Shown here: one piece after another, positions 1 to 64,000 of the stretch
How the letters are laid out: each line of letters opens with the position of its first letter
How positions within the stretch are numbered: position 1 is the stretch's first letter
Made by a program: the position numbers and the translations under genes
Notes under the pieces: model-generated
What the model was told of the DNA's origin: nothing
Seen by the model: the letters and a program-made list of their open reading frames with translations, nothing else
The model's database searches: none
From: Botryllus schlosseri
Lineage: Eukaryota
Assembly (NCBI GenBank): GCA_051294905.1
Contig: CM119371.1
Span: 8,620,001-8,684,000, forward strand
Length of the DNA stretch: 64,000 bases
Reading direction: 5' to 3'

Positions 1-68
1 TTCAACATTATAGATCCCATGACTTAGTAACCAAACCTCTGTGGCTACATCGAAATATACATTGCAAA

Positions 69-465
69 TAGAGTTGCATTTAAAACAAATTAGTGTTTAA
101 TACACTTTGCTTCAAAAACGTTTTAAACAGTGTTTTAAACAAAGACCTTTAAAAACTATCAAAACTGTTTTGTTTTTTTAAGTTGTAAAATCATGCAATA
201 ATTGCGTAAATACTTTCCAAATAACATGTTGTATGAGATTGAGGACGACTACCACCCTATATAGACGACATGGGATGGTTGGAAACCTCAAACTAATCGG
301 TTCAACAGCTATAGTACGCATATATTTCGCCGAAAGCGCTATCATTACCCTATATTTTCACTTGTTAATGTTAATCCACTATGATGTCACAAAAACATGT
401 ATTAAACAATGGCCTTGTTTTAAACATATTGTTTTAAATTGATTTTTGTTTCGAATGCAACCCTA
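69..465. mobile_element. hAT-like MITE
   Basis: TIRs TAGAGTTGCATTTAAAACAAA / TAGGGTTGCATTCGAAACAAA; degenerate 8-bp TSD attgcaaa/actgcaac. Confidence 0.65.
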
Positions 466-1596
466 ACTGCAACAATAAATCATCATAGAAGATAATAACA
501 TCTGTTCCGATATCGCGCTCTTTCATTTTCGGTTGCGAATGAATCCGTACAAATGAATAAAATATTACATGATGACAGCTTCAACTCTACTATCGTGAAA
601 CACCGTTGGAGTACAAATCCACCAAATCAGTAAAATACACCGTAAAACATTCATTAGCGAAATAAACGAGCATCGGATCGATGATTCCTGGTATGATCAT
701 GGTGTTTGTCAAACTCCGCGCCACTTTTGTGGTTACATATGCTGAAAGGTACAATATAAATATGATCATCAAGTTGATCACGTGTCAACAACATCAATCA
801 TGGATAAAATAGTCAGGTCAAATTCTAAAACGTATAACGCAGTCATTCTGTTCGGACAAGGATAATTTTGCTGATGACGAATTCTTCACTCTTGTGATTT
901 CCATCTTCTACCATGAACGCATCCTGAACAGATGGATATCTGCATTAATCAAGCATGCGTGTAAGCTATGTAGACAACGAGATGGAGATGTACAGTGCGC
1001 GAGTACCGCACTAAACCATACCAACTGAAATACAGATTATGTTTGCGGATCAGCACTGTAATCGTATGAATTATACGGTTACAATGTACTGGTATACAAT
1101 GGCGTACAAGCATATATGCTGCCGCCTTGGCTCTTGTTCTTAATGCCGCCTTGAGTAGACTGCAGCAAGTTTTGAAATAGTTTCATGTTCAAGCAATCTT
1201 TTCAATAAAAACAATTACAAATAATGTGCCGGCGTGCCGCATCTAAAAAGTTCTATATTGCTTGAGAAGGAGTCCTCACTGTCTCTGCGTCAAGGCTAAA
1301 ATAAAAGACGAAAATGAGGACCAGATGTATTAGGCAAATTAAAGATCAATGGCCGCTTATAAATTGAATTTTCGAAATTTCGCCGAGGGCAAAACTAGCG
1401 ATAATATCTTAAAATCAAGTTTTTAAACGTAGTTTCTTTCTAGAGAAAGAATTGATCGAGCTGATAGGCGATCATCATTCATGAGTAGAACGTAAACACG
1501 GCTTTATCATTGTGAGCTTTGCGAACCTCCCCCCACAGCCCGCAATTGAAACACCAATGGTAAGATAAAGTTTCAGATACAAGCATTCATAATGTT

Positions 1597-1727
1597 TCGA
1601 ATCAAGTAGGTCTGATTTAGGTAACCATTATAAAACATCAAACGCTGTTGAAGACAGAAGCACAGATACGGTGTCGAATCAAGTAGGGTTGATTTAGCTA
1701 ACCAATATAAAACATCAAACGCTGTTG
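1597..1727 (+). repeat. Short imperfect direct repeat (two ~54-bp copies)
   Basis: tcgaatcaagtagg...aaacatcaaacgctgttg at 1597-1650 and 1674-1727. Confidence 0.8.
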
Positions 1728-2816
1728 CATTACGATCAAACGTGGTTTGACTGCTTCGCACCAGCTTCTTAAATCTGTCAATCCTTTTGTCACGTGCAAC
1801 ATATTGTCGACAACAACCACCGATTAAAGTCTGGATCGTAACCAATTAGCTCGTGATGAGTCATCTCTCCGTACTATGCAGACTCGTTTTGCCGCCCCTT
1901 GCAGCCTGCCACGTCGGACGCACACTGCATAGCCGCCACCGCACGCCGCCAACTGGATCCTACGCCACTGCTGTTGTATGTGAGAATTCCAATATGAAAT
2001 GGGAATATAGATGTCATATAATATTCTGGCTCGAATCCGCAGTTTTCAATATCAGATTGAAACAGGAACCCAATCGCTGCATGGTCATACCTGTCAAGCA
2101 TACGGCCAGCGCCGCCTCGCTTTGTGTTGAAATGGTAGTATGTTATGTAGGTTATGTAAATGTAAATTATAAGGAAGCATTCAGACGAGGTGACTACTCT
2201 GTGTCCTGGGAAGAGGCTATGTCCGACTGTATGTCTTCCGTATGGTTAGGAACATGCAGTGACCAAATGCTGTTATGCCAACATTTTGCCGTGCTGCTAT
2301 GGCCCATTACCCGGCATTTTACAAAGTCATTTGCTCGCTACAGCCTATGCAACGCGCATTTTCAAAGTACGTACGTTACGGCAACAGCCGCCCTTAATCT
2401 TTCCCTATTGTCTTAAAGTCCGTTTCGTGGTCTCAAATTGCATTTACCCAGCTGAGTTTATTTTGGATCAGAATCTGTACCCACAACACAAACCAAGTTT
2501 AGTATGCCTCTTTTGTTAAATGTTACTCTGTCTACCATTCCACATGATACCGCTATTATAGTTCAGCTGAATGAAATAGAAAGCTGGTCTTGCACCGGTG
2601 CCGTGTCTGATAGCGGCTCACGAATCTATAATATGATGATCGGGTTGGAAAAGTAAATGATCATGCCAACGAAAGACCATGAAGGAGGCATGAACAACGG
2701 TAATATATAATTCCGAATTTGCATCTACTCGCGCCACTATTATTCGATGATGCGTTGTTACAGGCAATCCGAGTATCAAATTTACGGGATTGGTCTAACT
2801 TCTGGTCGAGTTAATA

Positions 2817-4057
2817 CAGGGGTGGGCAACATACGGCCCGCGGGCCGGATCCGGCCCGCGAAGGGATTTTGTCCGGCCCGCGGACAGTTTTTCGTCTTAC
2901 ATGATAATGTGGCCCGCCGGCCCCAGTCTTCCGAGATTCCCCACTGCTTGCTCACATACATTTTAGTGATTGTATGTTTTTATACACATGTATGCACAGC
3001 GAGCGAGGGTGGAGCTTACGCGTAAGTTCGTCGAAGCGAGAAGACTTGCATTATCGGCATTTACGATGTACTGAACCCTAATGTCATTTGTGGTAATGGT
3101 GTTTGTCGACGACAATGGTCATTTACACCAGGCCGATATTTCTTTGATTCCGTAACCGTCGACTTGTAGCACGGCGCACACTTATAGACTTTTGTAAGAC
3201 ACCGATTATGCCAGGTGTCGCCAACTGAAAACGGGTCGCGGGCCAATTTCAAATTTCGAGGCCGCGGCCCGCATGAATTCAATATCGAGATAGACAGGCC
3301 GCACAGTTTAACAACCACGCTATCTCGTCACCTACTTAATCCTAATGCATTGATATCTTGGCGCTTTGCAATCAGAGCCCCACAGTACAGTTGCGAACAG
3401 ATGCGCCACATATAGAAATACCAACTCGGAATCGTGTTCTCCTCACTATACCGACAATCCTGACGGGAGGTCAAGACATGCAAAGAGCAGCATGCAACAA
3501 AGTGACTAATAATAATTGGCCTGCCCTGACCGACCCTCCACCAACTCTACCGGTGAATCTGATCACATGGGATGAGAAATGATATGTAGAACTACTAATT
3601 TTCATGACGAAATTCATGAATGAATCTGAAAAAATTTTCGCGCTCGGCGCGACTATGAACAGCCTACATTATTTAATAGATTAGTACGGAGTGCGCCGGA
3701 AATGGACATAGACACTATAACATGAGTATTTGGCGTTCTGCTATTTCATTACGACTATTCCCTAGAATGCGGCCGTAGGCTACATGAGTAGTCGAAATGC
3801 GGCCGTGACTCGCAAAAAGATTGGCCACTCCTGCTGTATGAGAGTGCTGTTCTCAAATCCACATTGTCCTCGTCATTATTGGCGAGAAATGGCTTTGAAG
3901 TTGCATTGCTGTCGTTGAAATACATTCATTAAATACGATTTCTTCCTTGTATACGTGGATAAATGGGCGAATAATGTAGCGATTCAGCAATCCGGCCCGC
4001 CACGTACTAAATTTTCCTATATCCGGCCCGCCGACTTGGAGAAGTTGCCCGCCCCTG
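2817..4057. mobile_element. Non-autonomous hAT (Charlie-type) with nested SINE piece and a second hAT fragment (~3212-3833)
   Basis: TIR CAGGGGTGGGCAAC / GTTGCCCGCCCCTG; perfect TSD agttaata at 2809-16 and 4058-65. Confidence 0.9.
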
Positions 4058-4326
4058 AGTTAATACAATGACTATTTCTATAGTTTCTAAAAAATTGTGA
4101 CTAAATATTATGAACAGAAACTACATTTCCCACGCCAAGAGCAAAACAATGCGGTCAGATTATTTTTCGACTGACTCCGTGTCGACGAATCAATATTGCG
4201 AATATCGCGTCAAATCCCATTTCTCGTAAGCAAATATATCTTCCAAGAAAATAAGATGTACGGCAGATGAATGCCATCAGTAACCATGCATAGAAGTTAC
4301 GCATTACTGCTGAAGATCAACTTAGG

Positions 4327-7300
4327 CATAGGCGCCGACTTTTATTTTTGCATGGGGTGGCGGCAGGCGCGTAGCCAGGGGGGCGTCGAAACTCTCTCTT
4401 TTTGAAACGCAAAACCCCGTCCTTTTGAAATGACCATTCCGACGCTAATATTCAGTTGCAATTCAACAAGTCGTATTATCAGTGTTACGTGAAGCCGCGA
4501 CCAATTAGAGAGATCCGTTCGTGCACGCATATCGCTTCGCACAATGTGACGTGACGCGATCTCCCGCTGAGATGATTACGAAATTAGGTCATTGATTGCC
4601 GCGCACTTGGCATTCGTCGCTGGGCAGTAACACGGCGCGGCAATTCTGGAACACGAAATACAGAAAAGCCAACCAGCAGTTATCCCTTACCGCCAACACA
4701 ATGGAATGAATGGATTCTTACTTAATATAGAGTAGCTCGCATCGCGACCATTGGTTGCTGATTAAAACATCGATTTTGATGCATTGCCGCATTTCCCGGT
4801 TTACGTTCGCAAAGCATAATCGGAATAATAATATGGGCACTGGAATAAATTCCAACTAGCAGGCACACACAATAAAACACTGTTCAACTTTGCGCTCCGA
4901 GAATATTGATCACAAAAATGGTTCACAAAATATTTTAAACGCGGCTTGCGGCCCTCATCGATGCAAATGATGCACTTTAATTTGTAGAGGGTGAACGTAT
5001 ATTCGGTCGTCAAATCGCGATAGGAGATGGTGTGTCTCAGAGCGCTCGATGAAATCTACATTTCGAACGTGTGGTCGAACTTGTACATCTAATAAGGATC
5101 GTTAGTTTGCTGAAATCAGCATCAGTACGCTGTTCGAAATACATAGTAGTGATCAATTTTATCGGACTGCACAATCGGCCGGCAAGGTTGCGCTGATAGC
5201 GAAATTGCGGACATGCCGCAAACCTGAAATAATTACAATTACAGGGTGTCTTACCTAAATACCCAGATTCGGGAATGGCAACGAGCACAATTTGTTCAGA
5301 CGCGAGCATAAGTTTTTATCGAAAAGATACATAAACACAAACAATATTGCACTCAGAGATTGTTACTGTTTGGCGAAAGTGTTTCTGCGGACGGTAGCAG
5401 GCCTGCATGCGGACGCGCTAGATCAAACCACCGCCGATAGTGCACATGAGATATCGATGATCCATTTCGCATACAATTGGTTCTCGCTAATTTGCAGTAC
5501 GTAGCATCGATAATACGTATTAGTGCATTGGCATTTCAAAAGGACGATATTTCTAGTTATAAATGAGAAACTCTCTGGCAACGCTTCTGGGGTTTTAATG
5601 CCGACAACGCGCTGGTTAATATCAACCCGGGGCCTACGGCCTACGTAGGCCCCGATCAGTCAGTCGAATTTGATCGTAAAATGGTGCGCTTTTAATTGTC
5701 CACATGTTATTGCAGTAACAGCAATATGGGCGCATGCCGCGACGTTATCAATATAAATACATGTCCCAAAGGTTTGAACGTCGATCCGCGATATGGTTGG
5801 CTCGATAGAGCCGTCCAGCAATGAACTTTACCGTTCAAACTAATCGAATAAATTCAGAATTTGCGCCACCGAGAATCTCGAGTTGCATCAATATTTGGCA
5901 ACGTAATTCAACACCGTGCACTGCACAATGCGCAGTATAAATAACAAATCAAATACTGACAAGCGACACCGAGGAAATACGAGTGTACAAAGCAGACGAG
6001 AATTAGTAGCCCACAGATGATAGCAAACGAGAAATTGCGCATCTAATCAGTAATTCCTCAACTTATGCGTACAGCACAATGGGGTTCCAAGTCTGACAGC
6101 GCGACAATTATTTGCTCTTTATAACGACGTTTGAGCTGAAAAAAGCTGAACAAAAGTTGCAAAAAGTTGCATCATAAGATTCCTTCAAACAGCTTAAAAC
6201 AGCATTTTAAATAACTTTCGAGTATTTAGGAAGCTGCTAAAAGAAGTTGCAAAAGTTGCAAAAACTTGCCCTACTAATTACGGATTACAATTTATTGGGG
6301 CGTTTTAAGCACTAGTTTGTCGTCGCCGACGAAGCTGCGTATTCAATTATTAGCGCGCGTATCGGTTAATGGTAAATAGTTGGCACTTTGCGCTATCACG
6401 GACTCACTAATTGACAGCGCTGATGATTTGAAATCGCAGACGGCGGGCATTTAATCTTATTGTATGGGTGGCCGCCACCTCAATAATGTGGCATGGGGTG
6501 GCTGCGCCACCAGAGATGGAAGTCGGGCCGGGCTTTTCGGTTTCGGGTCGGGTTCGGGCCGGGCTCGGGCCGGGTTCGGGCCCAAAGTTATAAAAATTAT
6601 CGGGATTGAATCGGGCCGAATAGTCACTACGAAAAGCATTGACTTCATATACAAATTTGATTTGCAATTTTGTTCGAAAGTGGCACAACTACATATAAGA
6701 TACACCAATACCTTATCACGTATAAGTATGGCAATATCTGTGAATAAATTGTATACGAAGGACGAACCCAGATAAACTTCATTATAAGACGGCCCGAAGA
6801 CTATGATTGAATAATGAAACAATGTCAGCTAAATAGTAAACAAGTGTCCCAAATACGCCAGACATTGATCATTGTTCAGGCAATCAGCCCACATTGTGAC
6901 GAAAACATGACTTACGGATGGATGGATTACCATGCTGGAGCCTGGATTACTACCAATTTAGTTTTAATTTCGATGAGGCATGCTGAACTGAACAGCTAGA
7001 AGCAGGTGATGAGACGACGGCTTCCGTTGTGGCACAGCAGAATTGATCGATAGATGTGTTACGGCGGTGTTAATATTTATTAAAGAAAGCTTTTAGATGC
7101 GCCATAGTGATTTTGTCGTCCATGGTGAATTACTTTAGGTCTATACGGAAACTAACTTATATTGTATTAGGCTATGTGACAGCGGTAGTATTGTTATATA
7201 GCAGTGTTGGGATCAAGTCACTACCTTCGAGTCACGAGTCATTTCGAGTCATTGCGCATTTTGACTCGAGTCAAGTCAAGTCAATCGATTTTCAAAGCTG

Positions 7301-8192
7301 ACTCGAGTCAAGTCAAGTCATTCGATTTTCGGAGGTGACTCGAGTCAAGTCGAGTCAAGTCAAGTCAAGTCACAAGTCAAGCCACAATTCAAGTCAAGTT
7401 GCCATTTCGAAGTATGAGGCATGATTGCATCATTGCATTTTGCTAGCTGTCTGAAATACATATTGAGTGGTCCCTGATTCTGAACCGCTAAACGAATATA
7501 GAGTTGCATATACACGCAAGAAGGCGCTGTATCGCTCACATATACGTAGAACTGGTAAACTACGTTGATAGTCACCAGCCAAAATAGAGAATTGATTGAG
7601 AACGAATTGATAAGATGCAATACATTACCCATTTACAAATTGAGAGACGAACCCGACTGTATCCAGTAACTGTTGAGGCTATTGAAATAATCAATTCTTC
7701 GTATAACGTGTGAATGCAACGCCCTTTGTATGGATGAAAGTTGGCTTGTATTTTGAACACACTATTTTTTCTCATCTTGGCCAATTTCATTCCTTTATTT
7801 CTTTAATTTAGTTTAATATTGAACCATTTAATACAGTTCACATTTAGCAAAAAGGATGGTGGAACTAAGTCAACAGTGGGGCTGTTTTCAGCGTATTCTC
7901 ATTCAGATATATTAAGTTCTCTTGCCATATGCAAGATTGCTATCGAAAGAAAACAAAGTGATAGCATTGAAAGCGTTGAAAAGCTCGAAATTTGAATCGT
8001 ATATCAGCTTATTTGCTCGCAACAGTTGAAAATTGCTATTTGAACTTGGTTTCGGGCCGAAACGGGCTCAAAACTCGACCGTCGGGTTCGGGCCGGGTTC
8101 GGGCTGAACTTGTCGGGTTCGGGCCGGGTTCGGGTCCGGCTCACCCGGCCCGCTTCCATCTCTGTGCGCCACCCCGTCACTCGGCGCCTATG
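4327..8192. mobile_element. Non-autonomous hAT (Tip100-like ends) containing nested elements
   Basis: TIR CATAGGCGCCGA / TCGGCGCCTATG; perfect TSD aacttagg at 4319-26 and 8193-200. Confidence 0.88.
6511..8164. mobile_element. hAT MITE with GGGCCGGGTTCGG subterminal repeats, itself containing a GACTCGAGTCAAGTC-type MITE fragment (~7202-7700)
   Basis: TIR CAGAGATGGAAG / CTTCCATCTCTG; perfect TSD tgcgccac. Confidence 0.9.
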
Positions 8193-8380
8193 AACTTAGG
8201 CATAGACGGTCAGTCGCGAAGTACTTCCAAATACAATATTACGTCTTATCCATACAATTTTCAGTCCCAAACTAGGAGTAAAGTTACAACTATGTTTCAA
8301 CTCGATCAAAAATAATGCATGACAGCGCTATTATACTGTTGCGCAATAGACCAAGTTTTTACAACGAGGCTTCGTTTGAT

Positions 8381-8966
8381 CATAGTGTCCTATATGGTGT
8401 CGACACAGGCAAATCTCAAGTCTCAGTGAAATTGTATCACGTCACAATTTCCATTTGGCTACAGGCAATTTGACGGTCATTTTTGACCGGCTTTCCGAGC
8501 ATTAAATTTGGCAAAACGTGTATCAATCGAAAGCTGACTCTGCACTGATTACGAAAATCTAAATTTTATTCCGCTCGTGGCCCTGGAACTCCCACAATCA
8601 GCCTCGAATTTTTCATTGTTATGGAGATTGGCATTGGGACGCAACAATGCTGTCTGGCTTTTTTTCTCTTGCGCTACTATCTCGTTTCGCCAGACAGCAT
8701 TGTTGCGTCCCAATGCCGATCTCCATAACAATGAAAAATTTGAGGCTGATTGTGGGAGTTCCAGGGCCACGAGCTGAATAAAATATATATTTTCGTAATC
8801 AGTGCATAGTCAGCTTTCGATTGATACCCGTTTTACCAAATTTAATGCTCGGCAAGCCGGTCAAAAATGACCGTCAAATTGCCTGTAGCCAAATGGAAAT
8901 TGTGACGTGATACAATTACACTGAGGCGTGAGATTTGCCTGTGTCGACACCATATAGGACACTATG
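8381..8966. mobile_element. Foldback (near-perfect hairpin) MITE, P-element-like ends
   Basis: 278-bp inverted arms 8381-8658 and 8689-8966, 30-nt loop, CATAG...CTATG termini, 7-bp TSD gtttgat. Confidence 0.9.
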
Positions 8967-9181
8967 GTTTGATACAACGTATGGCTTCGTTATTACGTCA
9001 CTATCCGACAATACATTAAATATTATTTCATACTAATTTAATTTATACAAATGTCGCAACGAAATAAATCAATGCCGTTGTTTGAAATCGAATGTGTATG
9101 AGAATGGATCAACCATGGAATGGAGAAAAAAAATCTCATCTCTCATTTTTAGAACGGTCAAACTTTGCAACATCTACTCAC

Positions 9182-9233
9182 CTGTAATGAAAGTCGAGGT
9201 CGAGTATCTTCCAGGCATCTGTTTCTCTAAACA
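9182..9233 (-). CDS. NLR small exon (VFRETDAWKILDLDFHY)
   Basis: Acceptor atttcag|, donor AG|gtgag, phase 1-2 compatible with the previous exon. Confidence 0.6.
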
Positions 9234-12200
9234 CTGAAATGAGAAATAATTTTAAGAGTATAAATCCTTTTTAGTAAAAGATATATGCATCCCGTGAATT
9301 GTGTTATTTTGCTGAACATATTGCATGATATCTGAAACATGAGATCGGGTTCAGAGCGTATTGAAAGAAGCAAAAACATGAAGGACTTGTGTCTTACGAT
9401 GCACAGTGGTTTAGTTACAGTACGTAGGCGTACGGTGTCTGCTCTTATCTAATATCTTGAAATACACCGATGGGTGTAGGATTCGAGTCCGATCGAGATC
9501 GAGTCCATGATTTCTACCTAAGTGTTGAAGGTTTATCTAGGCTCCTCCTCGCCATCCCGTCCGTGTAAGCAGTGTCATATAAAAATCTATAAGTGGGCCG
9601 TACTACAAGTCGGCAGCTACGGAAAGAATGCTTAAAATTGGCCTGGTGTAAATGACCATAGTAGTTGGCAAACATCATGAATACTACAAACAACAACATA
9701 AGTTATCTAAACTAGAATTTATCTAAACAATGACTAACCTTTTAAAACTTCCAACTCAGTATCGCGAACATTTGCAATCTTCTGGACCGTCTGCAATTCG
9801 TCTGCATTCAACATATCATCCTCACTGGTGTGTATCAATGATATTTTCTTCAAATTAGAGTTCTTGACGAGAGACGCAATCTCAACGAATGAAGCACGAC
9901 ACCTACCACGGTGTATGCATCTTATATATTCGATCTGCGGTGGGAGAATGTTACTTATAATATTGAGTATTGTAATGAAGCTTACCGCTATTGTTGGCCT
10001 TTTCACCAGGGGTTATGATTTGTTACAAGGTACTTTTGATGAACTTATCACTAAGAATCACAAACTCCGTAACTACGGTAGCTTTCTCGGGCAAGGACAA
10101 TAAGTTAATGCATTCGAAAGGGTACTGCACGGCATAATTCAATGATAAAGGTGCGATGGTGGGTAGAGCACGTTCAAAATATTCAAATAATATCGGATGA
10201 TTAGTACTATACCTTCTTTTGCTGACAAGCTTCTACTATTTTTTTGAATCCACCCTCCTGCTGAACAAAAAACATGGCACGGATATTGCCAAAAACGGAA
10301 ATTGCTTTCCCACGCTTCAAAATTCTCTTGTAATCATCGGTGGAAATCTGGCCATTCACTGCAATATCCAGGAGTCCGACCTTAAATGAGAATGAGAGAT
10401 TTTAATCGGATATTTTACTGAGTCAATTGTTCCCTGACCTTAACATAGCCGTCAAAGCAATTATCGGGTTGGATGCCCAATGAAATGATATGAATAATAA
10501 ACGCATTTAAACATTTCGAAAATCGAAAGAAGAATCGTACCTGATACTTCTCCAGATTAGTTTCAATCAACGACCAATCGACATTCTCTTCTTGTGTGCA
10601 ATCAAGCAATATCTTGCTCATCTGAACAGGATGTAATTTTTTTGGTAACATGATATGATCGCAACGTGATCATGTATTGATATCAATATTCATATATTTA
10701 CGGTGCAGCGGTGAATCGTTAGAAATATTTGATTATTCTGAATGCATATACTACATTGGGATTAGTCGCTTTACTGAGTATGTTTTCTTGTAAACAAAGA
10801 CCTATGAATATGCTATGTTTTGTACCAACGTATCATATAGGCAGATCTGGTCAAAGTAGTCATCGCCGGTACTCAAGTAGTTAGAACAGGGGCGGGCAAC
10901 TTCTCCGGTTGGCGGGCTGGATCTGGGAAAATGAAGCACTGGGCAGACCAAATCACAGAATATATACAATAATCGTGCATTTATCCACCTGTAGAAGAAA
11001 TAAATCGTGTTTAATGTAAAATTAAGTTTGAAATATAGAGACCCAAAACAGTATTTAATGAATTTAGTAACAGTAGCTGTTGAAGTCAATCAGGCATCTG
11101 TGGTCGGTCACAGTTGTCAACTAGTTCTTTGGACTACAAACCAGAACAGAGCAAGTAGTTTCATGTCCATCTTTCTCTGGTTCGCAAACTTGGATTCATT
11201 CTGTGACGCAAAAATTTTCAATACTTTCAGCATAGAATCTAACTTTCAGGGTGAAAACTCTTTGCGGGCCAGTCAAAATCTATCCGTGGGCCGTACGTTG
11301 CCCGTCCCTGAGTTCGAAACAACGCCGTCGATTTCTACCCAAAAAGTAGAAGTAACTACATGCAAGTAATCCAGGTATAGATTGGCCTGGAAATAATTAA
11401 AACCGTCAAATTGAAGTAGATGTCCAAAATCTTAACTACATGAGTAAGTAGTGCGAATTGGAAAAATATACTTGAACACTAAGACAAATAGAAGTACTTC
11501 GTTACTGAACATCGTTGTAATGAAAGCTGGCTATGTACCGCTGTCTTTTATGTTTACGCGAAGGCTGAATCTTGCCCAAACAGTAGAACATACTAAAAAC
11601 TACGTAAAACTGGGCACGGACAGAAGCTTACCATATTAAATTTTGACTACCTGGCAACCACCACGATTTGGAGCAAGCATCTTTGCTTTTCGACTCTGAC
11701 TACGCCAATGTTTGTCGCAAAGATGCATTTTTCAATTTTGCAAGTAGCCAATACCGATACATTGCCGAATATTTGTGTCCCTCGGCTGAAACTACCTTTC
11801 GAAACTACTTACTTGAGTACTTTTCAGATCTGTCGTTTGCTACTTGCACTCGGACTAGTTTTGCATTTCGGGGTTTTACATTTCTACTTGATTAGGAAGG
11901 TTGATTACTTTGACTACGTCTGCGTACACTCGATGCTTGACTCGCAATACTAGAGACGCAAGTTGAGCATCAGTTATTGACAATATACATTTTTGCCGAC
12001 CAGAGATGAGCGGATTTGAAATTTTAAAATCCCAATCCTGTTCAAATTCAAATCCAGAATCAATTTCGTCTTGATTGTAAACCCAAATCTAAATCCGATA
12101 ACGGTGGAAATTTGCTCAAAAGTCGCAAGGAAATTGAGAAGTATGAGGAATTTTCTATATAACTAGTAAGAGTAAAATATATCTTATACCTTTTCTAATT

Positions 12201-15200
12201 TGCACTCGGATATATTCCGCAAATCATCCTGCTTGGCCAACATTTGTTTTTGTTCTTTCAATTCGATAAATTTCGCATCAAAAAGTCTTCCAAGAAATGC
12301 AACCACTGCTACGGTATGGATCCGATAGAAATATAGATTGGAATCCTGTGACAAATAAATGCTGTCAGTTATGTCACAATCTACACTAACAAGAAACTCT
12401 CGGAGATACAATCAAGCATGAGAGATTAATGTTACTGTTCATGACTATAGTGCACACAAAGCGATGGTTATGATGCTTGTCTGTTGGAGAAGGCGATGTG
12501 AAAGAACCTCCATCCATCTGTTTTTGAACGATGTAACCTAAAATTTCGAAGGGATTTGAAAATCAAAGTACAGTGCCTACCAAAAATCTTAACATTCAAC
12601 AGTGAAACAAAACTTTATATGTACAATTAGCACAGGTTCTTAGCTTACTATTCCTTACAAAAGCATCGCGTCTTCATAACGCTCATGGCCACGTGGCTAC
12701 AGCCACAGCGTGGCTACACTACAACGCAAAGCCATTGTAATAAGTGACTGTTTTTGCTTGACTGCTTCGTGCATAGTAAAGCCAATAAAATGAGCAAATG
12801 TTTATTCAAATCATGAGTATGGACTCGTTATCAAAGTTAAATAATCTTGATGTCCAACCTTGGTGTTGAAGTGTCCCTCAACAACGCGACCACTTATCTT
12901 GATGACTTCTTCTTCGTTCTTCAATTCAACATACCATCCCCCTACTGTCAGCTCGACAACCTGAATATTGTTTATAAATTTCAGCATTGCATGGTCTACC
13001 AAATATGGTGGCGTCATAATACAGATACTGTGATGACCACAACATCACAGATCATCATGTGTTCTACGTTAGGGTTCCGGTAAATATCAATTTGCCTCTG
13101 ATTCGGATCGATTAAATCGATTCGATAATAAAAACCATGTTTTTTTTGGTTTTTATTATTTTATTTTACTTCTAACAACTGCAACAACAACAACAATGAG
13201 CCCTAGACCATTGCAAATTATGTGAATCAAGGTACGGTCGCAAATCTCATCAACTGAATAATTCGAGGCTCTGGATCTTCATCCACGTACTGGGAAATGT
13301 TCAGCCCAGCAGATAAATGTTGGTGGCTAGAATCGTCCGATATCTGTTTTAATACCAAGCCGACATGTTGCGTAAAATCAGAAGCACCCGTAACATCAGC
13401 ATCTTCAGTAGCATCTTCATCATGAGCATAGCTGTTGGTGTCTTGAGTGGTCTCTGCCAGCAAGGCGTTGATCTTTCTCATCGTCTTATCTGCTTTGCCA
13501 GTACCAGAGTCAATATCTATTGGTAACTGATTTTACTGGCGTTATTGCCAGTGGTGGCATTTTGCGGCATTAGCGACTCGAAAACTCCGAAAATGCTCGT
13601 TTATATGAGGTGACAAGGTAACACTTAGGAGGTTTATCTATGCTCATCCTCGTCATCTCATCCGTGTAAGCGGTGTCTTATAAAAGCCTATAACTTGACC
13701 GTGCTACAGGTCGACAGCTACGGAATAAAAATGAAGAAAATTTGTCTGGTCTAAATGAATTGTTTGTTGTTGAGGTCACGACCTGAGCTCAGCGCGCGTA
13801 TTTATGCCGCTACGCCACATAATCCACTATTTCACTAAATTCGATTACATAGCTCGATGTAATTGAGACAGTATGGATATTGAAACCTCATATCAGTGGC
13901 AGATTGCGTGTAAAAATTGCGTTCTCTAGCGACTATGACATACCCAATCGCGAGCGATTGTAACGTCACAAGTCTTCGCATGCCCACATAAAATGACGGG
14001 TCAGCGCCTAAATGTTAGTTACTACACAACTAAATCATAGAAGCGAACACACTTGCCAATCCAAATTTCCAGATAGCGATTCAATTCGACGATGCCGAAG
14101 AAGTGAACGTAGTGCTGTTGCAGAGAAATTGTTGGCACGAAAATCCACTTTTTTCACCTGGGACGTTGGAAATATTTCATGAAATGTGGAGAACTAAATG
14201 TGAAAGTTTGTTTGAAATCAAATCATCTGCGTCGAGATACTGAGTAACTAAAAAGTATTCTGTTTTCATTAAGGCTGAAAGATATTCAATACGGCGTACA
14301 TCATAAAGCGACAATTGATATAGGTCTTAATATCAGCAAACTCACCAGCAAATAAAATTTCCTTGGATACTTATTTACGTCGAAGTATGATGCGAATTCA
14401 TCGCCGTTATTTGGAATAATTTCAAAATCGGCACGGATTTAGATTCCAATAATATTGGTCATTTCCAGACGTAGATAACACAATGTAACAAAAAATAACT
14501 TTTTTTTGTTACCAGGTTCTAACCAATTTTTCCCTATTGCTTAAGACCAGTAAGTGTCAAAAATCAACTTTATTCCATATAAACTTTGCTTTTGTGGTTT
14601 AGAGAATGAAATTGCACTATTTTTGAGAAAAGAAATCAAAATTATGGCTAAAGAGCATCCAAGATGGATGTTAATCACTTTTAAATGTTAATATACTCTG
14701 CAATATTTGCCCTTTTATGGATATTTCTGTTTGCAGGGTCGCTTTTTGAGGTTTTGATATTTTATGATTTGCAATTGATAATTTTTTAATATTTTTTAAT
14801 ATAACTCGGAGGTAATTGGGGACTTGAAAATGGTAGCGTTTTTGATGGTTATGCAAGGAGTATCCTTGGCACCTCCGCCTTTGGGAAAATAGTGCTACCA
14901 CAGAACACTACAAAAAGCGAATATGGCCAAAACGAAACGATTTTTTTCTTGGAGAGAAAAACGTATAGCAAACTCAGTGGATTAACCCAAACAAAGTGCT
15001 TATGCCTCCCCTTCACATTAAACTTGGCCTTATAAAGCAATTTGTGAAAGCATTGGATAAAGGTGGTGACGCATTCCAGTTTCTCCAGAACTTGTTTCAT
15101 GAATTATCAGAAGCTAAAGTAGAAGTTGGTGTTTTCATTGGCCCACAAATTAAAAATATTTTCAAGTCGAATGATTTTATCCAAATGCTTAATGGTGTTG

Positions 15201-18200
15201 AAAAGAAGGCTTGAATTAGCTTTGCAGATGTGGCGAATGGGTTTTTGGGCAATTATAATGGATATAACTATGCCTAACTCGTTGCCAATTTGTTAAAGTC
15301 GTATGGAAAGATTGGGTGCAGAATGCCTATGAAACCACATATGCTTGATGCTCACTTGGACGAGTTCAAAGATAATATGGGAGCTTATTCTTAAGAACAA
15401 GGTAAGCGATTGCATCAAGACATAAAAGTTTTTGAAATGAGATACCAAGGGCTATATATTGAAAGCATGATGGGAGATTATGTTTGGGCCCTAATGCGGG
15501 AAAGTAGAGATGCAGAGTACAAAAGAAAATCCCGAAAAACATCCCATTTTTATTAATTTTATACTCGAACTGTTTTAGCCTGAAATATTTATTCAGTTTT
15601 GCATTTAACGATGGTATCGATTCGGATACAGTTAATACATTTATGTGCAAATTTCCATGTACCCAATGACTGTGCTTTGTGATTTGATTTTATTAACCAA
15701 AGTTCTAATTCGTTGCCTATTATTATGCAAAGTCAAAATTAACCCTATGCCAGACAGAAAAATAGCCAAAAGTTGATTCTAATTTGCTTTGCGAAAAAGC
15801 AATCGATAGCCTACGACTAACGCGTCGGAATATTTAGTTATTAAATTTATAGATATAACTTCTTAGTCGATGCCAAGCGATTAAAAATGGACTTGCAGCG
15901 ATCAAAGACAGTTTCGTAAATATCCATTTCCTATTGAACTAATCAGTATAACCATGCACAATATTGCACAATGCACATACTAGCAAATTACAAAAATTAC
16001 TCTCCCAACCACAAAATTAATGTTTGGAATCAGCTATATTGATTATTGGAAGTTTCCAGGTGAGACAGATCAGAAAATATCAATTGAAACCTGGGAACAA
16101 AAATCTTGTTACAGGATGAAATCCAGCAAAATATCCCATTTTTAATTGATTTTATACTTGATCTGTTTTAGCCTGAAAGATTTATTTAGATTTCCATTTA
16201 ACATTGATTCGGATACAGTTAATACAGTTATGTGCAAATTCCCATGTACAATGCACCAGCGATCAAAGACAGTTTGGTAAATATCAATTTCCTATGGGGT
16301 AAATCAGTATAACAATGCACAATATTGCACATACTAACAAATTCAAAAAATCACTCTCCTAACCACAAAAATATTGAGTTTTGGAAGTTTTTAGGTGAGA
16401 GTGATCAGGAAATATCAATTAGAACCCGGGAACAAAAATCGTGTTACACGGTGTAATTATCATATTTTTGTGGCTCAAATTACGGACACTTTTTAGCTTC
16501 TACTAGCGGGCTGTACAATGAAATATGAACCCAATGTATGTCAATATGACGTAACACTTGCAAAGCTTTTTCTGTCGACTGAATACAGGAAGGGAACATA
16601 GGTCCTGAATTGAGCCATCATTAACATGAGCTCAAGTGATTGCTAGGGTGATTTCTTCACAGACCGGCTGAAATCGTAGTGTATTTGACAGCCCTGCTAT
16701 ACTGTCAGTTCGGTGCAGTTATGTTGTTGTGTGTTGTAACCAGGACAGAAAAAATATTTCTCAGCCCTCTACTGCCCAACACTGATCTTGGGCCAAACAT
16801 CGGGTAATCGATGCAACTTTCTGTGGCTTATTACAGTGTTGCGACGACTCGAGTCATGACTTGACTCGAGTCAGACTCGAGTAACCTTTTTCGTATGACT
16901 TGACTTGACTCGAGTCACCTTGCTAAAACTAAATGATTTGACTTGACTCGGCGTATCGGTGTCGATAAAAATCACTGTATCTTGCATATGTTCAGATTGT
17001 TCGAAACGCTAGTGTAACCCGTGGAAGCGAACAATCATTCAATGATCGTGCATTTTACTGAGCCTAGCGACTATGACTTACCCAATCGCGAGCGATTATA
17101 ACGTCACAAGTCTTCGCATGCCCACATAAAATGACGGGTCAACGCCTAAATGTTAGTTACTACACATCTAAATCATAGAAGCGAACACACTTGCCAATCC
17201 AAATTTCCAGATAGCGATTCAATTCGACGATGCCCAAGAAGTGAACGTAGTGCTGTTACCAAGAAATTGTTGGCCCGCAAATCCACTTTTTTCACCTGGG
17301 ACGTTGGAAATATTTATTGAAATGTGAAAGTTTGTATGAAATCAAATCATCTGCGTCGAGATACTGAGTAACTAAGAAGTATTCTATTTTCGTTATGACT
17401 TGAAGATATTCAATACAACGTACATCATAAAGCGACAATTGATATAGGTCTTAATATCAGCAAATTCATCAGCAAATAAAATTTCCTTGGATACATATTT
17501 ACGTCGAAGTATGATGCGAATTCGTCGCCGTTATTCGGAATAATTTCAAAATCGGCACCGATTTAGATTCCAATAATATTGGTCATTTCCAGACGTAGAT
17601 AATTATTTAGGTATAGTAGGGTTATCATATTTTTGTGGCTCAAATTATGGACACTTTTTAGCTTCTACTAGCGCGCTTTACAATGAAATATGAACACAAT
17701 GTATGTCAATATGACGTCACATTTACAAAGCTTTTTCTGTCGACTGTATACAACAGGAAGGGAACATAGGTCCTGAATTGAGCCATCTTTAACATGAGCT
17801 CAGGTGATTGCTAGGGTGATTTCTTCACAGACCGGATGAAATCGTGGTGTATTTGACAGCCATGCTATACTGTCAGTTCGGTGCAGTTATGTTGTTGTGT
17901 GTTGTAACCAGGACAGAAAAATTATTTTTCAGCCATCTACCGCCCAACACTGATCCTAGGCCAAACATCGGGTAATCGATGCAACTTTCTGTGGCTTATT
18001 ACAGTGTTGCGACGACTCGAGTCATGACTTGACTCGAGTCAGACTCGAGTAACCTTTTTCGTATGACTTGACTTGACTCCAGTCACTTTGCTTAAACTAA
18101 ATGATTTGACTTGACTCGGCGTATCGGTGTCGATAAAAATGTTCAGATTGTTCCCGAAACGCTGGTGTAACCTGTGGGAGCGAACAATCATTCAATGATC

Positions 18201-21200
18201 GTGTATTTTACTGAGACTCCATTGTTCTCTCACAAATAGATTGACCGCAAACGAATTGATCGAAGCTTGCAGCCTACGTTGTCGTAGACTAGCAGTAAAG
18301 TAATATAATACCAACATATATATTTCTGTTCTCTGTTCTTGCCTTAGCCAAAACTCTTGTTGCATTTGAAATTGAATTCGAATATAGTCTATATACTCCC
18401 CAACCATTGGCGCAGGCTCGAATTGTATCATATCAATATGTAAATTGGTAATGTATTGCATCTTATCAATTCGTTTCTCTATTCTCCATTCTATATTTTG
18501 GCTGGTAACTATAAACTGGGTACGTACGTACTTAACAGTTCTATTACGTATATGTGAGCGATGCAGCGCTTTCTGGGATGTACACTCACCTCTATATTCG
18601 TTCATCGGTTCAGAATCAATGACCACTAAATCTGTATTTCAGACAGCTAGCAAAATGCAATGACGTATTCGTGCCTCACACTACGAAAAGGCAACTTGAC
18701 TTGAATTGCGACTTGACTCATGACTTGTCTTGACTCGAGTTACCTCCGAAAATCGAATGACTTTTCTTCACTCGAGTCACCTTTGAAAATCGATTGACTT
18801 GACTCGACTAAAGTCAAAATTTGCAATGACTCGAAATGACTTGTGACACGATATAGTGACTTGTTCCCAACACTGGCTTATTAGGCATCTGGTTTCTGAA
18901 TGCATCTGGTTGGTAAATTGTGTGAATGAATTCTGTCAATAATATTGGTTCTTACATATATTACTTCATATCTACTGCGCAGCCGGTGGTTTCCGACCTT
19001 TTTGGTCGCAACTCCATTTCTGATTTGAAAATGCTCAAATTTGATAAGCTAATCACTGCAAAAGGTCATCTTGCCCAGACTTACTCAGGACCTAATTTTG
19101 AAGCTGATTACGTTCGACATCCCCATAATAAGAGCAAATGACCCCCAGGTTTAGAACCTCTGTCTTTAACTAAAGCATTCAAACGGCCTAACCAATTCTA
19201 GGAATACACCGTTGTCTTATAATTGCGATCACAATGGGATTTATTTTGATAAATGATGGTTATCTTTTTTATTTTCGATTGCATTTTTGCGAGGGAGGTG
19301 ATCTCATAATAATATTGATATATATTACAATACATCTCGGCGCTAAGTAAAATTTCAAGTGGCATAAATCTGCCAACATTGTTTATTACGAGAATATTTT
19401 GAAAGAGAGAGATATGGGTATTCTTTTTCGCCTGCACCATCGAGATGCTGTGACGACGAAGATGCGATACAGCCTTTATAGTAAGGTAATTGCACCCCCG
19501 GTTTTTTTCTCCTCCATGCTATCGTGAGTGCTGAGCGCCTAGCGGCCACGGATACCAGTTTTCCAGTCTGTGGTTTGACCCAGCCGGGGATTGAACCCAC
19601 GACCTACCGATCGAGAAGCCGGACGCATCACCATTACACTATCTCGCTCGGTTTCCAGCCCTCATAATTCCGAACATTTACGCATATTTTAGAATTTCCT
19701 CCTGGACGAAACTTGAGCAGTGAAATTCCGAACATGTCCAGGAAAATCCGGACGTATGGTAACTTTAATGTATACCGTAATCGACAATCCTATCAATACG
19801 CGTTCAGCGATTCTGGAAATTTAGTCATATTCTAAATAAATTGAGAATTTCTGACGATCCTTCGCGCGAAAATTCTTCGACAGAAGCATTGTTGTTGCGA
19901 TGCAGCAATGCGTTTGGAAAAGACCCACAAAGCACTGTTACGATCTTAATCCTATCCTCATATCAAAACGATTTCAAGCAGACGCCGGCAGCTAATATAA
20001 AATATGTATACGATCGAAGATGGGAAAATTGAGATTCCATGCAAGATGCGATTTCAGTTGACGAATATGGGCTACTGCTTTTTTCTCAAGATGTCTCTTG
20101 TGGTATACCGCTAGATGTCACGCTACTTATTGTGGACGGTCTTGAACTCGTATGTTGAATACGGTCCTTGGAATGGCAGTCACTCAGGCCAGACGGGCGA
20201 CTTGCAATTTACCTACCGATAGATATATCAATTCAAGTGTTTTGTGCTTAAACTCACTTGTGTTCTTTTTTTCAGACACACTGCAATGATCGCCAAAAGC
20301 TCATCGTTGATGTTGCAGTAGGATAAGTTCAAGCACTTCAGACTGTCACTCCTTGCTGCAAGCGATCCACAAATATGAGCCTTATCGCGACTCAATGAGA
20401 TCTCAGATGCATTTATGTCGGAAATTTGTCTCATAAGATCGTTGTCTCCTGATTCATAGATTGCTGTATATAGTTCCATGCGAAAGTGATTGTCCTCATT
20501 TCTCGTGAGTTGCAAACGAATCGATGCAGTAAGCAATGGCTGTTTCAGCGACCGATTCGAGACTGTCAGGCAAATAAGGCACCTCATCAAATGATATTAC
20601 AAGTTAGTCAAAAAAATCAAGGTGTCCACAGAGTCAGAAACCAGTGGCCGGGTTGAAGCGGGGTGGGCAAACTTTTCAGTCCGCGGGCCGCATTCGACAT
20701 CTCAGTCCCTTCGTGGGCAGCTTTATAGTATATTCGGAATTATAAGCCCCGACGCATGCTTTTATTTGATTATAAATCAGGGGTGGCCAACATTTTCGGC
20801 TAAAGGGCCACATGCAATGACATTAAATGAACTAGATCAACAATATCATAACTATAGTACATAACGGGTCAACTGTATACGGCCCGCTTGGCTTGGCTTG
20901 CAAGGACAGGGCCATTGGGTACCAGGACATGTCGATATCGAAGGTTTTCGCTAACACGAATCATTCACTTTGTGCCTAGGTTGCATCGTTGATGATCTTC
21001 CTGCGAGTGCGAACGCTAGGATACGTTATCTTCTAATTGCGAATAAAGTTAGACTCAATCGGATAAGTTAATCGTATTTTTTTCATTTTCAGGGAGGGGG
21101 TACCAAATTTAAAAGCGACAAATCGAGTGAAAATTAAATCACGCGAAGCGTGAATAAAAATATGACTACTATTCAATTTATTGTAATGCACGACGATTCA

Positions 21201-24200
21201 CTAAAAATGTGAGTGGACCCTGCTGCCAATAAGTCGGCAGTGATATTTTAGTAATTAACATCGCAAGTGTCAGGGCCAGATTAATCGATTTTTTTATGTC
21301 CTTGCGACTTCACATTCCGAGCAATTCATTTTCGATATAATAATTTCGGAAATTACCTCGTGGGCCACTCAAAACCTTCTCGCAGGTCACTGGTAATCCG
21401 ACTCTGATATATATTGTAACCATATAGTAACAGAAGACAGGGAAACAATACACGCAAACAATTTAAACATTGATTTGATGAACGCACATGCGTCAGAAAC
21501 ATTAACGAGATTTTATATGCTGGCCACCCTCAATCAATTCATCAAAATTGGGGACGAAAGTTGGGTTTTCTGAAATATTCTGACACGTCAAAAAAAGCCC
21601 TACTAATCTCTAATCAGTGTCTAATCACCATCCGTGCACCCGACCTTTAGTCAAAGACAATTGTTCTGAATCTCGGGGCCGTTTGCCTTTATTCTTGGGA
21701 TCGCGAATAATTTAAATGTAATCAGCTTCCAAAATAGGCAGTCAGCAAGTCTGGGCATGATGACCTGTATTAGTAATCAGCTTATACGATTTTGAGCTGG
21801 GCCACGGAACATTTACTAATTGGAAATTGAGTCGCGACCATAATAGGTTAGAAACCACCGGATATGCAACCTGATGATGCATGTTATAGTAATATATGGA
21901 TGATCCAATATTATTGAAAAATCCATTGACATAACTTAACAACCAAACGCATATAGAAACCAGATGCATATAGGCTAGTAAGCCCCCTAAAAGTTGCATC
22001 GATTTGTCGATGGTGGGCCCAAGATCAGTGTTTTTTGGGTCTGAGCAGCGGTCCTACGGTGACAACACACAACCGCATAGCTTCACCAACCTAGCAGTAT
22101 AGCAGGTATGTCAAACACACGATTATTTCATCAGGACCGTGAAGAAATCTGTTGCCGACCGTAGCAATCACAGGAGCTCACATTAGAGATGGATCAATAC
22201 AGGACCCATGTTCCACTCCTGTATACTGTCGATAGGCAAAGATTTGCTCGTGTGACAAGATAATGCGATTTTCGCCTGATTTCGCTATATATAGATTGCT
22301 GTACGTCTATAAACGGTAAATCATTGTTACAGTACAGAACCTTAGGTGGGGCAACGCCCCAGTTGCCCAATAGGACTAGCCACCACTGCTTTTAATGATG
22401 TACTTGGAAAATATATTTTGCGAGTGTCTTAGATAGATTCGTTCGTTGTATGTGTAGAATTAGTTGTATTTATAATCGATAATTTAGATATTGTAGGAGC
22501 GCATTAGTAGGTAACATGGTGATGTTGCTGTCAGCATTGTGCGTCCTTGAGTTAATTCAAAACCCCAATCAGCCAATATATGAACAGCTCGCTACTTACA
22601 GAATCAAATTTGCATCCAGTTCTAAGAATCGGGACGACCGACTTTCATCCCTAATTTTGACAATGATGATGAGCAGCTTATATATTCTGGTCTATGTTTC
22701 TGACGCGTGTACGTCATCATCAAAGTAATGTTTGGTTTGTTTTAAATATAAAAATACATATATATATTATCCATTATGTCGGTAACTATATAATCAAAAA
22801 AAATATTGAATTTTGGCTTGATATCCAAATTTTATATAGTGCGGCCCGCCAATGGATTCAAATGTTCAATGAATCCAACGAGCTAAAAAGTTTGACCGCC
22901 CATGTTTTATGCTTAAGTAAAATTGTATTAAATAAACATTATGCGGATGTTGCAATTTATGTACTGCGAAGGCAGCTTTGCTGCATTTCATCCACCTTAA
23001 CATTGATTAGATGTTTTTGGTAAACGTATTCAGGACATGGATATCATCATTCCTCTATAACTCAAATGAATACACAGGGGTGATTATATTACGCTAACAA
23101 TATACTTCATAAATATATGTACTGCGAGTTTCAAAGTCTTCAAAGTGGCGAGAATACGACTACATTTCTAGGAAAGTACATCACCGAAAGCTCTATTAGC
23201 CGCCGAAACTCACCTTCATGAAGATGATCCGACGATTGATCGTAAATGATGCCGTACACGAATCTTCGGACAACTGACCATCGCTCTTTGTGAAGGTCCT
23301 CATAGTTAAAGACCACGAAGTCTAGGAGCGACATTTCAGCCACGAAGCCAGCTGCAAGGAATTCCTGCATACTTTGATGACAAAAATAAAAAATGAAACT
23401 GCCATCCAATAGATTGCAACTGAGAAGGTTATTTCCAGGAACCTTCATCATGAGATCTTTCACCTCTTCCTTTGAAATTCCAAACATGTTTAAATCATGC
23501 TCTAAGAATGACACTCTCCCTTCTTTCATGCCACGATAGGCCATCGCTTTCAATTTTTTGATAACTTCGGCGATGGCATCAGCTTGTTGTATGTTCCTCA
23601 CACTACTTAGAGTAGATACTATTTTTTTGTAGAGACCTGTGACCGTCTTAGGAGGGGCTTCGGTCGGATCTTTGGCCATTATCACTGCAGTTAAGACCAG
23701 AAAAACAGGAATGGAAACTAAATTGATCAACCTTGGTGACATCGTTTTTATCTTCTCCCATGCTTCATCCCCATTCTGACCTATTAGAAACACGAAAAGC
23801 TTGTTTGCGTCATCTAGGGTTAGGCCAGAAAGCGTGATGATTTCATCAGGTCGAGCTTCCACAGGTAAATCTGAGACTTGAAATTCTCGTGAAGATATGA
23901 CGATCTTTGTATCTGCGAGTAGATTACGTGAGAGGATATTGTACATGATCGTAGCCGCATCGGTTGCAGTATAAGGATTTATTTTCTCGTTGCCATCTCT
24001 GTTGATTCCCCACGTGGCCTGATCCAAGCCATCGAAAAATAAAACTGCTTCTGATTGATTTTCGAGCAACCACTGATATGCATGATCCTCGTCGATCTCA
24101 TTCTGAAAGAGGCCGCCAAAGAGAAATTTAGATGGTTTGATGAATTCTTTATGTCTCATGCCTTTCATTTCTATATAACGTATCAATTTGTACTTGAGCT

Positions 24201-25080
24201 CAGAGCTGCTAGCAATAGCTTCTGTATTAGTAAGAGAATGGCCTAAAGTTCTTCTAGCGATTCTGCGCATCAGAGTGGTTTTCCCCGATCCCGCAGACGC
24301 AACTATGGCAGTGATAGAACTTTCCTCATTGATAACTTGTTGCAAAACATCGTCAAGGGCGATGAATCTATTGTCGTCAATTTGTCGTCGGAGGAATCCG
24401 TACTCCTTTCTGAATTGATTTTTCGTGACTTCCTTAGTTTTCCAGAATAAAAACTTTCTCTTTGTTGTGACTTCCATGTCGTGCACCTCTTCATAATTGC
24501 CTTTGAAATACTCTGACCTGGTGACCCGCCTCATCTGGGGATGAACTTGAAAATCTGGTTTGCTGAGGTCCTCGTCGGCGAAGTCTTCGAGAATTTATCA
24601 GCCGTCGTTCTTGATGAATTTTTATTGATGGTTTGGATCAGACCTAAACACGAGTCTGTAAAATAGTATTGTTCGTGTATAGTGATATTTTACTAGTGAA
24701 AATGATGGTGTTCCAATGTTTAATATTTGTTTGTACTATTTCATGCGAAGACTTCCATATTCACGAAATATAGCATAAAGCAGACGGATTTAACCCGGGT
24801 TGTGTTTACCACTCGAGCGTGCGAAACATCAAAGCAAAGGTACAGCTGGAATGCGAAATCATTTATGAACTGATGCTCTGCTATATATCTAGATCAGGGG
24901 TCGCCAACGCGGTGCCCGCGAGGACTCGATGAGAAGCCCGCGATCCTGCTCTAAAAATAGATCGAAAAGCAGCATTTACCAATATTCTTCAGATCACTAC
25001 TAGTGAGCTTTAAAATATATAGATTGATTGATTTAGCTATTCTTTTGTAAATCACACTAACGTGTAACTTACAAATTATA

Positions 25081-25121
<41 letters not shown>

Positions 25122-28100
25122 AACCCTTAAAATGATGATATTAAATGTCCTCAATTACAAATAGTAATAGACCAACATGTAGTAGAATCACTTGATATCG
25201 AATACTTATAGACTACGGCGCACTGCCCATACTGGTGACATGACAGAATGCCATCCACGGTCTTCTTGAAATGGCGAGGGGTTCCGTTATGGTGGCTCGA
25301 CGTCCAGGACAATGCCATAGGAGTAAACAACATTACTATTCGGTAGCAGATAGCCGTGAAGCACTAGTAGATTTTCAATTTCTGGATGTCCATTACGGAT
25401 TGCAGCTATCGACACAGCTTGTTTCTCTTACACTCAGCCAGTTTAGTACCATGTTTCTAACTTTCCGTAATCGTGGCGGCTGTCCGGTATAATGAAATCT
25501 TTCAAGTCTGAATGATGAACAGTTGGAGATTGAAATTGTAACACTGCAAAAGGACCTCCACCTGAAAGCCCAACAAGCTCCAGCATCTACCGCAAACTAC
25601 ACGAATTTAAGCACTACTTGTCAACCTTAACCGTTCAACCAGACGTTATTCTTATTCAAGAATCCCATCTTGTCCAAAAGTACACACCGAAACCAGGGGG
25701 TCAACTAGCGGTGTCTTACAAAAGCCTAGAGGTGGGCCGTGCTATAAGTCGGCAGTTACGGAAAATAAAAAGAATATCGGCCTGGTGTAAATGACCATAG
25801 TAGTCGACAAACACCATGAATACCACAAACCAACCAACCAGGGGGTCAACTATTCCGCCGTGATACGACGGTGCACTCTGGCGGTATTGCCACTTTTGTT
25901 CGAGCATCGCTCAATGCGTCTCTTTCGAACAACGCCTCGTCATCCATTTTTGAGGTACTATGTGTGCGAGTAGGGAACTGCAACGTTTACATACCCCCGG
26001 ACTGTGAAACTACGGCTAGTGTTTTAGGATATTTGACTCTTTGTCATCACGCTCCATTATTTGCGGCGACTTCAAAGCACACCATTCCTCTTGGAGTCCC
26101 TCGACAAATGCACGTGGCAACCAACTTTGCGACATGATGGATAGAAACGACCTTGTCCTGCTGAATTCATCGTCACCCACTCGTATGAATGTTGCGTGTG
26201 ATGCCATCCATCGCTGGTCACTTCTTGACCTGTCGATGTCGTCTCGGGACATTGCGGCGAGATGTGCCACAACGGTAACCGACGAGCTCATAGGTAGTGA
26301 TCACGTTGTAGTCCAGACCACATACAATAATAGGGCGTCATGCAATTCATCAAAACGAAGATGGGATTACAGTAAGGCGAACTGGCCAGCCTTCTCGGCT
26401 GCTGCGGATTTCCACCTCCAATCCAACTTCGCTGCTATTGGGGAAACTGAAGCCCTCCACCGCCATTTCACGAATAGCCTACTTTTAGCGGCGCGAGAGT
26501 CGATCCCACGACCGAAAATATCAACGAAAATTGCCGTACCTTGGTGGAACGTGGAATGTATTCGTGCTGTGCGCAGGAAAAGGGCCGCTTCCTTGAAAAT
26601 GAAACGAACTTTTCACATTCGAGACGTGATCGCCTTCAAACGTATGAGATCCGAATGTCGAAAAAACATCCTTTCTGCTAAACGCAAATGTTGGGAGGAT
26701 TTTTGTGGTACATTAGACCGAAAGTCTGGCACGTTATGAGATCTATGTCGGGAGAGCATCTAGATCAGTGATTCCCAACCGCGGCCCTGCGGGCCGCATG
26801 CGGCCCCCAGCTAGCCTTCTTGCGGCCCCCACAAAAATATTGAGAAATCGATTTATGAAAAAAAATTAGATTTATAAAATACTCTTGCTTGGCTTGGAGT
26901 CTGGAGTTTTCAATTAGGATTGCAGGAAAGTTGTGAGTAGACTGCTAAGATTACGTCACTGCTGTTTCAATGCAATGTGCCCTAGCTTTCCAGTTGAACG
27001 GGCAGTACCTATAGATATAGGTATTGACAGGACCATACCTGCCGCATCCCAAGCCACCCAATTGGGATTTTTTCGCGCTGCGCGCGATTTCAAGTTTCCA
27101 AGTACCTTAATTATTCGGTACTCTTCGACAAAGATAAAATACGCAAAGACATATAGAAGTAGGCATATCGGCGCTGGCCATTACCGCGCCACGACGCACC
27201 AAGACATATGAAGTTTTAGGCCATGTAACATGCGACTCCTAGAAGCGTGCCAGAATGATCGGCAGCGAGAAAACCTTGGCCGAAAAGGACTGCCCTTACG
27301 CTGACCGAAAACTTCGTTATGTATATTCAAAATACATATAGGTATAATTGACCATAGGCGCCTGAATGACTGGCGCCGAATGTTCCTGTCTTGGCAATCT
27401 GAACGTCACGAGACAAATAGGCTACCATCCCGCAGGGAAAAATTATATGCCAGTGAAGAACTACCAATTTGAAATCGTGTGCATCTTTTAGTTTAGTATG
27501 TTTGGGCGATTCTATATTTCTTGATATAGCAGACTGTAGGTCACGAAATAACAAATAACACCAAGTAACGAAGTCGTACCAACGGGTTCACCCGTCCGAA
27601 TATGTTTAATTATTATTTACGGGCCCTACAGTTTCCAAGACACCTCACTCAGCTCTACCGGTAAATCTGATTACGTGAGCAAAGAGGATTAGCAATTGAT
27701 AGCAATATATATGCAATTGCCGATCTTATTGACCTATTTTATTTTGAATTATCGAAAATTTTCGCGCTCCATGCTGGCTCACTAAACGGGGATCCTGATT
27801 TCGTGGCAGAAGCGAACAACGGCACGGCGGGTCGGTTTATCACTCTATGGGAGCTAAGACCTAAGTGTTTTGGGGGGCCTGACGAAGTGCTGTTTTGTTC
27901 CCGCCAACAGGTATACGCCCGAAGATGTTTAATTATTATTGAGTGGTCCTACCTTTTCAAACACAACTCACTCGGCTCAACCGGTCAATCTGATTACGTG
28001 AGCAGAGAGAGGATAAAAATTGATACCAATATATATGCAATTCCCGATTATATTGACCGATTCAATCATGAATTTTATAAATTTGTCGCGATTAGTCGAG

Positions 28101-31100
28101 AGAAGCTGCCTAAAACGGACACCCGATTTAGATGATAAATAGCGGTAAATAGCCATCTAGCCGGAGGAGGTCTGGGGGCTTCGAAGTTCTGTTTATCACC
28201 CAATGGGGACCCAAGAGAAACGTTTTTTTGGGGGGGGGGCTGACGAAGTGCTGTTACGGCCCTTGGTATTGATAACTAATTTACGGATAGATGTGCAACA
28301 AGTGACTCACGATTGAATACGCCGAGATGCGTACTGCTTAGCAGGCAAAAAGCAGCATACTTTGTAATCCTATAGCTCGCGACCCAAGCGTCCGTATAAT
28401 TTGATATGTCGGTGTTTATCGAAAGCAAGTGTCGCACTGATTCCAAAAATACGAGTTGAAATCTCGCCAGGGCAATAAAACTACTCCGAAATAGCCAGCA
28501 AAGGTTGATTGTTCTGAACAACGGGAGCGCGGCAACACAATGGCCATTGGCGTCAAGCGAATGATCGGAACAAGGCCAATTTTCATATTTTGGCGACTAT
28601 TTTGGGTTCCTTTCATTGCCTTGGTATTCGTGCGGCCCCGGCCGTACTCTGAAATTCTAAATTTGGCCCTGCCACCGAAAAAGGTTGGGAACCACTGATC
28701 TAGATCTATGTCCATACCAACGCTGAAGTCGAACGGATCTATTTCACAAAATAACAAAACCAACGCCAATACACTTGCTTCACACTTCGCTAAAACGAGC
28801 AGCTCCGACAACTACCCAGCAGGATTTCGTATAACGAAGGCTAACTTTGAAAACACGGTTCATCTTACCGCTGACAACGAACCAGATCGGCACAGGAATT
28901 CGAACATAAACATCGCATTCAGTCTTCCCGAACTAAATCAAGCTTTGCGTAGCCGAAAATCCACTGCACTTGAGCAGGACTCCAGAGGGTATGCGATGTT
29001 AAAAAAATCCATCATCCTCCGGTCGCACCGACCTTTTGAAACTATACAATGCATCCTGGGATACTGGGAAATTGCCAGTCTCGTGGAAACATGCTATAGT
29101 CTGCCCAATTGCCAAAAAGGGCGAAGACCCTACCTCGGCGGACTCATACCGCCCTATATCCCTCACGAGTCACATTTGTAAAGTCATGGAGGTAATGGTC
29201 ACCAATCGCTTAAGATGGGATTTGGAGTCAAAAAATCTGATACATCCTTCACAATCCGGCTTCCGACGCGGTCGAAGCACCCTGGACAACATACTGCGTC
29301 TCCACGACACGATTTACAAGAATATCCACCATCAGCGATCGGTGGTAGCGGTCTTCTTAAACATAAGACGAGCCTACGATATGGTGTGGCGCCACGCACT
29401 TCTGTACGAACTATACCAACTCGGAATACGCGGACACATGCCCCAATGGATTACAAATTTCCTTTCTGACAGAACTTTCCAGGTTACCGTAAGAAACAGT
29501 CTTTCCGACAGTTACGTGCTGCAGAACGGTATACCTCAGGGAAGCGTCCTCAGCCCTTGCTGTTTGCGGTCATGATCAATGATTTACCGAGCTCGTTAGG
29601 TCATCGGTGTGAACATGCGCTGGTCGCAGATGACTGCGCTGTCTGGGATAGCGGTATTTTTATCCAGCCCCCTTTGTCTTCCATTCAATCATCACCCGAT
29701 GTAATAAGCGACTGGTGTTCCAGATGGGGGTTTACAATCAGTAAGGCCATGACCGTAGGCATGCTGTTCACGAAAAGGAAAATTCCTCCCCTCATCGTGA
29801 AAACTGGTGACCATGAACTTGAATTTGCCGACACCTACAAATATTTGGGTATCACGTTTGACAAATTGCTCAACTATAAGCAACATATCGATACGATTTT
29901 CAAAAAGTGATCCAACAGACTGAATCTAATCAGAGTCGTGACTGGTACCGCATGGGGGGGCGAGTAAAAAACCGTTGCTGCAGCTTTCCTGGGCGCTGAT
30001 ACGCTCATTGACTGACTATGGGTTACCAGCATATTACTTCGCCCAAAAAAAGTATTTGGACAGGTTACGTACCATACGAAATCAAGCTCTCCGCCTTTGC
30101 TGCGGAGCAATGCGCAGCACTCCCATTTGAGCACTGGAAGCATCATGTCACGAACTTCCTCTCCATCCACGCCACTAACAGCTTAGCCTTACCTATTGCT
30201 GTCACCAAGCTCACGAACACCCAACAATAGGAGTGCTTGAAGACTCTTGGCAGGAGATATATAGCCTCATGAACCCAAAATTCATTACCTTCAACATCAC
30301 CACCAATATCGAGGCTCTGAATAACCTTGTCCTGGAAAGAAGAACTCTTCAAGATTTACCTCCATGGCTGATGCAATCGCCTAACATTGATTTAGACCTT
30401 GCAAAAATCATTAAATAAGATGTCGAACCTCTGTCACATAAACCCACAGTCCTGGACTTCATATTCGAACGACATAACGATGCCACTGAACTATGCACTG
30501 GCGGCTCTAAATCAGCAGAGGGAGCCGGCTTTGCGTTTACCATCCCATCGCTGATGATAAACTTTTCCCAACCGTGTTCCACCCCAAAGTCAATATTCTC
30601 CATAGAAGCAAATAGTGGCGGCTCGTGACAATATCGGGTGGTGGGGCACGGGCTGCAAGCGACTTTTTATCATGATGTCGTCACAATGGCGTTTTCCAAC
30701 GTAAACAAGTAACTTAATGATGGTACGGTAACAAGAATTTCCCGACAACAGTGATTTTAACGTATGTGCCACGAGAGGTCTGCCGGTGAGCTGTGACTTG
30801 AAGTGTGGTAACTGCGTAAACGGCGTACGGAACAAAGATTCAACACGGTTCATGTTCGCACTTGACCTGACTAATTATCTGCTGAAATGGAAATAACTAT
30901 AACTCGAGAGATTGCGTAAGCCTAACTGGAAAGGTCAACGAGTTCGGACACATACGCAATTGTTATCTCATAGGTTGGGCCTGCCATATTGAATCCAAAA
31001 CATCATTCTGAAGAACTAAGAATAGCAGCCTCGGAAATTCGGTCTCGGTACAGCATAGGAGATTTTGGCCTTGAAACTGGAGACTGTAACACGACACATA

Positions 31101-34100
31101 CGGCTTTATTACTGTCTATAGATTTGCTGCGAAATCGCCTTTGGAAAATATATTACCGAATAAATACGTGGATGAAAGCCGTGCACTTAGTACACTGTTA
31201 CAGGACATCATCGAGAAGTAGCCTCATGGCCCTTTTCGGTATGGTACACTGTCAAAATTAATATGAACAGACCAACACTGAATTTTGCGTAAAATTTACT
31301 GAGGAATAGGCTTATCAAGTGATCAGCTGTTAGCCGCCATCGAAAACGAAATAGCTATCACGCTTGACAGAGGGTTGTAAGCAAATGGCTTGAAGTCCAC
31401 AATTTCACGGTTAAATTGACATTGGCGAATATAATATAAAAGTAAATATTTGAATGCAAACCGAGAATGTTAGTAAACTGTTTCATGATATCATCATCTC
31501 ATCACCTATCTCAGTATGGAACACAGTTAACGTTAGCACAGATACACCGGCTTTTGCGTGAAATCCGCAATGCGTTGTAGGCTAAAGTGTCAGATCAGCG
31601 CACATCTCTACCATACTCGACCTTGATAACGAAATTACTGCCCTAATCATTGAGTGTCAACCTTGAGACTGGACACAGCGTTCGATACTAAAATCAAGAC
31701 ATACCGTGCCAAAGCTTATGACGGATCTAGGTAAGGAGCAATGCCTCAGTTGCCCTATAGGACGAGCCGCCACTGGAAGCAAAAGCCATTCTCCACGCTC
31801 TAAAATGGATCTGCCAGAATGGCTCATACCGCCAAAGATACCTGATTCTCTCAGACAGCCTGAGCGTACTATCCGCTATGACCAACTTGCAGGCACAGCA
31901 AACGCAGAATGTTATATTTGAATGTGGTCGCTTGCTGAATCAAGCGATTCGGAAAGGCGCCATCGTTGTCCTGGCCTGGGTACCGGAGCATGCTGATATC
32001 GGTGTTAATGAGTTTGCCGATAAATTGGCTTGGCAAGCTGCCAGGACCGATATCGAGAATAGCCTTTCTCCGACTCTTCCAGACGAAATTAGCGACACTG
32101 AGGGGAAAGCCAAAGTACGTCAATACTGTAGAGCGAGCTGGAACGCCGAATATCATAGAAATGAGCGAGGAGGTCACTATCGAAATTTCCATAGATCATT
32201 GACTGATGGCCACTCTCCATCGATGCATCGACATAGGCTTCACGGACGAATAATATTTCGGCTTCGTTCAGGCCATTGCCGCCTGAAAACGCATTTATAT
32301 AAAATTGGATGTAGCGACACCGACCTATGCGACCATTGTACAGTACCTGAAACAATCGAGCATTTTTACTGCACTGCAATCGATATGATTTCCATCGGAA
32401 CTTTTTATTCGACGGGGCGCGCGAGCTCAAAATCACTGCAACACTCGAAAATCTACTGATCATCCCCGAAATGTTATCTCATGTTGCAGAGTTTGTTCTA
32501 TCTTGTGGTACTTACTTGTAAATCGGTTCTTGCCCACATTTTGGTATATCGATCGCACATTCTAGTCAGTGACGCACCTGCCCTCACACGCGAAAAGCGT
32601 CACTCCCCTTTTCATCAATGATAATAATAATAATAATATCTTTCCGTAATCGTGACGGCTGTCCGGTATAATGAAATCTTTCGAGTCTGGATGATGGACA
32701 GCTGGAGATTGAAATTGTAACACTGCAAAATGACCTACACCTGAAAGCACACCAGGCTCCAGCAAAACTTTGGTGCCTTGTTGACACGGAAAAGTACATT
32801 GGTGTATGCGCATCAGCTATAAGGTTTGCAAGCATGTTTGGTTCAGCTTATCGTTGTGAATCAGCCTTTTCGGGACATGAAATTCATCAAAAACAAACAC
32901 AGAACACGCTTCACTGATGCTCATCTGGAACACTCACTCAGAGTTGCCGTGTCAAGTTACTGTACCACAGTACAGCGCACTTGTTGATAGCGTGCAGTGC
33001 CAGGCTTCCCGCTGACTGATATAGGAACAGTTAACATGATGTCCTGATGTCCAGTCTAAAGTGTGACATGAATTATTTAAAAAATTGAGTTGACTGTTGT
33101 TGTGTCATTTATACAAACATGGTGCGAAGTAAGTCATGATTTCTTTAAAATCCTTAAGGGCTAGACTCTCTTATAAATCTTACCGCAATGTCATTCCTGC
33201 CCAGTGCTATGAATAGCAGAAATTCAGTCTTTTATGGATAAACGGAGGGAGTGAATGGTAGCCCGTCGTTTCACCCAGTACCGAAAAAGTAGCTCTTGAT
33301 AGCAAAAAGGTTGGTGACCCCTCATCTAGAAGGTGCTGGGTGGTGAATGCAATTCTGAAACTCTAAAGGCTTAATTGGGATTGATGTACATTGATGATCG
33401 TCCAAAAAAATATTAACAATTGGAGAGTAACTTCACAGAGGCTGTTCCAGTTGTCAAGTCGGTTTCTCAAGTGTAATTATAAGTAGTGTCGCATAATTCT
33501 ATTGAAGTAGGAATAGAAATATTGCTTGTCCCTGCATCCCAAAACTACTTCAAGCAAATGTAGAATTTTCTGTCTTTGAAATCTGCTCAAGTAAGTAAGA
33601 GGTTTAGAAAAGCTATCAAAGCTATCAAAAGCTCTCATTGATATGCTCTCTTGGACAATGAAAACCTGGCAACCGATATATGTGGATGGTGCAGAAACTG
33701 GGTTTGTGTTGCTACATATCATGCAAGTGGTATACGTTTCCAGCAGCATATGGATTCAGTCGCAGCACGTGATACAAATCATAGCTTCAGCACATTGGTT
33801 CTATACGTTTATATCCCAGTGCACCTCCTTGGAAGATGCCACTGTATGCCGCCCAAACTCGCATTCCGTAGCCCGTGGTAAACAAGAGGATGAGCGAAAC
33901 AGATGAGTTGTATCGGATATTACATTAGCGGTTTTAGCGGATAGGAAGGCAACTGAAAATATGTCAGATCGTATAATTTCAAACGTTGTGCTTACGCTAC
34001 TGCATGAAGCTGTTATATGGCGACTTTGTGGACAAACACTGTACACACGAACACGCAACATAGATTTTAATATATCAGAGATTTTCGTGAGAACACATAT

Positions 34101-37100
34101 ATTTCCCTCGAAGCATGACGGAAGTTCTGGACTCTCCTGGAAAACGCCCCTGACCATAGCTGCCTTGGCCACTTTCTCTCTCTTATGGTACGAACATAAC
34201 ACTTCTACTTGACAAACTAGATACAACACCATAGTAGCCGTTGCTATAATTTATAGAACATAGAATATTTATTCTGTATGACTCGAGTCGTTTCAACATT
34301 AGGTACAGCTCTAGGAAGTAAGTCACTATATGCAAGTTTGGTTGTCATAAATATCGAGTAAGACATGGACTTCGATTAATCAGCATAATATACTAATTGC
34401 TGCAAATTATAATTGCTACCACTAGAATTTTCTTGAATCACCAAACGTATTCTTGTTCCGGCCACATCAAAATGACGCTTGGCCTGATATCAGGATTTAG
34501 CCGATGTAGCCTGAAAGAATCATGATGTTCCTTCCGAATTTAATTCTGGCTTCGCTAATGGACTTTATTGGGCATGTTGTTTCATTGCTATCTATTGGCC
34601 CACCAGACTGTTCCGCCGATTCATATTCTGTATCCTGGCTGCATTTAAAACACGTTACCTACGCTTGGATTACATCTGTATCCATTATTTATTTCGACGC
34701 CATTTTCACTACATATTTGATTAAATGGCTCCTCGTACAGAACTTGAAAGTTACACTCAATCGAATGTCCACCACATTACATTTTTTTATATTGTTCGAA
34801 GCTTCTCGATTATCTCTATTCAAGAATAACCATTATTACCGCGGTAAATACAAATGATCAAATTGAAACAAAGCATTATCAATGGAAATGTTTATGACGT
34901 CATCTTTGACTATGGCGCTCGGAATCCAAATGCGACAATGAATACTGCAAAGCGGCACGGACATCGGCTTGGACTATCCATAAAATCACTGTATAGTGCA
35001 CATAGCGGGTCTCATAAAACTGTCAAAACATGTGACTGGAGGGATCTTAGCATGACTGGACAATAGGGCTGTTAAAAAATAAGTTTTTTTTACGGATTGC
35101 AGCCATTCACTTATTAAATTGTCAGGTTACCCTAAAAAACGCTGCACACCAAATTTGGTTCAATTCCGACAAGTATAGGACTCCGCAGATCCAATTAAAA
35201 TTTTTAATTTATTAGGAAAAATTGAAAAAAAAAGAAATTTCGAATTTTTCTGCCAACCCCATGAAATTGTTGAGCTGTCTTCAAAGTCCATGCAAAACAA
35301 ATTTGACTCAATTCCGACCAGTAGAAGCGGAGTTATGTGAGTTTTTCGTTGATAATTCTCGGATTATCCACCGATCTGAGATGGATATGGAGATGGTAAC
35401 CTGACAATTTAATCAGTAAATGGCTGGAATCCGAGAAAAAAAGTTGTTTTTGAACAGCCCTACTGGACAACCGAGACCGGTTTAATACTGTATGTGGAAA
35501 GCTACCATCACCAGTCTTTTTTTCTGAAATTCGGCCGATAACTTCAATCAATGTGTTTGCGAGAGAAGCCTTTAGTGAAGATTGTTCAGGATACGGGTGG
35601 TGTTCAGTATAGCTTCATTTTCTAATAACTTGAAATTTAATACTAGAGAGTAGGTTAGAGCTTCGCATGAGGAGGCCTGTACCAAATCTCCATATTCCGT
35701 ATAATCGCCCATAGGCAGTTCGATTTTGAAGTTGTACTGAACTTTGATGCGGAAAGTGTCGGTTAATACTGTATTGCCTATGACGACAGCGTGCTCCAAT
35801 CTGGATTTTGCGACATTGAGCAACCACGATCTTTTTATTTGTAAAACGCGATTCCCTACTGTAATACACAGTAAAACAGGACGACACTCACTCTGATCAA
35901 CGGTACTTGCTTCCCTTTCCGCATTCATCATGTTGTTGGTGACGTAATTCCGATCTCCAGCTACGATGTTAACCGTGCTCTTTATTAATTGTAAATTGGC
36001 GATTCCACCATCCGCCAGCGTTGCAGATCCTGAGTCACAAGATAATATTTTAATTCCGGCGATGTGGCGATGCATATTGGAAAAGTATTATATTTGAACA
36101 GCTTTTTGGAGGTACAGACCTTCAATATAGAATTGAATATGATATTCATATCGAAATGAACCCGTATCAGTGTTGGGATCGAGTCACTACCTTCGAGTCA
36201 GGAGTCATTTCGAGTCATTGCACATTTTGACTCGAGTCAAGTCAAGTCAATCCATTTTCGAAGGTGACTCGAGTCAAGTCAAGTCACTCGATTTTCGGAG
36301 GTGACTCGAGTCAAGTCGAGTCAAGTCAAGTCACGAGTCAAGTCACAATTCAAGTCAAGTTGCCTTTTTGAAGTATGAGGTATGATCACGTCATTGCATT
36401 TTGCTAGCTGTCTGGTTTACAGATTGGCAAGTGGTCATTTATTTTGAACCGATGACCGAATATAGAGTTAAATATACACGCAATAAGGCGCTGTCTTGTT
36501 CACATATACGTAGAACTGCTAAACTACGTAAGTAAGGGTATAGCCTCAGTTTATAGTTACCAGCTAAAATAGAAAATGGAGAAACGAATTGATAAGATGC
36601 AATGCATTACCCATTTACAAATTGATATGATACAATTTGAGCCTGGGCCAAGGGTTGAGGACTATATAAACTATATTCGAAAATCAATTTCAATACTACA
36701 AGAGGTTTGGTTAAGGTAAGAACAGAAAAAGACATTTTGCTATATTACTTCACTATACTAGTTTACGACAACGTAATAAGATGTAAGTTTCGATCACTTC
36801 GTTTGCGGTCAATTTATTTGTGAGAGAACAATGGAGGCTCAGTAAAACGCACGATCATTGAGTGATTGGTCGCTCTCACGGGTTACACCAGCGTCTCGCG
36901 AACAACCCGAACGTATGCAAGATACAGTGATTTTTATCGTCACAGATTACTTGATGACTTGAAATTGACTCGTGAATTTTGCTCCGAGTCACGAGTCAAT
37001 CCACATTTCTGATACGCCGAGTCAAGTCAAGTCAAGTCATTTTAGCAAAGTGACTCGAGTCAAGTCAAGTCATACGAAAAAGGTGACTCGAGTCATCCCA

Positions 37101-39983
37101 ACACTGACCCGTATATTTTCGGCTTAAACTCGTCAGGAATAATCGTCCGAAACTCGTAGAGAATTGGGAAGAAAATAGTATATCAACAATCGTATAACAG
37201 AATATGACGTCACCAGCCTGAAATTTCGAATGCGAGAGCATCCAATGTACTGTTTTTAGATGGTACATGAACTCTTTTTGTTGACACAGCCTTGGCTGGT
37301 GTATTTTGATACTGGTTGATCTACTAGTTCTCTTCTAGTTGGAGACGATTACCCCTGGCGAGTGTCAACCGAAAATATTCGGATTCATTTTAATATGAAT
37401 ATACTATTAAAAAAATATATATCAATAAATGCGGATATGACAATAGAAACGTCTTTGCGTTACATTTACTAGTACCGTGGTTCTCAACCTTTTTGACCTC
37501 GCGCCACTCTTTGAAAATGAAAAATAGTTCGCGGCACACTAGCACAGTGGTTCGGAACATTTTTTGACTTACGGCAGCTGCAAACTACCAGAACATTTAG
37601 CACAGTGGTTCCCAACCTTTTTGTCTTCATTCCCCACTTCAGATTTATTCCGAGCCTTCATTCTCCACCAGGACCGTAACAGCACCTCGTCAGCCCACCA
37701 AAAATTATTGGTCTTGGGCTACCCACATGGTGATAAACCCAACTTCTGGGGGGAGGGCTTCGAACCCCGTCAGTCCCCTGAGTCGGTACCCTTTTCCCTG
37801 TTACTTATCAGCTACATTTGGTCTACTGTTTAGTGCGTCGCCTTATTTCGACTAAACGCGCGAAGCGCGAAAAATTTATATAATTCATGTTTGAATCGGT
37901 CAATATTGTATGTAATTGCATATATCTTGCTATCAATTTCTTATCCCCTCTCTGCTCACGTAATTAGATTTACCGGTAGCGCTGAGTGAGGTGTGTTGGA
38001 AAAGGTAGGACCCCTAAATAAGAATTGAACATCTTCGGGCGGACCCGTTGGTATATTGACTTCGTTACATTATGCTATTTCGTGACCTCCTATATATGTC
38101 AAAAGATTTGGAAATCGCCCAAACTAAAAGGCATACACGATTTCAAATTGGTGTTGCTTTACTGACAAATAATTTTTCCCTGCGGGATGGCATATGTCCT
38201 GTGGGATTCAGATCGCCAGGACAGGAACATTTGTCGCCAGCCATTTAGCCGCCTATGGACAATTAATCATATAAGTATATTGTATATGTATCAAAGTTTT
38301 CGGTCACCACAAGGGCATTCCTTCTCGGCCAAGGCCTTCTCGCTACTGATCGTTCATAAGCCTTGGTGCGTCGCGGCGCAGTAATGACCGACGCCGAAGT
38401 CTCCATTTCTATAAATTCTACGGATTTTCGTGGGGGAAGGGTACCCAATAATCAAGATATTCGGCAATATTAAATCACGCACCCAGCGCAAAATATATTT
38501 TGCAAAAGTGGCATAAATTTAAAAAAAAAAACTCTATTATTTATGTTAATTCACGAAATAATTTTGGACCTATTCGAGCTCGCCCTTCCCCAATTGAGGG
38601 GTTTGGCGTGCGGCAGTTACGGTCCTGTTCCCCAATACCCAACACTTTTATCATCACAGAGCAGCTATTTGCTGGTTTGACTACACAAGACACACAACCA
38701 CACCAGTACGCAAGACAATCGCCTATAACTGCAACATAAAACGTGCTGTGAGCCGATTTTTCCGAAAGCGTTATTTCACGTCAAACTGTCGTTCTGGATG
38801 CGTTTGTGACGCCACCATTGGCCATCCATAGTTGAAAATGAGGTTTTGTGAACAATGCGCAATGTAATTTTCGATATATACATTCCAGAGCAGTTAACTG
38901 GTAACGGTAATTGCGCATGTGTCTCCGTCAATATGTAGACTGTCCTGTATATAATTTTGAACAAATGCGTCTCTTCCCCACCAGAAACCATTGAATTCCC
39001 CACCAGAATACATTGAATTTCCCACCAGTCGGGAATTCCCCACCGTTTGGGAACCACTGATTTAGCAGAACCCACAGTAGTAATGAGGTGATCTCTGACG
39101 AAGTACTTCTACCTTTTCGCAGCACGATGTTTCAACGAGATCGCAGCAGGTCAGTTATGTTTTAGCAGAGGTAATAGCTAAAAATTAAAAACCTTGCACC
39201 GAAACAGCGGGAGTTGTTCTTCTGAATTGCACTAGAACTGTAAACAAATGTTTGCGACCATAGCTGTGGAAGAAAGGAAAACGATTCCAATGTCTAATGA
39301 TACTACGTATACTTATTTGTGACATGTCCGCCGATATAGAAGATACCGTAATTTCTTCTCTGGAGCGGAGCAAAGTCTGCTTCAGTGTTCCGAAAAAGGT
39401 AGAAGTATTCGTCAGAGACCACCCGTTAATGTTTGTTATTCAAGTTTGCAAACTTGAACATCACTTCCAAAGGATTTCATTTCTCGCTGGTGATTAGGAA
39501 GACAACGAGGATTTGAAAACTGCAGTGTCACGTAGGCGCCGCCATAACTGCTATCCTCTGCGATCAGCAACCGTGCTGTGCAAACCTGAATTCAGTCCTT
39601 AAAGCACGCGATGGCATGGCAGGAATTTTGATTTGTCATATGTACAAACTTCACATCAAGTCTGATTTAGAATATTGATCCTTTGCTATAGACCAGAAGT
39701 ATTTTGCACATAATTTCAAATCTCTCGCGGCACACTTGCGAGACGTAAATGGCACACTAGTGTGCCGCGGCACACCGGTTGAGAACCACTGTACTAGTAT
39801 TAGGTCACGCAGAGTACGAATATTGTTATATCTAGCTAATTCGGAAAATATTTTATATGGATAAATTCGAAAAAATGAATAAGAACTGCTCTATTTCAGT
39901 GTTTACTTACCGCTTTCCCCGGGTGGTAATGATGTAGGCACATCAGCGACATCGTGACCTCCTTCGACGCCTTCTTCCGCCAT
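9182..39983 (-). CDS. Multi-exon NLR-like gene (RHIM-like N-terminus, NACHT, degenerate LRR); 3' end uncertain; possible frameshift near 24595
   Basis: GT-AG exons read by hand with compatible phases: 39983-39911, 36029-35892, 24655-23214, 20562-20258, then probably 12960-12859, 10621-10541, 10380-10213, 9934-9739, 9233-9182. NACHT motifs are unambiguous. Confidence 0.8.
9395..9700 (+). mobile_element. SINE family A (tRNA-like head, CAAC-type tail); other copies at ~3085-3205 (-), ~13600-13760 (+), 25708-25835 (+)
   Basis: B-box-like GGATTCGAGTCC; shared body ...gggccgtgctacaagtcggcagctacggaa...cctggtgtaaatgaccatagtagt...; ends caaacaacaac. Confidence 0.75.
9739..9934 (-). CDS. NLR degenerate LRR exon (IEYIRC...NSNLKKISLIHTS...ELEVLK)
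   Basis: Acceptor ccaccgcag|, donor G|gttagt, phase 0-1, inside ORF 9734..10006. Confidence 0.65.
10213..10380 (-). CDS. NLR degenerate LRR exon (VGLLDIAVNGQISTDDYKRIL...ACQQKK)
   Basis: 168 nt open, phase 0-0, acceptor catttaag|, donor AAG|gtatag. Confidence 0.65.
10541..10621 (-). CDS. NLR C-terminal (LRR-sized) exon MSKILLDCTQEENVDWSLIETNLEKYQ
   Basis: 81 nt, phase 0-0, acceptor gttcag|, donor |gtacga. Confidence 0.65.
10887..11310. mobile_element. hAT MITE
   Basis: TIR CAGGGGCGGGCAAC / GTTGCCCGTCCCTG; TSD agttagaa/agttcgaa. Confidence 0.85.
12190..12342 (-). CDS. Possible NLR exon (DSNLYFYRIH...ECKLEK); boundaries uncertain
   Basis: Acceptor ttgtcacag|, donor AAG|gtataa, inside ORF 12184..12411. 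An upstream acceptor at 12538 reads into stops. Confidence 0.35.
12859..12960 (-). CDS. Probable NLR exon (VVELTVGGWYVELKNEEEVIKISGRVVEGHFNTK)
   Basis: Acceptor tattcag|, 102 nt open in phase 0-0; donor gttgga is weak. Confidence 0.45.
13227..13510 (-). pseudogene. Possible hAT transposase C-terminal remnant
   Basis: ORF ...HLSAGLNISQYVDEDPEPRII resembles the region preceding the hAT dimerisation domain; judged by eye only. Confidence 0.3.
13926..18215 (+). repeat. Tandem duplication: unit 1 13926-17063 (with Chapaev3 inserted), unit 2 17064-18215
   Basis: Both units start ctagcgactatgac(a/t)tacccaatcgcgag and are collinear for ~1.15 kb with few differences. Confidence 0.92.
14479..16453 (+). 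mobile_element. Chapaev3 (CMC) DNA transposon, decayed
   Basis: CAC...GTG termini, TAA TSD. Broken transposase PPLHIKLGLIKQFVKAL...SEAK..GVFIGPQI...EQG.RLHQDI...RYQG...MMGDYVW at ~14996-15510. Right end internally duplicated. Confidence 0.85.
18002..18875. mobile_element. hAT MITE with GACTCGAGTCAAGTC subterminal repeats (same family as 36168-37106; truncated copy 16834-17063)
   Basis: TIR CAGTGTTG / CAACACTG; perfect TSD gcttatta. Confidence 0.9.
19420..19652 (-). mobile_element. tRNA-derived SINE family B (MetaSINE-like central domain)
   Basis: Minus strand: A box TAGTGTAATGG, B box GGTTCAATCC, followed by GGTCAAACCACAGACTGGAAAACTGGTATCC...GCTAGGCGCTCAGCA. Confidence 0.75.
20258..20562 (-). 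CDS. NLR HD2/first LRR exon
   Basis: Phase-1 acceptor matches the NACHT exon donor; LRR motif LKCLNLSYCNINDELLAII; donor CAA|gtgagt. Confidence 0.85.
21690..22255 (-). repeat. Diverged inverted copy of 17715-18001 + 18876-19150 (lacks the MITE)
   Basis: Reverse complement matches, e.g. gttgcatcgat...ggcccaagatcagtgtt, gaaaccagatgc, atcagcttc. Confidence 0.75.
23214..24655 (-). CDS. NLR NACHT NTPase + HD1/WHD exon
   Basis: ORF 23140..24534 shows Walker A ASAGSGKTT, Walker B LFFDGLDQ, sensor-1 ISSR, PVFL and WHD FCHQSMQEFLAA. Acceptor ttttacag| at 24656-57, donor G|gtgag at 23213. Confidence 0.95.
25081..25121 (+). repeat. (AC)n(AT)n compound microsatellite
   Basis: Direct reading. Confidence 0.95.
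25708..25835 (+). mobile_element. 5'-truncated SINE family A inserted in the LINE endonuclease domain
   Basis: 17-bp TSD aaccagggggtcaacta at 25691-707 and 25836-852; (CAAC)n tail. Confidence 0.9.
26766..28697. mobile_element. hAT (Charlie-type) non-autonomous element inserted in the LINE between EN and RT
   Basis: TIR CAGTGATTCCCAACC / GGTTGGGAACCACTG; perfect TSD atctagat. Confidence 0.92.
30613..31775. mobile_element. hAT (Tip100-like) non-autonomous element splitting the LINE RNase H domain
   Basis: TIR (T/C)AGTGGCGGCTCGT; perfect TSD gaagcaaa; RNase H reading resumes (EAKAILHAL) after removal. Confidence 0.92.
35064..35462. mobile_element. hAT MITE (TAGGG ends)
   Basis: TIR TAGGGCTGTT(A/C)AAAA; perfect TSD ctggacaa. 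Confidence 0.9.
35892..36029 (-). CDS. NLR exon encoding RHIM-like motif (GSATLADGGIANLQLIKSTVNIVAGDRNYVTNNMMNAEREASTVDQ)
   Basis: 138 nt, phase 1-1, acceptor tcttgtgactcag|, donor |gtgagt; lies inside ORF 35572..36075. Confidence 0.75.
36168..37106. mobile_element. hAT MITE with GACTCGAGTCAAGTC repeats
   Basis: TIR CAGTGTTGGGAT / ATCCCAACACTG; perfect TSD acccgtat. Confidence 0.92.
37475..39791 (+). mobile_element. Charlie/Buster-type hAT remnant with nested MITE
   Basis: TIR C(C/A)GTGGTTCTCAACC; TSD tactagta. Decayed transposase ~39150-39390 (SYVLAEVIAK...IPMSNDT...DMSADIEDTVISSL) of the ZBED5/Buster type. Confidence 0.85.
37603..39059. mobile_element. hAT MITE (same family as 60432-61492)
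   Basis: TIR CAGTGGTTCCCAA; perfect TSD atttagca. Confidence 0.92.
39911..39983 (-). CDS. NLR first coding exon (MAEEGVEGGHDVADVPTSLPPGES)
   Basis: Acceptor cattttcag just above 40027, ATG in context atcATGG, strong donor G|gtaagt; phase 1 matches the next exon. Confidence 0.7.
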
Positions 39984-42354
39984 GATAACGATCATGTGAT
40001 ATTAAATAGGTACTATACCAAGCAATGCTGAAAATGTAAGAACAAAAAACAGAATATTTGATCATTTTAATCAATAGATTCGAATTGATTTTTAGATTGC
40101 CTAAAAGCGCAGCACAATGTATGACTCAACATCAATTACTATATAATCAAAGTCGTCGCAATCTGTATATCCTTCAGCGTGATTTGAAATAATAGTATTT
40201 ACGTTCGGAAATTTCGTCACTTCGCCATGACCCGAAACCGTCTTCCTGGCATCGCTCAGAGAAGAGTGAAGTTTCTTACATATCTATATATATATTCCAA
40301 ACCAGACTCCAACGTTCCGCAGTCTTGGCCTCGTTCGCGGTATTGTATTTACCAAGTGATTTTACATGGCGCGAGAGAAATAATACACTGTAAATCCGCA
40401 AGGTCGTATTGAACACTTCATAACACTTTTTTCTGCGTACAGACACACTTTTTGGGCATATAAACGCATTGGGCCATTATCGTCGCAACGCTTCTGCGTA
40501 TTTCTCCGTTTACATGTAACACTTCGCCACTGCGGCTTATTTTCAAGAAAATTTATACTTGGTAATTTATCATCAATTTTGCATTCATAAACCATCGCTA
40601 CGTTTGGATATCACATTAAATCATGGTATATGTAAAATAATATTACTCATTTGACCCAACACTCAGTTTAAGGGTTTTATTTCAATGAAATATACATATT
40701 TCCCTGTGACGAAGAGGGGTCCCAACCTTCGTTACGGTAGAGCGCACTCGATTTCAGTTTGGATTTGAATTGGTGGTTCGTCGGGCTTCAGGCAGAGAGT
40801 AGGGTACACGAAAAAACTTGTCGAAATGGATATATTGAAGCAGTTTCTGCTACCTGATGGCGTAAAGGATCATAACATCCATGTACTGTAAGGTATGGAA
40901 ATGCGGTAAATGTTATTGAATGTATGTAATGTGAGAATAGTCATAAAATTAACTCGTTTTGACATTGCAGTAACGTCGTTTGTTTTAGATGTTTTAGCAG
41001 GCTACTGATATCCCTTATTCATATGAATGTTCTTTAGATGTTTTGTAGTATATGATTCGTCTGATATTATTGCTGGATGATCGAGCTTTGAATCTGATAA
41101 TATATCAGGCTGCGACCAGGTCCAGTACTACGGTACTGATGGGAAGCTGCTATAAAAGTAACTTTTTTGACATATGGATAAAGGGATGTTCTCTCTATCC
41201 ACACTGAAATATCACTATGTAGGCGATATTGTGGTCCATTGTGGACAAGTACTGCAATGTCAGCAATTGAATGCCGGTATGACAGTCATGCAACGGTTTT
41301 GATTGTTTTTCAACTGCAACACATTTTACACTGTAGGCCTACTGTTTATTTCAAGTGGTAAGGTGTTAACTAAAGCGATTTTTTTTGAAATGTCAAAATA
41401 GGTCAGAATTTTGTCAAAATTGTACCGTTAGGTCAAACATTGCCAAAATTCTTTACAAAATCAAAATTTTGTTGGCAACTTGCATTTTGTTTGTATCATA
41501 GATGATTGCACTGTCGGTGAACTTATCATTTTACAATTTACATCTTGTAGCCTACTTTATAGTCCTACCGTTGTAGACGGACCATCGTCTGCTCATTGTG
41601 AATCATAAACTGTCAAATGAAACAAATACTCAACGTAGCCTATTGCACTATCCTAACTGAATCAAGACTGCGTGGGCATTGGTTCTTCTATTAGAAACCG
41701 TATGATGAATAATTGCGATGTAGACAACTTTGTCATAATGAGAGAGAGAGTGCAGTGTACGCACAACTTAAGTGTTGCCGGCCAACAACTGCAGCTGGTG
41801 AACGTTCTTTCTTCATTCTTGCCAAGCTACTTAGTTAGGACAGACACTTTCTACCCGAAAATGTAGGAAAGTATCTTTCGTTGTTGTACTACAACAAATT
41901 TTTAATTATTTCTACCATAATACGAGATGTAACTAATACTAGAATTATTCATGGGTCCAGATTTCGATAAAATAAGTTCTTTCTCATGTAAAAATTTGTC
42001 AATTTTCATGCTAAAAGATTTTTTCAGGTCAAATTACTTCGGAAGAACAGACAGCTCCAGCCAGAAATAAAGATGAGTTCCGGTAATACAATTCTAACAC
42101 TATGTGAGAAACACCTAATTTAAGTACATGGGGTCAAAATTAAGTTTTTCATCATCAAAATATGTGTGAATTTGAATTTTTTAGTCATAATCTTACTTTT
42201 TTAGGTCCAAAAAAATCGCCCCAATAATAACACAGCCAAACAAACAATCTTTTCAACAAACCATGGATCACAAGGGGTAGTATTTGTTTTGCCCAATCCC
42301 CAAATTTGACTTTTCTGAGTTTATTGTGATACGGTAACTGAACTAAACTCTATT

Positions 42355-44395
42355 TTGCAGGTAGTATGTATTGAACTTGGCACCTTTTTGAAATGCATTT
42401 GCTGTATGGAATACTGGTAAGCATCACGGTGTTTTGTAAGTGAACTGGTATATCCTTAGAGAATGAATTTGATTCTGTTGCAATCGGTTATCTTTGTGAT
42501 AAAGATTTTTATGAAAGTTTGCTGGTAAAATTTCACAAAAATTGTTAACAATCGAGGAAGTATACTAACTGTGCCAGAGTAAAATTGGTGGTAACGTCAT
42601 GTGCAACTTTCCATTCCATTACTCAATTATTCTATGAAATACACCCTTCTGTCACGCACAACTTATTGCAGAAAAAAAAAAACTGTATCCAGTATGATAT
42701 CTGCGTGATTACTGAGCAGTTCATTTGTATTGCGAATTTTGGCAACAAATATTTCTTTTCAATAGTCTTGGATTGATCCTCAAATTCGTTCAACTGATGT
42801 CCACTCTTTAAAAAGAGCCCCCTGGGTCTACCGTGCCTGCGCTATCAGACAATGTTGACAGTGACGTGAGGAGTCGTTCGTAACGGGTTTTGTGCCGGCA
42901 CAGTCATCTTATGTGATACAGACCTTTGTCTCAAGAGCCCATGTATACATGTGATTATGTAAGCCTATTTTTTCATTTTATATATCACCATTGATTATGT
43001 AATTTGCTGGTTTTTGCAGTCCTACTTATCTCACGAACTATCTCGCAGAGTAGCTTACGGGCTATTCCATATGAGCTGAAAAAGGCTTCATCTGTGTACA
43101 TTGTACAGTACACTGAACACTGAACAGAGATGTAGTTGAACGTAATGAGCTCGTGTAACTTGTACTTTCACTATTGCTTACTGAACTATAATGGGCTAGG
43201 TCAGTGGTTCTCAACCTGAGGGGCTGAGCACCTCTCCTGCGCTTCTGTAACCTATCTGTGTGAAATATTTATATTTACTTCTGCATCAAATTTACAATTT
43301 TCCTTTGTAATGTTTCGTATTTTCTAGGAGCAGCATTTGGATTTGACCAGTAAAAAAAAGATCCGCTATGGCACGCCACGAATCAGGGACTCATCAAGCC
43401 TGGGTTGCCGGCTGATGGAAAGAATATGAAAAATGCCCTAATGTGCAGGTAGTATGTATTGCAATTGGCACCTTCTTGAAATGCATTTGTTGTTTAAAAT
43501 ACTGGTAAGCATCGCGGTATTTCGTAAGTAAACTGGTATATCCTTAGATAATGAATTTGATTCTGCTGCATTCGGTTATTTTTATGAATGTTTGCTGGTA
43601 AAATTCCACTAAAATGATTAACAATCCAGGAAAGTATGCTACTCGTGCTGTAGTAAAATTGGTGGTACGGTCACATGCAACTTTCCATTACATTAATTAT
43701 TTGTTCTATGAAAGACACCCTTTTGTCACATACAAATGTATCCAGTGTGATATCTGCGTAATACTGAATGCCGGTGACGTCATATTTTGTGATACGATTT
43801 TTGATGTACAACGTTCTTTCGAGTTCTCTACTAGTTGCTAACGATTACCCCTGACGAGTCTCAGCCGAAAATATTCGGGCTCATTTCAATATGCATATAC
43901 TATTCAATTTTATATTGAAGTTTTGCACCTCGAAGAAGCTGTTCGAATATTGAATAGTTCCCTTGTATTGCAAATTTTTGAAACAAGTATTTTCTTTTCA
44001 ACAGTCTTGGATTGATCTTCAAATTCATCCAACTGGTGTCGACTCTTCGAAGAGACCCCCTGGTTCTACCGTGCCTGTGCTAACAGACAATGTTGATAGT
44101 GACGTGAGGAGTCATCTGAACGGATTTTGTGCCGGTGCAGTCATCTTTTGCGATAATACTTTTGCCTCAAGAACCCATGGAAACATGTGATCATGTAAGT
44201 CTATTTATTCATTTCATATATCACCATTGATCATGTAATGTGCTGGTTTTTGCAGTCCTAATTTTCTTAATAACTATCTATACATGCGATATTAGCTGAA
44301 GAGAGGCATGATCTGTGTACATTGAACAGAGGTGTTCTTGAATGTAAAGAGCTGGGGTAACTTGTATTTAAACTACTGCTTACTGAACTATACTT
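42355..44395 (+). repeat. Diverged tandem duplication (~42355-43195 and ~43445-44395) separated by a MITE fragment
   Basis: Both copies start tgcaggtagtatgtattg...ggcacct and end actattgcttactgaactata-like. Confidence 0.85.
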
Positions 44396-44607
44396 GGAAC
44401 ATCAAATTGAGATCATTTCCCATGTCGTGCTAATTCCAAATAATTTCGTTAATTAAATTTAATCAGGAAGGAAGTATTTTGAAAGATTGGGAACAATTAC
44501 AATTACTGCAATGAAGGAAAATTATTCAACACCTTCGATGAGATGTCACAAAGTTTTTTGTACTAAAGACAATCAATGTGTCCTTTGTCTGGTCAATTAT
44601 TGTAATG

Positions 44608-46066
44608 CAGTGGTTCCCAACCGGGGAGGAATTCCCCCCTTGGGGGGAATTTTGCAATTTTAGGGAGGAATTCCACTTTAGAATTGTAACGGATTTCCCA
44701 AATTGTTCATGTCCGAACTGTCATGTAGTCAACTAGGTATATTCGAACGTATGCTCGTTATGGCTGTGTTTTGTTTGCTGAAAGTATGTTCAAATGCTAT
44801 TTGAAATCATATTTAATTCCCCCCCTTTTTTGAAACTAGTTCAGATGTGCTGCAGTTCGCACGACAATTTTGTAGGTCAGCGACGGCCTCTCAATCAAAT
44901 ATATCCTAAGCGAGCAAATGTCATGCCGAATCTATCACAACAAGGCCTCATAGTGAAAGTATTTATCTGATATTTTCAAGTCAACATTTTCAGACAGTGA
45001 CAAAATATTCCAACGTCATCGATTCGAGTCAAAGAGATCGCTAGCCTTGGTTTATTTTTAGTGAACAGCTACCTGATCGAAAAAGACATGTTAAACTTTA
45101 TTTGTGCATTGTTGCCGAAACGTAATGGATGTCCTAAATTTCAACGAGCTCCAGCAGGGAATCTGATCACGCGCATGTTATATATCAGGGCTCTAACCAA
45201 GTCACGAGGCTCCGAGTCACAATCAATCTCACTTTCATAATTTTGACTCGAGTCAAGTCCGTTTTACCATTGATTCAAGTCCGAGTCCAAGTCACCGAGC
45301 AAAGGGTCGAGTCCGAGTCATGGTATTATGACTCGAGTCCGAGTCCAAGTCACACTCAAGTCAACACTGTTTGGTGATATTGAATGATTTGGATTTATGA
45401 TATACTAATTTTCCTCACTTTGAGCAGTTTCTTGTCGCATTGTCAAGTACCATGATCAATAGACGAAATTCCAATAGGATGGTCACTTTACTGTTCTTCT
45501 AAATTACAATGGAATGTCGGTCTTGGCCGTCTTATAGTCTCGAGTCGTATGGCTTGGTTCGAGTCATGCACAATGACTCGAGTCCAAGTCGAGTCAATAC
45601 CCAGATTGTCTCGAGTCGAGTCGTTTCCGTATTTTGAGCAAATGACTCGCGAGTCATCAGAAAATCGTGACTCGAGTCTGAGTCGCGTCTGGTCAACCCT
45701 GCTATATATGAAAGTACCAATAGTATAGGCCAAATGCATACGCAAGCTTGAGCAAAAAATCGCGAGACCAGTAAATTTATGAATACTGATTTTTCACAGC
45801 AGTTATATTAGCGATTGGTGCATGGTAAGCCGAAAACACAAATGGAAGTGTGAGGGTCAAGTGAGTCAAGCCTTCCAGAATTTGTTTGATTGGGACGAAG
45901 ACCCTTGTTTTTGGAGGTCTACAAAGTGTTGTTACAGTACTGCTAGAAACAAACACTCGGTACCGCCCGTCTTATTCTCTCAGTCAACAGCTTTTTCCTA
46001 AGGGGGGAATTTTGGCTTAAATTTCGGCCAAGGGAGGCACGAGATGAAAAAGGTTGAGAACCACTG
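44608..46066. mobile_element. hAT MITE with nested MITE 45186-45701
   Basis: TIR CAGTGGTTC(C/T)CAACC; perfect TSD ttgtaatg. Inner element CAGGG...CCCTG with TSD ttatatat/ctatatat. Confidence 0.9.
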
Positions 46067-46827
46067 TTGTAATGGAAATCCAAACCCATAGGAATAACGA
46101 TTCTACTATATTTATTTTCGGATCTTGTTTGCAATCAATTACATTTTCAGCAAAACGAGGTTGATGAAGTCAACTGTCTTCTTCTCCAAGCCAAATTGAG
46201 AGACAAGCTAATACAATCCAAGACCCAAGCGCATGTCTTATTGAAACAGGTATCGTAATCTTTCTGTTTTGTGGACCATACAAATTTACATAGACCGTTC
46301 GTAGACGTACATAGACGTTCTGCTATAAATTTCATTCTGAGTTACAGTTCTGCATTCTCACTGTGGCATGTGCGTCTGAATGTCAATGTAAATGTCAAAA
46401 TGGCCGAAATGAAAAAAGCGCAGACCTCATTCAAGATATTTTTATTAGTCGTTATGCGAATTTTAGTCCTTCTCAGTGATAGGATTTCACATGTACCCGA
46501 GCGTACATATATATATATGTACCCGAGCGCCTTTCCTGCGCTTGTGTAACCTGCATGTGTGAAATATTTATATTTATTTTTGCATAAAATTTAGAATTTT
46601 CATTGACATATTCAAAACTTTGGAATTTAATCACATTTTCAAGGAGCACAACTTGGAGTCGACCAGTAGAAAAGAAGCAAACACCATGGCACGCCACGAA
46701 TCAGAGATTGACCGATCCTGGATTGCAGCTGATGCCAAGAATATAAAACTGCTTCAGTGAAAATGAAGTATTCAGAAACATTGTTGACGTTTTGAGCTAC
46801 TATGCATTGGATTGTCATACCCTGAAG

Positions 46828-47112
46828 GAGTGGTTCTCAAACAGGAGAAAGCATTTGAAGGGGCGTGAACCCGCTGTCAACTAAAATCTTTTTCGCTCAT
46901 GGCAGCTTCTACTTATTTCTCTGTGTATGGTCAGAATTTAATATTTGAATATTCTCTCATCAACAACTATTACCGTCACTGCCATCCAACTATCAGTTGG
47001 GATTTCTAGCGTTCTGGTTGCTTTTTTTAATTTCATGATACGACGATAAGGAGTGTGTGAAATTTTTTTGCTATCATAACGGGGCGTGTCCAAATATGTT
47101 TAAGAACCAGTG
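46828..47112. mobile_element. Old hAT MITE
   Basis: Degenerate TIR gagtggttctcaaaca / tgtttaagaaccagtg; TSD ccctgaag/ccctaatg. Confidence 0.55.
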
Positions 47113-48692
47113 CCCTAATGACTTCCATATTTCATATTTTGCAGCAGACTGGCAAATAACAACAAAATCTTTTCTGTAAATCTGCAAAATTTCTATGGAC
47201 TCAAAGAAACGATTTCTTTGTTATTTAAACAAAAGTGATTGGCATTAACCTGATATAAATCCTTGTAATGCAAGCCCAAGAATATTTGTGATGCCTGGTT
47301 AGCAGGCCCAATTTCATTGAGAGTAAAAAAATACTTTGTTACTTGTTTATCGTGGTAGTGGTAGTGAAACTGATATATTCATTGTTTGTTTTTTTACAAT
47401 AAAATTAGAAATTTACAATCCATAATTTGATCAATTATAAATATGTTTTAATGATTTGTGTTGATCATGTTTTCCGTTAACGGACGTAACCAATGAATTT
47501 GATTCCATGCCTTTGTCACGAATGATACTAAATGATATTTTGTTATCACTATCCCTAATTCCCTATGCATTCATTTTCATGATTGAACGAGTTGCATGAT
47601 ATTTGTAGGGAGTTTGCTCTTGATCATTTGTGATGTTTGTGATTTCATGGACTATTCCGGAAACGGTTTCAACTGCTGATCTGAATTTATGAAACCCTGT
47701 CACAGCAGCTATTGGAAATTTCAATGTTTGCACGTATTTAATCACCCAGGTTGGGTATCATAAGCGTCATCTTTTCATGAATCAATAAAATCTGATTTTA
47801 TTTTGAGCCCTGCGTTCCGGTGACTAGTCAACCAGCCACTTTGAGGCTGAACACTTTTTAGGTAAACACTTTTAATTTAAACACTTCGCAACACTTCTAG
47901 GCGTTCAATTTTTGGATCACGTTTCGTGTTCAATTTTCCGGGTTGAGCAACACTTCAGAATTTACAGTGTATATGTTCTCATATAAGTTTTTCGTATGAG
48001 CTATAGGCGATCCATTCGTCTTTTAATGTTATTTATCCCTAGTTTACAGCAACAGCATCGACCGCGTCGAACTGGAGAATGAGTTGGTTAGATCTGTGCT
48101 TTTGATAACCTCTTTATATATTGCGCGCAGTCGCATCGTAAATACGGGTTGTTCGTACGCGCTATGCAGGCCACATGAATTTGTCCTTGAACGAATTATC
48201 GCATGCATGTCGTCGTTATTATCTGAAAATGCTGTGTTAAGCAGAAGCACAAATTCAAAAATGCTGTTCACAATCGCACTGATTCACGGTGGCACCGATT
48301 TCCAGTTCCGTCTCTACAGTAGCCGCCACTATCCCAGCGTATACCACGTTATGAATAAGCCGCGGGAATAGAAAACTGGTTGCCGCATTTAATTTTACCC
48401 CATCACAACTTTGCCGATGGCAGGCGCATGAAGCAGCCGTCTAACGCACCATTACGGTACCAGCACCCACGAAGTACTAACATCGGAGATGCTTCCGAGT
48501 AGAACCCTCACCACATCGCCACAGTAGCAGCAAATTATACCGTAAAGCTACTACCACCCTCGATGCTATGTTGAATAATGAAATTGAAAAACATAATTAT
48601 TACTGTTGGCGATATCTGGATTAAGATATATCTATATTAATAAATATAAATTGACGCTTGTATTGCCACTGATTGTGAGCGTACGTTATGAG

Positions 48693-48886
48693 CAATGTTT
48701 CCTCTAAGCTGCGCACGTGCGCAAATGCGCAATGCTGACATGGTCTCTGCGCACAGCAAATCTAAGTTGCGCACAAAAAAATCCGTAGTGATGACCTATT
48801 TTTAATCGTTACGCAATGTTGTTCAAGGGTCTGGGCATTGAGTTGGTGAGTGTGCGCAGACTCGTCAACAATTAGAGGGAACATTG
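48693..48886. mobile_element. Small hAT MITE
   Basis: TIR CAATGTT(T/C)CCTCTAA; TSD gttatgag/ttcatgag. Confidence 0.75.
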
Positions 48887-51831
48887 TTCATGAGAATCCA
48901 ATATTCCACTTCATGTATTCTTGACATGTAGACGTAATTCCCATTTATTTATGAATTTATTTAGGAGTAACTGTAACTGTAGTGCAAGTTTTTGTTGCAC
49001 TAAAACCGTGAGAAAGTTCCACCTAATTTTAACAAAGTTGCATTATTGAACAAAATTTTAAAAATCGTTAGGGTATGAGGTGGTCGAAAGGTTCCGTTGT
49101 ATAACCCAACAGCTTCCGTACTATATAATTACTGCGACCCTAAAAGCTGACTGGTACATTTTAATTAGGCTAAGATTCGAAGTTAAAAATATTACTTCCA
49201 GTGAAAATGTCCTCTTTTTCGATAATTTTGGTCAAATATAGGGTAAAATTCGACTGAGATACAGTAAATCAGCACTGAAGTAACGCTCTGGCGGCTATTT
49301 TTGGAACTGAGCCGGAAGTTGACCTTTTTTTTAGTCAAACAACGGATAATTCCACAAACATGTGAATTTCTGGAGCCGAGTCGGAAAAATGACCTTTTCT
49401 ATTTTAAGTCAACCAACCACGAATACGGTAAAAAATTTACCATTTTTTCCGGATTTTACTCTAGTATTGTAAGTCTGAAAATTTTGAAAAAGTGTCATCT
49501 TTTCAGATTTCCAAAATATGGTAACCCTATTTTATAGGATGTTTCTTGAATCACTCCTTTACATTTTGGGCAATGCTTGATGTAAGTTGCATTGAATATT
49601 TACATGAATAATTGAAAAAGTTGCGAATAGTTGCAACATGAAATTCCTACAAACAGCTTGAAACTCATACCTTATACTTTCTGTGTATTTGGAAAGCTGA
49701 AGGAAGTTGTGAAATAGTTGCAATAACTTGATCTACTAATAAGCCATGTCATGTAATCGCGATTATGATTGTAACGGATCGATGTAGCGGCATGTGCGAT
49801 TCATTTGAACTGAGATGATAGATTTTCGATCCTTATTATTATATTCTTTATTCGCAGTAAAACTGGTGAATACACATCCCTGGAGCAACCTGCCCCTGAG
49901 GAAAATGGCGAGATTGAAGTAAACTTTTGAAATTTCAGTATTAGAGTCGCATTGTTGTTCTTATGCAATACATGAAGACTCATTTTTATTATGTTGAAAA
50001 TATTTAGTGCTGCTTTTCGCATCAAGGGCTTCTTCACTACGGCAATTGAGATGTTATGACCAATATCACTCATGAAATTTTGAGAATACGAGTTTAACAC
50101 AGAATAATTGAGTAGAATGTCGTCCATAAAGGGCGGACTTATTATACGTAAAGTTCATCTGCTTCATAGTCGTACAATCTGCTGACAGGTTCCAAAACTT
50201 CACTCCACGCTCTTTCAATAACGCTCGAGAGACACACACCTTAGCTCATAACTCCCTCAAATTCATATTGCCTTCAAAGGCCTAAATATATATGATCGTA
50301 ATAACTACCGATCTCTAATCAAAATCTCCCCTGCAGTCAACAACGCTGTTCATACCGCTTTTTATATTTAATCCCTATTGGGCACATTCAATTTGTGCGC
50401 AATATGAAGTCTGCGTGCAGTGCATGGTAATTAGTCAATCATATTCGGAGTAACCAATTACTACAGCGTGCTAACAACTGCATTGCTGAAGTTGACATTG
50501 CTTCACCTATGTAATTGCGAATTTAGTCTGGAATTTGCGCCCGAGGCGTTGAAATTACCTATCGGATACCTTGTTACTATAGCTGAAAAAAAATAAAAAC
50601 TTGCCTCGCTTTGGGGAATTCCCCTTATAGCTCTTTTAAATATCGATGGATCGTATCCTTAACAATGTGGACTTTTATCGACTGATATGTTGAGCTTGAT
50701 GAGGGGCGATGAGTCAAAAAGGTTTGGAAACCACCAGTCTAGTATATGCCAAACTCACAAATTACCGCGTACAAATGCAGAGCGCTTCCGAAACTGCAAT
50801 TTAAGCTCTTTAGTGTCATAAAGCCAAAATTAAACCGCTTAATTCGGCGTGGAATATGCTTTCATAAGAGACCGTACTTGTTATAATATTTTGATATATT
50901 TATGAGCAATCCGCAGTCTAAATCGTATAACGCTTGACTAATTTCAGATCATTTATCAAATTTCCGCTCAATTTAACTTTTGACCCTACGCCGCAAGGCC
51001 TTAAATGTCACTTAGAATTATAAACTATCAGGCATGCCACCGAAAAATCCAAGTTACAAATCTGGATACACCTTCTTGAATATTTTATTAATAAACAAGT
51101 ACTGTGCAAACCCGAGATGAGCGGATGATTGTCAATTTTCAAAATGAATGACCTAACTTTTGTCCACAGAGTCTTATTTTCATAAAATAAAGTTCATCCT
51201 GTTTGGAATTAGCTCATCTATGTATATGCCAAATATTAGGAGATTTGATAAGCTACTGATGTAAACATCGAAAGTCTAGGTTTAGAATGGGTCTGGTCTC
51301 AATCTTTCAATCAGGACCTCTATTTTTACTATTTAAAATATCTGCGGATGCAAATAATGGAGATTTTGTTTGGTAGATCCAAGCTCAACTTAGTTATCAC
51401 CTTTATATTTGTACATTTGCGCTGCCGACTTAATCGGTCAGTGCATTTTGTACTAGCCCCCTGCTTTTTATTAAAACCAGGAAGTTTGTAAACAATAAAC
51501 ATGAAATTGTTATAATATAAAGTAGAATAGAATTGTGCACTTTGACACATGACCCCAATGTATGATTTTACAAGCTTGCTTTAAAATATTAAAAAGCACA
51601 AGATGTCTGATTTTCCAATGAACAATATGTTAATCATGTGAGCTTGAACGCGTAAGCTTATCATGCTAAGTCTTCTACTATCCCATTTCATCGGAATTAA
51701 AGAAAGCTAAACGAAATCTTAAGTGCGTGACATTTCGCACTAGAAATAAATTAGCGTGTAGTCTAGGGCTGGGGCAGTCGATTCGTCTCGACATAACACA
51801 TTCCGTAGCACTCGAAAAGACGTAATAAAAC

Positions 51832-53919
51832 CAGGGCTGTGGAGTCGGAGTCGGTGGAGTCGGAGTCGGAGTCTGGGTAATTTTCGCTTGATGGAGTCGG
51901 AGTCGGAGTCGTGAAAACTATAATAGCTGGAGTCGGAGTCGGAGTCGTGAAAACTATAATAGCTGGAGTCGGAGTCGGTGGGAAAATACTGACTGGAGTC
52001 GGAGTCGGAGTTTGTGAGAATGACCCCAACTTCGACTCCGACTACGACTCCAACTTCTCTATCATGAAAACATTTGCTTTCAAAGAAATTTCAATATAAT
52101 TTTTATGTACCACTTATCACTGTTATTAATAACCATACAGATCACGGGCGGCAAGCCCATGGCACGCAGGCCAAATTTGGCACACGAGAAGGTTAGGTGT
52201 GGCCTGTGAGGTAATTCTCGAAATTATTTATGACATCAGGTACAATTGCAAGGCCAACCAAAATTTGATTAGCATGACCGCGAAATTTGATGATGACTAA
52301 AGCAACAGTTCTGACGCATTGACGTATCCAGGGGCCAGCCACATTCATCCCAGATCTTCGTATATGACCATAAAGTAGAATGTTTCATAGCTGATTTATT
52401 TGACGTGAAATTTTTCTCTGTACTTCGCGTGATTCATTGTCACTAGATTTCTTGCATTCATTAGGCCTATTTGAGCCCCCTTCTGAAAATTATAAATACA
52501 TATTATTCACAGAATTGAGTCTAACTATATTCGCAAAAAGGAGATACGGCTTCGCTTGTGCACTCGCAGCGAGATCGTCGACAAAACATTTGCACAAAAT
52601 GATGGAGGCATGTTCACTGATACCGTCGATTTTGCTATGTCTAAACATCGAATAATTCTGTCCTTGCCAAATGAGCCCAGTGGTATACAAATGCGACCCC
52701 CAATGTATGTTAGCAACATATTTATTGATATAATTCAGACATTATATTTCAAAAAATTTCGCGCTTGGCGCGACAAAGGCCTGTTTGCGGACTACACAGT
52801 TGCATGACATATTATCAATTTTAGAGCGTAACTATTGTTTGCAATGTTACCTAATTCGGTTTGCTCATATCGGACGACTAAAACAAGGTTATCAACATTC
52901 CAGTTGCCCGCGCAATGGTTCGTAAATCTCATGTGTCCCTTTGGCCGACAAAGTTGCCCACCCCTGATATAGATAAAATTAGACATTACTTACTACATTA
53001 ATTACAACTCGGTTGCACAGGGGAAGAAAATCGCAAAATGCGTTTTCGCGATGCAGTCGAAATTGATGCAATTATTGGAATCATACCATGATACTGTGAC
53101 AGAGCAAATGTATCGGCTGGTTTTGTAAAATTGTAAAAATGATGTAAATATGACCAAACGATGCTTCCCGCTTGACAAAATGAAAAATATTTGTAGTGTA
53201 GCTTAGCTGTTTGCGTCGAACAAATGATCAAGAAAGACTGCAAGTCCCAATCCTTGAATACTTGATTAAGTACGTGTAGACTAGAAATAGGCTATGGTCT
53301 TTGACTACTTAACTAAATTCCATTTATGACCAATGTCTATTAGTAGTTAGAGTGCGTGTGTTTGTAATCAGGATAGTGTGCAATGACAAAATTAGTAAGT
53401 TCAATCTCTTTTATTAGTTGCTACCTCATACACAAGAGCTTCACTTGGATTTTTTTATCTACATTTTATCATACATTATTGGATATCTGCCATATTTGAA
53501 TGATTCATACATTTCAGGATATTAGAGAGTCCACGTTATAAAAACTTGAAAAGGGAAGGATATTTAGCAAATCTTTCTTTCATGTTAATTGCATAGTGGA
53601 TAATTCGAGCTGTTCCACAATGAAACAATTTAGCATGCCACCGTTATTCATATGTTTGAATATGTTTAATGGTTGTATGATAGTCATTCAACCGACAATG
53701 TGGCATATCATTTTCGAAGTAAATTGGTAATATTGCTGGAGTCGGAGTCGGAGTCGGGAGTCGGAGTCGGTACGTTTAAAGACCCAGGAGTAGGAGTCGG
53801 AGTCGGAGTCGGTACGTTCGAAGACTCAGGAGTCGGAGTCGGAGTCGGTATATTGACAATGTGTGGAGTCGGAGTCGGAGCCGGAGTCGGTGGTAAAATT
53901 TACCGACTCCACAGCCCTG
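51832..53919. mobile_element. hAT element with (GGAGTC)n subterminal arrays; nested hAT MITE 52143-52966
   Basis: TIR CAGGGCTGTGGAGTCGG; perfect TSD aataaaac; inner TSD atacagat/atatagat. Confidence 0.92.
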
Positions 53920-54036
53920 AATAAAACATAAGAGATTCATTGGAAACACCGCAGTAGGTTATACTACTTTATACAGTGATTATTAATGGAAATAATGTAT
54001 GGACATTATTTGTTCTGCAGCAAGGTGGTTAAATGC

Positions 54037-54417
54037 TCGGGTTACCATACGTCTTCTTTTAAGAGGATTTCTCCTCTTCTTTCACAAAATTGAAAGTGTC
54101 TTCAGAACGAGTATTAAAATGCCATGAAAAAGTCGACTTCCAGGCAGAATTGATAAGCAGAACCGTAGAAAGTGGGTAATGTTGGTGTCGATCAAAATGG
54201 CGACCTTTTTCTTTATTTTAGTCAGCACCACACGACAAAAGTATCGTATAAGACGGGTTTTGGGGGAGTCGGGACAAAGAGATGTCTCTTTTTTTAGTCA
54301 ACGCAGAAGTTTTCGTAGAAAAATTTTCGAATATACCAGTATTCTTAGCCGGTACTACAACTTTCAGAATTTTTGAAAAGCGTTCTCGTTTTCGGAGCTC
54401 AAAATATGGTAACTCTG
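54037..54417. mobile_element. hAT (Blackjack-like) MITE; related fragments ~19670-19768, ~49170-49531, ~60285
   Basis: Ends GGGTTACCATACGTC / ATATGGTAACTCTG; degenerate TSD ttaaatgc/ttataggc. Confidence 0.6.
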
Positions 54418-55622
54418 TTATAGGCCCACACCAAATACCCTGTATTCTTTTCTACAACAGAGCCAAATATTTGCATTAGGGTTGTTCAAAATTGACCGAT
54501 TTTCAAAAAGTAGTGCTTTCAGTCCGTTTCCTATGCCTTATGCCATAGAAACATATTCAAACTCCTTTTTTCGCATGTTGAGCTGGAAGAATATCGGCGG
54601 AAAGTAGGGGATTGCCCTAAAATCTGAGTACAGCGATTTTACCTAACGTAGTAAATATAATATGTATGCAAGGTTTATGCAGCTGCTGCTGTCTGGGATG
54701 CTACAAAACCTTACTATATAATGTATTCTGAGTTCGGGACATCATTTTTATGTCCCACACTGCCTTAGAACTCCTCAAACCTACCTGAGACTGATAGTCA
54801 TTTTGTTGGATCACACACATACTCCTTAAACATACCCGAGACTGTTCATCAATTTCCTGGCTTACCATGTGCAACAATACAACTATGAATATACCATCCA
54901 CTCACAGCCACATCATAAACATCACATTGTTCAAAGGAAACGAAACAATAAGGCAAAGAAATAGATCAACCTGGCAAAATACTACTCGAATTAGGTGGAT
55001 GAAATGGTTGCTTTAGGTTTAGAGAAATCTGCATATCTGTTGCGATGATATTCCACATCTTCTAAGAGGCTCGCTCGCTGTAATTCGTCCCCCATTATGA
55101 ATGTAGCATAGTAACTGTGGTGTTCAATTTTACCAGTAGCTCTGCCGCGTCATTACCTACTTCAAAACTATATTCACAAATTATTGAGCAGTCACGAAAT
55201 GCAGATCAGTATGCCATTTCAAAACCGGAAGACTCAACCAGTCATGTTTCACATGTATAGCATCAAATTGAAACCACGATTCTTGTCCAATAAAATTGAC
55301 CATACGCATTGATTCAGAGATAGAGTCCCCCAGTCAACAAAAGTGTGTGTATATTCAATGCCGGACCAGGCGAAGATAGTGAAGGAGAGAAGGGATGTCA
55401 GCACTTTTCTCACTATAGTGAGGTGGCACCTTTGATGTACAAACACTGATCGCTCTGGAATTCAAATATTGATTGGTCCATCGACGACCGGACAGATTGG
55501 TGTCAACGTTATTAACCAATCAAATTACGCATGATTATCACGCGGTTTCACCGTGACGTTTCTGCTGCTGGCTTCGCCAGGTTTGTGAGCACTCGAGCGA
55601 GGAGTGATTGTGATGTCATAAG

Positions 55623-56641
55623 TAGGGCCATTTAAAGTCATTAAAGTCATATTTTTTTCTATGCATCAGTAAGCCATGAAATCAATTTTAACGCAAAAAC
55701 CGCATCCATATGGGGTGTATTAAGAAAGTTATAAAGTCATATAAAGTCATATTTTCCTGGTTAGGTCATATTTGAGTTATAAAGTCATATTGTTGTATAC
55801 TTTAAATAAAAAGTGCCAATTGAAGCAATTACGCACTAAGAAAGTAAGGCAATTTCTGATTGAACGAAGTCAAACTGTAGGGTTAGGCTACATAACATTA
55901 CAGTCGCAGACCTATGAGGTCACACATTGCATTATGAGGTCACACATTGCATTGTGTTGCTACACAATCTGTTTTACTTCTGTGCACTGAAGTGGGACGT
56001 CGACTTCCACAAGTGAAAGAAATAGTCAACGCACGGGAAGCTGAAGGAGTTATTGTAAAGGGCGTCACAGATTCAGTGAACGATCCAAAGTTGACGAGTC
56101 AGTTAACAGAAATATGCCTCCACTACAAAATATTTAAAACTTGATACTGAAAATGGAAAGTTGTGCGTACACTATCAAAGCGGCTGCTAATGCTGATCTA
56201 AATGCCCACGATTTCGGAAAAGATCCGCTTCAGCTCAAAAATTACATTAAGAAGCGATTGGACAAAAACGATGTGAAACAAATTATGGAGCTACAAAGAC
56301 AAGACATTTCAGCAGCGCTGTATGCAAAACTGCAGAAGTGTCAACCAACATCAACGTCTGTGGAGAGCTCATTTTCCTTACTTAAGTCATTTTTACGTCC
56401 AAATCGTAACTTTAAAGACTCCAACATTCCACACTACATGAAACTGTACTACAAAAGTGGTTTAAAATAAAAATGGATGTGTAATTACAGTTATGTTATT
56501 CCTGTTTTACTCGTCAGTTCCATGAGTGACGTTGGTTACATGTAAAAATACACGATTTTCGCATAAAGTCATATAAAGTCATATTTTCCCAAAAATTAAG
56601 TTATATAATGGATTTTTGAAGGTCATATAAAAATGGCCCTA
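55623..56641 (+). mobile_element. hAT deletion derivative with C-terminal transposase remnant (hAT19/CGGBP1-like)
   Basis: TIR TAGGGCCATTT, AAAGTCATAT repeats, perfect TSD gtcataag. ORF 56141..56470 carries CQPTSTSVESSFSLLKSFLRPNRNF (hAT dimerisation motif). Confidence 0.88.
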
Positions 56642-59151
56642 GTCATAAGTGATCGGTTGCTGTTTACGGCTGCACTGAGTGCACACTTGAGGTTGAATTA
56701 TATTCCGTTCTTACCGGCGAATTGTATTCCCGAGATTATGGCGATGGAAGGGTATATGAATGAAGTTTTTCGTTGGGATGAGTTTAGTAACAGATAGTTC
56801 GGGCTATTGATGAAATTTTATACATGCTCAGTTAGATTTGTATTGGTAGTTAAAAGGTGTTTCGTGTAGCAGTCCAGTCAGATTAACTGCTTGTTTGTGG
56901 TAGGCTTGTAAATATGAGTTTATATAAATGCTTACTTTACTTTTTCCGTGGCCTGAAATGTCAGATTGGCGGCCGTGAACAATGTAATAGGGGAGATGTG
57001 GTACCGATGGATCAAAAATTACAAAATGATCTCTGGCCCGCAAATCTTCAGCCGAGAATAGCAGATCTTTTGCTGTCTCAACACTTCGATACAAGCTCTA
57101 CGTATCGCGGACATTTACATGAATATCCGCCTTTTCAAAAAATATTTATAAACGTTTAAAATTTGTTGCTCGAACGTGTCATCGGTCCCCCCCCCCCCGG
57201 TGGGTCCAAAGGCACACGACCACGGGACCTATGAGACATACGCTCAAAAACTCAAATTTGTTAACTTGTTTTGTTGTGTACTGTAAGCTAAGCTACAGCA
57301 AGCCAATGAAGAATGTTTCGTTGCGACCTTCAAGAATCAAATAGATTATATCAACTCAAATGTTGCCAAAAAATCATGTTTTGATTTACGCCTAAACTTA
57401 CAAAATTAATGCCACATACATATTACCCGCAAATCGACATTTTGACTTTCAAATACCTCGTAATAGCAATAAAACACCGCATGTAGGCTAACTATGATTT
57501 ACAGCCTATATATATGTAGGCGAGTTTCTGTTGTTGAGTGATTAGTTGGTCCATCTATTTTGCTTGATTTGGCTATGGTACTATAGGTCCCCCACCCCAT
57601 AAATATTGTAATTGACTTGCAAATAGTCCACTCGAGATTGGCATTGATTCAAAAAATATGTGCCATTATATACCCTGATACAAGCCCTATACTTCACATC
57701 AAAAATTATGGCGGGTTTGTTAGTCTGAAAGGTGATATAGAAAAATGCAAATGTCGATCCAAATTTACTTTACACCCCCTAAAACGTAAATCATTCGTTA
57801 CAGACCCCATAACTCACGCAGGTCGAATTTTCTTGCATGTGAGGAAAGATTCTGTCAGCATGTACTTGTAGACAAATTCACGGATTGTAATCATGGAATT
57901 ATCATGGAGAATTTGTAAAGTATTTTCGGTCCTAGTGATCCATCGGTACCACATCTCTCCTACTTGTCAAGTAATTTGAGCTCTGAACGTAATGCGTACT
58001 ACCTGTCCGTTGATATTTGCAAAAGCTAAACCGCGGAGGAGTGTCGTTACCCCTTACCGAATCTTGGCGTGTTGTGTTATGGTTTTGACCTGTTTTATTA
58101 GTGCAATCATTGTCGTATGCATTGGTATCGAAGCATGGGATATTATCATACCATCTATTGTCTGTGTCGGCAATGTCTGTGAATGAATTTACAATTATTC
58201 ATGTTAGTTATACAACTGTTCGAATTTCAGCTGTTCAGCCAAATAGCTACTATATCTTGTAATAATTTCTGTGTAATATTTGTGATACTCATTTCAGTTG
58301 ATATAAGAGTTGTTTTGATGATATATTTAGCCTTTATTTAACGATAGAGACTGAAGCCGTGAAATGATTGCGATAAGCCCTAATATCCGTATAAATCTGA
58401 TGGTGAATTAAAAGGCGAAGGCAGCAGTTTATAAAATATCGTTCTTCGAGCAAATTTAAACCTGCGGCGACAATGTCCATGATCAGCCGACTATCACTAC
58501 TATTGCTATCTGGCTGACAGTACATCGCACGAATATGAGGCCAGTAGAATAACCCAGATATCAGAGACCACACCATGCCTAAACTTGGCAGAAATCATTT
58601 ACAAATAGACTCTGAATAAAGTTAGCGTGCCACACAGTATGTAGGCTTCAGATTGTAGCTCGGAGTTGCCTTGATCCTATTCTTACCGCCAAGGCTAATT
58701 CTAGAGAAAAGATATACTCATCCCAAGAATTGGAATAGTTGTATCAAATTTGTCTCGGAAAGAAGATTTCTCTGTTCGACTGAAATCAATGTGTTGTTCC
58801 ACGCATTTTATATGACTGTCCGTCTGGTATTTGTATGTATGATCGCGGTGGATTTTCTTATAACTAACACGACAATGAAAACATATTTTTAAATTGTGAT
58901 TTTTTGCAACACAAGGGTCAATATGTCTGCCAGAGCGCAACAATGATTTAGGTAGCGATAGGGGTGATAGCGGCAGTACCGAGAGGGTTAATGCGCGGTT
59001 ATGAGTCTGCCACTGAAGTGCGAAAAATGTATCTTTTGAAGCATCATTTTGGCATCGAAAGCGTATGATACGCCGGGCGCTTCCACTTCTGTTGACTGGG
59101 CCCAGATGCAGGGATAAATTACAATAAAAGTAGCCAGACGATAGTTTAAGG

Positions 59152-60163
59152 CAGGGGTTCTCAACTTCTCTCGTATAACTGACCGCATTTTATCAGCAAC
59201 TATTGAATTTAGGTTACTTTAGCCTATTTACCAGTCTTATACGGGGCGTGCATTGCATTCGTTGCCAAGTCGGTGTATGCACCATCACACCCTTCCACTA
59301 CAAAACCGAACTCTCTGTTGCAATGCGTGAACAAGCAAGTATAAAATTACGCTAACTTCTTATAGTTACAGAGGTCATTCACTTTGACGTTTCAGTGATA
59401 TGAGAAGAAGCCAATCGTTGGGGCTCATTTCTGAGCAAACCAATCAACCCTTCTCCTTTCCTTCCACGGCTGGAGCTCTGCACCAATAGTTACCGAAGTC
59501 AGCTTTGTCAAGCTGACGGTTTTCACCTGTCCCCTTCCGACGTTTGCCCCGTCAGCATTTCCTCCAGAAGTATGCCCAGTCTAATAAAATGCACCTGGGA
59601 AATTTGGTATGCAATGTGTTTGAAATCGGTGGATTCGTCCGATGCTAGGCTAAAGTATAGTCTACGTGGCGACCTCTTTCGAACATGCGATAAAAATTCG
59701 ACTGAAAATGCTGTTACTCTTCAGGTGACGGTTGAATCAGACAACTGTAGCTTCGAAATTTGTCGGGTGATGTTAGCCTTGCTGCTAAATTACGGAAACA
59801 GCGAATATTCGCACAGTACCTTAACGTTTTATTGAAGTCACATTTTCTCTAGCAAAATCTTGGGTTTAGCGATATTCCATGCAGTTTTGAACGTTTATAA
59901 CATCGTCGGCAATTTTAAAAATGACTCGAAATATGGATTTCCTGGCTTGACACCTAACTAACAACGTTTTCTTTAATGTATCTCTTGAAGAAACTACCGT
60001 GGTATAATTTATGCTTCTACGCTTCGTTACAGCAACTGTTCTTCGACAAATATGACACATTAGTATTCCATAGCAATACTGTGCCAGTAGTAATTGCGTT
60101 CATAGTGAAATATGTCGCGGGCCGCAAAATAATCGTCTGCCGGCTGTGGGTTGAGAATCCCTG
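59152..60163 (-). mobile_element. Charlie/GTF2IRD2-type hAT remnant
   Basis: TIR CAGGG(G/A)TTCTCAAC; TSD gtttaagg/ttttaagg. Minus-strand remnant LQLSDSTVT*RV...YFSLASDESTD at ~59620-59760. Confidence 0.82.
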
Positions 60164-60431
60164 TTTTAAGGTATAAGGCCATGTGAAACTGACTGAAAAC
60201 CTGGACTTTTTGGAAGTCGGTCAATTCTGAACAACCCTAGTGCACAGCGCACATTACCAAAGACGTATTCGGTTAAAATAAACATACCATATGTCCTCTT
60301 TTTAAAGGACTTGTCCTCTTTTCTCAAGAAAAGTTAATGGCCCTCCGAGGACGCAAGGGAGCTATAAATGCCCCAATGTCTACTTTTCTTCAAATTTCGA
60401 GTTAGTTGCTTCTTTTCATCATACTTTAGAG

Positions 60432-61492
60432 CAGTGGTTCCCAACCTTTTTGTCTTCATTCTTCACTTCAGGTTTATTCCGAGCCTTCATTCCCCACCAA
60501 GATCGTAACAGCACTTCGTCAGCCCCCCCCCCCAAAAAAAGCTGGTCTTGGGCCTCCCACAGGGTGATAAACTAAACAAAGCCCCCCCAGAACCCCCTCA
60601 TTCCCCTGAGCCTGCACGCTTCCCCCCGTTACTTATCAGCTACGTTGGGTCTACCGTTTAGTGTGTCGCCATATTTCAACTGAATTTATATGATATAAGT
60701 TTTCAGTCAGCACAAGGGCATTCCTTCACGGCCAAGCTGTTCTCGCAGCCGATCGTTCTGGCACACTTCTCGGAGTCACATGTTACATGGCCTATATCTT
60801 CATATGTCCTGGTGCGCCGAGGCGCAGCAATGGCCGACGCCGAAGTCTCTATTTCTATAAAATCTAGGTATTTTCTTGGGGAAAGGTTACCAAATAATCA
60901 TTATATTCGGCAATATTAAATCGCGCCCCCAGCGAGAATTTATTTTGAAAAAGTGGCATAAATGTCCAAAAAATACTCTATAATTTATGTTGATTCACGA
61001 AATAACTTTGGGCCCCTTCGAGCTCGCCTCCCCCCCCCCCAATTGGGGGGTTTGGGGTGCGGCAGTAACGGTCCTGTTCCCAACTATCCAACACTTTTTT
61101 CATCACAGAGCAGCTATTTGCTGGTTTGACTACACAAGATACCCAACCACACCAGTACGCAAGACAATCGCCAATAACTGCAACATCAAATGTATTGTGA
61201 ACCGATAGGCCTACCAGTAACGGACAATATTTCGCGAAAGCGTTATTTCACGTCAAACTAGTCGTATTGGATGCGTTTGTGACGTCATCATTGGCTATCC
61301 AGAGTTAAAAATGAGGTTTTGTGAACAACACGCTATATAATTTTCGATACATACATTCCAGAGCAGTTAACTGGTATCGGTAATTGCGCATGTGTCTCCG
61401 TCAATATGTAGACTGTCCTGTATATAATTTTGAACAAATGCGTCTATTCCCCACCAGAAACCATTGAATTCCCCACCGTTTGGGAACCACTG
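60432..61492. mobile_element. hAT MITE (same family as 37603-39059)
   Basis: TIR CAGTGGTTCCCAA; perfect TSD ctttagag. Confidence 0.92.
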
Positions 61493-62697
61493 CTTTAGAG
61501 CAAGACGTTGTATTTATTTACAAAAACTTACAGTAGCCCTAAATTACTAGTTTAAATGACGCTTTGCCCTATCAGCCATAGCTTCTGGATTGTTCTAGCA
61601 AACATTTTTGACGTTATCTGTAACCTCTGAGCTTGTTTGCATGCGAGGATCTGTCGCGATTTTTCTGGTGTAAGTGAGCACTTAAGAGTTGGATCAGTTT
61701 CAGACATCTTCCAGGTGTTGTAGAATTTTGTGTAAACAACATCACGAATTCGTTATAAATGATCATTTCTTATGGTGAATCATATTCAAGGCTACAGTTT
61801 AGCAACGAGAATTGTTGTTTCGATTCGATTTCCCACTGTGGAAGTCTATACACTTTGATTGGTCGTAGAGTAGCATAAGATAGTTAGGCTACATGTAGTA
61901 TGAAGTTAGTGTAAACAGAATATCCGTGTAGTCGAATCAACCCACATGTTTGCAACAAAAAGCATGATGAAATAGGTATGGTCGGAATATACCAAATAAT
62001 CTTTATTGTGATGGAGAACTGGCATCACATTCTTTATTATCACACAAAAGGTACATATTTAATATATCCGCATCATTCATATTTTGCGACGTCATGACGG
62101 GTGATACTCAATAACTCGACTCGACTCTTAATTCTCAATTCAAAATCTAATATCTCAGCTACTAGACTTTGCCCAGCTCTAAGGAACAAAACTCATCGAA
62201 AAATATCAACTCAGGCTATCCGTCCATTCGTATCATTAACTTACTCTCGGCATCGGCGAATATGTTTGGCGTGATATCACTTCTGATATATTGTGGGCGA
62301 GTGATGAAGAATCACTAAAGTCACCATCTGTTGACTTAATTTGCGCTAACTTCTTACCCGGTGCAAGTATTCCTCCGATCGGTATCCGCTGGCTAGAATG
62401 TGCACTGTACACTGTGTACAGTTATGTCATCGGGAAACTACAGTGTTATACAATCCATGTACAAACAGCTTCAAGTGGTAAGTATCGTGCTAAATTTCAC
62501 TAGATCGTTGCAATATAGCGGACCCGGGGCCTACGATACTTACGGCCTAATATAGCACATATTACACTTTCAGGATATAAGAGGCCGACAGTCACGAAAC
62601 AGACATCATGATTGTTTTTACTTCGCTTGTCGACAATACCAGATGCCTCCAATTCTGAAGCGAAATGCAATCATTTTACTCTGCGAGATCCAGCTAG

Positions 62698-63018
62698 CAG
62701 TGGTTCTCTACCTTTTTTTAAACACGCCCCCCTTTACGATAGTGAAAAATTTCGCGCCCCCTTATCGTAATATCACAAAATCCAACCGGGATGCTAGTAA
62801 CCCAGGCAGAATTTTTGATGGCATGGGAGGTTATGACTGTTGATGAGAGAATTCAAAAATATGAAATTCGATCAATATATAAACAAACACGCGTGAATTG
62901 GAGGTATATAAGTCGCGGAGAGCGCGAAATTTTTTTTCAGTTGACTGCTTCTTCGCACCCCCCGTCATATGCTTTCACGGTCCCCGTGGGGGGCGCACCC
63001 CCGGGTTGAGAACTACTT
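62698..63018. mobile_element. Old hAT MITE
   Basis: cagtggttctctacc / ggttgagaactact; flanks share agctag. Confidence 0.6.
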
Positions 63019-63092
63019 AGCTAGACGGTTGCATATGGTTATATGCAGCTGTCTTGACCTTCTTGTAATACAAGGTATAGGCTACTGTTACT

Positions 63093-63671
63093 CAGGGTTG
63101 TAACCAAGTCACATGGCTCCGAGTCACAAGTCAGTCTCGCTTTTATAGTTTTGACTCGAGTCAAGTCGAGTCATTTTCGATCCACCACCGAGTCAAGTCC
63201 GAGTCCAAGTCAGCGAGTCTAGTCCGAGTCATGGCATTATGACTCGAGTCCGAGTCCAAGTCATTGTCTTTGACGGCTCAGTTTCCAGTTAAATTATTGT
63301 TAACCCAATTTTTACAACTCTGTTTGGTGATATCGAATGGTTGGCATTCATAATATACTACGTTTCCTCACTTTTAGCAATTTCTGGTCGCATTTTCAGG
63401 TACCAGTACTAATAGACGAAATCCCAATAGTGTGGTAACTTTACCATTCTTCGAAGTTACAATGAAATGTCGGTCTTGGCCGTCTGAGTCTCGAGTCATA
63501 TGACTTGGTTCGAGTGATGCGCAATGACTCGAGTCCAAGTCGAGTCAATGCACAGATTGACTCGAGTCGAGTCGATTCATTTCCGAATTTTCCGAAAATG
63601 ACTCGAGTCAAGTCGAGTCATTAGAGAATCGTGACTCGAGTCGAGTCATGACTCGAGTCATTACAACCCTG
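63093..63671. mobile_element. hAT MITE with GACTCGAGTC repeats (same family as 45186-45701)
   Basis: TIR CAGGGTTGTAA / TTACAACCCTG; perfect TSD ctgttact. Confidence 0.92.
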
Positions 63672-64000
63672 CTGTTACTGTGGCGTTGCGATTATGCTAT
63701 TCACATTTTGAGGCAAGGTTTTCGAGCTAGTCGCTAAGTTAAACTTTTTATTGAATGATGTCGTGATCAGCTAATACCATAGTAACAACTCTGTTCGTCT
63801 GCAGCGAAGATATGTTTAGCCTACGTTTTCACCATCCGATAGCATCGAGGTAGGGTAATTATGTAGTTGAAAATAATTCTTTATGTTGCAGTACTAAACA
63901 CACTAATATCGAGTTCATGGTGGTAATTCATGCGGATTTCTGACAGTGAATTTGGACATACTGCATGTATGCTCGAGGATTCAGGCTCGGCTTGATGTTT

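What the first reader, a model, noticed from the sequence alone, without database searches (positions are those of the whole stretch)
35892..36029. Animal NLR whose only apparent N-terminal signalling module is a RHIM-like amyloid motif
Seen: splicing 39983-39911 to 36029-35892 to the NACHT exon gives about 70 aa of low-complexity leader plus LQLIKSTVNIVAGDRNYVTN, with no room for a CARD, DD, DED, PYD or TIR in these exons. Established: human RIPK3 RHIM reads VNIYNCSGVQVGDNNYLT, so the IVAGDRNYVT segment shares G-D-x-N-Y-hydrophobic-T and an upstream hydrophobic strand, though the core is IVAG rather than (I/V)Q(I/V)G. Fungal NLRs signal through short N-terminal amyloid motifs (NWD2/HET-s; the RHIM-like PP motif), whereas typical animal NLRs use death folds. 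Inference: this could be a metazoan amyloid-signalling NLR that nucleates a RIPK- or MLKL-like partner on oligomerisation.
Basis: partly seen in the sequence, partly recalled or inferred. Interest (0 to 1): 0.9.

Follow-up and report, generated by a model that had tools for sequence, protein, structure and literature searches.

The report
Conserved short leader exon of sea-squirt NLR
A sea-squirt immune-receptor (NLR) gene has a real, conserved 46-codon exon in front of its ATPase exon instead of the usual death-fold domain, but the exon does not pass any test for the RHIM amyloid motif and this gene copy carries a frameshift.

Summary
The sequence is as described. On the minus strand, an ATG exon (39983-39911), a 138-nt exon (36029-35892) and the NACHT exon (24655-23214) have canonical splice sites and matching phase 1. 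Exon 2 is a genuine coding exon. Four related copies in public data align over it and stop at the residues encoded by its splice sites. A profile built from those copies finds only this exon in the window (E 1.2e-12).

No death-fold domain was found in 298 upstream minus-strand frames. The host is an ascidian; the best NACHT relatives are Styela clava NLRs at about 35% identity.

The RHIM reading fails every test run here. None of the 5 exon copies has the Q of the core tetrad. The N-Y after G-D is not conserved. There was no Pfam RHIM match and no match to solved RHIM chains. Published surveys report no RHIM and no RIPK1 in tunicates.

The conserved core is NVN..F..S.VN(V/I)V(A/T)GD. It resembles a Styela NLR N-terminal module only suggestively.

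An amyloid-like function remains an untested analogy. RNA reads gave no junctions. An A-run frameshift at 24596-24594 truncates the canonically spliced ORF at 111 aa, so this copy is a pseudogene or carries an assembly error.

The parts
39911..39983 (-). Putative exon 1. Begins at an ATG with A at -3 and G at +4, holds 24 codons plus 1 nt, and has donor GTAAGT. A second in-frame ATG lies 4 codons upstream, and an in-frame stop lies a few codons further upstream.
   Evidence: Sequence only: there is no comparative or RNA support.
35892..36029 (-). Exon 2, 138 nt, phase 1 in and phase 1 out. It encodes the conserved N-terminal module.
   Evidence: Four related copies end at the splice-site-encoded residues. 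The HMM hit is E 1.2e-12 and unique in the window.
35953..35997 (-). Conserved core of the module, N11 to D25 of the exon. The window reads NLQLIKSTVNIVAGD. The family consensus is NVN..F..S.VN(V/I)V(A/T)GD.
   Evidence: Alignments A2 and A3. Invariant columns are S1 A2 L4 A5 G7 N11 G24 D25 E37 E39 Q45.
35935..35994 (-).
   Evidence: The N-Y is not conserved in the 4 related exons.
23214..24655 (-). NACHT exon. Acceptor TATTTTACAG| with the AG at 24657-24656, and donor |GTGAGT at 23213. It has Walker A (ASAGSGKTT) and an intact 484-codon frame from 24594 down.
24594..24600 (-). Frameshift site. Paralogue homology switches from frame -3 (..INKNSSRTTADK) to frame -2 (ILEDF..) at the A-run 24596-24594. 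TGA and TAA in the NACHT frame lie at 24600-24595.
   Evidence: The canonically spliced ORF stops at codon 111.
24545..24554 (-). Two weak phase-1-compatible cryptic acceptors, with exon starts at 24554 or 24545. Either would keep the NACHT frame open.
   Evidence: Sequence only.
20270..20596 (-). Next downstream exon candidate, matching the region after the NACHT module of Styela NLRs.
   Evidence: tblastn, (E 1e-10 to 1e-4 for 6 of 13 query proteins).
26020..32459 (+). Decayed non-LTR retrotransposon (endonuclease, reverse transcriptase, RNase H frames) on the opposite strand inside the 11.2-kb intron between exon 2 and the NACHT exon. It is not part of the gene product.

Best explanation
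Exon 2 is a genuine, conserved coding exon. It supplies the N-terminal module of a lineage-specific ascidian NLR: a short acidic leader, a 46-residue module, then NACHT. The module is a non-globular, beta-prone stretch with core NVN..F..S.VN(V/I)V(A/T)GD followed by a second hydrophobic run with an aromatic residue. It stands where other NLRs carry a death fold.

The most likely mode of action is inferred, not shown. NACHT oligomerisation would bring several copies of the module together. They would pair as beta strands into a homotypic assembly that recruits a protein carrying the same module. This is analogous to fungal and bacterial NLR amyloid-signalling motifs and to the amphioxus RHIM-NACHT proteins.

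The module is not a RHIM by any sequence test. This particular gene copy may be dead, because of a frameshift in the NACHT exon.

My odds:
- real conserved exon, about 0.9
- spliced to this NACHT exon, about 0.7
- homotypic beta or amyloid-like signalling, about 0.25
- this copy functional as assembled, about 0.4
For: Shown:
- Canonical splice sites and phase 1-1-1 across the three exons.
- Four related exon copies whose similarity ends at the splice-site-encoded residues.
- A unique HMM hit in the window at E 1.2e-12, spanning exactly residues 20-65 of the frame.
- NACHT membership.
- No death-fold hit in 298 of the 300 upstream minus-strand frames.
- The closest named relatives are Styela clava NLRs; all of the top 29 hits are from that species. 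Their gene models carry N-terminal regions of short N/Q/I/V/T-rich modules, or in P0006 and P0009 a Death-like domain at the same place (22.5 bits against a cut-off of 22.6). The N-terminus is therefore a swappable module slot.

Suggestive:
- Profile-profile alignment of the exon family with the Styela module GSAS..N(V/I)EI.ES.I.I(I/M)GG scored 18.2 over 25 columns. None of 300 column shuffles reached it (maximum 16.2).

Context from papers (passages read):
- Ascidian NLRs are described as lacking an N-terminal domain (PMC11508797).
- RHIM stands in the death-fold position of Branchiostoma NACHT proteins (PMC4262963).
Against: - No RNA support. Depth was about 0 on exon 2, and no junctions were listed in three RNA runs, of which only 6-13% was read.
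- The four related exons lie on contigs of about 1 kb, so their link to a NACHT exon is unseen.
- The Styela similarity is fragile. The score drops to 12.5 (E 0.047, 21 columns) when the query alignment lacks the first G. Plain blastp gave 18.9 bits against a shuffle median of 19.2, and hmmsearch gave 3.0 bits against 2.2 on the reversed database, so both are at noise level.
- There was no similarity to the Clavelina N-terminal motif or to the Styela N-terminal module of the MADQGQQQEGANIVNIQ... type. 23 of 100 and 17 of 100 shuffles respectively reached the observed scores.
- No partner protein with the module was found. The only other hit was an unrelated repeat protein at E 0.019.
- Nothing here measures amyloid formation. 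AlphaFold2 gave only low-confidence models, with pLDDT 52.6 for the exon and 29.6 for a Styela N-terminus.
- The frameshift at 24596-24594 means the canonical mRNA would encode 111 aa without NACHT.
Confidence: 0.35

Rival explanations
1. The exon encodes a disordered leader or a short linear docking peptide. It could be a beta-hairpin or strand that binds a folded partner, or folds back on the NACHT-LRR. It has no templating or amyloid behaviour, and signalling by this NLR runs through other surfaces.
For: - The monomer model has low confidence and almost no secondary structure (pLDDT 52.6).
- There is no sequence link to any known amyloid-signalling family.
- The best chance matches in solved structures are ordinary beta-hairpin segments of globular proteins, such as a plastocyanin strand pair at E 1.1.
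- Charged residues (AEREA) follow the core.
- No partner sharing the module was found.
Against: - Conservation of a 15-residue N/V/I/G core across copies that are otherwise 45-51% identical.
- Its position in the effector slot of an NLR.
- Amplification of similar short modules into arrays in Styela NLRs.

These points fit a self-associating element better than a passive linker. None of them is decisive.
Confidence: 0.35
2. One reading: a divergent but true RHIM that, on NLR oligomerisation, nucleates a RIPK-, ZBP1- or MLKL/HeLo-like partner.
For: - The window copy shows G-D-x-N-Y-V-T after a hydrophobic strand.
- The loosely defined insect 'cryptic RHIM' core is VxxG (passage of PMC13506858). 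VVAG or VVTG fits it in 3 of the 5 copies, and IVAG or ITAG fits as IxxG in the other 2.
- RHIM-NACHT proteins exist in amphioxus (PMC4262963).
Against: - None of the 5 copies has the tetrad Q. The N-Y is present in 1 of 5.
- No Pfam RHIM hit in 4 of 4 exon copies or in 13 of 13 ascidian homologues.
- No RIPK chain in the solved-structure searches.
- Tunicates are reported to lack RHIMs (PMC4262963) and RIPK1 homologues (PMC12119088).
- VxxG is too degenerate to count as a test.
Confidence: 0.05
3. This locus is a decaying or unexpressed NLR paralogue. The motif is real in the family, but this copy makes no full-length receptor. This reading is orthogonal to the others: it concerns this copy, not the module.
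For: - The 1-nt frameshift at the A-run 24596-24594, relative to all 8 closer paralogues (identity 35-51%) and the Styela proteins aligned there.
- The canonical spliced ORF stops at codon 111.
- RNA depth on the exons is near zero.
- The introns hold a retrotransposon and other repeats.
Against: - The 484-codon NACHT frame is otherwise intact, with Walker A and the conserved DGLDQ motif (Walker B region, by my reading).
- A single-base change in a homopolymer is a common assembly error.
- Two cryptic phase-1 acceptors would restore the frame.
- NLRs are often expressed at low level, and only 6-13% of each run was read.
Confidence: 0.4

Closest known systems
Branchiostoma RHIM-NACHT proteins (e.g. 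BF82280; Kajava et al. 2014, PMC4262963, passages read)
   Same: Both are invertebrate chordate NACHT proteins in which a short non-globular motif occupies the N-terminal slot usually held by a death-fold domain. Both are predicted from sequence only.
   Different: The amphioxus motif matches a RHIM profile. The ascidian module does not: it has no Q-containing tetrad, no Pfam match and no match to solved structures. The same paper states that tunicates appear to lack RHIMs.
Fungal and bacterial NLR amyloid-signalling motifs (HET-s/NWD2, sigma, PP, BASS; PMC9815663 and 10.1101/2020.01.06.895854 seen in search listings only; PMC12261475 passages read)
   Same: All are short (11-30 aa) N-terminal motifs on a NACHT or NB-ARC receptor, rich in N, G, V and I, and flanked by unstructured sequence. 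The proposed logic is proximity-induced templating.
   Different: Those families are defined by the same motif on a neighbouring or co-encoded effector, and several have experimental fibril data. Here no effector with the module is known, no sequence relationship was found, and the organism is an animal with spliced genes.
Styela clava NLR paralogues with N-terminal GSAS..NVEIKESNINIIGGE.. modules (P0021-P0026, P0064, P0028)
   Same: NACHT exons are 33-35% identical. The N-terminal module starts with GSA(S/T) and contains N-hydrophobic-x-hydrophobic..S.(V/I)N(V/I)(V/I)(A/G)G(D/E). The profile-profile score is 18.2, reached by 0 of 300 shuffles.
   Different: The Styela modules are longer (two pseudo-repeats), are repeated up to three times per protein, and are combined with other modules. 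The similarity is only suggestive (12.5, E 0.047 in a second run).
Canonical vertebrate RHIM (RIPK1, RIPK3, ZBP1, TRIF) and insect cRHIM
   Same: All are short beta-prone segments with a hydrophobic strand ending in G, and they act in an innate-immunity context.
   Different: The core tetrad (V/I)-Q-(V/I/L/C)-G is not present, and flanking similarity is limited to the window copy. The cRHIM pattern VxxG is matched, but only trivially.

Membership tests
RHIM (Pfam PF12721; RIPK1/RIPK3/ZBP1/TRIF type) | Core tetrad (V/I)-Q-(V/I/L/C)-G (PMC13506858 and PMC12119088, passages) | tested here: not met
   The window has IVAG. The related exons have VVAG, VVTG, ITAG and VVAG. None of the 5 has Q at position 2.
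RHIM (Pfam PF12721; RIPK1/RIPK3/ZBP1/TRIF type) | Match to the curated RHIM profile | tested here: not met
   No RHIM row at E up to 10 for the window exon or for the 4 exon copies of A2. None at E up to 5 in 13 ascidian homologues. HMMER filters drop many matches above E 0.1, so a very weak match could be hidden.
RHIM (Pfam PF12721; RIPK1/RIPK3/ZBP1/TRIF type) | Sequence similarity to solved RHIM fibril cores | tested here: not met
   The single sequence and the 4-sequence profile were searched against 177,635 distinct PDB sequences at E up to 10. Only alpha-actinin (E 1.8), plastocyanin and cS26 (E 1.1) appeared.
RHIM (Pfam PF12721; RIPK1/RIPK3/ZBP1/TRIF type) | Conservation of the flanking G-x-x-N-Y-type residues | tested here: not met
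   N-Y follows G-D only in the window copy, 1 of 5. An aromatic residue recurs 5-9 residues after G-D in all 5.
RHIM (Pfam PF12721; RIPK1/RIPK3/ZBP1/TRIF type) | A RHIM-bearing partner in the same organism | not testable with these tools
   No genome or proteome is held for this window. Papers report no RHIM and no RIPK1 homologue in tunicates.
RHIM (Pfam PF12721; RIPK1/RIPK3/ZBP1/TRIF type) | Forms amyloid fibrils | not testable with these tools
The monomer models have low confidence.
Cryptic RHIM (insect IMD pathway type) | Core VxxG (PMC13506858, passage) | tested here: inconclusive
   VxxG occurs in 3 of 5 copies and IxxG in 2 of 5. The pattern is too degenerate to discriminate.
Amyloid-signalling NLR systems (HET-s/NWD2, PP, sigma, BASS) | The same short motif on the receptor N-terminus and on a separate effector protein | tested here: inconclusive
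   Searches with the exon found only 4 isolated exon-sized frames and one unrelated protein. Multi-exon animal proteins are poorly represented in those libraries, and no proteome is held.
NLR (NACHT-LRR receptors) | NACHT NTPase with P-loop | tested here: met
   Pfam NACHT at E 3.1e-13, 50.3 bits against a cut-off of 26.7. Walker A reads GSGKTT.
NLR (NACHT-LRR receptors) | C-terminal leucine-rich repeats | tested here: inconclusive
   tblastn with 13 homologues found only one further exon (20270-20596) and no LRR exon at E up to 1 in the window. The homologues themselves have LRR_6 hits.
Death-fold NLRs (CARD, PYD, DD, DED N-termini) | A death-fold domain upstream of NACHT | tested here: not met
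   No death-fold family was hit in 150 frames at E up to 0.05 or in 148 frames at E up to 0.001. Together these are 298 of the 300 minus-strand frames of 35 aa or more between 24.5 and 64 kb. A domain split over several small exons could be missed.

The most novel reading that the evidence does not exclude
Ascidians, a clade reported to lack RHIM and RIPK1 and whose NLRs are described as having no N-terminal domain, may have replaced death folds with their own short cross-beta modules.

Under this reading, three kinds of N-terminus would all be proximity-triggered homotypic beta-assembly (amyloid-like) signalling elements of a new, tunicate-specific family:
- the exon found here (NVN..S.VNVVAGD..)
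- the Styela GSAS..NVEIKESNINIIGGE modules and the 33- and 69-residue arrays
- the invariant Clavelina N-terminus, which also sits on a NACHT-caspase fusion
Probability: 0.15. Interest if true: 0.8.

Novelty: new variant of a known kind. Interest (0 to 1): 0.45.

Why it matters
How ascidian NLRs signal is unknown. Surveys file them as NACHT-LRR with no effector domain (PMC11508797). A conserved, splice-bounded N-terminal exon gives a concrete candidate for the missing signalling element. It also supplies a 15-residue core that can be mutated, synthesised and used as a genome-wide search profile.

If the module self-assembles, amyloid-type NLR signalling would extend to tunicates through a motif unrelated in sequence to RHIM. 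So far that mechanism is documented experimentally in fungi and bacteria, and predicted in amphioxus.

If it does not, the finding is an ordinary lineage-specific leader on a possibly dead NLR paralogue.

Tried and rejected
- **RNA evidence.** No RNA holder was listed for the NACHT exon. Three bulk RNA runs of the same species label and one contig run were laid on 20200-40100. Depth was about 0 on exon 2 and 0.1-0.2x on the NACHT exon. No exon-exon joints appeared among those listed, with 445 more not shown. No indel was listed at 24594-24596, with 13 more not shown. Nothing can be concluded from this.
- **Own genome.** None is held.
- **Plain sequence links between exon 2 and Styela or Clavelina proteins.** blastp gave a best score of 18.9 bits against a shuffle median of 19.2 and maximum of 25 (50 shuffles). 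hmmsearch gave a top score of 3.0 bits against 2.2 on the reversed database.
- **hhalign to other modules.** The Clavelina N-terminus scored 9.5, reached by 23 of 100 shuffles. The Styela N-terminal module of the MADQGQQQEGANIVNIQ... type scored 9.64, reached by 17 of 100.
- **AlphaFold2.** Residues 1-530 of Styela P0024, which hold three copies of the GSAS module, were folded as a single sequence. Mean pLDDT was 29.6 and every residue was under 50. The exon with a 5-sequence alignment gave pLDDT 52.6 and pTM 0.16. Neither is informative, and no fold search was run on them.
- **ESM Atlas.** The best score for the exon was 0.79. There was no usable hit for the Styela module.
- **Earlier scan notes.** Only bacterial NACHT and RHIM-like cases turned up. 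None bears on this locus.
- **A VQVG tetrad in two Styela proteins.** It occurs in P0019 and P0062 (IVQVGD). I considered it as RHIM evidence and rejected it, because the paralogues aligned at that position read VIQAG, VIQVD and VVQAR, so it is not conserved.
- **P0086.** E 0.019; dropped as an unrelated repeat protein.
- **Literature.** Searches, plus the passages read, turned up no description of a conserved N-terminal motif in ascidian NLRs. Supplements were not opened.
Full report
**What is in the sequence**

The gene lies on the minus strand.
- An ATG at 39983 opens a 73-nt exon that ends at 39911 before GTAAGT.
- A 138-nt exon runs 36029-35892, between ...TGTGACTCAG| and |GTGAGT.
- A 484-codon open frame (24594-23140) is a NACHT NTPase: Pfam NACHT at E 3.1e-13, 50.3 bits against a cut-off of 26.7.

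Exon 1 ends in phase 1. Exon 2 starts and ends in phase 1. Exon 2 translates to SATLADGGIANLQLIKSTVNIVAGDRNYVTNNMMNAEREASTVDQ.

**The host**

The best NACHT relatives are the top 29 hits, all Styela clava NLRs at 29-35% identity. Next come Clavelina lepadiformis proteins at 26-29%. Thirteen unnamed genomic ORFs at 34-51% identity are closer paralogues or orthologues. The window is therefore from an ascidian other than these two species. No whole genome is held for it.

**Is exon 2 real?**

Yes.
- phmmer of the whole 171-aa stop-to-stop frame against 1.84e9 representatives gave exactly 3 hits (E 1e-5 to 1e-3). A profile search added a fourth.
- In all four, similarity begins at ..(C/Y)(V/I)(L/V)|GSA.., which is the translated pyrimidine tract and AG. 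It ends at ..Q|(G/S)EC, which is the translated GTGAGTG.
- Identity over all pairs is 55% in the exon (253/459), 80% in the three donor-encoded residues (24/30) and 10% in the following 12 residues (11/108).
- An HMM built from the four outside copies alone finds one place among the window's 2,924 six-frame ORFs. That place is residues 20-65 of frame 35575-36087(-), exactly the predicted exon, at 44.8 bits and E 1.2e-12. The next best hit scores 4.5 bits.
- The exon does not overlap the dispersed repeats that begin at 36165.

**Is it joined to the NACHT exon?**

This is plausible but not shown.

Homology to paralogues in the NACHT frame starts exactly at 24594 (ILEDF..). The preceding conserved residues (..INKNSSRTTADK, compare MNENTIKATAVN of P0049) lie in another frame. 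The ancestral exon therefore starts further up, at the strong acceptor TATTTTACAG| (exon start 24655). That acceptor is phase 1 and so fits the exon 2 donor.

The same comparison exposes a 1-nt frameshift in the A-run 24596-24594. With the canonical acceptor, the spliced ORF stops at codon 111. Two weak cryptic acceptors (exon starts 24554 and 24545) would keep the frame open.

Three RNA runs gave essentially no reads on these exons and no junctions. Neither expression nor the frameshift could be checked. The four related exons sit on contigs of about 1 kb without a NACHT exon. Exon 1 has no support beyond its own sequence.

**No death fold**

None of 298 minus-strand frames of 35 aa or more between 24.5 and 64 kb hit a Death, CARD, DED, PYD or TIR family. 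Two of the 300 frames were missed by my batching. The five sub-threshold hits are to unrelated families, all below their cut-offs.

This agrees with a published survey that files ascidian NLRs as NACHT-LRR without an N-terminal domain (PMC11508797, passages).

**Is it RHIM-like?**

Every test I could run says no.
- The defining tetrad is (V/I)-Q-(V/I/L/C)-G (PMC13506858 and PMC12119088, passages). The five exon copies read IVAG, VVAG, VVTG, ITAG and VVAG, so none has the Q.
- The G-D is invariant. The N-Y that made the window copy look like RIPK3 is absent from the other four copies, which read GDQILAN, GDQINAN, GDLINV and GDQIHGN.
- There was no Pfam RHIM row for the exon copies or for 13 ascidian homologues.
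- No RIPK chain appeared in two searches of solved-structure sequences.
Only its VQVG tetrad is confirmed, by PMC12119088.
- Tunicates are reported to lack RHIMs (PMC4262963) and RIPK1 homologues (PMC12119088). This weakens the proposed RIPK partner.
- The loosely defined insect cRHIM core VxxG is matched, but it is too degenerate to mean anything.

**What the module looks like**

The family consensus is GSA.LAEG.NVN..F..S.VN(V/I)V(A/T)GD, followed by a second hydrophobic run with an aromatic residue and an acidic tail ending in Q. As a monomer it gets only low-confidence models.

In Styela, the gene models of the NACHT relatives carry N-terminal regions built from several kinds of short N/Q/I/V/T-rich modules. 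Some are amplified into arrays, such as 33-residue units in P0005 and P0007 and 69-residue units in P0016. P0006 and P0009 carry a Death-like domain at the same position, scoring 22.5 bits against a cut-off of 22.6.

One Styela module, GSAS..N(V/I)EI.ES.I.I(I/M)GG.., aligns with the exon family:
- The profile-profile score was 18.2 over 25 columns. None of 300 column shuffles reached it (maximum 16.2).
- The score falls to 12.5 (E 0.047) when the query lacks its first G.
- Simpler searches see nothing.

I count this as suggestive only. Clavelina NLRs share a different, nearly invariant N-terminus (...SNVNITDAVLNQSPVIKDAENVTINY...), which is also present on a NACHT-caspase fusion (P0030). It shows no detectable similarity to the exon.

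**Mechanism**

Shown:
- a conserved, splice-bounded exon in the effector slot of an NLR locus that has no death fold
- a beta-prone, non-globular composition

Inferred by analogy with fungal and bacterial NLR amyloid motifs and the amphioxus RHIM-NACHT proteins (PMC4262963):
- clustering by NACHT oligomerisation drives homotypic beta-assembly and recruitment of a partner with the same module

I give this about 0.25. A passive leader or an ordinary docking peptide is at least as likely. No partner was found. The complex predictor was unavailable, and nothing here measures fibril formation.

**Novelty and verdict**

An animal NACHT protein with a short amyloid-type motif in place of a death fold is already in print for amphioxus. 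The lack of an N-terminal domain in ascidian NLRs is also in print. What is new is a defined conserved exon and motif in that empty slot, in a clade said to lack RHIM. I found no description of it in searches.

The RHIM label does not. The amyloid idea is open. This copy may be a pseudogene.

Noticed in passing
window 24594-24600 (-): A one-base frameshift in an A-run near the 5' end of the NACHT exon. The upstream 20 conserved codons are in another frame, and TGA TAA precede the NACHT frame. This is either a pseudogenising deletion or a homopolymer assembly error.
   Followed up: partly
window 26020-32459 (+): A decayed non-LTR retrotransposon inside the 11-kb intron, on the opposite strand. 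Its frames hit endonuclease (53.6 bits), reverse transcriptase (88.9 bits, split over two frames) and RNase H (27.5 bits). Its copies elsewhere are transcribed, with RNA depth up to 20x at 30.8-31.5 kb, all carrying fixed differences from this copy.
   Followed up: partly
window 36165-36530, 7199-7565, 18545-18851 (inverted), 37011-37094: A dispersed repeat family carrying AGTCA pentamer runs. It starts 136 nt upstream of exon 2. It is very abundant in the DNA contig run and is present in RNA reads at 5-20x.
   Followed up: no
window 8381-8966: A 278-nt inverted repeat, 96% complementary, with a 30-nt spacer. It is a foldback-type element, and both strands give the same ORF translation.
   Followed up: no
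window 25707-25830 and 9568-9691: A short repeat with very high RNA read depth (14-36x), many reads starting at 25707, and poly-A loose ends at 25771. It looks like a transcribed SINE-like element in the intron.
   Followed up: no
Styela clava proteins P0005, P0007, P0016, P0024, P0078: The N-termini of these NLR gene models are long arrays of short N/Q/I/V/T/E-rich units: 33-residue units repeated four times in P0005 and many more times in P0007 and P0078, 69-residue units repeated four times in P0016, and GSAS modules repeated three times in P0024. No Pfam family was hit in the N-terminal arrays of the three scanned here (P0005, P0016, P0024); P0007 and P0078 were not scanned. A single-sequence AlphaFold2 model of one (P0024) was uninformative.
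   Followed up: partly
Clavelina lepadiformis proteins P0030, P0067-P0080: About a dozen NACHT proteins share a nearly invariant 45-residue N-terminus. One of them, P0030 (1280 aa), also ends in a caspase domain (Peptidase_C14, 63.6 bits). That is an NLR-caspase fusion.
   Followed up: no
Styela clava proteins P0006 and P0009: Close NACHT paralogues of the array-bearing NLRs carry what looks like two tandem Death-like domains at the N-terminus. Pfam Death scores 22.5 bits against a cut-off of 22.6 on the first. The N-terminal slot of this family is therefore modular.
   Followed up: no

Follow-up and report, generated by a model that had tools for sequence, protein, structure and literature searches.

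NLRs of other animals carry a CARD, PYD or death domain at the N-terminus, where these folds, as the Death and DED domains of amphioxus Death-NHL and DED-NHL proteins, are presumed to serve homotypic adaptor binding. In fungi and bacteria, the extreme N-terminus of the NOD-repeat receptor is formed by amyloid motifs of ~20–40 residues (HET-s/HRAM, PP, sigma and BASS; NWD2/HET-S), as described in parts of the pertinent literature (PMC7889193, PMC12261475, PMC4344463, PMC5485727). Such motifs alternate hydrophobic residues with an abundance of G, N and Q, are not folded as monomers and recur on a second, non-NLR protein, an executioner that is encoded nearby and has the motif at its C-terminal end. 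The concept of an amyloid-motif NLR in animals is not new either, because amphioxus BF82280 has been published as a RHIM-NACHT-repeat protein, RHIMs being reported there to occupy death-fold positions in amphioxus (PMC4262963). Ascidian NLRs are stated in one report to lack any N-terminal domain (PMC11508797), and in a literature search of limited reach no description of a motif at the N-terminus of tunicate NLRs was retrieved.

The DNA analysed here is a stretch of 64,000 nucleotides from Botryllus schlosseri (the window), for which a preliminary description had proposed an NLR gene with a RHIM-like motif as its only N-terminal module. In the extreme N-terminal position of a NOD-repeat protein, we found a short, conserved motif and neither a death fold or TIR nor any other globular effector domain; this part of the proposal was upheld, and the kinship with the RHIM was not.

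Gene model and state of the window copy

The gene is encoded on the minus strand. Exon 1 (39911..39983, 73 nt) starts with the ATG at 39983, holds 24 codons plus 1 nt for the peptide MAEEGVEGGHDVADVPTSLPPGES, and its 3' end at 39911 was read from the sequence as ...GAAAGCG/GTAAGT, giving a GTAAGT donor. It is followed by intron 1 (36030..39910, 3.9 kb) and by the motif exon (35892..36029), a 138-nt exon running from phase 1 to phase 1 between the borders ...tgactcAG/GATCTGC at 36029 and ...GATCAGA/GTGAGT at 35892, likewise read from the sequence. Its translation, SATLADGGIANLQLIKSTVNIVAGDRNYVTNNMMNAEREASTVDQ, corresponds to residues ~26–70 of the modelled protein and includes the stretch that had earlier been compared with the RHIM (LQLIKSTVNIVAGDRNYVTN, codons at 35935..35994). 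Both exons and their peptide, with canonical splice sites, were thus confirmed as originally proposed, and the motif exon proved to be the window copy of a family-wide N-terminal cassette.

Intron 2 (24656..35891, 11.2 kb) carries a non-LTR retrotransposon on the plus strand at ~25.2–32.7 kb, recognised by Pfam in ORFs of that strand (Exo_endo_phos_2, 2.5e-14; RVT_1, 4.7e-25; RNase_H, 4e-6), and contains 128-nt direct repeats at 25458 and 32637. Exon 3 (23214..24655) encodes a pre-NACHT segment and the NACHT/NOD module; its start at 24655 was set by the family-conserved acceptor ...ttttacAG/ACTCG in an alignment with 21 paralogues, and its donor reads GAAG/GTGAGT. The NACHT domain was detected by Pfam with E = 3.1e-13 and 50.3 bits (cut-off, 26.7 bits) in a 484-aa ORF (23140-24594), possesses a Walker A motif GSGKT and is ~35% identical to Styela clava NLRs. 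AlphaFold2 predicted a NOD-like alpha/beta fold for the exon 3 product with a mean pLDDT of 72. Further downstream, an exon at 20270..20572 on the minus strand probably belongs to the LRR repeats of this gene, as suggested by a tblastn match to the C-terminal repeat region of the Styela NLR P0020 (E = 2.6e-10) and a weak Pfam LRR_6 match below cut-off (E = 0.005, 17 bits). The three-exon layout is not a product of chance, because it is repeated in an intact, compact paralogue on contig 9 at 4.6832–4.6853 Mb (L002), where exons of the same 73 and 138 nt and a NACHT exon in phase with them are found within 0.8 kb.

The view that these exons leave no room for a death fold stands, even though it had ignored ~115 residues of exon 3 upstream of the Walker A motif, which were tested here. 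Pfam detected no domain in either the leader or the residues preceding NACHT, and neither a death fold nor a TIR was found upstream of NACHT; for the ~115 residues, AlphaFold2 gave one short strand and one low-confidence helix. Since Pfam was empty and no six-helix bundle was predicted before the NOD module, the absence of a death fold holds.

In the window copy, a 1-nt deletion in exon 3 (24592..24598, minus strand) throws the NACHT exon out of frame with the motif exon; at this site, the window reads gATAAATTc and the closest paralogues read gATAAAATTc. An A4 run at ~24594-24597, kept by all 21 aligned paralogues, is one A shorter in the window; in each of these paralogues, the reading frame is intact across this site. 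In the window, the phase-1 frame coming from the motif exon meets a TGA after ~41 codons, and the 484-aa NACHT ORF is in a different frame. An exon start at 24584, using a cryptic acceptor, would also bring the frame back, and the deletion, being located in a homopolymer, could be an assembly error.

RNA-seq reads from four runs of two studies, each sampled at 6–13% and mapped at ≥90% identity to positions 23000-40100, revealed for the window copy a depth of 0–0.6 over the NACHT exon and of 0–1.2 over the motif-exon bin. Read support for the proposed splicing was not obtained: with depth near zero, neither joint 39911/36029 nor joint 35892/24655 was among the 15 joints listed of 41, and no RNA dataset was listed as containing the NACHT exon sequence. 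Intron 1, in which tandem and inverted repeats were detected, showed heavy coverage by mostly partial alignments, many of them only 90–95% alike, as is typical of dispersed repeats. These repeats inflate the intron to 3.9 kb, compared with ~0.1–0.9 kb in those paralogues where exon 1 was found. Given the frameshift in exon 3, the swollen, repeat-laden introns, the atypical motif and the near absence of RNA reads, the window gene copy is most probably a recent pseudogene, and, as it is probably dead, it makes a poor test object.

Copies, linkage and constraint of the motif exon

In the 495-Mb genome, at least 70 motif exon matches were obtained with the window copy as query and 102 (E ≤ 0.01) with a consensus-like copy. 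The motif exon is locked in its orientation relative to the NACHT exons that it precedes: 56 of the 102 copies are followed within 25 kb by a listed NACHT exon of the same strand, in comparison to 2 of 102 with a NACHT exon upstream on the same strand and 0 of 102 with one on the opposite strand; this list is a partial one, comprising 88 scored of 216 candidates. Fetching 16 'orphan' motif loci revealed five further NACHT exons, and at nine of these loci the 8–10 kb downstream held nothing above cut-off from NACHT, NHL or any other Pfam family. Upstream of the motif exon, Met-initiated homologues of exon 1 (MAEGGQD.NSGVADV.PTSLSPG.S) were found within a 1.5-kb flank at 17 of 29 paralogous loci. 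One unit of the motif cassette per gene is the rule. A two-unit (two-rung) protein was considered for L013, where two tandem motif exons are present, and was dropped; since an exon-1-like segment separates them, these exons are more likely duplicated 5' modules.

The family consensus core, SATLAEGENVNLxFxKSxVNVVAGDQINV, covers ~29 of the ~45 encoded residues. In an alignment of 30 copies (A1), 11 columns were conserved to at least 90%; G7, N11, S17, V19, N20, V22, G24 and Q26 reach this level, with neighbouring residues varying freely. The median pairwise dN/dS of the motif was ~0.22–0.23 at a dS of ~0.85 (299 non-independent pairs, 28 codons only), and that of the adjacent pre-NACHT segment was 0.16. 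We conclude that the motif is under purifying selection across the family. At a dS of ~0.85, a dN/dS of ~0.22 implies that the conservation does not merely reflect recency, and the motif was retained on NACHT exons as divergent as 21–23% identity (L054 and L058).

Recent duplicates are also numerous in the family, their NACHT exons being as much as 80% identical, and stops were present in 43 of 90 NACHT matches, some of them due to read-through into an intron. Both observations, as well as the frameshifted, atypical and nearly unread window copy, would fit a leader without specific function that was carried along by recent segmental NLR duplication and survives in the window as 5' debris of a dead gene. 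Such a passive leader is highly improbable in light of the dN/dS at the given dS, of specific columns conserved to at least 90% amid freely varying neighbours, and of the persistence of the motif on the most divergent NACHT exons and on genes of a second type.

These genes encode NHL propellers and are clustered on contig 8; in two of the four copies examined, they are headed by the same exon 1 and motif exon. For L060, joining the motif exon to a linker exon with no ATG of its own and to four NHL exons, with AG/GT at every junction, gives a clean ORF of 385 aa closed by a stop codon; the second copy (L007+L067) uses a different linker acceptor, which is also in phase 1. The splice from motif to NHL is in either case a model built from phases and splice sites. 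As the contig-8 copies are 85–91% identical in non-coding DNA as well, their conservation says little. No NLR was seen in the fetched 8–10 kb downstream of the two NHL-linked copies. In the amphioxus NHL proteins P0131, P0134 and P0135, the position of the motif is taken by Death or DED domains. The NHL partner is a sensor-like propeller rather than an effector. At the loci fetched, no motif-bearing protein of the executioner type (HeLo, MLKL, kinase, lipase or caspase) was found.

The motif matched no Pfam family, and none of Pfam's fungal amyloid or NLR-terminal families was retrieved at E ≤ 10 with any of the 30 copies. A profile search in 1.84 billion representative proteins gave 13 hits at E ≤ 0.001, twelve of which were short genomic ORF fragments reading through the introns of the exon, and one was a low-complexity artefact; an annotated full-length protein with the motif was not among these hits, and a word-based search returned the same fragments. 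The ESM Atlas yielded hypothetical proteins only, with a best score of 0.79.

Comparison with the RHIM

The motif resembles the RHIM in being short, non-globular and flanked by disorder, with hydrophobic strands around a Gly turn and Asn nearby. As in amphioxus BF82280, it is N-terminal on a NACHT-repeat protein, in the usual slot of a death fold (PMC4262963). The key elements of the RHIM are given as GIQIGA in RIP1 and GVQVGD in RIP3, followed by a C-terminal extension consisting of a conserved Asn, a variable and an apolar residue (PMC4262963). The core tetrad of the tunicate motif reads IVAG in the window (N-I-V-A-G-D) and VVAG in the consensus (N-V-V-A-G-D), and not (I/V)Q(I/V)G; no copy in alignment A1 has Q at the second core position. 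In the C-terminal extension, N-Y-V of the window fits the RHIM pattern as a copy-specific trait, and the family sequence Q-I-N-V has Asn directly before the apolar residue. The window departs from the consensus NLxFxKSxVNVVAGDQINV at R26, N27 and Y28, where the family has Q, I and N, Q26 being at least 90% conserved over 30 copies. The G-D-x-N-Y-hydrophobic-T resemblance on which the RHIM proposal had relied is, therefore, not a conserved feature of the paralogues, since the window alone has GDRNY and the family consensus is GDQIN.

Searches with the Pfam RHIM profile (PF12721; curated cut-off, 20 bits), which had been suggested as a check, gave a match for 0 of 30 family copies at E ≤ 10, whereby HMMER filters may hide very weak matches, and the 171-aa ORF holding the motif exon matched no Pfam family, RHIM included, at E ≤ 1. 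In a profile search against 177,635 PDB sequences, chains of RIPK1, RIPK3 or HET-s were not among the hits at E ≤ 10. RHIM-bearing partners similar to RIPK, ZBP1 or TRIF, as would be needed by the proposed signalling route, were not found either: in a six-frame PF12721 scan of the 495-Mb genome, in which the best candidates were scored with a weak model of 22 positions, nothing exceeded the cut-off, and the three sub-threshold hits were all in short, stop-flanked frames without gene evidence. This result agrees with the account of Kajava et al. 2014, according to which tunicates appear to lack RHIMs (PMC4262963).

Judged by its sequence, the tunicate motif is not a RHIM: it has no HMM match, no (I/V)Q(I/V)G core and no RIPK or HET-s profile match, and a kinase or ZBP1-like partner bearing the motif was not seen in the tunicate. 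A RHIM-like amyloid nucleator, homologous or convergent, by which NLR oligomerisation would template a RIPK-, ZBP1- or MLKL-like partner, would be in the right position, as exemplified by the RHIM-NACHT-repeat protein and the death-fold placement of RHIMs reported for amphioxus (PMC4262963). The length of the motif, its pattern of Asn, Gly and hydrophobic residues and its disorder as a monomer are also typical of amyloid signalling motifs, and, because tunicates are reported to evolve fast (PMC8662601), a RHIM could have diverged beyond recognition. Nevertheless, we consider such a nucleator very unlikely, given the failure of all 30 copies to match the RHIM profile, the deviating tetrad, the PDB search, the confinement of the GDxNY match to a probably dead copy, the empty genome scan in accordance with the reported lack of tunicate RHIMs (Kajava et al., PMC4262963), and the lack of any motif-bearing kinase or pore-former among the proteins found.

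A candidate N-terminal module of tunicate NLRs

The conserved pattern of the family comprises G7, a strand N-V-N-L-x-F, a turn K-S, a strand V-N-V-V-A, a turn G-D and a strand Q-I-N-V, with near-invariant Asn and Gly. For the motif as a monomer, AlphaFold2 based on the 30-sequence alignment predicted no secondary structure (pLDDT 48), whereas death folds are six-helix bundles of ~90 residues, compared with the ~29-residue tunicate core. We conjecture that the succession of strands and turns would suit an intermolecular beta-arch (amyloid-like) stack. Self-association of the motif was indicated by no predictor run here, AlphaFold2 giving no structure; a prediction of a four-copy complex of the 45-residue exon peptide, run without alignment or controls, scored 0.02 and is evidence neither way.

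With the fungal and bacterial motifs, the tunicate motif shares its size, its place on the receptor, its composition, the unfolded monomer and the occurrence on a second, non-NLR protein. It differs in that the second protein is an NHL propeller carrying the motif N-terminally, as opposed to the C-terminal motif of the neighbouring executioner.

The closest named relatives by NACHT domain, the Styela clava NLRs, likewise have N-termini without death folds. Directly behind an MA(D/E)xGQ start, their leaders are built from short units rich in N/Q/I/V/E, e.g., 33-residue ETNITDSHIQEVRAEQIHEVHAEKVVQNVTNID units or MADQGQQQEGANIVNIQGSNINEV... leaders, and the leader of a Clavelina caspase-NACHT protein, which also has such units and no death fold, was grouped with them. 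Arrays in Styela reach ~14–16 units, in contrast to the single unit per gene found here. Homology to the Styela and Clavelina leaders could not be demonstrated, as the A1 HMM scored ≤1.7 bits on all of them and hhalign gave a probability of ~2% (P = 0.02–0.03); the likeness is by eye only.

On balance, we favour the reading that the motif is a lineage-specific N-terminal cassette heading a very large tunicate NACHT-LRR family and acting as an interaction module, unfolded as a monomer, that replaces death folds; it is not a RHIM, and the window copy is most probably a pseudogene. Oligomerisation of the NACHT domains would bring the N-terminal motifs together, and the clustered motifs may then recruit other proteins with the same motif, which is the job of death folds elsewhere.

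A conserved linear peptide with a non-homotypic role, such as an autoinhibitory leader that docks on its own NACHT/LRR part, a peptide bound by an unrelated adaptor or E3 ligase, or a signal for localisation or degradation, is a possibility of some weight, though a doubtful one. A short, conserved motif that is disordered as a monomer would suit it, as would the lack of a motif-bearing effector among the loci fetched, and the presence on NLR and NHL genes fits a shared tag for binding a regulator or adaptor as well as it fits homotypic pairing. On the other hand, for a docking peptide, a conserved core of ~29 residues that shows Asn/Gly periodicity is long, the motif occupies the very position of the homotypic modules of other NLRs and of the Death or DED domains of amphioxus NHL proteins, and the cassette-like duplication of the 5' module resembles domain shuffling.

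Returning to the favoured interaction module, a bolder version would have it constitute a second metazoan family of signalling amyloids, unrelated to the RHIM, in which a one-rung beta-arch cassette common to at least 100 NLR genes and to NHL proteins is stacked by NACHT oligomerisation into a cross-beta seed, replacing both death folds and the lost RHIM; we regard this version as unlikely.

For the signalling of ascidian NLRs, which are described in one source as being without an N-terminal effector domain (PMC11508797), the motif exon now defines a concrete candidate module, comprising ~45 residues that are conserved, under selection and absent from Pfam, present in at least 102 copies and on two receptor classes, and open to direct synthesis and testing. 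If the motif self-assembles, a chordate lineage would have exchanged its death-fold and RHIM adaptors for a short motif of a new kind; otherwise, the motif would still be the leader that defines a large NLR expansion specific to this lineage.

Layout and condition of the window gene

On the minus strand, exon 1 runs from an ATG at 39983 to 39911 (73 nt) and ends in a GTAAGT donor, as read from the sequence. It is followed by a 138-nt motif exon (36029 to 35892), which is bordered by AG and GTGAGT, is in phase 1 at both ends and translates as SATLADGGIANLQLIKSTVNIVAGDRNYVTNNMMNAEREASTVDQ. The leader peptide quoted in the preliminary description is real, since exons, borders and frames are present at these positions. 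About 11 kb downstream of the motif exon, a 484-aa open frame (24594-23140, minus strand) matches Pfam NACHT at E = 3e-13, and a further minus-strand exon (20270-20572) shows a match to the repeat region found in related NLRs. Among named proteins, the NACHT exon comes nearest to some 30 Styela clava NLR models (~35% identity) and, after them, to a Clavelina caspase-NACHT protein, which makes the host a tunicate; the host genome holds at least 216 candidate paralogues of this exon, 88 of which were scored, giving 90 matches of 50-80% identity.

Alignment with 21 paralogues placed the start of exon 3 at 24655 by its family-conserved acceptor and revealed that one A is missing in the window from an A4 run at ~24594-24597, a homopolymer site where an assembly error might explain the deletion. 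The phase-1 frame from this acceptor yields a recognisable LIQxINxN...TADK, then shifts and meets a TGA after ~41 codons, the NACHT open frame lying in another frame; the frame is kept across the deletion site in 21/21 paralogues. There is also a weak cryptic acceptor that would give an in-frame join (exon start 24584). The window motif carries R, N and Y in place of consensus Q26 (≥90% conserved), I27 and N28. RNA-seq over the exon junctions, proposed earlier as a check, left the three exons nearly uncovered in four runs drawn from two studies (identity ≥90%; 6-13% of every run read), and the expected joints were absent among those listed. We conclude that the observation is real and the window gene probably broken, this NLR copy being a likely pseudogene.

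Intron 2 contains a non-LTR retrotransposon (25200-32700, plus strand) whose endonuclease, reverse transcriptase and RNase H frames match Exo_endo_phos_2, RVT_1 and RNase_H; direct repeats of 128 nt are found at 25458 and 32637. RNA reads pile up on parts of this element; since many are only 90-95% alike, related copies elsewhere are transcribed. Intron 1 is swollen by repeats, among them AGTCA-based short tandem repeats of 33-37-nt units at 36133-38987, and has inverted-repeat copies in common with the retrotransposon region (37.9-38.2 kb vs 27.4-28.1 kb). Its high depth comes from RNA reads lying only partly on the stretch, and an abundant, transcribed dispersed repeat is suggested within it. 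In the wider family, 43 of the 90 own-genome NACHT-exon matches contain a stop, some by read-through past the exon's donor; a true in-frame stop (TAG within ...QVHP*MRR...) was seen in at least one paralogous locus, L031. Many family members may be pseudogenes.

The motif exon across the genome

In the 495-Mb, 219-contig assembly, 70 motif-exon matches were found with the window copy as query and at least 102 (E ≤ 0.01; 150 of 157 candidates scored) with a consensus-like copy. Thirty aligned copies gave the consensus SATLAEGENVNLxFxKSxVNVVAGDQINVxKxVxNI, with conservation of 90% or more at A2, L4, A5, G7, N11, S17, V19, N20, V22, G24 and Q26. Counting listed NACHT exons only, the NACHT list being incomplete, 56/102 motif copies are followed by one within 25 kb on their own strand; 2/102 have one upstream on that strand and 0/102 one on the opposite strand. 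Because of this incompleteness, 16 orphan loci were fetched, revealing five additional NACHT exons (L054, L058, L061, L063 and L066), two of them only 21-23% identical to that of the window. An exon-1 homologue with an initiating Met precedes the motif exon at 17/29 loci. The compact, intact paralogue L002 fits the full 5' layout into 0.8 kb, with an exon 1 of 73 nt, a motif exon of 138 nt and, behind a strong acceptor, an in-phase NACHT exon.

Pairwise dN/dS was 0.23 over the first 28 codons of the motif (median of 299 pairs; dS ~0.85) and 0.16 for the adjoining pre-NACHT segment (148 pairs), the pairs being non-independent and the region short. Even so, motif conservation clearly goes beyond recent duplication.

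On the minus strand at L013 (contig 1, ~11.7626-11.7639 Mb), a pair of 147-nt motif exons (343-486 and 1501-1644) is separated by 1.1 kb; both have AG/GT borders and phase 1-1, and an exon-1-like segment lies in the gap. This 5' module appears to have undergone tandem duplication, giving either alternative first-exon pairs or a dead duplicate. Contig 2 has pairs of similar closeness (26859365/26859874 and 39494759/39495504). The nearest relative of the window motif exon is a contig-9 copy at 64% identity, with a NACHT exon only 53% identical to that of the window, and the window NACHT exon is nearest (78-80%) to contig-1 copies with motif exons ~49% identical. As the two exons have different nearest relatives, exon shuffling or gene conversion among family members is suggested.

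Death folds and RHIMs

The claim that no death fold precedes the NACHT domain held. Neither the leader nor the pre-Walker-A part of exon 3 (about 95-115 residues) has a Pfam match, and AlphaFold2 modelling of the exon-3 protein (mean pLDDT 72, with 22 sequences aligned) showed nothing ahead of the NOD but a short strand, a two-turn helix and one helix of low confidence. The motif and NACHT exons of L002 are separated by an intron of 430 nt, too short to leave room for another domain exon. A hidden death fold was rejected.

Death folds are likewise absent from the Styela NLR models. Their N-termini, lacking known domains, read MA(D/E)xGQ... followed by N/Q/I/V/E-rich units in tandem repeats of 33 and ~69 residues (2 to ~16 copies; arrays of the 33-residue unit reach ~14-16), and isoforms differ by whole units. 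In the Clavelina protein, a short leader of similar kind is joined to caspase p20 and NACHT. The Styela leaders resemble the motif by eye, but without significance (HMM ≤ 1.7 bits; hhalign probability ~2%), and homology is thus unsupported. A leader motif of tunicate NLRs was nowhere described in the full-text literature searched.

Sequence comparison does not support the RHIM interpretation. Pfam RHIM matched neither the window ORF (E ≤ 1) nor any of 30 family copies (E ≤ 10), and RIPK1, RIPK3 and HET-s chains were absent when the family profile was run against 177,635 PDB sequences (E ≤ 10). PMC4262963 gives GIQIGA and GVQVGD as the key RHIM elements, whereas the tunicate core is VVAG/IVAG. 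The G-D-x-N-Y-hydrophobic-T likeness noted earlier is copy-specific, arising from exactly those residues where the window leaves the family consensus, GDQIN in the 30-copy alignment. A search for RHIM-bearing partners, a six-frame genome scan, returned nothing above threshold and three sub-threshold hits, all in short stop-flanked frames without gene evidence. All of these tests spoke against a RHIM. Kajava et al. 2014 (PMC4262963) report that RHIMs seem to be missing from tunicates and describe many amphioxus RHIM proteins, including the RHIM-NACHT-repeat protein BF82280; an amyloid motif occupying the death-fold slot of an animal NLR has therefore been published before, and the general idea is not new. 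PP and BASS3 motifs are regarded as RHIM homologues in PMC12261475.

NHL-propeller genes and a possible role

Contig 8 carries four clustered motif-exon copies (3.86, 3.92, 3.97 and 4.01 Mb), two of them with NHL-repeat exons downstream (Pfam NHL down to 3e-25). In both copies examined, an NLR-type exon 1 and a motif exon come first, ahead of a linker and an NHL beta-propeller. At L060 (3973600-3983590), a motif exon at 212-349, a linker exon at 3205-3421 that lacks its own ATG and NHL exons at 3486-3597, 4285-4477, 4534-4718 and 4774-5088 have AG/GT borders and compatible phases; spliced as predicted from these borders and phases, they would encode a clean frame of 385 aa closed by a stop. 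At L007+L067 (3862238-3873369), a recent duplicate as are the other contig-8 copies, exon 1 and motif exon are present, and a shorter linker exon uses another acceptor, again in phase 1. These gene models point to a motif-NHL protein family. Amphioxus relatives of the propeller (P0131, P0134, P0135) bear Death or DED at their N-termini, whereas the tunicate model has the motif in the same place, which puts it in the death-fold slot of a second receptor class.

Modelled alone in AlphaFold2, the motif is an unfolded monomer (pLDDT 48). Its pattern could be G7, strand NVNLxF, turn K-S, strand VNVVA, turn G-D and strand QINV, with Asn and Gly near-invariant; similar in length to a single RHIM or HET-s rung, it might stack as a beta-arch, its amyloid nature being a testable conjecture. 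An executioner-type partner was not found, NACHT and NHL alone reaching Pfam curated cut-offs in the 16 orphan loci inspected.

Of the preliminary reading, RHIM identity is not supported; the idea that a short motif takes the place of a death fold is correct and applies more widely, to a family of at least 100 genes and to NHL proteins. The motif is a conserved, selected, cassette-encoded N-terminal peptide on NLRs and NHL proteins with no other N-terminal domain. It is probably the adaptor module of both receptors: NACHT oligomerisation would bring leaders together, and these would recruit other motif-bearing proteins.
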